DNA of 32,000 nucleotides from Candidatus Heimdallarchaeota archaeon (GTDB taxonomy: Archaea; Asgardarchaeota; Heimdallarchaeia; Heimdallarchaeales; Kariarchaeaceae). A model generated the notes under the pieces. The model did not search any database. It was not told the origin of the DNA and saw only the letters and a program-made list of their open reading frames with translations. Shown in pieces: positions 1 to 32,000 of the stretch. A program made the translations under genes and the position numbers. How positions within the stretch are numbered: the stretch's first letter is position 1; every line of letters starts with the position of its first letter. The stretch lies in NCBI GenBank assembly GCA_030149205.1, contig JASBSB010000006.1, forward strand, positions 1 through 32,000. Reading direction: 5' to 3'.

Positions 1-141
1 TCTGAAGCAGCGATCACGCCTCCTGCGGGATCATAAGGCTAAAAACAAGCGGAAGAGCCTGCTGTGCTCTGTGGTCTGGTACAACCACGGAATCCGAGCT
101 CAGGGGGTGATCCCAGTGTAAACGAATTTTGGGACAAGCTT
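1..141 (+). mobile_element. 3' end of an IS5-like DDE transposase and right end of the element (cut by window edge)
   Basis: Frame from nt 2 reads LKQRSRLLRDHKAKNKRKSLLCSVVWYNHGIRAQGVIPV* (stop 119-121). By hand alignment it is 95/117 nt identical to the reverse complement of 2751-2867. Putative terminal motif ttgggacaagctt at 129-141. GC-rich relative to downstream DNA. Confidence 0.8.
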
Positions 142-253
142 CATATTGTATTTGATCCAAAATCAGAATTTACAACTTACAATTTTAATACAAATAATGA
201 ATTTTGTAGAGATTTATAAAGAAATTTAAAACATCAAATACATTTAATCGGAT

Positions 254-1402
254 GTGAACAAAATAGTAATGTTACTATTCGGTTACATGCCTAATGATAT
301 AAGAGTTAAAAAAATGGCTAGATCTATTTCATCTCTCAATTACTCTGTAGACATAATTTCACATCGCTCCAGTACAACTAAATTAGGCGAAACGATAAAA
401 ATTATTTGTCAATATAAAAGCACATCCATTCAAACGGGTTCTGAGTTGAAAATCAGTTCTCTTCTATCATTCTGGATATTTTCTATTAGCTTTATGTTTA
501 AAACATACAAAAAAAATAATCCAGATTTCATCTATGCAAATGATTTTACAACCTTGATTCCAGCTATAACAATCAAATTGATTTGGTGGAGGACTAAAAT
601 CATTTATGATTCACATGAATTAGCTCCAGAATTAAGTAATGAATACTTTGGTTTAGTTTTTGAAATTCTCACCTTTATATTAGAAGTAACATCAATCCCA
701 TTTTTACACCACATAATCTCATCTTCTCCTTACTATAGTCTGCTAATGCATAAACGATACAGTAAGAAAATCACTACAATAGTTAATCTTCCCTCTTTAA
801 CAGACATAAGAAACTCAACATCAATCAGAGGAGAAGAAATTTTAAGTAAATATATTGATAATTTCTCAAGATTTACATTATTTATCTATGCAGGCCATAT
901 TACAATTAACAGAGGTTACGAAAGACTTATTTCTGTTTGGAATAAAATAAGTGAGGATGATAATCAAAAAATTCTCTTACTCGCTGGAGATGGACCAAAA
1001 AAGAAGGAAGTTTTGGATTTAGCTGGTAAGAATAAATCCATTATATATTTGGGTTATTTAGACACTGTTGATTATTATAGCCTTCTGCGCGTTATTAATT
1101 ATGGTATATCTCTTTTAAACCCAAATAAAGGATTAAATAATTATTATGGTTTTCCCAACAAAATACCAGAATACCTCGTGTTTAATAAAAAAGTTGTTGC
1201 TACAAAAATGATAAATTTCAAAAATGAAATTAGAGAAAAAAAAATTATTGGGGTTGAATATGAATCAGAGGAAGACCTTTATAATAAAATCTTGACATTA
1301 GAGTCAAAAGCAGACTATAATAACTCAGAAGTAGATTTAAAATATGTTTGGGAAAGTCAAATGAATATATTATCCTCCGTCTTTAAGAAGAAACAATTAT
1401 AA
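254..1402 (+). CDS. Glycosyltransferase family 4 (GT-B fold)
   Basis: 382 aa, GTG start. Motifs IIYDSHE, FIYAGHI, LLLAGDGP, YLGYL, PNKIPEY; lies in a glycan cluster. Confidence 0.85.
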   Translation: MNKIVMLLFGYMPNDIRVKKMARSISSLNYSVDIISHRSSTTKLGETIKIICQYKSTSIQTGSELKISSLLSFWIFSISFMFKTYKKNNPDFIYANDFTTLIPAITIKLIWWRTKIIYDSHELAPELSNEYFGLVFEILTFILEVTSIPFLHHIISSSPYYSLLMHKRYSKKITTIVNLPSLTDIRNSTSIRGEEILSKYIDNFSRFTLFIYAGHITINRGYERLISVWNKISEDDNQKILLLAGDGPKKKEVLDLAGKNKSIIYLGYLDTVDYYSLLRVINYGISLLNPNKGLNNYYGFPNKIPEYLVFNKKVVATKMINFKNEIREKKIIGVEYESEEDLYNKILTLESKADYNNSEVDLKYVWESQMNILSSVFKKKQL

Positions 1403-1627
1403 GATAAATTAAACAAAATAATTTTCTGATGAGTTTTATTTAATATATTTGAATACACTTCTTTAAATTTTGTTTGAAATCGCGTTTTCAATTGTACCAT
1501 TAATTTTTTTTTGATCAATAATATCGTTTTAAAATATAAATATATCAAAATTTATGAGAATTATACACTTGCTCTTTCAACTTTATAAATATCGAATGTT
1601 TTATAATTATTCTTAAGATTTTAATAT

Positions 1628-2362
1628 GTGATAAAAAGTTATTTGATTATAATTAATATCGTAGTTTATGACAAAGAGGAATATTTATTAGAGGTATTAA
1701 CTAAAATTCCAAAATTTGTCGATAGAGTTAATATTATTTGGGATCAACCAGATTGTATTGAACTGGAAAAATTGAGACAATATTTCAAAAATAATAGTCG
1801 ATATTTTTTTAAAATCAAGTTGAAGAGAGATGGTATTGGTTCTGCAATACAGGATGGATTTAAACTTAGTCTAAAATTTGCCTTACAACAAAAAGCTGTT
1901 TTTATTGTTATGGCGGGTAATGGTAAAGACAATCCAATACAATCATATCGTTTAGCCAGCGAGCTGATTGATAAAGAATTATTTTATGTACAAGGTTCCA
2001 GATATTTGTTGGAGGGAGGAACAAAAACACTTCCAATAGAAAGAAAGGTTATTAATAAGACATTGTCATTTTTATGGTCAATGGTAATGAGAAAATATGT
2101 TTCTGAGGTTACAAATGGTTTCAGGGCATTCAATAAGATTATTTTTGAGAAAAATTTAGTTGACTGGAATAAACCACTGATATCTGGTTATGAATACGAG
2201 TATTATTTAAATTATAAATTAATTACAAAATATAGAGACAAGCATCTTGAAGTCCCTGTCCAAAAAATTTATCAAAATGGTCGCAAACAGTCTAAAATTA
2301 AGTTTAAAGATGGGTTACAAATACTAAAACCGTTGATTATGTGTCCATTGAATCTTTATTAA
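1628..2362 (+). CDS. Glycosyltransferase family 2 (DPM1/polyprenol-phosphate glycosyltransferase-like)
   Basis: 244 aa, GTG start. GIGSAIQDG, MAGNGKDNP (variant of the DxD region), VQGSRY, VTNGFRAF, EVPV are typical of DPM1-like GT2. Confidence 0.8.
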   Translation: MIKSYLIIINIVVYDKEEYLLEVLTKIPKFVDRVNIIWDQPDCIELEKLRQYFKNNSRYFFKIKLKRDGIGSAIQDGFKLSLKFALQQKAVFIVMAGNGKDNPIQSYRLASELIDKELFYVQGSRYLLEGGTKTLPIERKVINKTLSFLWSMVMRKYVSEVTNGFRAFNKIIFEKNLVDWNKPLISGYEYEYYLNYKLITKYRDKHLEVPVQKIYQNGRKQSKIKFKDGLQILKPLIMCPLNLY

Positions 2363-2725
2363 ACTTTCAAGAATTTTTTTAATATCCTTAATTAAAGAAT
2401 CAGATTTAAGCTTTATATTTTAAAAATTTTAGCCAAACCCCTATAAATTAACACTATACACTTTCCAAAGTAAATTAGATTTGGAATTACTAAGTTTTTG
2501 ATTCACAAGATTCCTTTTATTTTGTAAAAGGCTTATATTTAAGGGATAGAGAATATTTCTTTAAAAAATGTATTTTTGTTCTCAATAGTTCTTAAGTAGG
2601 TCATCTAGATACAAGAAGATATTTTTGAGTTCAAGTTAAATGAAACAAAATATATTTCTAAGAAGGTTGAGTAAGATATAAAGTTATCACAGAACAAGAT
2701 TAAACTAATAAGAAATAATTCAGAT

Positions 2726-3811
2726 AAACTTTTCCCAAGGTTAGAGATCGCACAGGGATCACCTCCTGAACTTTGGTTCTGAGGTTATACCAGACCACAG
2801 AGCACAGCAAGCTCTTCAGCTTGTTCTGACGCTTTTAATTCCGCAGGATGCGTGGACGTTGCTTCAGCAGACCAAACACTCGCTCAACCTCTGCCCGGAG
2901 GTAGAACCAACAGTTCTTCGCATAGATCCCACAATGCGGGCTTTGCAGACAATCCAGTCGATCCTTGGGGTGGAAGTTCGATGATCCCTGGAGTTTAATT
3001 TCCTGGGGATCACCACCTGAAGTGCCTCCTGAGCTAGCAAACGATGATGCTCTCGCCCCAGTAAGCCCTGTCAGCATGAACACGTCTCAGAGGAGATGGC
3101 AAGCGCCAATACTGCCTCTTCCAGAACCTACCAAAGGTAGTTACACCATGCTCGGCACTACTGGAGGTGTAGACACCGATGACAGCCCTGTTTGGCAGCC
3201 CCACTGGCAGGGGGAGCTTGGCAAAGAGGGGGCGCTCTTGGTGAGGATCTGTCTCTCCCCCCCCCTTGAGGAGCCTCCAGAAGCTCCCCTCTGTCAGCTC
3301 AAAGCCTGAGCTGTCTATTGCCACATCTGTGGTATTTTTAGAGAAGGCAAAGCCCAGCTGCTTGATCAGGCTCTTCAGATTCGCCTGCGAGACCCCCTCC
3401 CACCTCCCTGTGAAAGGTGAACTTACGGGTGATGTGTCTCAAAGACCCCGCTTCGATCAAGAAATCACAGAGCCTAAGCTTGGAGGGAAGATCCCTCCAA
3501 CCTATCTGTTCCTGCAAAGAGACAGATGGCGACCAGCACCCATCTGAGCCCCACTCGAGCCCTGCCTAGTTTTAAGACTCTTTTTGTGTCTGGGAACCTG
3601 GGGCGAATGAAATCTTGATTTAAGATGAAAAATTTGGACAGTACATGGAGGTCAATGATTTGTGTTTGACGCACTTGTCAGCTCTGACCCCCTCCTATAT
3701 TTCTAGTTCTCTTCTAACCGAATCTCAAGCGAGGTTCGTGTTCTTCTGAAAATCTTTCATCCATTGAGCCTGAGGGCTCAATGCTTGTCCCAGGGGTTTT
3801 GGAACGAGCTT
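2726..3811 (-). mobile_element. Decayed IS5-like insertion sequence (frameshifted transposase pseudogene), about 1.09 kb
   Basis: Minus-strand fragments in different frames carry AIDSSGF (first D), FAKL, VHADRAYW (second D), VVIPRKLN and RAEVERVFGLLK (E motif); premature TAA after RILRN. AGGAGG lies upstream of the GTG at 3674. Imperfect terminal motifs aaacttttcccaa (2726-2738) and ttggaacgagctt (3799-3811). About 50% GC by spot count in AT-rich surroundings. No target-site duplication found. Confidence 0.8.
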
Positions 3812-3853
3812 AATTTGTGTTTAAGCGGGTTTTTTAGGGATTACAATTCAAAA

Positions 3854-4777
3854 TTAATTTTTTAATTCTGAAATAGTGTCAAGTATTACTGATACAGTAT
3901 TAGTTCCAATTGATGCATTATTTATTATTGGATGGGAACCATTGAAAGAGCTGATAAAATGCTCCAATTCTGATTTGATGGTATTATTCACTTCCACTTT
4001 CAACGGTGTACCTTCTCCGTTTTCATAAATCATAATTTCTTGATCTACAGCATCAATTATAGCTGATCGTTTTGTTCCTGCAATTTCTAACCTTCGAATC
4101 TTAGGAGGGTGCAACCAACCGATTTCTATGTTAACCAGAGCTTTCCCAAGTTTACCGATAATAAAAGCATATTCCTCCTGAGTCTCCCTTGTAAAACTAT
4201 CTGCTACTGCTTTAAGGTTACTTGGCCACTTACTTGTAATGAAATTTATGATGTCGAAAATGTGAGGAAGTAAATCAAACATCACATCTCTTTGAGGAGA
4301 GACTAACATGAAGTTAGTCCATCTAAATTTGACCAAAATGAGGTTCCCAAAAAAATTTTCCTCATACAGGTGTTTAATTTTCTTTATTGAATTATTAAAA
4401 CGATAGATATGACCAACAGATAAAGTCCTTTTGTTTAGATCTGCCAATTGAGATAATTCATTACCCTCCTTGACGGTCATACAAAGAGGTTTTTCTATAA
4501 AAGTGTGTTTTCCTGCTAATAGGGCGTCTTTACCAATTTGAAAGTGAGTTTCATTTGGAGTTGCAATAATCACCCCATCAATTTCGTCCAATCCTATTAA
4601 CTCAGTGTAATTCTTAAATAACAGAACATCCGAAAAATTTCCTTTGACCCATTCTAAATTTTGATCCAAAGCATCAGAAACAGCATAAAGTGTGGCATTA
4701 TCTAACTGAGCCAGCTCACTGATATGTTTTTTTCCCCAATATCCAGCCCCTATTACACCAATATTAAATTTTTTCAT
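3854..4777 (-). CDS. Gfo/Idh/MocA family NAD-dependent oxidoreductase (WbpB/WlbA/GnnA-like sugar-nucleotide C3 dehydrogenase)
   Basis: GVIGAGYWG Rossmann motif, IATPNETH, EKPLC, VGHIYRFN, DLLPH; 2 nt downstream of a DegT aminotransferase. Confidence 0.9.
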   Translation of the reverse strand: MKKFNIGVIGAGYWGKKHISELAQLDNATLYAVSDALDQNLEWVKGNFSDVLLFKNYTELIGLDEIDGVIIATPNETHFQIGKDALLAGKHTFIEKPLCMTVKEGNELSQLADLNKRTLSVGHIYRFNNSIKKIKHLYEENFFGNLILVKFRWTNFMLVSPQRDVMFDLLPHIFDIINFITSKWPSNLKAVADSFTRETQEEYAFIIGKLGKALVNIEIGWLHPPKIRRLEIAGTKRSAIIDAVDQEIMIYENGEGTPLKVEVNNTIKSELEHFISSFNGSHPIINNASIGTNTVSVILDTISELKN

Positions 4778-4779
4778 AT

Positions 4780-5874
4780 TTATGCCTCGAAGAAATTTGT
4801 TATCGAATCAATAACCCTATTAACATCAGAACTCGTCAGTAATGGGTGCATGGGGAGACTTAAATTTGTAGCCGCCCATTCTTCGCTTATTGGAAATAAT
4901 CCATCTTTATATCCAAACAATTTCTTGTATAATGGCTGTAGGTGAACTGGTAATGGATAGTGAATACCGGTTTGTATTCCTTCTACGGATAATTTTTTTG
5001 CAAGTTGATCGCGATTTTTTGTTCTTATAGAATAGATATGGTAGACAGGGTCTGATTCTTTTGCCCATTCTGTCAACTCAAGATCATTTACATCTTTAAA
5101 TTTAGAGTTATATGTTTGAGCAATTTCATTTCTCCTAGAATTCCAAGCTTTAAGGTTCTTTAGTTGTATTCTACCAATTGCAGCACTTATTGTATTTAGA
5201 CGAGCGGTATATCCCTTCATTGTATGTACGTACTTCGAAGTCCTGCCACAATCTCGCATTTGTGAAATTTTTTTCGCTAGTTTATCATTATTTGTCGTTA
5301 CCATTCCTCCGTCTCCACCTACTGTCATATTTTTAGTTGAATAAAAAGAGAAAGCAGCTGCATCTCCAAAAGAACCTGCATTTTGTCCCTTGTAAGTTGC
5401 GCCATGTGCTTGACAAGCATCTTCAATGAGATACAGATTATTTTTTTCAGAAAATTCTTGAATTTCATCCATATGATCAACACCACCATAAAGGTGGACT
5501 GGTAAAATTGCATTAGTTTTATCTGTTAATACTTTAATAAGCTTTTTAGGATCTAGATATGAGTTTTTTCTTTTGATATCAGAAAAAATTGGCTTTGCAC
5601 CTGCATTCAGAATAGAATTAGCCGAAGCAATAAAAGTTGCTGGAGTAGTAATCACCTCTTTTGTAACTTCTAATCCCTCCCAGATCAATGACAATGCATT
5701 AGTACCTGAAGAAGTTGATATTGCATGATCAACACCAACAAATTTTGCGAATTCCTCCTCAAATCTATAAACCGATTCCCCCATTACCAACATTTCCTCA
5801 GATAAAACCCTAACAGCCTCATCCTCCATCTCATCAGTGATAATTGGCATCATCAAATTAATTTTCTCAGACAT
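4780..5874 (-). CDS. DegT/DnrJ/EryC1/StrS PLP-dependent sugar aminotransferase (WbpE/WlbC/GnnB-like)
   Basis: SSGTNAL, TFIASAN, PVHLYG, IEDACQAHGA, FSFYSTKNM (PLP lysine), GGDGG, IHYPLPVHLQP. Confidence 0.93.
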   Translation of the reverse strand: MSEKINLMMPIITDEMEDEAVRVLSEEMLVMGESVYRFEEEFAKFVGVDHAISTSSGTNALSLIWEGLEVTKEVITTPATFIASANSILNAGAKPIFSDIKRKNSYLDPKKLIKVLTDKTNAILPVHLYGGVDHMDEIQEFSEKNNLYLIEDACQAHGATYKGQNAGSFGDAAAFSFYSTKNMTVGGDGGMVTTNNDKLAKKISQMRDCGRTSKYVHTMKGYTARLNTISAAIGRIQLKNLKAWNSRRNEIAQTYNSKFKDVNDLELTEWAKESDPVYHIYSIRTKNRDQLAKKLSVEGIQTGIHYPLPVHLQPLYKKLFGYKDGLFPISEEWAATNLSLPMHPLLTSSDVNRVIDSITNFFEA

Positions 5875-6027
5875 TATATTTGATTGTTAAAATAATGATA
5901 ATTAAATGTTATATTAAGTCTTCAGAAAGACAATTGCTTGATAAGTATTCTTTGTGTTTTATTATAATTTATTGCAAATTTAACAGCCTACACAAAATAT
6001 TTAAGAAATTTTTAAGTTTTTTTTACT

Positions 6028-7034
6028 ATGTGGAGGTTGAAATCGCTCTCTAAGGGCTCATGCCTTAACTTAAGAGTTAGAAAAATGACTTCAACACTCC
6101 ACAATTTAAATGTTGATGAAAGTTTAATAACCCATAGATCATTCGTCAAATATATTAATAAAGACAATATCCCAATTATATCACAATACAAGGTATATTC
6201 AACTTCTTCTTGATCATATATAGATGAATGTTCTTTGTTTAAATACTGGTTTTTTTTGTGTATTCAACTTACAATAAGTTTGAAAATCTAATCGACCATC
6301 GATATTCTATTGTAATGATTTTACAACCTTAACACCTGCAATTCTCTTCAAGTTAATTTACTAGAGAACATAATTTATATACAATGTTCATGAATTCGTT
6401 CCTGATTTAAGGAAGGAATATTTTAATATGGGATTCATGATTCTCTTTTTTATAATTGAAAAAATTAAGAGCTATTTTTTATTTCAATAATTTCAGTTTC
6501 TCCTTTTCTAGTCAAAATACTACAAAAGTGTTATGAAAAGCCATAACCACTATTCCAAATTTTCCTTCTGAAAGAGAGTAAATTAACAGCACAGACATAA
6601 AAGGAATTTAATTGTTATCTGAATTTAAAAGAGATCCAAATAATATTTTATATACTTATGCAAGTCATAAGGCGATTAATAGAGGATAGGAAGAACTCAT
6701 ATATGCCTGGAGACGATTTTCACAAAATGAGAAGGGGTGAAAAATTTTAGTTCTAGTGAGTGATGTTCGAATAAAATCAAAAATATTAGAATTATTTAAA
6801 GGTGATCTAACTATCAAATATGTGGGATATCTTGAATCAGAAAGTTACTTTAGTTTACTAAGAGTAATTGATTGCAGATTCTCTTTAATTGACCCAAAAC
6901 AGGGGTTAAATAATTTCTTTGGAATTCCAAATAAACTAACAGAATATTTAACCTTTAGCAGATGGATAATTTCAACAGTCTTAATAGATTTTATAAATGA
7001 AATTAAAAGTGGATGTAATTTCGATAAGTTTTGA
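6028..7034 (+). pseudogene. Degraded GT4 glycosyltransferase, paralog of 254-1402
   Basis: Fragments colinear with the 254-1402 protein: NLRVRKMTSTLHNLNVDESLITHRS vs DIRVKKMARSISSLNYSVDIISHRS; IYNVHEFVPDLRKEYF vs IYDSHELAPELSNEYF; ITTIPNFPS vs ITTIVNLPS; YTYASHKAINRG*EEL vs FIYAGHITINRGYERL; YVGYLESESYFSLLRVI..GLNNFFGIPNKLTEY vs YLGYLDTVDYYSLLRVI..GLNNYYGFPNKIPEY. Stops and frameshifts between them. Confidence 0.85.
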
Positions 7035-8564
7035 ACCATTGTAATAGAAGGAACACCCGCATAAAAAATTTATAGTTTTTCTTATCAATGGACTTTTTCC
7101 GGATAATAGCTAACGTGTCAGGAGTTATAACATTAGAACATAAATATTGCTCTAACTCCAATGTTTTTCATCTAGCTCTTTCAACAATTTAAAGTCTGGT
7201 GAGGCGAAACCTATCTTATCTTTTCTTTGCTTAACTAGTTCGGGTAGATATTCATTTAATGCATCTCTAAGAATACGTTTTGTGGTTCCTTTCTTATATT
7301 TATATTCATCTGGTAATGAAAGCAGATAGACAACAAGTCTAAAGTCTAAAAAAGGAACTCTGGTTTCAATACCAAAAGTCATTGAATTTTTGTTCTCTCA
7401 ACGTAATAATTTTTCAAGTTTGTAATCTACGTTCACTATTAAAGCTGTCGTTAATGATTTCGATTTGTACATTGGAGAAAGATAAAAATTATCTTGTGAG
7501 ATGATGTTATTAAGTCTATTACTTAAATATTTTTTATTCCTGTATAAAATTTTCTTCCTTAAAAAATTGGGAGAAAAATGATAGGATAAGAGCTGTAAAC
7601 CCTCAACATTTTTTCGCTTAATTACGGTTAGCAATTCCTCAAAAAATGATTTTAAATTCAAACTCCTAAGTTGTTGATTTAAATAGTAACCGGTCATATA
7701 ATCATACCCAACAAGTAATTCATCCGCACCTTGACCATCCAATAATACCTTTAATTCATTTTCATGTGCTAATTTCATTACCAAATATTGTGTAAGTTGT
7801 GAAAATGAAATTACTGTTTCCTCCTGGTGATTTATGAAGTTATCTAAATTTTCATTCAATAATTCCATGGTCGGGTAAATAAAGGGTGAGTGAGAATTAG
7901 CCGATCTTTTAACTTCATCTAAATATCTCTTTTCATCTAATTTGAACCATTCACAATAGACTGCTGAGAAAGTTCTCATTTTCAAACTCTGTTTTTCTAA
8001 GATTTTTGAAGCTACAGTAACTATCGAAGAGGAATCTACCCCTCCGCTTAAACAAGAACCAACTAAAACATCACTTCGTAGTCTAATCTCTACACTCGAT
8101 TCGAATAAAGATCTAATTCGATCAATATGCTCATTATATGATCTCCTCTGAAAATTTAAATCGGTTTTAAGTTTTGAAACCTCTTCAGTAAGGTTAAAAA
8201 ATTTTATTTCTTAGATATCTTTCCATGAATAATTTGATTTTAGCTCTATTTTAACATAATGTGAATGTTTTAATTTTTTAATTCCTTCATTAAAAGTGTC
8301 GGGAAGATGATCTAATCGACCTAATAAGAGAATATGAGCAATTGATTTATGATTTAATTTTTGGTTTGGATCTAAACTCAAAATAGGTTTTATTTCTGAA
8401 GAGAATATGATTTTACCATTGATAACACAATAATACAATGGTTTAATACCAAATCTATCTCTTACAACAACTGAAACCTGCTGCTTTAGATCGATTAATA
8501 AAAAGGCAAACATTCCATTTAGTTCTTTAAACCAATCTTCACCAGACGTTTCATACAACCCCAT
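7003..8564 (-). pseudogene. asnB: AsnB-type (asparagine synthase-like) glutamine amidotransferase pseudogene, N-terminus missing
   Basis: ELNGMFAF and RDRFGIKPLYY (glutaminase part); VGSCLSGGVDSSSIV (PP-loop, outside the ORF track), LLDGQGADELLVGY, LLR*ENKNSMTFGIETRVPFLD. In-frame stops TAA at 8211-8213 and TGA at 7398-7400, then TAG at 7152-7154 and a frameshift near 7120. No N-terminal MCGI motif found. Confidence 0.85.
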
Positions 8565-8580
8565 CTTAAATAAATTTATT

Positions 8581-8757
8581 TTTTATTTCAAATTGATCCC
8601 TACGACTGAAGAGATTTCTACTGTGACTGTAGTTCGCTCGGGTTATATTGGATTAGCAAAAACCCTTGTGTTTGCTACCTTAGGGGTGAGGATGCATAGA
8701 TGTGACATAAGTGATACAAAGATAAGCTATTTAAAAATTAAAAATAGTCTAAAATGA
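8581..8757 (+). pseudogene. Possible remnant of a UDP-sugar 6-dehydrogenase (Ugd/WbpA family) N-terminus
   Basis: Frame reads ISTVTVVRSGYIGLAKTLVFATLGVRMHRCDISDTKISYLK*. This resembles the family pattern I-V-I-G-x-G-Y-V-G-L...FA-x-LG...D-I...K-I-x-x-L with the first Gly changed to Arg. A weak NP..LRE trace near 8985-9010 may continue it. Confidence 0.4.
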
Positions 8758-9497
8758 TAAAGAATTCCTTCAGTAATCAGAAGCTGATTCACTTATCATC
8801 TCTACCCGCAGCATGTCTCTTAGCAGAATCTCAGCTCATGAATAGGGTTGATTGACAAAAGAACCTACCAACTCTATGGATAGATTGATATGAATTATAA
8901 TAGATTGAGGCTGTTGATTCTCTTTAGAAATATTTGAAGGTTGATGAATTTTGGTGAAGTTGTAACAAACTGTCTTTTCCAAGCCAACAATCCCCCTTCG
9001 AGAAGATCCTTCACGCGATGGTTTTGAGATGGATTATTAGAGCCACAAAGCAGTTCTGAGCAGTAATAAATCTCCATATTGATCACCTGAAAGTAAAAAA
9101 CTGTTGTATTTGCTACTCATCCAAAAATCCAAACCAGCTCGATTAATTTCAAAAACGTTTTGTTGAGACCTAAAGAAATAGCAATAGAAGTAGCTCCGAG
9201 CAGAGATTAAAAGAGCTTAGATGTAATAATGCATCAGTACACTGTTTTGAGAGTCATTAGAAAAAAGAATAATTTAATGAGGATTAATATTATTTTATGC
9301 TAAATAATCAAATATAAGATCAATGACGGTTGAGTAAGCTATAAGCTAATTTGTAACCCAGTAATAAATTTGAATAAAAAGTTATAAATTAGATTGCTCG
9401 ATTTAAAAATAATAGAAAGTTAATATTACAAGTTAATCCTATTTTAAATATCATTTTACTATAGAATACTTATATTTGGATTTAATAATATATTGAT

Positions 9498-10289
9498 ATG
9501 ATAAATTCAGAAATAATATTAGGAGAATTCGGAGAAATAATACAAGGGAAAAACAACAAATTCGGTAAAAATGTAATGGTGTTAGGAAAACTTAAAATCG
9601 GAAAAAATAACCACATTGGAAATAACGTTGTTTTCTCAGGCAATGTAACAATCGGAGACGGAAATTTCATTGGAGATTTTGCGACTATTGGGTCATTACC
9701 ACACCATTCTAGAAAAAAATATGAATTTTCAAATGAATTTTTGGATGGAAGCCTATCAATTGGTGACCAAAATATTTTTAGAAATTTTATAACAATAGAT
9801 TTGCCGATAGAGACGAAAACAGAAATTAAAAACCGCAATTTTTTTATGAGTTATATTTACATTGGACATGACAGTAAAATTTTTAACGAGTGTATTCTAA
9901 GCTCACACGTAAAATTGGGAGGTTTTACTAAAATAAACTCAAGTTCTAATTTGGGAATGGGTGTTTCAGTTCATCAATTTTCAACTCTAGGTGCCTTTTC
10001 AATGATTGGAATGAATGCAACTGTAATAAAAGACCATCCACCATTTTTAGTAAGTGTTGGAACACCAGCAGTTCCAAAAAAAATTAATACATATGCACTT
10101 CAAAAAGGTGGTTTCGAGGAAAAACATATTAGATTTATAGAAAAATTCTATCGAAATTTAACTCTTGGAGGGAAATTCACATCAGAATTAGCTCATTGCC
10201 CAAAACAATTAAAACTCTTTTTTGTTGAGTTCCTAAATCAAAGAGTTGAATCTAGAGAAATGGTAGACCTATCCAACATAAACAAATAG
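9498..10289 (+). CDS. LpxA-like left-handed beta-helix acyl/acetyltransferase
   Basis: Hexapeptide repeats (IGKNNH, IGDGNF, IGDQNI). Colinear with LpxA landmarks: IGHDS (catalytic His), VHQF, KDHPPF, INTYALQKGGF and a C-terminal helical domain. Confidence 0.8.
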   Translation: MINSEIILGEFGEIIQGKNNKFGKNVMVLGKLKIGKNNHIGNNVVFSGNVTIGDGNFIGDFATIGSLPHHSRKKYEFSNEFLDGSLSIGDQNIFRNFITIDLPIETKTEIKNRNFFMSYIYIGHDSKIFNECILSSHVKLGGFTKINSSSNLGMGVSVHQFSTLGAFSMIGMNATVIKDHPPFLVSVGTPAVPKKINTYALQKGGFEEKHIRFIEKFYRNLTLGGKFTSELAHCPKQLKLFFVEFLNQRVESREMVDLSNINK

Positions 10290-10520
10290 TTTGTTGATTT
10301 AAATTATTGGAGTCTTCCATTAGAGTTTTTCAAATTAGTAATTATAAGAAAAAACGAGATTGAATAGACTGTCTTCAAAAGTACATTTGAAATAGAACCT
10401 AGGGAGTATAAAATTTAAAATTTGAAACAAAAGTAAAAAATTAGTTTTTAAACTTTTAATATAAAAAATAATACTTCTTTGAGGAAATTAATAAATCGTT
10501 TTAATTTTCAAAGCAAAAAA

Positions 10521-11648
10521 TCATTGATTTCCAATAAAATAGTCTTCTATTATACTTTTATAAACTTTTTCTGTTTTCTCCATTTCAATTTTATAATTAA
10601 ATTTTTTCAATACAAGTTCCCTGTTATTCTTTCCCATTTTTAATCCAAATTCCTTGTGATCAAGGAATTCTAAGATTCTTTCAGAAAGGGTTTTGAAATC
10701 ACCAAAACCAAATTGTAAAAAGTTCACATTAACTTTCATTCCGTTTTCTTCAGTGTCAGGATGTCCTGTGAAAATAACAGGCAACTCCATACTCATCGCC
10801 TCTAAAACACTTATTGGAACACCACCATCAGTTAAGGATGTTGACACAAAAATATCTGCTATTTTAAGGTATTTGACCATTTCCTTTTGATTAAGGTACC
10901 CCACAAAATTAACAAATTTAGTTAGATTTAACGTGTTTACTAAATTTTTTAGATTATTAAGTTCTGAACCTCGTCCAGCTAAAATAAATAAGACATTTGA
11001 TTGTTTTTTAATAACTAACGGAATTGCTTTGATTAACGTTTTCACATCGTATATATCATAAAAATTTCTGTTTGAAAAAATTATATACTTTTCTTCAGCA
11101 TTTAATATTTTCTTCAAGCTATTGTTTTTTGGGATGGGGGAAAAAATTTTAACATCAACTCCAAAGTGAGAATGAAACATTTTATCTTTTGGAGCACCTA
11201 AACTAATTAGTGCATTTCGAGTCACACCTCCAAAATATTGAAAATATTCGGATCTAGATACTGTAAATTTAGCCATCCACCTGTATAACAAATTATTACT
11301 AATTTCTTGTAAAACATCACTTCCCCATGCAGTCAATATAGTTTTGGTATAATTCCCTAAAGCTAAAAGGAAACCATATTTTATCACATAATGTGAATGA
11401 ATAATATCTGGTTTAATTTCATTTATGATACTTCTTATTTTTGATTTAAAATAAAAAATTTTTAAATATTTTGTATACTTATTACAGTTTAAAATATGGA
11501 TGTTAACTCCAGGAATTTCTTCGTAATCTGTTTGAAGAACAATTAGGTGTACTTCGTAGTGTTTCTCGACAAAGTACAAAACGAATTTTTTTGTATGTGG
11601 CATAGTAGCATCTGCCAGAAAACAAATTTTCATATTTCGAGAAAACAT
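10521..11648 (-). CDS. Glycosyltransferase family 4 (GT-B fold)
   Basis: PDIIHSHY, TAWGSDV, FSNRNFYDIYD, LAGRGSE, FVGYL, GVPISVLEAMSMELPVI. Confidence 0.92.
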   Translation of the reverse strand: MFSRNMKICFLADATMPHTKKFVLYFVEKHYEVHLIVLQTDYEEIPGVNIHILNCNKYTKYLKIFYFKSKIRSIINEIKPDIIHSHYVIKYGFLLALGNYTKTILTAWGSDVLQEISNNLLYRWMAKFTVSRSEYFQYFGGVTRNALISLGAPKDKMFHSHFGVDVKIFSPIPKNNSLKKILNAEEKYIIFSNRNFYDIYDVKTLIKAIPLVIKKQSNVLFILAGRGSELNNLKNLVNTLNLTKFVNFVGYLNQKEMVKYLKIADIFVSTSLTDGGVPISVLEAMSMELPVIFTGHPDTEENGMKVNVNFLQFGFGDFKTLSERILEFLDHKEFGLKMGKNNRELVLKKFNYKIEMEKTEKVYKSIIEDYFIGNQ

Positions 11649-11678
11649 AAAAATTTAATAAGGGTTAGGGTTTTTAAC

Positions 11679-12716
11679 TTATGGTTTAAGAATATTTTTG
11701 AGATTTTGATAAATCTGTTTTAAGTCAAGTAAGTTTTGTGGGTCATTGGAAGAGTATCTAACATTTTCAGATTTATGAAATCCAAATGGAAAATATACCT
11801 CTAGATGTTTATTTAATTCATTTGCTTTGTGAGTTAAAGGAAACAAAATTAACATCTCATTACTTTCTAAAACAAAATCTAAACTAGAATCCAAAATTAA
11901 CTCTTCATATAGTTTTTCACCAGGTTTTTTTCCAGTTAACAAAAACTCATTTTGGTCTATATTTTTGATTTTTAAATAGGAATTAGCCAAATCACCAATT
12001 TTCACAGAAGGCATTTTTAATATAAATATCTCTCCTTTATTTACTATCGTTGACGCTTTAAGTACAAGCTCTACACTTTCAGGTATAGTCATAAAAAACC
12101 TTGTCATTTTTGGGTCAGTCACTGTAATTTTTTCATTATTTTGAATCTGTTTCTCCCAAATTTCAATAACCGATCCTCTTGAGGCAATAACATTACCAAA
12201 TCGAACTATCCCAAATTTAGTTGAAATATTGAATTTTGAAGTTGCTGCTGCACTAATCAACCGTTCAGCTACAAGTTTGGTGGCACCCATTAAATTTGAT
12301 GGGTTAACAGCCTTGTCTGTTGAAATTAGAATTACCTTCTCTATTTTGTTTTTTATTGCACATTCTATAATGTTTTGAGTTCCTAAAATATTAGTTTTTA
12401 CTGCCTCAATTGGATTATATTCGCAAAGAACAACATGCTTTAAAGCTGCTGCATGAAAAATTATATCTATATTTTCTGTTAAATCCATCAACCGTTCTTT
12501 GTCTCTAATATCAGCTAAGTAATATTGGACATGAATTAGATCAGCTTTGTCTAACTCTAAAGTTTTATAAAAAATTTCAGTTTCTCTATTATCTAATATT
12601 AATAATCTCTTAATTTTAAATTTGGATATTCTGGCAGCAAGTTGATTCCCTATGCTTCCCAACCCACCAGTTATCAACACAGATTTGTTTTCAAATTCAG
12701 AACCTAGATTATCCAC
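11679..12716 (-). CDS. UDP-GlcNAc 4,6-dehydratase, CapD/PglF/WbpM type, soluble catalytic domain only
   Basis: LITGGLGSIG, FHAAALKHV, KTNILGTQN, ISTDKAVNP, MGATK (Met at the usual Tyr position), VRFGNVIASRGSV, MTRFFM, KPGEKLYEEL. Confidence 0.9.
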   Translation of the reverse strand: MDNLGSEFENKSVLITGGLGSIGNQLAARISKFKIKRLLILDNRETEIFYKTLELDKADLIHVQYYLADIRDKERLMDLTENIDIIFHAAALKHVVLCEYNPIEAVKTNILGTQNIIECAIKNKIEKVILISTDKAVNPSNLMGATKLVAERLISAAATSKFNISTKFGIVRFGNVIASRGSVIEIWEKQIQNNEKITVTDPKMTRFFMTIPESVELVLKASTIVNKGEIFILKMPSVKIGDLANSYLKIKNIDQNEFLLTGKKPGEKLYEELILDSSLDFVLESNEMLILFPLTHKANELNKHLEVYFPFGFHKSENVRYSSNDPQNLLDLKQIYQNLKNILKP

Positions 12717-12833
12717 ATTTTTTTATAAATTGTTGAAATATAGATATTTCTATACATTTTAGCAATTTTAATGAATTAGGTAGTTACCGAAATAAACACA
12801 TACGAAATTTTTTTTCCATCTTGGAATAATATT

Positions 12834-14111
12834 TTAATTATTCTTTTTAAATTTTATAAGGAAAGGATATTGTAAAATACCAGAAAGAAAAAAGTAAAGA
12901 GCTAGAATTAACAATATGTCTGAAAAACTATTGGGTCTCAAAATTAACATTAATAAGAGGAATACAATGGCTGAAACACTTTTTGAAACAGTGTCTAATA
13001 AAAATTTATCAATACCAAATGAAAACCCAGAAATTGTAACAGAAAAAATCAAGAATAATACAATTAAACTAACAACAGCTAAATTATCTAAACTTAAGAT
13101 GATTTGAAGACCAAAATATGAAATCACTTCAGAATAGATGTTGAAAAGTTTTAAAATATAAAAAAATGTTAAATCAATGATAACTAAAGGTATAAGAACC
13201 TTATAAACTAAAATTGTTAAAAATTTTTTAGGGTTTGCTATGTGCTGAGCAAAAATTAGTAGACTTGAACTCAAGTTAGAAGCAAGAAGTGATCCTAATG
13301 AAATTATTAAAACTACTAGATCAAAAACAGGTACTTTAGATTTCCCCAGAACTGATTCAATATAGAGTGCGATTAGTAAAAATAATCCTTGAAATATGAA
13401 ATCAGAAAAAAGAATGTACTTAGATCTTTTCAATAACTTATAAATTATTTTTAAATCAAATTTACCTGTTCTCAAGGCAGGTAAAATATCAAGTTTAGAT
13501 ATCAAGAAAAAAGGAATAACAATTTGGGGAATTAAATAAGAGTAATAAAATAAAGTATAATGATCAGTATTTATTGATAAAATGATAATTAAAACCCCAA
13601 GAAATCTTAAAATTCCAGTCACTGCGTTAAGAGTTGAGACATAATTGATCTGATCAAATGCTTTTAATATTGCAGAAAAATTTATCATCAAAGATTGGAG
13701 CAAAAGTGCAACACTAAATGTAATTGTCAACAAAATATTCATTTTAAAATATAAACTTACACTAGCAAGTAAAATACTTAATATTAATGAATAAGTAAAA
13801 TTAAATACAAACAAAGTTTTAACCAAATTTAGATTGAAAATTATAAAATCGGGAGTTTGATTAACCTTTTTTTCACCTGAACTGTTGAATGTTTTACCAC
13901 CTAAAATTTGCATAATAGGAGCATAAAAATCTAGATGAGAAAACACTAAAAACAAATTAAAGTAATACAAAACAATTAAAAAATTGCTGTAAATTAAAGA
14001 AGGAATAAACTGAATCATTAAAAACCTGACAATAAAAGAAAAGCCTTGCAAGGCAAAAGAACCTAAAAATAACGAGAATGAGTATTTGAATATTTTAGTC
14101 CTAAGTGACAA
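12834..14111 (-). CDS. Multi-pass membrane protein, probable oligosaccharide flippase (Wzx/MOP superfamily)
   Basis: 425 aa with about 12 hydrophobic segments, first gene of a minus-strand run of glycan genes. The call rests mainly on context and topology. Confidence 0.65.
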   Translation of the reverse strand: MSLRTKIFKYSFSLFLGSFALQGFSFIVRFLMIQFIPSLIYSNFLIVLYYFNLFLVFSHLDFYAPIMQILGGKTFNSSGEKKVNQTPDFIIFNLNLVKTLFVFNFTYSLILSILLASVSLYFKMNILLTITFSVALLLQSLMINFSAILKAFDQINYVSTLNAVTGILRFLGVLIIILSINTDHYTLFYYSYLIPQIVIPFFLISKLDILPALRTGKFDLKIIYKLLKRSKYILFSDFIFQGLFLLIALYIESVLGKSKVPVFDLVVLIISLGSLLASNLSSSLLIFAQHIANPKKFLTILVYKVLIPLVIIDLTFFYILKLFNIYSEVISYFGLQIILSLDNLAVVSLIVLFLIFSVTISGFSFGIDKFLLDTVSKSVSAIVFLLLMLILRPNSFSDILLILALYFFLSGILQYPFLIKFKKNN

Positions 14112-14224
14112 TATTCAATTTAATTCAATAAATGATATAAACTTTCTAATATAATTGAAAATTTTTTTCTGGAACAATATGAATTTGAGTTATCAGCGAA
14201 CTGAAAAATTCCAATTCAATTCAA

Positions 14225-15568
14225 CTAGGAAGGTATCCACACGGTATAGCTTTGTGGTGGTGCCCAGATCTCCACCCAGCCGTTTGAGTCAACCCATTCG
14301 CTGTTTGCCCTACCTGTTCCATCAGTCAGCAACTGGTCTGTCCATTTGGTGTGTACCCACTCTCCCTTCCAGGTGTTTCCGTCATTCATCATCAGTATAA
14401 GCCCAGGCTGTGAGCCGTAACCGTTTCGCTGCATGATATACAGGTCACCATCACTGTACAGCGTGCTGGTTGTCCCACCAGCGTAACCCTGTCGGAGAGA
14501 GATCAGGTTATTGATTGCAGATTTGAATCCCCAGTCAAAGTAGTCCCTCCAGAAGACTGTTGGGTACCCCTCGCTGAGTAGGATGAATGCGTATGCCATC
14601 TCCTTCATGGTAAAGATCTCATTTGTGTCATGGTTAGCGACAAATGTGGCGGTATTTAGTGGGTTTGTTGAGATAAGTCCAGCCGTGGCAAGATCTGCCA
14701 TGTTGTAGTATCCATTTCCCTCGCTCATATCTCTGAGTGCGTAATACAGTGGAAAATCGAATACTGAGGCGGTCCATCCAGCTCCACTGAGCCAGTTCTG
14801 CAGTGTTGCCTTGTTGGTGTCCCAATACTCACCGACCCCATATCCTCCGACTGTGTTCATCCAGTCCTTGACCATCCAAGAGTGGTATCCCTTGACATAG
14901 TCGAAGCGCCAATCAGTGAACCCAATGGTATCCCTGAGCCAAAGACCCCAGTCCAAGAACTGAGATCGAACGTACGGATTTGCGTGGGCAAGGTCAGGGA
15001 AACCGCCAAATGTCCCCTCATCATATGCCTCATACGTGGATGGGTGAAAATCATTGTACCCACGCAGGAACTTTCCACTTGCAACACCGCTAAAGTCGGT
15101 GTAGGTGTATGAGTTGGTGTTTGGGTTCCACTCTGACTGACCGCCACTGTTATGATTCATGACGATGTCTGCGGTCACATGGAGACCGTATGATTTGGCG
15201 GTTGATATGAGAGTGAGGAGATCCTGCTTGGTGCCAAATCTGGTTGGAATGGAACCCTTCTGGTTGTATTCTCCCAGATCATAATAGTCATATGGGTCGT
15301 ATCCCATTGAGTACCTTCCATTCATGGTCTTTGATGGTGGTGGGAGCCAGATGTTGTCAAAGCCAGCGGCAGAAATCTCTGAGAGCTTGGGGGTGACCTG
15401 GGTGTACCAGTCGAGTGGCACATCCCAGTAGAAAGATTGTAACATGACCCCAGAACCGAGCGATTTCAAGGTCGCTGCATTCGAGTTTAGGGTTGTCACA
15501 TGTAAGCTTGGTCCAATCATAATGAAAAGAACCAAGAAACTGAGTACCTTAAGTTTCATGTGTTTCAT
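14225..15568 (-). CDS. amyA: Secreted alpha-amylase, GH13 (GH13_7 / Thermococcales-Bacteroidota type)
   Basis: Signal-peptide-like N-terminus. [47 protein letters not shown]; catalytic WRFDYVKG (D), GEYWD (E) and ANHD (D). Confidence 0.95.
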   Translation of the reverse strand: [447 protein letters not shown]

Positions 15569-16564
15569 GAGTGGGATTATGTATCACTTACTACCTTATG
15601 AGCTTTTTTTACACTAACTGCAGAATCAGGAAATATCCATTGAATTAAAGGTGAATCTGGCAATTTCTAGAAACGAAACCATCCCTATGTTTCACCAATA
15701 TGGAAAACAGAGTCCAAGCTACTATCAATTTACAATAAATTTTTAGAATCTGGTTATCATATGTTTAATTTAATAATTTCCGATTCCTGAAAAAATTTAA
15801 GGGAGTTTCTGGTATATCCCGTGGTTTCTTAACATTTCCTGGGATTTCTATTGGTCATAAAACCTCCATAGTATCAATAATGTTGCAGAATTTCATAATA
15901 TCATTAATTCCACGGTCTGTAAAATTTGAAATATTTTCACAAATCATAAGACATCTGTAACAATTTCTATTTGTTTTGATCAATTTCAAGTATTACAAGT
16001 TGAAGCTTCTAGATTGAGTGAATTTAAGGGTGTGTGGAAGATGGAAATTAACAGTGGAGGATAATAGGGTAATACTGAAGGAATAGAATCGAAAGATGAA
16101 AACACCTTTGGCTGGTGAAAGTGACGTAGATGATGAGTACAAGTTTGAAATTGATGGCTAAAATTGGGAATATTTGATTTAGATAAAGAATTTTTGAAGG
16201 TTGAAAGTATGATGGAGATAAGCAAGCCTTAATTATTGTTCCCTATAGACCACATCAATAAATTTTCTACTTGACACGTTAAATTAATACCATAATACAT
16301 TGAATTATCTATTTGACAAGTGAAGTTTAATACACTGAAATCCTATAATAATAATTAAACTTAGGACTAACAAGATTCATAATGTAATATCAATTAGGAT
16401 TATAATATATCGTAATTTTACAATAATTCAATCATTTCAATAGAACAGTGAATAAATGCAAACAAAATAATACAAACACGTGCATTATTTCTATTTTTCT
16501 GCGTGATGTTAATATACTATATTTGCTATAGTTTATATGACTGGCAAACAGTCGGTGAAACATC

Positions 16565-17077
16565 ATGAGTGATAAAGTAATTGATGGAACTACAGGAGCA
16601 GAAAAGGCATCCTTTGCACTGCTTCGTATTGGATTAGGCTGGATATTTTTCTGGGCCTTCATAGACAAGATGTTTGGACTTGGGTTTGCAACAAAACCTG
16701 GAAGTTCTTATCTGAATGGTAAATCAGTAACAGAGGGATTCTTAAAATTTGGGACAAAGGGTAAATCACTCCACGACTTCTACGCTTCAATAGCGGGGAA
16801 TCCAGTGGTAGATTTATTATTCCTCCTGGGTTTACTTGGTATTGGACTTGCCTTAATTTTGGGTATTGGTTTGAGAATTGCTGGTGTTTCTGGTATTATT
16901 TTGATGCTCCTTATGTGGTCAGCTCAGCTACCATTAACCAACAATCCTATTTTTGATGATCACATCATTTATGCCCTGATCCTCCTCTACTTCTTCTTTT
17001 CTCCAAAAGCTGGGGAATACTATGGACTTGGAACATGGTGGAAGGGTATTGTCGGAAACAACACCTGGTTACTTTAA
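16565..17077 (+). CDS. DoxX/DoxD-like membrane protein
   Basis: LLRIGLGWIFFWAFIDKMFG, GFL, ALILGIGLRIA, NNPIFDDHIIY match the DoxX pattern; 3-4 TM segments. Confidence 0.75.
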   Translation: MSDKVIDGTTGAEKASFALLRIGLGWIFFWAFIDKMFGLGFATKPGSSYLNGKSVTEGFLKFGTKGKSLHDFYASIAGNPVVDLLFLLGLLGIGLALILGIGLRIAGVSGIILMLLMWSAQLPLTNNPIFDDHIIYALILLYFFFSPKAGEYYGLGTWWKGIVGNNTWLL

Positions 17078-17257
17078 TTTAAGAAGCTAATTCCCATAAA
17101 ATTAAATTTAGATTAAGATATTATCAGGAAACTCTTAAAGTCAAGATTCTTTGAATTGTTAATTTTATAAAATGATTATTCAACAGTAATAATAATCCCA
17201 CAGGGTAGATTTCATAAATACAACTTTACCTTTTAATAGAATTATTTCGAGTATTAT

Positions 17258-17863
17258 TTGTTGACAGAATCTATAGCATTACACTCACAACAAGAACAGA
17301 TTAATCATTTCTTCACAATTGGTATGGACTATGAATCTTACAAAGATAGGAGTGAAACCAAGCGTCAAAAGATGTTAAAGACTGAGGATGCCACCAGAGA
17401 GCTTGTTAAGGGGATTTCTGATGAGTTGATTAGTTATCTTGACGTTCCCTTAAAGGTTCTCTGTTTTGCTGAGAACTGGTGTGGAGACTGTGCAAATGCA
17501 GTCCCCGTAATTGCAGCACTGACAGATAGAATTCCAGGTTGGGAGTTAAAGATTGTTCCGAAGGATGAGCATCTAGATACATTTAACCAGATCTACAAGA
17601 CAGCTGGAAAAAGCAAGATCCCGCTTATCATTTTTGCCGACGAGGAGGGTAATGAGATCACACGTTGGGTTGAAAGATCAACTCAGGGATATCGACTGAT
17701 GACTGAGCTGTTGTCTAAACATCTACCCAGAGACGAATTGATCACTGAATTGAGGGATAATCCAGAATTTAACCCACCAGAGGTTACTAAGCATATCTTC
17801 AATGAGCTACTGGTAGCTGGTGAGAAATCAGCAGCAATGTGGCGCTCTATACATCACAAATAA
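17258..17863 (+). CDS. Thioredoxin-fold protein with CGDC motif (Thioredoxin_9-like)
   Basis: VLCFAENWCGDC, VPVIAAL, KSKIP (cis-Pro), RWVER. TTG start uncertain. Confidence 0.85.
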   Translation: MLTESIALHSQQEQINHFFTIGMDYESYKDRSETKRQKMLKTEDATRELVKGISDELISYLDVPLKVLCFAENWCGDCANAVPVIAALTDRIPGWELKIVPKDEHLDTFNQIYKTAGKSKIPLIIFADEEGNEITRWVERSTQGYRLMTELLSKHLPRDELITELRDNPEFNPPEVTKHIFNELLVAGEKSAAMWRSIHHK

Positions 17864-18101
17864 TTCTAAATTCAGGTTAACTGGACCCCGCATATATTAC
17901 TCCCTTTGAGTGACCTACTATTTTCTGAGCAACACTAGTTGATGAATTGGAACCTTTTCTGTAAATCTATCAACAATGATTTCTCGAATTTATAAAGCGC
18001 TCGTGCTTAGTTATAATTTAAGTTGGACTTAGGTATGATTGACCATCGTAGGTTACAATTTCATATTACCAGTTATTTGAACCCCAATTTGGAAAACAAA
18101 T

Positions 18102-19025
18102 TTACTTTGTTGACTGAACTTTTTGTGATGATAAATTTCTATCTGCCGTGATGCTCGGTGGGAAGGCTTCCACAAAATCTAAGAATTTTCCAAGTTCGGT
18201 GAAATAATCTGGGTGTTCTGCCATCTGTGAATGAGAAGATTTGGGCACCACCCAGGTAAACACATCATTTCTGTCTTTGATTGTCTCAAAGTTTGGTTTA
18301 AAATGCTTTTCAACAGTGAACCAATCATCCTCAGCACCATGTATGAGGAAAATAGGTGCTTTTATCAATGGCAATAGTCTGCTTGGCCTATTTTCCTCAA
18401 AGGGAAGATTCAGTCTGAACAAGAGCTTTGCAACCCACAGAAACATAAATCGAGGTAGATTTGCCTTTGTGATGGTATCAACAACCATGTCATAGTAATT
18501 GTTTACAAGTGCCTCTGCAACAAGTGCTCTTACATGCACTTTTGAGGCGGCGATTGTTCCTGCTATTGCACCAACCGATAGTCCATGAATTAATGGGTTA
18601 TCTAATCCTTCAGCCTCTATCACCCGCTGTGCATCCTCAGCATAGGTGAATCCCTGCGAGGTGATAGTATACTCACTCTGCCCATGACTTCTAGAATCTA
18701 CAAATACGAGTGAATATCTCCTCTTCCAGTAGATTGCTGCTCTTTCAACCATTCTTGCTGAGTTTCTCCCAAAGCTGTGAAGTAGCACAACCCAGTCATC
18801 TGGATTCTTCTGTTGTGGATTCTCACACACCCAGTAGACAATTCTAGGGTTCTCCAGGGCTTTTCTGGTTTGTGTTCCTTCTTCAAGGCCATAGGGTATT
18901 GTATACTTTTTTGATCTCCAAACCAGGAGATTGTTCATGAAGAATGCGGAGAATATGAGCACCATGAACAGATAGATGACCAGAATTGTCAGGCTAATTG
19001 AGAGAATGAGTGTGGTCAGATTCAC
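18102..19025 (-). CDS. Membrane-anchored alpha/beta hydrolase
   Basis: N-terminal TM helix; VLLHSFG, DSRSHGQS, HGLSVGA nucleophile elbow, LIHGAEDD, SSH candidate triad residues. Confidence 0.85.
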   Translation of the reverse strand: MNLTTLILSISLTILVIYLFMVLIFSAFFMNNLLVWRSKKYTIPYGLEEGTQTRKALENPRIVYWVCENPQQKNPDDWVVLLHSFGRNSARMVERAAIYWKRRYSLVFVDSRSHGQSEYTITSQGFTYAEDAQRVIEAEGLDNPLIHGLSVGAIAGTIAASKVHVRALVAEALVNNYYDMVVDTITKANLPRFMFLWVAKLLFRLNLPFEENRPSRLLPLIKAPIFLIHGAEDDWFTVEKHFKPNFETIKDRNDVFTWVVPKSSHSQMAEHPDYFTELGKFLDFVEAFPPSITADRNLSSQKVQSTK

Positions 19026-19299
19026 CTTGTTTCACACTAATATTCTATGATGATATAATAGATAAGTTTTTCCAACAGAGCAAGTTTCCTGATGAAAATA
19101 ACAATTTCATTGAAATTGAAAACAATACTGATTAGATACTACCAATTGTATTTGCAAGAATCTTGAGAAGCGAATTTTTATTTTGTAAAAAAACCTCTAA
19201 TATTACAAAAAATTTAATGAGGAGGTTTCATTCGAACTATTTCTAAAATCACATACAAAAACAATTCGCTGTTTCAAATCTTTGTGGTTCTTAGAAGTT

Positions 19300-19766
19300 C
19301 CTTTTATTTGGAGGATTACAAAGTCTTCAAATTTCAAATGGGAAGAAGTTTTTTTCCCATGCTAGGTTCAATTCAACGAACCTATCATTAATTTTCTTAT
19401 CTTTTTTCTCTTTAGACTTGGATAAGCCTCTTGTTTTATCCTTTTTTAATTCATCAATATCCCTTTTGATCCAATTATACTCCTTCAATCCCTATTCTTG
19501 TGGTTTTTTAAATCTGAGGAAATTTCATAAGCTAATTTTTCAATTGTTACTGACAAATCTGTTTCAGAAATTTTAAGTTTATCTTAACCTTAATCGTGAA
19601 TATCTCCGGTAAGACACCACTTTATTGCAATGAGTACAGAGGTCTTTCCGGCATCATTATCCTCAATAAAAATCGGCATATCTTTTAAAAATATTGTCAC
19701 ATTTTTCAATAATCTAAAATTCTTAATCTTTGCTTTTACAAGTGTTAAGGAACAGTCTTCCCTCAC
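19300..19766 (-). pseudogene. Decayed N-terminus of an ABC/SMC-superfamily ATPase (Rad50/SbcC/OLD/AAA_15-like)
   Basis: 58-aa ORF 19590-19766 (below the track cutoff): KAKIKNFRLL...IFIEDNDAGKTSVLIAIKWCLTG, a Walker A with Gly-to-Glu decay. The frame continues with in-frame stops; the 19300 boundary is approximate. Confidence 0.65.
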
Positions 19767-19804
19767 GAAAACACTAAATCTTATTTTAATATAAAGCTTA
19801 ATTC

Positions 19805-19819
19805 AAAAAAAAAAAAAAA
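19805..19819. repeat. A15 homopolymer (T15 on minus strand), possible archaeal oligo-T terminator of the GNAT operon
   Basis: 15 consecutive A, 115 nt downstream of the GNAT stop on the minus strand. Terminator role is inference. Confidence 0.45.
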
Positions 19820-19934
19820 TGGCGATATTGGGAAAAGTGAGAACTAACATGTTTGACAAAATTTTCAATATAGCAAATTTGATCCAGAGGGTATAAGGAT
19901 TAACCTCATCTCCTTTATTTACAGTAGCATAAAA

Positions 19935-20426
19935 TCAGCTTACCCACTTTAAATCGAAATACATCGGTTTTACTCGATATGGTGTACCACTATAAGTTCT
20001 ATTTTGTGAGGGTCGATCTTTATCTTTACTAGAAAACCAGGTTAGATCAAATTCTTTGAATTCAAATTTAGAAAACAATCCATTATTACTTTCATTATCT
20101 AAAATATCTGCAATTATTAATCTGATCCCTACGTCCTTACTAAGGTAATAAACCTTGGAAAGCATTTGCTCAATCATGAGTGACGCGATTTTCTTCCTTT
20201 GATAGGTTTTAGATACTGCTAATTGATCAATTTTAACTGCAGGTAAGCGATCATATTCGCCTTCCTTTGCATTTTCCCCCTCACCAATAAAATTAGATTT
20301 TTTTTTTAATGTCACTTTTCCTGCAGATATTGAAATAAAGCCTATGAATTTTTTTGTGACTTTATCTAGATAAAAATATGTTATGTTTAATCTCTGTTCT
20401 ATTGTTGATGGAATGCAATTTAACAA
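19935..20426 (-). CDS. GNAT N-acetyltransferase, TacT/AtaT toxin-like
   Basis: FIGFISISAGKV, RLPAVKIDQLAVSKTYQRKKIAS (motif A), GIRLIIAD. The frame stays open upstream to about 20525, so the true start is probably earlier. Confidence 0.85.
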   Translation of the reverse strand: MLNCIPSTIEQRLNITYFYLDKVTKKFIGFISISAGKVTLKKKSNFIGEGENAKEGEYDRLPAVKIDQLAVSKTYQRKKIASLMIEQMLSKVYYLSKDVGIRLIIADILDNESNNGLFSKFEFKEFDLTWFSSKDKDRPSQNRTYSGTPYRVKPMYFDLKWVS

Positions 20427-20528
20427 AAAATAACCAGTTCTATCATTTTCAGAAATTCTAAAATTGGTTTTATCAATTTGATCATAATCTAAGGTTACAA
20501 TTATCTTATCCTTCGTATAAATTATTCA

Positions 20529-21041
20529 TCACCCGTTACTATTTAAAATTTTATTGAGTTCTTCTTTAGAATATTCTTCTAGTAATTTTGTCATAATCAT
20601 CTTTGCTTTTGGGTTAGGCTTGTCTAATTCATTTAAGAACTCAACTGTGCCTTCTTCAGAAAGTTCATAATCATTATCTATTCCGGATAAGTGAATATAT
20701 AACTCATGCATTTGTTTTTCTACAGTATTAGATATTTCTGAAATTGAAGAATTTTTGAGATACAATCTAATGGGTGGAATTGTTGCTATTTTAGGTTTTT
20801 GTGGAAAATTTTCATATGTTTGAATGGAAATGTTAATGTCTCTATTTGTGTTAAATTTTGATTTAGGAATAAGGTCTTCAAGATTAATTTCTTTTGAGAT
20901 TGGGAATGATTCTTCCAGAGAGAAAGGATATAATTCAGAATCAGAAGATATAATATCGGACGGTGAACGCAAACTTAACTTTGGATCAACTATATTACTT
21001 AACTTTGGATCAACTATATTACTCAACTTTCTCACCTTCAT
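20529..21041 (-). CDS. Hypothetical protein, antitoxin-like (C-terminal segment resembling DUF1778/TacA)
   Basis: 170 aa directly upstream of the GNAT gene; LSEEGTVEFLNELDKPNPKA resembles the LS..F..L..P.PN motif of DUF1778 antitoxins. N-terminal region low-complexity, with an 8-aa repeat. Confidence 0.55.
   Translation of the reverse strand: MKVRKLSNIVDPKLSNIVDPKLSLRSPSDIISSDSELYPFSLEESFPISKEINLEDLIPKSKFNTNRDINISIQTYENFPQKPKIATIPPIRLYLKNSSISEISNTVEKQMHELYIHLSGIDNDYELSEEGTVEFLNELDKPNPKAKMIMTKLLEEYSKEELNKILNSNG
20973..21030. repeat. 24-bp tandem repeat, 2.4 copies
   Basis: acttaactttggatcaactatatt exactly twice (20973-20996, 20997-21020) plus actcaacttt; encodes KLSNIVDP repeats on the minus strand. 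Confidence 0.95.
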
Positions 21042-21678
21042 CTGATATGGTTATTAAGATTTGTTCAAAAGGAACCTTCATCTTCTTCTCAATCCTTTCA
21101 ATGTTTTCCTTGATCGCATCAATCAAACCAATTAATGTTGTGATTGACATTGAAATTTTATGTTTAAAAAAACTCGTTAACTTAGGGTTCTCTTGTTTAA
21201 CCTCTCCCATAATTCTACCAAGGTATAAAACCGCATTATTACCTGAGACTAAAATAAAATAGGAATTAGGTGCAAAATATTCAGTTTCATATGTGATTAG
21301 CATTGGGAAATACTCAACTGAATTATCTTTTGAATTCGAATTTTTATACCTATATGGTTTTCCTTTCTCTTTAATATCTACTTTGACAAATTTTTCTAAT
21401 TTCTGAAGAAAACTACTTAGAGTGTTTGGAGAAAATGTTGCATATAATCTTACATCGAATGCATTTGCTTCAAATTTTAGGTCTCCAAATAATAGTTGGA
21501 AATCGGAATATCCTTCATGGTTTACTAGGATTGAGTCAACTGTATGGGATTTTAAATTTTTGTCAAAAATTGCGATAAAGCCTTCATTAAATTCTTTTCC
21601 ATAAAATTCACCGGAAAGAACAACATTGTTTATATCCACTTGAGCGTTCAATGAGAACCTTCCAGAATGTTGAGTCAT
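21019..21678 (-). CDS. Hypothetical protein; C-terminal domain reminiscent of DUF3467
   Basis: 219 aa, ATG start, overlaps the next gene by 23 nt. C-terminal pattern EYFAPNSY..LYLGRI..KISMSITTLIGLIDAIKENIERIEKK resembles DUF3467 (YxN..F.LDF..RI.MSP..AK.L...L..NI..YE). Weak call. Confidence 0.5.
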   Translation of the reverse strand: MTQHSGRFSLNAQVDINNVVLSGEFYGKEFNEGFIAIFDKNLKSHTVDSILVNHEGYSDFQLLFGDLKFEANAFDVRLYATFSPNTLSSFLQKLEKFVKVDIKEKGKPYRYKNSNSKDNSVEYFPMLITYETEYFAPNSYFILVSGNNAVLYLGRIMGEVKQENPKLTSFFKHKISMSITTLIGLIDAIKENIERIEKKMKVPFEQILITISDEGEKVE

Positions 21679-21984
21679 ATTACATATTACTTGAGCTATC
21701 TTTACTTATTAAGAATAATTAATTGACATAGACACTATATTCAATTAATTCAAATAAATTTGTCAGAATTTGTATACGTATTTCAACTGGTTTCAACGGG
21801 GAGAATTCCTTTCCTACATGTAATTTAAAAGTAAGTTTAGAAATCTATTAACTCTTTTAATTATTTTTTATCATTGTTCAATGTTTTCGACTCTTCAAAA
21901 CCATGAAAATTATTAATTTGAAAATCAAAAGCATTATGTTTCAAATTATGTATATATTAGCAACTTGTAAGAAAACTGAATAAT

Positions 21985-22857
21985 TTAATTTTTAATGATG
22001 TTTGTAATTGAATCTATAATTTGCTGAATTGTTTGCTGTTCTAAGGATACAATGCCTGCCTCCCAATTTTTTCCGGATGTTGAGTTTGCGGTAAAGTTCA
22101 TAGATGAAGCTACTGCTATGGAAGAATCTATGACTAATAGTTTTGCATGAATAGTTTTTTTGTAGTGAATTTTAACACCTTTCTCTCTTAATAAATTATG
22201 AAACTCTTTTTTTTGTTTATCAGGAGACCTTGTGACAAGGGTTGTTTTAACTTTAGAACTCGCAGCTCCAATTAATTTTTTTGAAAGACTGGTTTCATCC
22301 ACAAATGGGTTTACAATCAAAACACTCGTTTTTGCATTTTTTATTAATTGAATTGATAGGTTTTGTAAATTGTCTCCTTCTAAGAAAAAGTGTTTGTTAG
22401 TTAAATTTGTTTCAGGTTTGTTCAATTTGATCCAATTATCCAACCAATTGCTTTTTACTAAATTTTTATTGGATTTCGAATTGGATTCTGGTCTATGGTT
22501 ATTTGGATTGTTGTTTGTCTGAGAATAATCTTTATATTCTCTATAAATATCGTAGACTACTCTGTATTCATCAAATTCATTTTTCTCAAGAATATCAAGT
22601 TCAAATAATTCAGCCAAAACCTTGTTGAGATGCTTAGGGTTCAATCTTGTCAACTCTCTGATGTCCTCCCAAGATTTTGCATTATTAACCGCAATAGCAT
22701 CGATAACTTTCCCTTTCCATGACCCATAAAAAATGGGTATTGAAACATTCATCATTGTTTTTTTTAATTTCAATATAAAAAGATACAAATTTTCAATTAT
22801 GGAACAATCAAAAATAATTTTGCGTATAGTATGGACTAACCGCAATCTATGAGACAT
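21985..22857 (-). CDS. Winged-helix plus single-HKD phospholipase D-like nuclease (probable start 22755 or 22752)
   Basis: N-terminal WEDIRELTRLNPKHLNKVLAELFELDILEK (wHTH-like), Asn-rich linker, LIKNAKTSVLIVNPFV, IHAKLLVID (HxKxxxxD), SSMNFT, NWEAGI. Confidence 0.8.
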   Translation of the reverse strand: MSHRLRLVHTIRKIIFDCSIIENLYLFILKLKKTMMNVSIPIFYGSWKGKVIDAIAVNNAKSWEDIRELTRLNPKHLNKVLAELFELDILEKNEFDEYRVVYDIYREYKDYSQTNNNPNNHRPESNSKSNKNLVKSNWLDNWIKLNKPETNLTNKHFFLEGDNLQNLSIQLIKNAKTSVLIVNPFVDETSLSKKLIGAASSKVKTTLVTRSPDKQKKEFHNLLREKGVKIHYKKTIHAKLLVIDSSIAVASSMNFTANSTSGKNWEAGIVSLEQQTIQQIIDSITNIIKN

Positions 22858-23182
22858 AGTATGATGATTAATTGTGCAAAAATGATTACAGGATATTAGA
22901 AAGAAGAAAAGAATTAGATGATAAATTATGAACCAAAAGGAGTTAATTAGATATTAAGAAGGTGTGCTATGTTATGAATTTGATCCTAGGCATGTATCAC
23001 CTCCACATTTGAATTTATGGTGGTTAGACTCAATGAACCGAAGGTGAACACCCTTGGCAAAGACAGTAGAAAGAGATATAGACCATGAGTTCTAAATGCC
23101 ATTAATATACTTCAAGTGTGTAAAGATATAAACATTTTGTAATTAAATTTACAATATGATACGAATTTTGTTTCTTAGTACC

Positions 23183-24643
23183 TTAAGCTAGCTCTTCACC
23201 ACCACTCACCCTTTGAATGTTATGAATCAGCTCATTCAATGCGGTGATTACTCCAGCGATGGTAGCAGATGATGCGTTTAATGCAGTCCCTGGCTCATGG
23301 ATCAGTTTGTTTCTCAAAAATCTGAACTCGTTGATTCCCGAGTAACCTTTTTCAGAGAGACATTGATTATCCAACAATAGCTTCGTCATTTCAAAGAAGT
23401 TAAGGCTGGTGCTCTCCAGATCTGCAAATACAGCTGTACTTTCTCGAATAAGATGCTCCGTCATTCTGTACATTACTAAAAATGCAACCGTTTGTTGGTC
23501 TTGATCAAGGTTTCTCCAGTTCGTTAACTGATTTCTAACATAAGAGAGATCCGAATTTAAAGCCAATAACTCTGCTTCATCTATCTCAAGCTTTCCAAAC
23601 TTCTCTCCAAGTAGAAGTCGATCTATGGTGGTGTTTCTCCCTGTTTTGGCCTTGAACTCGGCTTTTGAGTCTAATATCTTTCGATATTCTCTCCAAGCAA
23701 GCTTTAATCCAAGACGTTTTCGTGATTCTATAAGCAACTCTTGAGCAATCAATGGTCCCACCAATTCATCAAGCTTATCCTTATACAATTCGGTGATCTT
23801 TCTTTGCTGTCTCCTCTCAATAAGTTCATCCAGATCATATGCAACAATTGATCGAATTTGTTCCTTTCTAATGTAGCTGGTTAATTCAGTTTCTTGAAAC
23901 AATATTGGGATTGTATATGGGAGAAAATTTTCAATTTTTCTCATTGAAATTCTAAATATAACTATTGAACCAGCTATTAGGAGACCAAAAAATAGGAGAA
24001 GTATAAAGAAAAGCCCATAGTTTTCAATATAATCTAGAACAACGAAGAGGATATTTATTGAAGTTACTTTCATTATGAGAACCAAAACAAGGTTTAGGAT
24101 CATAAACAAAAACGTGTATCCACTAAACAACGCCAAGCTCTCATAATACTCAAGATTTAGAAGTTCTCTCTGTATGGAAGAATCTTCTCTTCTGAATTGG
24201 AAGGACTCAATGTAATATATGGTGGTACTCTTTGCGATATTTGGAACTAAATTCTCCTTCAAAGATTCATAAATTGCCTCACGCTCAACACTATTTACTG
24301 AGAGTTCCATTGACAGAGTGGAGTAAGTGAGGTCTTTAGAACCCTCACCATCGTGCAATATCAGAACATTGTAAAGCCCACGTGCTATAATATGCTCAAG
24401 CCTCGGTTGAAGTCTTCCTAACCATACAATCAAATATGGAGACCCCACATAAAAAATAACTATAAAGAAGAAGAGGATAAACCCTCCCAGTACTACCTCA
24501 GAAGTAATGTTTTGATACCTTAAGGTGGCATATAGGAACAGCAGAGTTAATTCAAACAAGATTGGTGAAAGAATTCCGATGATAAACCGTTGACTGAAGA
24601 AATTCACAATCCCTATGATAAACCGTTGACTAGAGAAATTCAC
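23183..24643 (-). CDS. Multi-TM membrane protein with C-terminal HEPN-like domain
   Basis: About 4 hydrophobic segments in the N-terminal half, then a charged helical region. C-terminal AFLVMYRMTEHLIRE...INEFRFLRNKLIHEPG carries an R-x4-H motif. Confidence 0.6.
   Translation of the reverse strand: MNFSSQRFIIGIVNFFSQRFIIGILSPILFELTLLFLYATLRYQNITSEVVLGGFILFFFIVIFYVGSPYLIVWLGRLQPRLEHIIARGLYNVLILHDGEGSKDLTYSTLSMELSVNSVEREAIYESLKENLVPNIAKSTTIYYIESFQFRREDSSIQRELLNLEYYESLALFSGYTFLFMILNLVLVLIMKVTSINILFVVLDYIENYGLFFILLLFFGLLIAGSIVIFRISMRKIENFLPYTIPILFQETELTSYIRKEQIRSIVAYDLDELIERRQQRKITELYKDKLDELVGPLIAQELLIESRKRLGLKLAWREYRKILDSKAEFKAKTGRNTTIDRLLLGEKFGKLEIDEAELLALNSDLSYVRNQLTNWRNLDQDQQTVAFLVMYRMTEHLIRESTAVFADLESTSLNFFEMTKLLLDNQCLSEKGYSGINEFRFLRNKLIHEPGTALNASSATIAGVITALNELIHNIQRVSGGEELA
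24572..24643. repeat. 36-bp imperfect tandem duplication at the 5' end of the TM-HEPN gene
   Basis: aattccgatgataaaccgttgactgaagaaattcac vs aatccctatgataaaccgttgactagagaaattcac (32/36 identical); encodes VNF(S/F)SQRFIIGI twice. Confidence 0.9.
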
Positions 24644-24824
24644 TATAATTCTTTTCTAAGATATCTATTATAAAATAGTGGACAGTTAACGAATTTTAGA
24701 AATTTTCAAACGATATTTGGTGGCATGACTGAAGTATTAATTACTCTCAAAATTATGCTAATCTTTTCTAAATATTACTATATTTAAAAAAATGTTTTTA
24801 TGTATAGTTTTATTATGTAATACA

Positions 24825-25004
24825 ATGTCAAGCTCTTCAACCCCTAAAAAAGCGGCCTGTGGATTCCCCATTAGAAAGCAAGAAAATTTCATAGTTTTGG
24901 AACACAAGGGAACCAAAATTGCCTTTTGCACAAATAAGTGTGCTGATTTATTCAAGGAGGACCCTGAAAAATTTAAGAGGAGTAATCATTATACTGGGGA
25001 TTAG
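24825..25004 (+). CDS. Small YHS/TRASH-domain metal-binding protein
   Basis: AACGFPI..LEHKGTKIAFCTNKCADLFKEDPEKF matches the YHS pattern CG...Y.G..Y.FCS..C...F..DP..Y. Start moved from the track's 24792 to the ATG at 24825. Confidence 0.85.
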   Translation: MSSSSTPKKAACGFPIRKQENFIVLEHKGTKIAFCTNKCADLFKEDPEKFKRSNHYTGD

Positions 25005-25118
25005 AGGGGCTATACTGTAAATATCAAAATTTTTGGTGTTATACTGACAGTATCCAGAAGGATGAAAGAAAGAAGATACCCCAAAAATATTCCTACGTAA
25101 TTCCTTCATGGTGAAATA

Positions 25119-26333
25119 CTATTTCTTAAAGATAATTAACAAGATAAAAGTGAGAAGTATAATGGAAATCCCAAAAAACTGGAAGCTTGGTGTAAGAGGT
25201 AGAAAGTTAAGGAAGACCCCCATGACAATGGCACCTAGCCCTCTACCAATTGAGACAAAAACTCCAAGACTACCAATAGCACTCCCTCTCATTTCAGGTG
25301 TTGAAAACTTGGAAGCATGTGAATTTACAGCAGGATAAGAGATGAGTAGTCCAGATAAAACAAGAGAATAAATGAGTATTAAATACGCAAAATTTCCATT
25401 GAGAGTGATCATGTAAATTAAGAGACCATTGATAATCAAGGCGAATATCACGGGTCTCTCCAATCCAAATCTATCAGAAATTACACCAAACCTTTTTTTG
25501 AGACCAATCAACAAGAAAATTGATACAAAATACATTAGAGACACGTCACTGTTTGAATAATGATAGTTATCAACAACAAGCAATGGTAAAAATATAGCAA
25601 AGCCAAATTCTGTGTATGAGATTAAGATCTGCAATGAATAAACTTTTCTAAGTCCTGATGACTTAAGCAATTCTTTGAGAGTGCTTACCATTGTTCGGAG
25701 AGACTTTAAAAAATTTTTAGACAGAGATTCATAATGTCTTCTGTCACTACCATTTAAGGTCTCATTTAAGATGAAGTATCCGAATACTGTTAGTACCACC
25801 CCTAGAATCGATCCAGTAAGAAAAAGCTGTCGAAGGTCCCAGTTTAAGTATTGAAGTGTGATGTATGCAATAAGAGATGCCAGAAGTACACCTATGTCTG
25901 AAAATTGAAAAACACGCCCATTATTAGCCCCATAGTTGGTTTTAGAGACATCTCCGAGGAGGGAAAACACGGCAGGCCAAAAACATGAGATTCCAAATGC
26001 GAATAATAATACTGAGATCAGAACAAAAGTCCAATGTGTGGCAAGACTCAACACCAGCAATGAAATAGTATAAGAGGCAGTTCCTGTTAGGATTAGTGGT
26101 TTTCTCCCAATTGATTGACTAAGTTCAGAGAGGGGGATTCTCAGAGGAATTTGCACGATGTTTTGTAGTGCAACAAGAGAAGATAACAGAAAAGCAGCAG
26201 TTGGGATATCATTTGTGAGAAAGAGAGCAATGTAGGTACGGTAGAAGAAGGCTAAGAGATTTGCAGACAGAGTCATATATCCGACTGGAAAGAGATGAAA
26301 ATCAGCCTTCAATGATTTTCCTATCAATAACAC
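25119..26333 (-). CDS. MFS transporter
   Basis: About 12 TM; ELSQSIGRKPLI and GVISDRFG motif-A copies, RGSAIG. Confidence 0.9.
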   Translation of the reverse strand: MLLIGKSLKADFHLFPVGYMTLSANLLAFFYRTYIALFLTNDIPTAAFLLSSLVALQNIVQIPLRIPLSELSQSIGRKPLILTGTASYTISLLVLSLATHWTFVLISVLLFAFGISCFWPAVFSLLGDVSKTNYGANNGRVFQFSDIGVLLASLIAYITLQYLNWDLRQLFLTGSILGVVLTVFGYFILNETLNGSDRRHYESLSKNFLKSLRTMVSTLKELLKSSGLRKVYSLQILISYTEFGFAIFLPLLVVDNYHYSNSDVSLMYFVSIFLLIGLKKRFGVISDRFGLERPVIFALIINGLLIYMITLNGNFAYLILIYSLVLSGLLISYPAVNSHASKFSTPEMRGSAIGSLGVFVSIGRGLGAIVMGVFLNFLPLTPSFQFFGISIILLTFILLIIFKK

Positions 26334-26716
26334 ACAGGATATTGATGCTTTTTATTGTTTTATTCAGTGCTAAATATTTATCGAAAGCTTATTTCCTCAA
26401 TTCATTAGACCAATTTTAATTATTTTCTGAGATAATAAACACAACTTTTCATTTGTTAACCGAAAACAGAGCCTCATCCAATGTTGAAAGTAAGGCTGAA
26501 AGTAAATACATTATAACAAATTTTTCTAATCTACTTGCTTTAAATGGATAGTTTGAACGAGGGCAAACAAAAACAGTATCAAATTAACTTACAATTTGTT
26601 CCTTACAATAAGTTGCAAATAAAAAGTTGAGTCTGCAGAAATTACCCCTGAGATATTTTTGCTGGATTTTATTAATTTTGAAATGATTTAGAAATATTAG
26701 GGATAGCGGCTAATGA

Positions 26717-27856
26717 TTAGATGCCATCCACCTGTCTGAATAAAAATACCAAGAAAACACCTGCAAGTATGGTTACCAATGCAGCCATATCCATCGAGAA
26801 AGTATAGACACCTGAAAAGGAAAAGAACAATATTGCTAATATAGGACCGACAAGACTTGCGGCTGAAAATGTTGCGTTATATAACCCAGTTGCAGTCCCC
26901 ACATTGCCTGTCTTTTTGCTCCGACTTTCAACCAAACGTAAACCCCCCACATAAAATAGTCCCCACGAAAATCCAAGAAGTATATTTGCCAGGGCCATTA
27001 ACCAAAACACAGTGATTATAGTAAATAGAAAAAACGTAGCTGCAGAGGCAAAAGTTCCCACAACAAACATTAGGCTTGGTCTGTATCGGTCACCAATTCT
27101 TTGCATTACCAAGAACTGTGTAAAGGTATTCATGACCTGTAGAATACCAATCTGTCCAGTAGAATAACCTAAGACATTTTGTAAGAAAATTGCCCAGAAT
27201 ATCCAGATACTGTTAGCTGTACCGTGCCTTAACAAAGCAACCAGGTAGATGAACCAGTTCTTTTTGAAGGCAAGGAGATATTTACCGAGTGGAGTTGATT
27301 TTGAATCAGAAACAGAAATGAGATACCCTCTTCCTTCTCCGGAAGCAAGTGCAATAAGAAATGCAACAGAGAACAAGAAAGAACTTAAATAAAACATGGT
27401 TCCTAACCCCGTGAATTCCGCGAGAATTCCTGTTGTATAACTCCCTATAGCCCACCCCAGAGATCCAAAAGAGGAGAGATTTCCTAGTTTTGCATTTCTG
27501 TCTGACGCAATTCCTGTGATGGAGGCAGGGTAAATGCCCATAGCCACTCCATGAGCAATTCTAACGACAAGAAATTCTGAAAATGTGGAGGCAAAGCTAT
27601 AGGAAAATGCCGAGAGTCCAGCAGCAAACAAACCTAACAACAGGAAGGGACGTCTTCCTATATCATCTGCAAGTCTGCCAAATGTTGAATTTGATATTAT
27701 AAGACAGGCAGAAAATACAACGCCCAACACAGCAATTTGTGATTCGATATAATGGTTATCTTTTAGATACAGTGACAAAAATGCAAAGATCACTGAGCCC
27801 CCAGAATTTGCAAACAAAAGAGTCAGTTTTAAATCTCCATTCCTGAAAATTAGCAC
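26717..27856 (-). CDS. MFS transporter
   Basis: About 12 TM; GRLADDIGRRPFL, VVRIAHG, RIGDRY, GTATGLYN. Confidence 0.92.
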   Translation of the reverse strand: MLIFRNGDLKLTLLFANSGGSVIFAFLSLYLKDNHYIESQIAVLGVVFSACLIISNSTFGRLADDIGRRPFLLLGLFAAGLSAFSYSFASTFSEFLVVRIAHGVAMGIYPASITGIASDRNAKLGNLSSFGSLGWAIGSYTTGILAEFTGLGTMFYLSSFLFSVAFLIALASGEGRGYLISVSDSKSTPLGKYLLAFKKNWFIYLVALLRHGTANSIWIFWAIFLQNVLGYSTGQIGILQVMNTFTQFLVMQRIGDRYRPSLMFVVGTFASAATFFLFTIITVFWLMALANILLGFSWGLFYVGGLRLVESRSKKTGNVGTATGLYNATFSAASLVGPILAILFFSFSGVYTFSMDMAALVTILAGVFLVFLFRQVDGI

Positions 27857-27999
27857 AACACAAATTTTCTAAATAGCTCCTTTTTAACTCAGATGAAAGG
27901 ATACAAACCCTATAGTAGAATTTTAGTCGAGCAAATTAACATTTAAATTGTCCTTCACACTGTCATTATTCTTAAGAATTAATAGGAATCTTTCCAAAT

Positions 28000-28716
28000 G
28001 TGGCATTAAAACTATCTAATACATTCCGTACAAAAACTACACTATTCATTGATTTTGATGGAACAATAGTTGATTATAGACAAAACGAGATTAAGGCATT
28101 ACTAGCATTGATGGAACCTTTTAAGCTCGACAACAAAAAGCTGGATCAATTTATTTCGGCATATCAGAGAATTAATACTCAATTATGGGGAGAATACAGA
28201 AAGCAGAAAATAACAGTTGATATTCTTAGAGTCAGAAGATTTGAATTGGCATTGGAGGAAGCTCAAATCAAAAACATAACAGCTGAAAGTTTAAGTGTTA
28301 AATATCTAGAACATTTTATCGACAATGTTGAAATTGATAGCTCTATTTACAAAAAACTTGAAAAATTAAAAAACAACAATTTTAAGATTTATATTCTTAC
28401 AAATGGGTTTGAGTCAACTCAGAACAAACGAATTGACAGACTTAAGCTTAATAGAGTTATTGACGGGTATGTTACAAGTGAAAGAGCTGGAAAAGCCAAA
28501 CCAGATCCTGCAATGTTTCAACTTGCCATGAGAGAAGCAAACTCAAGACCAGAAGAAACTGTAATGATAGGTGATTCCTTTGAAGCAGATATTCTTGGGG
28601 CAAACCAACAAAGAATCTTTGGGATCCATCTTAGTGAAGAAGAACCACAAGTTGTAAATGAATGGTATCTCTCAACAAAAAATCTTGATGATGCATTGGA
28701 TTTATTTCTAATCTAA
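28000..28716 (+). CDS. HAD-IA hydrolase, YjjG-like pyrimidine 5'-nucleotidase
   Basis: FIDFDGT (motif I), ILTNG (II), KAKPDP (III), MIGDSFEADILGA (IV); INTQLWGEYRKQKIT cap typical of the YjjG group. Confidence 0.9.
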   Translation: MALKLSNTFRTKTTLFIDFDGTIVDYRQNEIKALLALMEPFKLDNKKLDQFISAYQRINTQLWGEYRKQKITVDILRVRRFELALEEAQIKNITAESLSVKYLEHFIDNVEIDSSIYKKLEKLKNNNFKIYILTNGFESTQNKRIDRLKLNRVIDGYVTSERAGKAKPDPAMFQLAMREANSRPEETVMIGDSFEADILGANQQRIFGIHLSEEEPQVVNEWYLSTKNLDDALDLFLI

Positions 28717-28913
28717 GCTTAGGTACCTAGAATTTGAATGAAATGAACATTGAATCAACCTGGGGTTAACCGTTATCTCTTACTTGTTCATATTATTTCC
28801 GGTGTTAAAAGAAACAGTTCCAAGCATTAACCTTATACTAATCTTTGCTTCACCTATTTTAACCGTAAGCTAATTTTCGAAGCTGTAGCGATTCACACGG
28901 GTCATAAAAAAGC

Positions 28914-29318
28914 TTAGCCCATTAAACCAGCCTTTGTAAGGATAATATCAATTTTTCTTTCAACTGTTTTGATTTTATCTATATCTAAAGCTATCACCCT
29001 CTGTGGGTTCCCAAAAGCCTCATAGGTTAACTGACTGATCTGTTCCAATGCATTTGTCAATTGGGTGGTATCTGTTTTTCCAGTCGTGATTGCAGTAGAT
29101 ATATAATTATAATGCTTTTTAACCTGAATCTTAACATCAATTGGATTATTCATCTCCTCTCTAAGTATAGATGCAATATTCATCAGTCTTGCTCCACTAG
29201 ATTCTTGTGCTGCAACCAATCCACTTACAACCTGAGGATCTAATAGTTTTGAGGGATCGTAAGATCTATGAACAAAACATGGCCCCTGAGGAGATGATAC
29301 CAAAAGATGAGTTAACAT
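28914..29318 (-). CDS. Stand-alone longin-like domain protein (Asgard-type)
   Basis: 134 aa; MLTHLLVSSPQGPCFVHRSY...DPQVVSGLVAA matches the longin-type beta1-G-beta2 followed by the D..L.SG...A helix; C-terminal helical hairpin. Confidence 0.65.
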   Translation of the reverse strand: MLTHLLVSSPQGPCFVHRSYDPSKLLDPQVVSGLVAAQESSGARLMNIASILREEMNNPIDVKIQVKKHYNYISTAITTGKTDTTQLTNALEQISQLTYEAFGNPQRVIALDIDKIKTVERKIDIILTKAGLMG

Positions 29319-29349
29319 GGCTTCTCAGTTTAACGAATAATTTTTACAA

Positions 29350-29359
29350 TATATAATAA
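29350..29359 (-). promoter_or_regulatory. Candidate TATA box for the longin gene
   Basis: Minus strand ttttatatat lies 32-41 nt upstream of the ATG at 29318, consistent with a short 5' leader. Low specificity in AT-rich DNA. Confidence 0.35.
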
Positions 29360-29461
29360 ATGAAGCTTTCTCTGTGTTATATGGGTAGTACAAAGGTCGT
29401 TTATTAAATAGATTAGTTGTAAGACTATAAAATTCGGATATCAGGGGCGTTATGTGTAAAT

Positions 29462-30088
29462 TTAAATCTTGTCAACTACTCCGGTGATCTGTCCATTTTT
29501 AAATCCAAATATCTCCCAAACTGAATTTTTCTGTCCTGACATACCAGGAGATCCAGCTGGCATACCTGGTAGAGTAATCCCGCTGAGATCAGAAGTAGAG
29601 TTTAGAAATTTCTCTAAAGAGGGGAGAGGAATATGTCCCTCAGAAAAGTATCCATTAACCTTAACAGTGTGACACGATTGATAATTTCGTCCGATTCCCA
29701 TCTGTTTGAATAGGTCATTCCTGTTGGGTACTACATTATCTTGTACTTTTACTCCATTGGTTTCTAGATATTGCATGTAAAGGTGACAGCAACTACAGCT
29801 TGCTTCTCGGAATATTGCAATTTCAAGTGTATAAGTTTTTGAAAGAGTGGGAATATTTGGAGTGCTGGAATCGAGAGGTGTTTGTAAATTGGTAACTGGG
29901 TTGGAAAAGAAACCAGAGAAAATTAATCCAAACACAATCAAGAGTGCTAAACCACCTATAAATAGGATGTTAGAAGATCCACTGTTTCCGTTAACCTTCT
30001 TTTTTGAGATTGTTCTGTCCAAAAATTGTTTTTTAGACTCAGCAATCATTTTTTCAACATTCGCATCTATTGGGTCTTTCTTAGACAT
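29462..30088 (-). CDS. Membrane-anchored DUF411 (CopG-like) metal-binding protein
   Basis: One TM helix; SCSCC, SCHT, EGHIP, GMPAGSPGM are DUF411 hallmarks. Confidence 0.88.
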   Translation of the reverse strand: MSKKDPIDANVEKMIAESKKQFLDRTISKKKVNGNSGSSNILFIGGLALLIVFGLIFSGFFSNPVTNLQTPLDSSTPNIPTLSKTYTLEIAIFREASCSCCHLYMQYLETNGVKVQDNVVPNRNDLFKQMGIGRNYQSCHTVKVNGYFSEGHIPLPSLEKFLNSTSDLSGITLPGMPAGSPGMSGQKNSVWEIFGFKNGQITGVVDKI

Positions 30089-30285
30089 CAGATTCTATCA
30101 AAAAATTGACCTAATAAACTTATGTTCTTTTTTTGAGTATAGTGAAATATATCAAAATTAAATATATCAGTTTATGACTGATTAGTCGTTGATATGTAGT
30201 AAAGTCCTCTCAAAGATTACATTTTGAAAGTAAATTATTTGATTCATTCTACGGTGATTGGGTACTACAAATGGTCTCATTCAAC

Positions 30286-30978
30286 TCAGGAACTGGTAGG
30301 GATGACTCTAAATACCTTATGATCTTTGTGATATCTATCGATACTAACAGATTTAGAAACTGTAAAGTCCTTGGATTCTAGTATCCGACTCTGTTCCCTG
30401 AAAATCTGTTCTGGGGATTTTGTTTGTGATATTGACTTAGATTTTATGGCAATTAATCCCTCACCCTCCAGTAAAAAGGCATTTAAGTTTCTTACAAAAA
30501 GTTCGGCTTGGTTGGGTTGAGCCACATCACAGAATACAAAATCCACGCAATCCACCAATTCTGTGTACTCTTCGGGATATCTAGCATCCCGATGAAGTGG
30601 GATAATGTTTTCTCTTCTGATAGATAGATTCAAAAGGTCTCTCATAGGAATTGGAGCAAATTCAATTGCGAAAACGATTCCTTCTGTTACAATATCACTG
30701 ATGTGAGATACGGTTGTCCCAGAGGATGCGCCAAGATACAACACCTTAGAGTTTCTCTTAAGATTATCAATCGTCATATTTTGGAGAATACTGGCTGCTA
30801 CCTTAGATCTTTTGAATGAAAATTCACGAAGCTCTCCAAATTCTGTTTGAAATAATCGCTCTCCATATACAGAGGTACCTTTAATCATATTCTGAGTTGC
30901 CAATCTGACACCCAATATTCCTTCAACGGTATAAAGTCCAGCAATTTTTGGGTGTGGTTTAAATCTTTCTTCCATCAT
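30286..30978 (-). CDS. flpA: Fibrillarin-like rRNA/tRNA 2'-O-methyltransferase
   Basis: SVYGE, RSKVAA, VLYLGASSGTTVSHISD, FAIEFAP, DARYP, DVAQPNQA, IKSKSI, YHKDH. Confidence 0.97.
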   Translation of the reverse strand: MMEERFKPHPKIAGLYTVEGILGVRLATQNMIKGTSVYGERLFQTEFGELREFSFKRSKVAASILQNMTIDNLKRNSKVLYLGASSGTTVSHISDIVTEGIVFAIEFAPIPMRDLLNLSIRRENIIPLHRDARYPEEYTELVDCVDFVFCDVAQPNQAELFVRNLNAFLLEGEGLIAIKSKSISQTKSPEQIFREQSRILESKDFTVSKSVSIDRYHKDHKVFRVIPTSS

Positions 30979-32000
30979 CTTCTCTGTCTCCTCCTTTTCT
31001 TCCCTTGATTAGATTTGTTCCTTTTGTATGACTGTTTAGACTGCCTAAGGAATCTTTCTGGTGCTTTTGGAAATCTTTCTCTAAGCGTCTTAGAATAATC
31101 AATCAGTCCTTTTCTAATCTCAGTCCCTCTGTTTTCTCCTTTGAAAAAGTCTAATTTTGTCGCAATTGCTATTTTTGCTGAAAAGGCTCTTGCCATCTTA
31201 CCGCGGAGCCAGAAAGGCATGGTTCCCACTTCTGGGATCTGAAAGATTATTCCGTGCTTTGGTGTTTTTCCCCTTGATTTGATTGCCTTGTAAAGTGCCT
31301 TTTCCGCTCCAAGTGTCTGTATTTTTCCAGCAGGAGAAAAAGCGAGTTCTTTCAGACTTCCTGCCTGAGAAATTAATCTAGCCCCAACATTAGTTCCAGC
31401 AACTGCTGAGAGATTTGGAGCTATGTCCACCATTGTTTCACTGATCCAGTTCTCTAACTCAGTCTTTTGTTGGTAGACCCCTACTACCTCATTTGCCAGT
31501 GATTTTAACATAGCATAATCAATGGAGTCGAAATCTGCACCTAGGGATGTTTCTCGTGAATTCAAGATTAATTTTGATATTTCTGAGTCTAATCCTTGAT
31601 CATTTAGAACATTTAAACTCAGTTCAGATTTATCTGGACACGCTGAAATTACTCTAGCCAGAGTATGGGAAGTCCTTATAAAAACAAGAATTTCTGGAAA
31701 ATGTAAGGAATAGATCTCCTGTAACCGGATTCCAAGTTGAATGTAAGATCGCTGAAGTTCATCAACAGTTAACACTGCTTGAGCAATCAATGTGTCTCTT
31801 CCCTGTGAAAACTGTCTTACTGAGTCACGAGAGAGCTCTATGGCTTTTTCTCTCACCAGATCATAATAATCTGCAAGTTCACCAATAAACATAGAATTAT
31901 TGAGTAGAAATTCAAACCGATTATTACGAATCTTCTTCAACACAATATTTGAGAGATCAAGCTTTTTATTGATATGATCAGAGAGAGTCTCATAAACCCA
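30975..32000 (-). CDS. nop5: C/D box RNP protein Nop5 (Nop56/58), 5' part beyond the window edge
   Basis: YSLHFPE, APNLSAVAG, GARLISQAGSL, IQTLGAEKALY, PKHGIIFQ, RGKMAR, basic tail. The frame stays open to nt 32000; 4-nt ATGA overlap with fibrillarin. Confidence 0.96.
   Translation of the reverse strand, partial: WVYETLSDHINKKLDLSNIVLKKIRNNRFEFLLNNSMFIGELADYYDLVREKAIELSRDSVRQFSQGRDTLIAQAVLTVDELQRSYIQLGIRLQEIYSLHFPEILVFIRTSHTLARVISACPDKSELSLNVLNDQGLDSEISKLILNSRETSLGADFDSIDYAMLKSLANEVVGVYQQKTELENWISETMVDIAPNLSAVAGTNVGARLISQAGSLKELAFSPAGKIQTLGAEKALYKAIKSRGKTPKHGIIFQIPEVGTMPFWLRGKMARAFSAKIAIATKLDFFKGENRGTEIRKGLIDYSKTLRERFPKAPERFLRQSKQSYKRNKSNQGKKRRRQRR

What the first reader, a model, noticed from the sequence alone, without database searches (positions are those of the whole stretch)
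3854..10289. gnnA/gnnB/lpxA-like trio in an archaeal glycan locus: candidate pathway for an N-acylated 2,3-diamino sugar
Seen: a Gfo/Idh/MocA dehydrogenase and DegT aminotransferase (2 nt apart) share a locus with a protein colinear with full-length LpxA, including the C-terminal helical domain that short WbpD/PglD-type acetyltransferases lack. It keeps the catalytic His (H124, E. coli H125), the HQ pair and the Asn of the N..GL.RRGF region. By my recalled alignment, E. coli H99, H122 and H144 read D, Y and F here, and Met172 sits at the G173 'hydrocarbon ruler' position, as in short-chain P. aeruginosa LpxA. Established: GnnA and GnnB (the same two families) make UDP-GlcNAc3N, which LpxA N-acylates in Acidithiobacillus and Leptospira. 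WbpB/E/D use the same chemistry for diacetamido uronic acids, known from methanococcal N-glycans. Archaea do not make lipid A. Inference: an LpxA-derived enzyme has been co-opted to put an acetyl or short acyl group on a C3-amino sugar of an archaeal surface glycan, possibly from acyl-CoA rather than acyl-ACP.
Basis: partly seen in the sequence, partly recalled or inferred. Interest (0 to 1): 0.72.

Follow-up and report, generated by a model that had tools for sequence, protein, structure and literature searches.

The report
LpxA-like amino-sugar N-acyltransferase, archaeal glycan island
An archaeon that cannot make lipid A carries, in a decaying and mobile surface-sugar gene island, a full-length look-alike of the lipid A enzyme LpxA. 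It lies near the two enzymes that make a 3-amino sugar, so it most likely acylates that amino group on a glycan building block; this is a sound but fairly ordinary new member of a known pathway type.

Summary
Gfo/Idh/MocA (3854-4777, -) and DegT (4780-5874, -) lie 2 nt apart. The protein at 9498-10289 (+) matches LpxA over its whole length, C-terminal helical domain included, and all residue calls against E. coli LpxA hold.

It is not a canonical LpxA. It scores 145-151 bits against cut-offs of 226-231. The genome has no LpxC, LpxB or free ACP.

Its relatives are non-canonical LpxA-like proteins, mostly bacterial. DegT lies within about 5 kb in 11 of 12 loci inspected (window included), and a Gfo+DegT pair in 7. 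A same-family archaeal genome has Gfo | LpxA-like | DegT packed tightly.

The nearest characterised enzyme is Pcryo_0615 (PDB 8E62), an LpxA-type N-acetyltransferase that makes UDP-GlcNAc3NAcA. The dehydrogenase is GnnA-like. The aminotransferase's nearest solved relatives are C3 aminotransferases.

Best reading (about 0.6): UDP-GlcNAc is converted to UDP-GlcNAc3N and then N-acylated by the LpxA-like enzyme, from an acyl-CoA, for a surface glycan. The acyl group is unknown (acetyl or a short hydroxyacyl).

Caveats: the genes are 3.6 kb apart, a dead asparagine-synthase gene lies between them, an IS copy abuts the locus, and the tree does not resolve where the protein sits.

This scan has already reported the same module type on other DNA (a DPANN archaeon and Actinobacteria).

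The parts
3854..4777 (-). GnnA-like Gfo/Idh/MocA sugar-nucleotide 3-dehydrogenase (307 aa)
   Evidence: Pfam GFO_IDH_MocA plus C3 domain. Best NCBIfam match is NF040723, archaeal UDP-GlcNAc 3-dehydrogenase, full length at 169 bits but below the 450 cut-off. Best PDB match is 7bvj, which is GnnA according to the preprint read. It is the best NF040723 match in the genome and the only one next to a DegT gene.
4780..5874 (-). DegT-family PLP aminotransferase, probably C3-directed (364 aa), 2 nt upstream of the dehydrogenase
   Evidence: Pfam 382 bits. PDB ranking: 7b0d, QdtB, DesV, 7n63, 3uwc, WlaRG, with WbpE 195 bits above PseC 151 and PglE 104. Its active-site stretch FSFYSTKNMTVGGDGG has the same form as other Gfo-linked DegTs.
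7152..8564 (-). Dead asparagine-synthase-type amidotransferase (AsnB/WbpS-like) pseudogene
   Evidence: 35% identical to residues 100-541 of the intact 603-aa Asn synthase of the DPANN locus L011. It has in-frame stops at TAA 8211-8213 and TGA 7398-7400, and the first ~100 residues, which hold the amidotransferase nucleophile, are replaced by stop-ridden sequence. Pfam fragments: GATase_7 and Asn_synthase.
9498..10289 (+). Full-length non-canonical LpxA-like acyltransferase (263 aa), proposed amino-sugar N-acyltransferase
   Evidence: It keeps all invariant residues of its relatives (H124, D125, H159 and others).
10521..11648 (-). GT4 glycosyltransferase, convergent with the LpxA-like gene
   Evidence: Pfam Glycos_transf_1 plus Glyco_trans_4_2.
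11679..12716 (-). PseB/FnlA-like UDP-GlcNAc 4,6-dehydratase (345 aa)
   Evidence: Pfam Polysacc_synt_2 330 bits. NCBIfam PseB 279 bits against a cut-off of 408, and FnlA 216.
12834..14111 (-). Polytopic membrane protein (425 aa), possible flippase or polymerase; last gene of the low-GC island
   Evidence: No Pfam or NCBIfam hit. About 10-12 hydrophobic segments. GC 24.7% against 49% for the next gene.
254..2362 (+). GT4 (254-1402) and a weak GT2/polyprenyl-phosphate-sugar-synthase-like gene (1628-2362), lying between two IS copies
   Evidence: Inverted repeat 2-118 / 2751-2867.
2722..3812 (-). Degenerate copy of a DDE-transposase IS element abutting the 3' end of the dehydrogenase gene
   Evidence: 83-86% identical to copies at many contig ends. 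The intact 264-aa transposase of contig C3 (Pfam DDE_Tnp_1) maps here in three different frames. GC 51.5%.

Best explanation
The three genes encode a short route to an N-acylated 2,3-diamino sugar nucleotide for a surface glycan, not for lipid A. Step 1: the GnnA-like dehydrogenase oxidises C3 of UDP-GlcNAc, using NAD+ (inferred from homology). Step 2: the DegT enzyme transaminates the 3-keto sugar to UDP-GlcNAc3N, using PLP and glutamate (inferred from homology, gene coupling and the active-site stretch). Step 3: the LpxA-like trimeric beta-helix enzyme uses its conserved His124/Asp125 pair to transfer an acyl group to the 3-amino group (inferred from fold, conserved residues and recurring gene neighbourhoods). 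The donor is probably an acyl-CoA, because the genome has no free ACP. The acyl group is acetyl or a short (hydroxy)acyl group. The neighbouring GT4 enzymes and the polytopic membrane protein would then use the product. The genes sit in a low-GC, IS-flanked, partly decayed island that was probably acquired horizontally.
For: The LpxA fold and catalytic pair are kept. The protein falls below the LpxA equivalog cut-offs (151 against 226 and 145 against 231). The genome (93.5% complete) has no LpxC, no LpxB and no free ACP. Among 12 loci of relatives, window included, DegT lies within about 5 kb in 11 and a Gfo+DegT pair in 7. One relative sits beside FdtA+DegT, another C3-amino route. A same-family archaeal genome, G009, has Gfo | LpxA-like | DegT within 3 kb. 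The nearest characterised enzyme is Pcryo_0615 (8E62), whose PDB title calls it an N-acetyltransferase needed to make the 2,3-diacetamido sugar; it matches at E 1.5e-18, with 31-34% identity in the structural alignment against 19-26% for the LpxA structures. The best structure match of the dehydrogenase is GnnA (7bvj) and its best family match is the archaeal UDP-GlcNAc 3-dehydrogenase. The DegT is nearest to C3 aminotransferases. No other beta-helix acyltransferase lies in the island. This is the only adjacent Gfo/DegT pair in the genome.
Against: The LpxA-like gene is 3.6 kb from the pair, on the other strand, and not in the same operon. The region between them holds a dead Asn-synthase gene and 2.2 kb with no recognisable gene, so the island is decaying and the pathway may be incomplete. 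The window's Gfo and DegT are most similar to the second pair of the DPANN locus, which has its own short WbpD-like acetyltransferase. The LpxA UDP-GlcNAc-contacting residues H122, H144 and R205 are replaced. The tree does not resolve the protein's position, and a position as sister to canonical LpxA is not rejected (p-AU 0.51). There are no expression or biochemical data. The island also holds a PseB-like dehydratase that could feed a C4 route.
Confidence: 0.6

Rival explanations
1. C4 route. The PseB/FnlA-like 4,6-dehydratase makes UDP-4-keto-6-deoxy-HexNAc, the DegT enzyme aminates C4, and the LpxA-like enzyme N-acylates the 4-amino-4,6-dideoxy sugar (bacillosamine- or pseudaminic-acid-type chemistry).
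For: A PseB-like dehydratase lies in the same island (279 bits). The best NCBIfam model for the DegT is PseC (264 bits). Some relatives' loci also hold DegT+dehydratase pairs.
Against: The PseC score is far below its cut-off of 423.5. Among solved structures PseC (151 bits) and PglE (104) rank well below QdtB, DesV, WlaRG and WbpE. The DegT active-site stretch differs from the two dehydratase-linked DegTs examined. DegT is coupled to the Gfo gene by a 2-nt gap, and Gfo has no role in this route.
Confidence: 0.1
2. Relic. The island is degenerating and the LpxA-like gene, or the whole pathway, no longer contributes to the cell surface.
For: The Asn-synthase gene is dead, an IS copy is frameshifted, there is 2.2 kb of gene-free low-GC DNA, and the locus sits at a contig end made of IS copies. 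The gene was not found in three same-genus genomes.
Against: The Gfo, DegT, LpxA-like, GT4 and dehydratase ORFs are all intact and full length. The LpxA-like protein keeps every invariant residue of its relatives and folds with pLDDT 94.5.
Confidence: 0.12
3. O-acyltransferase. The enzyme keeps LpxA's own chemistry and esterifies a sugar hydroxyl (for example the 3-OH of UDP-GlcNAc or another glycan sugar), independently of Gfo/DegT.
For: Whole-length LpxA fold with the same His/Asp pair. The gene is not in one operon with Gfo/DegT. One relative (P0056) has no DegT nearby.
Against: DegT lies near 11 of the 12 relatives inspected. The nearest characterised enzyme is an N-acetyltransferase.
Confidence: 0.08
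4. Lipid-A-like glycolipid. The enzyme transfers a medium or long (R)-3-hydroxyacyl chain from a carrier domain, for example the genome's four-ACP megasynthase, making an acylated diamino-sugar lipid.
For: The C-terminal domain, which I recall (untested here) contributes to ACP binding in LpxA, is retained. The genome has a 3309-aa frame with four ACP domains. In Amycolatopsis a relative sits with an ACP-like 79-aa protein, a FabG-like reductase, an AMP ligase and LuxE/LuxC.
Against: No LpxC, LpxB or free ACP was found. No FabG, ACP or ligase gene lies in this island. Met172 sits at the chain-length 'ruler' position as in the C10 enzyme of P. aeruginosa. The gene is sporadic in the phylum, whereas earlier scan notes, which I did not check, call the megasynthase order-wide.
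Confidence: 0.05

Closest known systems
Pcryo_0615 of Psychrobacter cryohalolentis K5 (PDB 8E62). Per the PDB title it is an N-acetyltransferase required to produce the 2,3-diacetamido-2,3-dideoxy sugar. Paper: Hofmeister et al. 2023, Protein Sci 32, doi 10.1002/pro.4502, cited as ref. 30 of PMC10622841; the paper itself was not readable here.
   Same: It is an LpxA-type beta-helix that its depositors named 'UDP-N-acetylglucosamine acyltransferase'. It is the nearest non-LpxA structure (E 1.5e-18; a profile of the window protein's relatives scores it at 161 bits; 31-34% identity in structural alignment). It finishes a 3-dehydrogenase/3-aminotransferase pathway. The aminotransferase structures 8e75/8e77 also match the window's DegT (192 bits); they may be the partner enzyme from the same organism, but I did not verify this.
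   Different: It is only 189 aa and lacks most of the C-terminal helical domain. It comes from a bacterial O-antigen context, and its substrate is the uronic acid form. The donor and acyl group of the window protein are unknown.
GnnA/GnnB plus a UDP-GlcNAc3N-selective LpxA (Acidithiobacillus ferrooxidans; Leptospira interrogans LpxA, PDB 3HSQ)
   Same: The same three enzyme families and the same proposed chemistry, N-acylation at C3 of UDP-GlcNAc3N. Whole-length fold match (TM 0.82 to 3hsq). GnnA (7bvj) is the best structure match of the dehydrogenase.
   Different: The window protein is below the LpxA equivalog cut-offs and lies outside the canonical LpxA clade (support 100/99), although a sister position is not rejected. 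The genome has no LpxC, LpxB or ACP. The setting is a glycan island. H99, H122, H144 and R205 are replaced.
WbpB/WbpE/WbpD (P. aeruginosa), WlbA/C/B (Bordetella), and MMP0352/0351/0350 of Methanococcus maripaludis (the last from my own knowledge of Namboori and Graham 2008)
   Same: Same pathway logic, with an archaeal precedent. The dehydrogenase's best family match is the archaeal UDP-GlcNAc 3-dehydrogenase model built on that system.
   Different: Their acetyltransferase is a short WbpD/WlbB-type beta-helix; WlbB (3mqg) scores only 28 bits against the window protein. WbpB-type dehydrogenase structures are not among the matches listed.
QdtA/B/C and FdtA/B/C routes to dTDP-3-acetamido-3,6-dideoxyhexoses
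   Same: These also N-acylate a C3 amino sugar. QdtB is among the closest solved relatives of the DegT (265 bits). One relative of the LpxA-like protein sits next to FdtA+DegT.
   Different: They need a dTDP-glucose 4,6-dehydratase and a 3,4-ketoisomerase, which are absent here. QdtC matches the relatives' profile only weakly (61 bits).

Membership tests
Canonical LpxA (acyl-ACP--UDP-GlcNAc O-acyltransferase; NCBIfam TIGR01852 / NF003657) | Score at or above the curated equivalog cut-off | tested here: not met
   144.6 bits against 231.05, and 150.7 against 226 (the same result in the whole-genome scan).
Canonical LpxA | Left-handed beta-helix followed by the C-terminal helical domain (Pfam Acetyltransf_11) | tested here: met
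   PF13720 scores 29 bits against a cut-off of 24.5. The AF2 model has pLDDT 94.5 with helices at 198-248. TM is about 0.8 to 30 LpxA chains over about 260 columns.
Canonical LpxA | Catalytic His125/Asp126 and the His160-Gln161 pair | tested here: met
   H124-D125 and H159-Q160. H124, D125 and H159 are invariant among 27 relatives.
Canonical LpxA | Substrate-contact residues H99, H122, H144, R204 and R205 (importance recalled from the LpxA literature, not checked here) | tested here: not met
   They read D101, Y121, F143, K203 and G204.
Canonical LpxA | Genome encodes the rest of the lipid A (Raetz) pathway and an acyl carrier protein | tested here: not met
   No LpxC and no LpxB. There is no free ACP; the only PP-binding domains are four inside one 3309-aa frame. 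The genome is 93.5% complete. LpxD, LpxH and LpxK were not searched separately.
Canonical LpxA | Branches inside the canonical LpxA clade | tested here: inconclusive
   In the careful ML tree the 17 canonical rows, with E. coli LpxA, form a clade with support 100/99 that excludes the window protein. The AU test does not reject a tree holding it together with that clade (p 0.51). An earlier quick tree was not optimal.
LpxA-type amino-sugar N-acyltransferases (type: Pcryo_0615, PDB 8E62) | Closer to 8E62 and LpxA than to the WbpD/PglD/QdtC classes | tested here: met
   Single sequence: 8e62 scores 70.8 bits, against WlbB 28, PerB 26 and PglB 20. Profile of relatives: 8e62 scores 161, against WlbB 64, QdtC 61 and PglB 53.
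LpxA-type amino-sugar N-acyltransferases (type: Pcryo_0615, PDB 8E62) | Encoded with a sugar 3-dehydrogenase and a 3-aminotransferase | tested here: met
   Both lie in the same island here, 3.6 kb away. They are adjacent or nearly so in 6 other loci and in the same-family genome G009.
LpxA-type amino-sugar N-acyltransferases (type: Pcryo_0615, PDB 8E62) | Transfers acetyl from acetyl-CoA to the 3-amino group of UDP-GlcNAc3N(A) | not testable with these tools
   This needs an enzyme assay.
WbpD/WlbB/PglD-type sugar N-acetyltransferases | Best matches are to this class; short protein (about 190-220 aa) without the LpxA C-terminal domain | tested here: not met
   NeuD/PglB/VioB family TIGR03570 scores 80 bits against a cut-off of 160.8. 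The protein is 263 aa and has the Acetyltransf_11 domain.
GnnA / archaeal UDP-GlcNAc 3-dehydrogenase (NF040723) | Score above the equivalog cut-off | tested here: not met
   168.8 bits against 450, although the match is full length (5-304 to 2-300 of 302) and is the best family. The best PDB match is GnnA 7bvj, E 1.7e-19.
C3 nucleotide-sugar aminotransferases (WbpE/GnnB/QdtB/DesV) | C3 rather than C4 regiospecificity | tested here: inconclusive
   The closest solved relatives include the known C3 enzymes QdtB, DesV and WlaRG. The active-site stretch matches other Gfo-linked DegTs. The published discriminating weight matrix was not available to run.

The most novel reading that the evidence does not exclude
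The enzyme does not transfer acetyl. It transfers a (R)-3-hydroxyacyl chain (C4 to about C10), taken from CoA or from the genome's unusual four-ACP megasynthase, onto UDP-GlcNAc3N. This archaeon, which earlier scan notes assign to the Asgard group, would then make a hydroxyacylated diamino sugar, that is, the first committed chemistry of GlcN3N-type lipid A working outside bacteria. This would extend what the FabG-, thiolase- and ACP-linked relatives in bacteria and DPANN suggest.
Probability: 0.1. Interest if true: 0.8.

Novelty: new member of a known kind. Interest (0 to 1): 0.38.

Why it matters
Annotation pipelines name these proteins 'acyl-ACP--UDP-GlcNAc O-acyltransferase' (source names; Atlas cluster names). 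That wrongly implies lipid A synthesis in archaea and Gram-positive bacteria. The results here argue that an LpxA fold with its C-terminal domain is not a marker of lipid A, and that a sizeable, biochemically untested set of LpxA relatives works on amino sugars of surface glycans. For archaea of this group, whose cell-surface glycans are essentially undescribed as far as I know, the locus gives a concrete three-enzyme pathway to assay. In other loci, relatives sit next to thiolase, FabG-like, ACP and ligase genes. These are good candidates for the enzymes that put 3-hydroxybutyryl-type groups on sugars, which would be of wider interest than this stripped-down copy.

Tried and rejected
1. The search for related loci on named genomes failed twice, because no stretch of the alignment was conserved enough. 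I therefore have no named taxonomic survey of the relatives. Taxa come only from source names and Atlas clusters.

2. Literature: eight full-text searches found no paper in the held library that describes non-canonical LpxA-like sugar N-acyltransferases. The Pcryo_0615 paper (PMC9794024) is not held, so its kinetics, donor and catalytic residues were not read.

3. The quick tree showed a starred 53-row clade holding the window protein. I withdraw that as evidence, because a constrained search found a better tree. In a careful tree the protein's position is unresolved.

4. I looked for remnants of the FabG-like, ACP, AMP-ligase or short hexapeptide genes of related loci in the gene-free stretches 5875-7151, 8565-9497 and 10290-10520. 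There was nothing above noise.

5. I tested whether the 425-aa membrane protein matches the 422-aa ceramidase-like protein of the DPANN locus. It does not.

6. I considered recoding for the broken Asn-synthase gene and rejected it: the stops are of mixed types (TAA, TGA) and the N-terminal part is destroyed.

7. My first guess of a Nitrososphaerales genome, from size and GC, was dropped. Earlier scan notes call it a Heimdall-group Asgard archaeon, and a ribophorin-I-like protein on contig C12 fits that. I did not verify the taxonomy further.

8. No complex prediction, read mapping or RNA evidence was attempted.

Full report
WHAT IS THERE. The window is the first 32 kb of a 669-kb contig of a 3.3-Mb genome that is 93.5% complete. 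It is archaeal: fibrillarin and Nop5 lie at 30286-31943, and the nearest Atlas clusters of Nop5 are all archaeal. Earlier notes of this scan call the genome a Heimdall-group Asgard archaeon. I did not verify that, although a ribophorin-I-like protein on contig C12 fits it.

Positions 254-14111 form a glycan island of low GC (25-35%, against 38-49% for the flanking genes). In order, it holds:
- a GT4 glycosyltransferase and a weak GT2-like gene;
- a frameshifted IS copy (2722-3812);
- Gfo/Idh/MocA (3854-4777, -);
- DegT (4780-5874, -), 2 nt upstream of Gfo;
- 1.3 kb without genes;
- a dead asparagine-synthase-type gene (7152-8564, -);
- 0.9 kb without genes;
- the LpxA-like gene (9498-10289, +);
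- a GT4 (10521-11648, -);
- a PseB/FnlA-like dehydratase (11679-12716, -);
- a polytopic membrane protein (12834-14111, -).
These assignments rest.

The 263-aa protein carries Hexapep repeats and the LpxA-specific C-terminal domain (PF13720, 29 bits against 24.5). Its 18 best PDB sequence matches are LpxA. Its AlphaFold2 model (pLDDT 94.5) superposes on 30 LpxA chains at TM about 0.8 over the whole length. H124/D125 match the catalytic H125/D126, and H159-Q160 and N197 are kept. H99, H122 and H144 read D, Y and F. Met172 sits at the G173 'ruler' position. In addition R204/R205 read K/G.

IT IS NOT A CANONICAL LpxA. It scores 145-151 bits against the two LpxA equivalog models, whose cut-offs are 231 and 226. 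The genome has no LpxC and no LpxB. It has no free carrier protein; the only PP-binding domains are four in one 3309-aa frame on contig C7.

An exhaustive search found no relative above 45% identity, and 27 relatives at E<=1e-30. In a careful ML tree the canonical LpxA rows, with E. coli LpxA, form a clade with support 100/99 that excludes the window protein. Its own long branch is not placed, however. The AU test does not reject holding it together with that clade (p 0.51), and an earlier quick tree proved suboptimal. So the tree says 'outside canonical LpxA, position otherwise open'. I do not lean on it.

WHAT ITS RELATIVES SIT NEXT TO. I inspected 11 loci of relatives plus the window. A DegT gene lies within about 5 kb in 11 of the 12, and a Gfo/Idh/MocA+DegT pair in 7: the window, the DPANN locus L011/L012, Amycolatopsis L014, L015, a JGI contig, L016 and an NCBI contig.
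- One relative lies directly after FdtA+DegT, which is the other known route to a C3 amino sugar.
- A FabG-like short-chain reductase is adjacent in five loci.
- In one locus that reductase is joined by a thiolase.
- In Amycolatopsis it is joined by a 79-aa protein with an ACP-like Asp-Ser motif, an AMP ligase and LuxE/LuxC.
- An intact Asn synthase is present in two loci, which mirrors the dead copy in the window.

Within the window's own phylum only about 4 of 400 genomes have a full-length member, and none of the three same-genus genomes searched does. Of the other members, G009 (same family) has Gfo(-) | LpxA-like(+) | DegT(-) within 3 kb. G060 has the LpxA-like gene with a GT2, a Gfo gene and an LPG_synthase_TM gene. 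The recurring link to a C3-amination pair is therefore the strongest functional evidence, and it makes up for the loose arrangement in this window.

NEAREST CHARACTERISED ENZYME. After the LpxA structures, the next structural matches are the chains of 8E62. This is Pcryo_0615 of Psychrobacter cryohalolentis, which its PDB title describes as an N-acetyltransferase required to produce the 2,3-diacetamido-2,3-dideoxy sugar. Identity in the structural alignments is 31-34%, against 19-26% for LpxA. The sequence match is E 1.5e-18. A profile of the relatives scores it at 161 bits, against 64 for WlbB, 61 for QdtC and 53 for PglB. So an LpxA-type beta-helix that N-acetylates a 3-amino sugar nucleotide is already known in bacteria. 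The window protein differs in keeping the full C-terminal helical domain.

THE TWO UPSTREAM ENZYMES. The dehydrogenase's best family is the archaeal UDP-GlcNAc 3-dehydrogenase model (full length, 169 bits, below the cut-off of 450). Its best structure match is 7bvj, which a preprint identifies as GnnA.

The aminotransferase's best solved relatives include QdtB, DesV and WlaRG. These are C3 enzymes according to the preprint read. WbpE (195 bits) ranks above PseC (151) and PglE (104). Around the Schiff-base lysine, the window's DegT and four other Gfo-linked DegTs share a one-residue-longer form ending in GDGG, while two dehydratase-linked DegTs have the ...GITA-GEGG form. Three other DegTs, two of them Gfo-linked and one adjacent to an LpxA-like gene, have the shorter EGG-type form, so this is a lead and not a rule. 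The pair in the window is the only adjacent Gfo/DegT pair in the genome.

MECHANISM PROPOSED. UDP-GlcNAc is oxidised at C3, transaminated to UDP-GlcNAc3N, and N-acylated by the LpxA-like trimer through His124/Asp125. The product is then passed to the glycosyltransferases of the island. All steps are inferred; none is shown.

The donor is probably an acyl-CoA, since the genome has no free ACP. The acyl group is open. Three points favour acetyl: there is no other acyltransferase in the island, no FabG, thiolase or ACP gene in it, and the 8E62 precedent. Two points leave a short hydroxyacyl group possible: the neighbours of relatives in other loci, and Met at the ruler position. My rough odds are acetyl 0.45, C3-C6 (hydroxy)acyl 0.35, longer 0.1 and other 0.1.

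CAVEATS. The island is decaying. The Asn-synthase gene has two in-frame stops of different kinds and has lost its N-terminal part. An IS copy with a frameshifted transposase abuts the dehydrogenase gene. The contig itself starts inside another IS copy. The window's Gfo and DegT resemble most the second pair of the DPANN locus, which has its own short acetyltransferase. The rival readings are listed separately: a C4 route through the PseB-like dehydratase, a relic, O-acylation, and a lipid-like product.

RELATION TO EARLIER SCAN NOTES. I reached the LpxA-like, DegT/Gfo and 8E62 reading from my own searches and then found that this scan had reported the same module type before. One report is on a DPANN archaeon (e1-4815441), likely the same kind of locus as my L011/L012. 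The other is on an actinobacterial contig (e1-4689292). Both name 8E62 as the closest known enzyme. This window adds an instance in a different archaeal lineage, in a stripped-down and partly degraded form.

VERDICT. This is a new member of a known kind: a beta-helix N-acyltransferase that completes a 3-dehydrogenase/3-aminotransferase amino-sugar pathway, drawn from the LpxA lineage as in Pcryo_0615. It is not lipid A chemistry in an archaeon. Interest is moderate.

Noticed in passing
window 1-141 and 2722-3812; also the ends of contigs C1, C3, C5, C7, C8, C9, C10, C12 and C2:668832-669118: An IS element of about 1.1 kb (GC about 51-58% in a genome of about 35% GC) has at least 10 copies and ends most contigs, so it is what breaks the assembly. 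The copy in the window has its DDE transposase split over three frames. An intact 264-aa transposase lies at C3:128-922. The two glycosyltransferase genes at 254-2362 lie between two copies (inverted repeat 2-118 / 2751-2867).
   Followed up: partly
L033 = G000:C3:1-5424 (whole contig): This 5.4-kb contig is bounded by the same IS at both ends. It carries a UDP-sugar 6-dehydrogenase (2871-4058), a UDP-GlcNAc 2-epimerase (4110-5192) and an unknown 596-aa protein, all at 26-32% GC like the island. The orientation of its right-hand IS end is compatible with a join to the start of the window. If so, the island would hold all five enzyme types of the UDP-ManNAc3NAcA route. Several other contigs have the same kind of end, so the join is unproven.
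   Followed up: partly
window 7152-9100 (-): An asparagine-synthase-type amidotransferase pseudogene has in-frame stops at TAA 8211-8213 and TGA 7398-7400, and its N-terminal ~100 codons are lost. The intact counterpart is present in two related loci (L011, L016).
   Followed up: yes
G000:C7:178125-179309 (-): Four tandem acyl-carrier (PP-binding) domains lie inside one 3309-aa open frame. These are the only carrier domains found in the genome. Earlier scan notes (e1-5423540, e1-5423541) describe this as a fatty-acid/polyketide megasynthase.
   Followed up: no
L014:10001-15391 (Amycolatopsis record GCA_042647885.1): An LpxA-like gene is followed by a 79-aa ACP-like protein (Asp-Ser motif), a FabG-like reductase, an AMP ligase, LuxE and LuxC, and is divergent from Gfo+DegT. 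From memory, this resembles the carrier-protein-based acyl group assembly of the Vibrio cholerae O1 tetronate (RfbK-O) genes. It is a candidate pathway for an unusual N-acyl sugar in a Gram-positive bacterium.
   Followed up: partly
ENA contig of P0197 (no DNA held): An LpxA-like gene lies near a thiolase plus a FabG-like reductase (the enzyme pair that makes 3-hydroxybutyryl-CoA), two B12/radical-SAM genes and a DegT gene. This points to N-3-hydroxybutyrylation of an amino sugar in that organism.
   Followed up: no
L034:4096-6141 (-) = G000:C12:46095-48140: A 681-aa protein has a ribophorin-I match (PF04597, 29 bits) and lies next to a 187-aa hexapeptide transferase. From my own knowledge, ribophorin-I homologues are a eukaryote-like feature reported from Asgard archaea, which fits the taxonomy given in earlier notes.
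   Followed up: no
Atlas cluster at rank 35: A cluster of 242-aa hexapeptide proteins from giant viruses (Nucleocytoviricota) is among the nearest feature-space neighbours of the LpxA-like protein.
   Followed up: no
L030:7094-10807 (G060:C40): In a same-class archaeal genome a 232-aa LpxA-like gene is followed by a GT2 gene, with a Gfo/Idh/MocA gene and an LPG_synthase_TM (flippase-like) gene on the opposite strand just downstream. No DegT was found within 17 kb. LPG_synthase_TM genes also lie near the relatives in L013 and L014.
   Followed up: partly

Follow-up and report, generated by a model that had tools for sequence, protein, structure and literature searches.

Three minus-strand genes form an overlapping array in an AT-rich region

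The window analyzed here is a 32,000-nt stretch of DNA from an Asgard archaeon of the Heimdall group. On its minus strand, both the ORF list and the sequence confirmed three genes lying head to tail (Table 1). These encode a DUF3467-like protein (hereafter A), a second protein (B) and a GNAT acetyltransferase-type protein. As described in the initial annotation, the overlap between A and B is 23 nt long. The duplication found at their junction adds an extra SNIVDPKL to the N-terminus of B.

Table 1. Positions of the genes and sequence features of the locus within the window.
Feature	Position	Strand	Description	Basis
Gene A	21019–21678	minus	219 aa	ORF list
Gene B	20529–21041	minus	170 aa; orphan protein, putative antitoxin	ORF list
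GNAT frame	19935–20525	minus	196 codons + stop; putative toxin	translation
B residues 115–157	20571–20699	minus	YIHLSG...ELSEEGTVEFLNELDKPNPKAKMIMTKLLEEY; helix, P-x-P linker, helix	
Tandem duplication	20973–21020		perfect, 24 nt; A-stop/B-start junction; two copies, 100% identity	repeat scan
TGATG stop/start junction	20506–20531	minus	B TGA 20529–20531 overlaps ATG 20527–20529	
Candidate promoter/operator upstream of A	21705–21750	minus		sequence and inverted-repeat scan

The TGATG stop/start junction reported between B and the GNAT gene is present, the A of the TGA of B being common to an ATG (GGGTGATG), but this ATG lies outside the GNAT frame. It opens an 8-codon frame (MNNLYEG-stop) relative to which the GNAT frame is +1. 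The GNAT frame itself is open from 20525, right after the TGA-TGA of B, to 19938. No canonical in-frame start is found at its 5' end, the first one being a TTG at 20426. Because the junction ATG is off frame and the TTG lies that far downstream, the N-terminus of the GNAT needs repair, as anticipated in the initial annotation. A read-through or fusion of B with the GNAT was rejected: although the two are in one frame, TGA-TGA stands between them.

Upstream of A, a TATA-like TTAATAAG lies at 21705–21712, that is at −27 to −34 from the ATG, next to a perfect 10-nt inverted repeat (AATTAATTGA/TCAATTAATT, at 21717–21726 and 21741–21750) which is statistically not strong in AT-rich DNA. From their sequence and position, these elements might serve as promoter and operator of A. 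They are not conserved at the two other loci described below.

The AT-rich islet said to contain the three genes was recovered in part: the G+C content is 0.26–0.31 across 19001–23000 and reaches 0.44 and 0.38 in the flanks, but the islet is merely modest because much of the window is AT-rich too. Defining the islet as an insertion through synteny was given up, since the same-genus genomes share only 40–54% protein identity and carry the markers on different contigs. A 486-aa neighbour was rejected as a member of the islet, being conserved in all three genus relatives. The cassette adjoins a gene for a wHTH-PLD nuclease and the remnant of an AAA_15 ATPase gene, truncated to a 58-aa N-terminal piece. 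These neighbours hint at a possible role in defence.

The cassette recurs with exchanged partners in Heimdallarchaeia

A check of gene neighbourhoods for the same triplet found A-B-GNAT in one other Heimdallarchaeia genome (G004), in the same order and on the same strand, with intergenic gaps of 2 nt and 18 nt. Identity to the window is 48% for the GNAT, 33% for A and 37% for the C-terminus of B. There, GTGATG is the start of the GNAT; a Shine-Dalgarno-like GAGGTG precedes it, and the shared IRYTT/IIVTL strand follows after about 11 codons. In a third genome (G031), A is followed by an unrelated 110-aa protein (B') and then by a 161-aa PIN-domain protein (Pfam E 0.011; Atlas score 0.96, with 25 of 30 matches in the PIN set), the genes overlapping by 8 nt and 17 nt. 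BLASTP found the PIN-linked B' unrelated to the GNAT-linked B (E 3.3), so that the middle protein differs when the toxin differs. We also found no motif common to B and B' that might be an A-binding element.

The order A, small protein, toxin thus holds in all three loci read, two of which (the window and G004) are relatives with the same toxin. The flanking genes are wholly different at each of them. Given that A precedes a GNAT pair in two genomes and a PIN pair in the third, it heads cassettes with different toxins. Its distribution is patchy (3/83 genomes of the class and 3/400 Asgard genomes); a scan of genome contigs refound G004 and G031 only, and neither two metagenome scans nor a viral scan gave a match. 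Together, these data support that the three genes form a unit, which would move among Heimdallarchaeia as a translationally coupled TA-type cassette.

Protein A is a tandem of two repeats, the C-terminal one distantly related to DUF3467

The AlphaFold model of A (pLDDT 80.8, pTM 0.75) comprises two beta-beta-beta-beta-alpha repeats, at about residues 25–102 and 133–215, with a disordered Lys-rich linker between them. The two repeats resemble each other at the profile level (hhalign probability 84.9%), and the C-terminal one matches DUF3467 proteins of Heimdallarchaeia with a probability of 93.5% (E 2e-7). DUF3467 (PF11950) is also matched by 4 of the 19 members of the A family (best E 1.4e-5). 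For A from G031 the score is 23.3 bits (E 6.7e-5), the Pfam cut-off being 25; A from the window has no Pfam match, and is hence below this gathering threshold. The DUF3467-like character that the initial annotation gave to the C-terminal domain is therefore borne out, and the profile comparisons support this repeat being a distant DUF3467 relative.

A differs from the canonical family in several respects. It is a covalent tandem of about 220 aa, versus about 110 aa for DUF3467 proteins, and it is linked to toxins, whereas the canonical one-repeat genes of Heimdallarchaeia stand alone among housekeeping genes, with no adjoining toxins. The A family is rare, with 19 clusters among 1.84 billion proteins. 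A word-indexed protein search with A returned only the query itself, and a BFVD fold search gave no match at E ≤ 0.001.

The two repeats pack like a PUR domain, and the best fold match of A is Pur-alpha (VIA Z 7.0, rmsd 3.9, 107 aligned), a Z of 7–8 being common for unrelated models. The same match is weak by Foldseek (E 5e-3). The next matches are further Whirly-like proteins, among them MRP1/2 and PBF-2. Such a fold in an Asgard archaeon would be of some evolutionary interest because Pur-alpha/Whirly-like folds are known mainly from eukaryotic nucleic-acid-binding proteins. Neither Pfam nor the model indicates an RHH or HTH domain in A. The pI of the family members spans 5.6 to 9.6, and a basic surface is thus not a consistent feature. 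SecB gave no Pfam match to A at E ≤ 1 and is absent from its best 50 VIA matches and from its Foldseek matches, an absence from such a list being no exclusion. Across the full texts searched, DUF3467 is mentioned in a single paper, on an unrelated subject, and no function of the family is published.

Protein B carries a conserved acidic segment near its C-terminus

B had been likened to DUF1778 antitoxins on account of LSEEGTVEFLNELDKPNPKA, said to form its end. The sequence is present but spans residues 127–146, near the end of the protein rather than at it, and the likeness to DUF1778 vanished in profile searches. Pfam detected neither an RHH nor any other domain in B at E ≤ 1, in agreement with the lack of a clear RHH N-terminus noted earlier. 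A six-frame search with PF08681 found no match in the source genome and none above cut-off in the 83 genomes of the class. A PDB profile search with the B alignment did not return TacA, KacA or AtaR at E ≤ 10. Likewise, a word-indexed search among 5.8 billion proteins found only B itself, and Atlas look-alikes of its C-terminus included no usable match.

The sole segment shared with B of G004 is residues 115–157 (37% identity over 43 aa, BLASTP E 9e-7). The N-terminal ~95 residues are of low complexity and are not conserved between the two GNAT-linked proteins; no conserved N-terminal domain and no DNA-binding family was detected in B. With a pI of 4.7, the C-terminal part of B is acidic and the GNAT, with a pI of 9.3, basic, so their charges are complementary. 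Residues 115–157 are thus a candidate toxin-neutralizing segment.

The GNAT is closest to tRNA-acetylating toxins but carries an altered active site

GNAT/DUF1778 pairs such as TacAT and AtaRT are type II TA systems that acetylate aminoacyl-tRNA. The GNAT frame of the window matches Pfam Acetyltransf_1 with 22 bits (cut-off 20.7), and its best PDB matches by phmmer are TacT (E 4e-4), AtaT2 (9e-3) and KacT. In the Foldseek ranking, the top places down to about the 37th all go to TacT1-3, AtaT, AtaT2, KacT or GmvT, with E from 4e-8 to 1e-5, ahead of Naa60 at 1e-4; this ranking rests partly on sequence because the model is of low confidence (pLDDT 53.8). The LPAVKIDQLAV described as toxin-type is indeed present and aligns with the strand IPVIILARLAV of TacT and LPVVVLGRLAI of AtaT2. 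These sequence and fold comparisons support that the GNAT is closest specifically to the tRNA-acetylating toxins. Searched against the PDB, the profile of the GNAT alignment returned nothing at E 0.01, and P0005 alone matched no toxin. A word-indexed search with the GNAT of G004 returned the query and a single 88% relative. Neither PADLOC nor NCBIfam gave a match for A, B or the GNAT.

The catalytic Tyr of the toxins lies in the motif B helix (TacT Y140, AtaT Y144, KacT Y145; PDB titles, PMC6698736). At this site, the GNAT has Phe151 (20073–20075), opposite the Tyr of AtaT2 (NFYLKYAF) and the mutated residue of TacT (NFFIHHGF) in the alignment; the structures of TacT, AtaT and KacT were solved as Y-to-F mutants. 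All three family members have Phe here, with no Tyr nearby. The AcCoA loop, canonically Q/R-x-x-G-x-G/A, reads H-G-K-G-L-G in TacT; for the GNAT of the window it is Q-R-K-K-I-A and for its relatives Q-G-M-K-I-A, with Lys in place of the central Gly. The family also has a conserved C-terminal extension of about 35 residues (WFSS.D..PS..R) that the solved toxins lack. Because of the Phe and the non-canonical loop, the GNAT may be inactive or work differently.

A tripartite toxin-antitoxin module as the leading interpretation

The initial annotation proposed a three-component GNAT toxin system. The coupled unit, the toxin-clade GNAT and the DUF3467-like A speak for it; the link to DUF1778 did not hold, and the Phe in place of Tyr and the GNAT start weaken it. 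Our leading interpretation, to which we give about an even chance, is a tripartite TA-type module in which B is the neutralizer and A an accessory, probably regulatory protein. It appears partly decayed here in that the GNAT has lost register with its start codon and a truncated defence-type ATPase gene adjoins the cassette.

By homology, the GNAT would be the toxin, belonging to the TacT/AtaT/KacT clade that acetylates aminoacyl-tRNA; its chemistry may differ from theirs because of the Phe at the catalytic position. B would be the cognate antitoxin, its acidic helix-PNP-helix (115–157) wrapping and blocking the basic GNAT in the mode of the C-terminal regions of KacA and AtaR; conservation, charge and position point to this role. 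In KacA, the betaB-alphaC-PPAP-alphaD region at the C-terminus is wrapped around KacT and keeps AcCoA from binding (PMC6698736).

As in TacAT, AtaRT, KacAT and GmvAT, a small basic GNAT, sharing the strand (L/I)P(A/V)V.I..LAV, follows directly a putative antitoxin with an acidic C-terminal helix, Pro-linker and helix. In contrast, B shows no RHH/DUF1778 similarity and is twice the size of these antitoxins, and the GNAT has Phe for Tyr, Lys for the AcCoA-loop Gly and the C-terminal extension. In addition, a third gene precedes the pair, and the host is an Asgard archaeon.

Three-component TA systems with a regulator as the first gene are known from omega-epsilon-zeta (pSM19035) and paaR2-paaA2-parE2 (E. 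coli O157:H7), omega being an RHH and PaaR2 an HTH protein. The order accessory, antitoxin, toxin and the tight coupling are the same here, and their antitoxins lack a DNA-binding domain of their own, as does B by absence of detection. A would then be the conserved third component heading cassettes with different toxins and would supply a nucleic-acid-binding or regulatory function missing in B, like omega or PaaR2, although it is neither RHH nor HTH but a fused two-repeat DUF3467/Pur-alpha-like protein whose DNA binding is putative. Being encoded first, next to a B with no detectable DNA-binding domain, and its Pur-alpha/Whirly-like fold make this the most likely role of A given that the module is a TA; it is the least certain step, and we put it somewhat below an even chance.

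The same module could instead have A as a dedicated chaperone or stabilizer of B, in a SecB-independent analogue of the TAC systems, such as HigB1-HigA1-SecB(TA) of M. tuberculosis and CmdTAC (PMC5105189, PMC6377645, PMC11618068), with the long, variable, probably disordered N-terminal half of B needing A to fold or escape proteolysis. TAC systems are established (PMC5105189, PMC6377645), share the tripartite layout and a possible anti-phage role, and have an accessory protein conserved across toxin families, as A is; moreover, the sheet-plus-helix repeats of A are like SecB in general architecture, and the low-complexity part of B is unconserved even between the two GNAT modules. However, no SecB homology was detected in A among the Pfam and best 50 fold matches, and A is encoded first whereas TAC chaperones usually come last. 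In TAC antitoxins, a ChAD tail at the C-terminus comes in addition to a DNA-binding domain. No such domain was detected in B, and no ChAD-type extension could be identified on it, ChAD elements lacking a sequence model in this analysis. The conserved C-terminal part of B is toxin-specific and co-varies with the toxin, and B and B' share no motif that A could bind. We regard a chaperone role as unlikely. Less probable still is that the module is no TA at all, the GNAT being an ordinary or catalytically dead acetyltransferase fold with two further partners, for instance in a modification or binding complex where the fold merely binds a ligand. The Phe in 3/3 members, the AcCoA loop, the C-terminal extension, the absence of any antitoxin family match for B and the canonical DUF3467 genes without toxin linkage would fit this. 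Against it, the same head gene precedes a GNAT at some loci and a PIN-domain protein at another, which is typical TA modularity and hard to reconcile with a metabolic role in common. The module occurs patchily and irrespective of the genes around it, the closest relatives of the GNAT are exclusively toxins, and the genes are overlapping and tightly coupled.

A more serious contender, though still less likely than not, is that the cassette is a non-functional relic in the source genome: a frameshift in the first eight codons would have turned the GNAT into a pseudogene, leaving A and B as no more than an antitoxin remnant. The junction ATG is +1 out of register and meets a stop after 7 codons, whereas the homologous gene of G004 has a clear Shine-Dalgarno and start at the equivalent position; the adjoining ATPase gene is truncated and the duplication at the A/B junction is fresh. 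Yet the remaining GNAT frame is unbroken. Since about 8% of random codons are stops at 29% G+C, the chance of 196 open codons is ~6e-8, and the break would therefore either have arisen very recently, or reflect an indel of the assembly within an A/T run, or be bypassed. A bypass could use the TTG at 20426 or an unusual start, or proceed by a +1 shift at GGA-TAA-G.

Going further than the tripartite module itself, the A family might be an Asgard-restricted, covalently duplicated DUF3467/PUR-like head that defines a new three-component class of TA or defence systems with interchangeable antitoxin-toxin pairs, unrelated to SecB and to RHH/HTH regulators. One of its toxins would be a GNAT lacking the canonical Tyr and acting via altered chemistry or binding alone. 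We consider this broader proposal rather doubtful.

DUF3467 is widespread, and a recurrent place at the head of cassettes with different toxins points to a role that can be tested. Asgard archaea are the closest prokaryotic relatives of eukaryotes, and their TA and defence biology is almost unexplored experimentally. Finally, the GNAT carries naturally the same Tyr-to-Phe change by which TacT, AtaT and KacT were disarmed for crystallography, and such a toxin-clade protein could reveal how a toxin is tamed or an alternative mechanism.

Layout of the triplet in the window

The initial annotation had described three minus-strand genes joined by a 23-nt overlap and a TGATG junction, and the ORFs and the sequence agree: A, the DUF3467-like head gene, overlaps B, the putative antitoxin, by 23 nt, and the frame of the GNAT, the putative toxin, follows. 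B ends in TGA-TGA and an ATG begins on the A of the first TGA, so the TGATG junction itself stands, but its ATG is not in the GNAT frame. This ATG opens an 8-codon frame only (MNNLYEG-stop), and the GNAT frame lies at +1 relative to it, with a TTG at 20426 as first canonical start. Since the chance of a 196-codon open frame at 29% G+C is only ~6e-8 by our own arithmetic, we consider the GNAT frame to be coding.

Features of the triplet and its surroundings (all genes on the minus strand)
Feature	Position	Strand	Description
Gene A	21019-21678	-	219 aa; ORF and sequence
Gene B	20529-21041	-	170 aa; ORF and sequence
GNAT frame	20525 to 19938, stop 19935-19937	-	open for 196 codons
Tandem duplication	20973-21020		24 nt, perfect, exactly at the A/B junction; repeat search
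AAA_15/AAA_23 (OLD/RecF-like) ATPase remnant	19590-19766	-	58-aa N-terminal piece including Walker A; Pfam E 7.4e-10, above cut-off
wHTH-PLD nuclease	21985-22857	-	directly upstream of the triplet, same AT-rich stretch
486-aa membrane protein	23183-24643	-	full-length homologues (44-46% identity) in 3/3 same-genus genomes
Second tandem duplication	24572-24643		36 nt, 89% identical, in frame, start of the 486-aa membrane protein gene

In G004, a genome of the same family and a different genus, the GNAT starts at a GTGATG behind a Shine-Dalgarno-like GAGGTG, ~11 codons ahead of a shared IRYTT/IIVTL strand, and the window junction holds the equivalent GTGATG one base out of register. On this alignment, the 5' break most likely comes from the loss or gain of one base in the first eight codons, either a true mutation or an assembly error (the assembly of this Heimdall-group Asgard archaeon comprises 3.3 Mb in 12 contigs).

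The AT-rich surroundings were also confirmed, with a G+C content of 0.26-0.31 across 19-23 kb vs 0.38-0.44 on the flanks; no tRNA or Rfam family was found within the window. The GNAT is followed directly, on its downstream side, by a decayed ATPase gene of defence type, of which the remainder consists of stop-broken frames down to ~19200. Given this remnant and the broken GNAT start, the cassette looks partly decayed in this genome. In the protein encoded upstream, a winged-helix (TFIIE-alpha/TrmB-like) N-terminus is fused to a PLD nuclease domain with a single HKD motif (PLDc_2, E 1.8e-16); both PADLOC and NCBIfam describe it as DrmC/NucT-like. The surroundings thus resemble a small defence islet in the course of erosion, and only these surroundings, with their ATPase remnant and wHTH-PLD nuclease, suggest a defence role. 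The 486-aa membrane protein was rejected as an islet member, because its conservation in all three same-genus genomes, where the homologues sit on unrelated contigs, makes it a core gene. Its N-terminus carries ..SQRFIIGI twice. Both tandem duplications are fresh, in frame and at gene 5' ends, and may reflect a local habit of replication slippage in this genome.

A constant head gene with exchanged partners

A gene-neighbourhood search in archaea, called for by the initial annotation, recovered the A-B-GNAT triplet in the same order in G004, with intergenic gaps of 2 nt and 18 nt. There, A (~246 aa) and the GNAT (~199 aa) are respectively 33% and 48% identical to those of the window, and B has 140 aa. 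In G031, a genome of the same order and a different family, a 218-aa A homologue precedes genes for proteins of 110 aa and 161 aa, the overlaps being 8 nt and 17 nt. The 161-aa protein has a PIN domain (Pfam E 0.011; Atlas score 0.96, 25/30 matches in the PIN set), and the middle protein is unrelated to B (E 3.3). These three cassette contexts, the ones that were read, have no flanking gene in common. Among 1.84 billion representatives, searching by profile found 19 clusters of the A family; A occurs in 3/83 genomes of the class and 3/400 of the phylum, and two metagenome scans and one viral scan yielded no further loci. The A-headed cassette is therefore small, patchy in distribution and independent of neighbouring genes, with A constant and the two downstream genes swapped together. 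Such a joint swap and patchiness behind a constant A is the behaviour of toxin-antitoxin (TA) modules. Downstream of the G004 triplet (G004:C68, L013 734-4462) lie genes for a 443-aa protein with leucine-rich repeats and a 753-aa P-loop (Walker A) protein, possibly another defence-type neighbourhood.

The GNAT is closest to tRNA-acetylating toxins

The GNAT matches Acetyltransf_1 at 22 bits, just above the cut-off of 20.7. As first proposed, it resembles toxins: by sequence, the top matches in the PDB were TacT (E 4e-4), AtaT2 and KacT, and Foldseek ranks 1 to ~37 are all tRNA-acetylating toxins (TacT1-3, AtaT, AtaT2, KacT, GmvT; E 4e-8 to 1e-5), followed by Naa60 (E 1e-4), from a poor model (pLDDT 53.8) built from three sequences. 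A C-terminal extension is conserved in the family. In the alignments, F151 falls on the Tyr of AtaT2 (NFYLKYAF) and on a residue that solved TacT, AtaT Y144F and KacT Y145F have as Phe; all three family members have Phe here. The AcCoA loop has a Lys in place of the motif Gly. Both residues are grounds for caution in predicting a toxin. The genome encodes a second GNAT of 182 aa (G000:C2:447248-447796; L012 1171-1719), with motif A RMGIAS, weakly similar to the first across the motif A region (E 2e-4) and without an antitoxin-like gene upstream.

B shares a single segment with its G004 counterpart

B was an orphan in all searches (Pfam, PADLOC, NCBIfam, 5.8 billion proteins, PDB profile, Atlas). 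The likeness to DUF1778 antitoxins suggested at first was not recovered: B had no Pfam match, a six-frame search with PF08681 found none in the window's genome and 0/83 above cut-off in the class, and the PDB profile search did not find TacA, KacA or AtaR. The only part shared with G004 B is residues 115-157 (37% identity, E 9e-7), an acidic segment (pI 4.7; GNAT pI 9.3) with the pattern helix, K-P-N-P-K linker, helix. The toxin-wrapping region of KacA consists of alphaC, PPAP and alphaD (PMC6698736), which the B segment resembles in form only. Conservation confined to one toxin-specific segment, with the rest of the protein free to diverge, would be as expected of a cognate antitoxin, which would bind the GNAT.

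A is a duplicated offshoot of the DUF3467 family

Window A had no match in Pfam, PADLOC or NCBIfam, and its G031 homologue reached 23.3 bits against DUF3467 (Pfam cut-off 25). The DUF3467-like C-terminal domain claimed for A nevertheless holds at profile level, as a distant relationship: 4/19 family members match DUF3467, and hhalign aligned the C-terminal domain to 30 Heimdall DUF3467 proteins with 93.5% probability (E 2e-7) and to the A-family N-terminal domain with 84.9%. AlphaFold gave a good model (pLDDT 80.8, pTM 0.75), with two beta-beta-beta-beta-alpha repeats separated by a disordered basic linker; the family's pI ranges from 5.6 to 9.6. Pur-alpha is the top match by both methods (VIA Z 7.0, rmsd 3.9, 107 residues aligned; Foldseek E 5e-3), followed by two cyanobacterial proteins of unknown function (Z 6.6) and, lower, Whirly-like MRP1/2 (Z 4.7) and PBF-2 (Z 3.6), VIA scores of a size that, according to the tool, is common between unrelated models. 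We thus treat a Pur-alpha/Whirly-like fold as a lead, not proof.

Canonical one-repeat DUF3467 genes (~110-130 aa) occur in 44/83 class genomes, solitary and in conserved neighbourhoods, often so within one family. In the bare ORF listings of these loci (L020-L049), no neighbour looks toxin-like, which points to housekeeping as the role of the ancestral form. Since canonical genes stand alone, away from toxins, A is a diverged, duplicated, toxin-linked offshoot of the family. A full-text literature search found no paper on DUF3467 function.

A candidate tripartite module

We give roughly even chances to A-B-GNAT being a tripartite TA-type module, in which the GNAT would act as toxin, B would neutralise it via its C-terminal segment, and A would be the accessory component common to the cassettes. 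For A we favour, by analogy, a regulatory, nucleic-acid-binding role comparable to the one played by omega or PaaR2, because A comes first in the cassette, B has no detected DNA-binding domain or conserved N-terminal part, and the top fold matches of A are nucleic-acid binders. The DNA upstream of A contains a TATA-like element and an inverted repeat with perfect 10-nt arms, neither significant nor conserved. The main rival is that A would be a SecB-independent chaperone of B, as in toxin-antitoxin-chaperone systems, where a chaperone is the third component (PMC5105189, PMC6377645). SecB is not among the 50 best VIA matches or the Foldseek matches of A. B and the middle protein of the PIN module have no element in common that could bind A, and this again favours a regulator. 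That the module is not a TA system at all would fit a GNAT lacking the catalytic Tyr; the exchange of GNAT for PIN behind A speaks against this reading, which we hold to be improbable.

Tripartite TA systems that include a SecB chaperone or an RHH/HTH regulator have been described. In bacteria, GNAT toxins paired with an RHH or HTH antitoxin are well established (PMC9177977, PMC6698736). The new elements here are a putative antitoxin, B, of no known family, a GNAT of the toxin clade that lacks the catalytic Tyr and, in the accessory position, a DUF3467/PUR-like protein of two fused repeats, found only in Heimdallarchaeia among the genomes searched.
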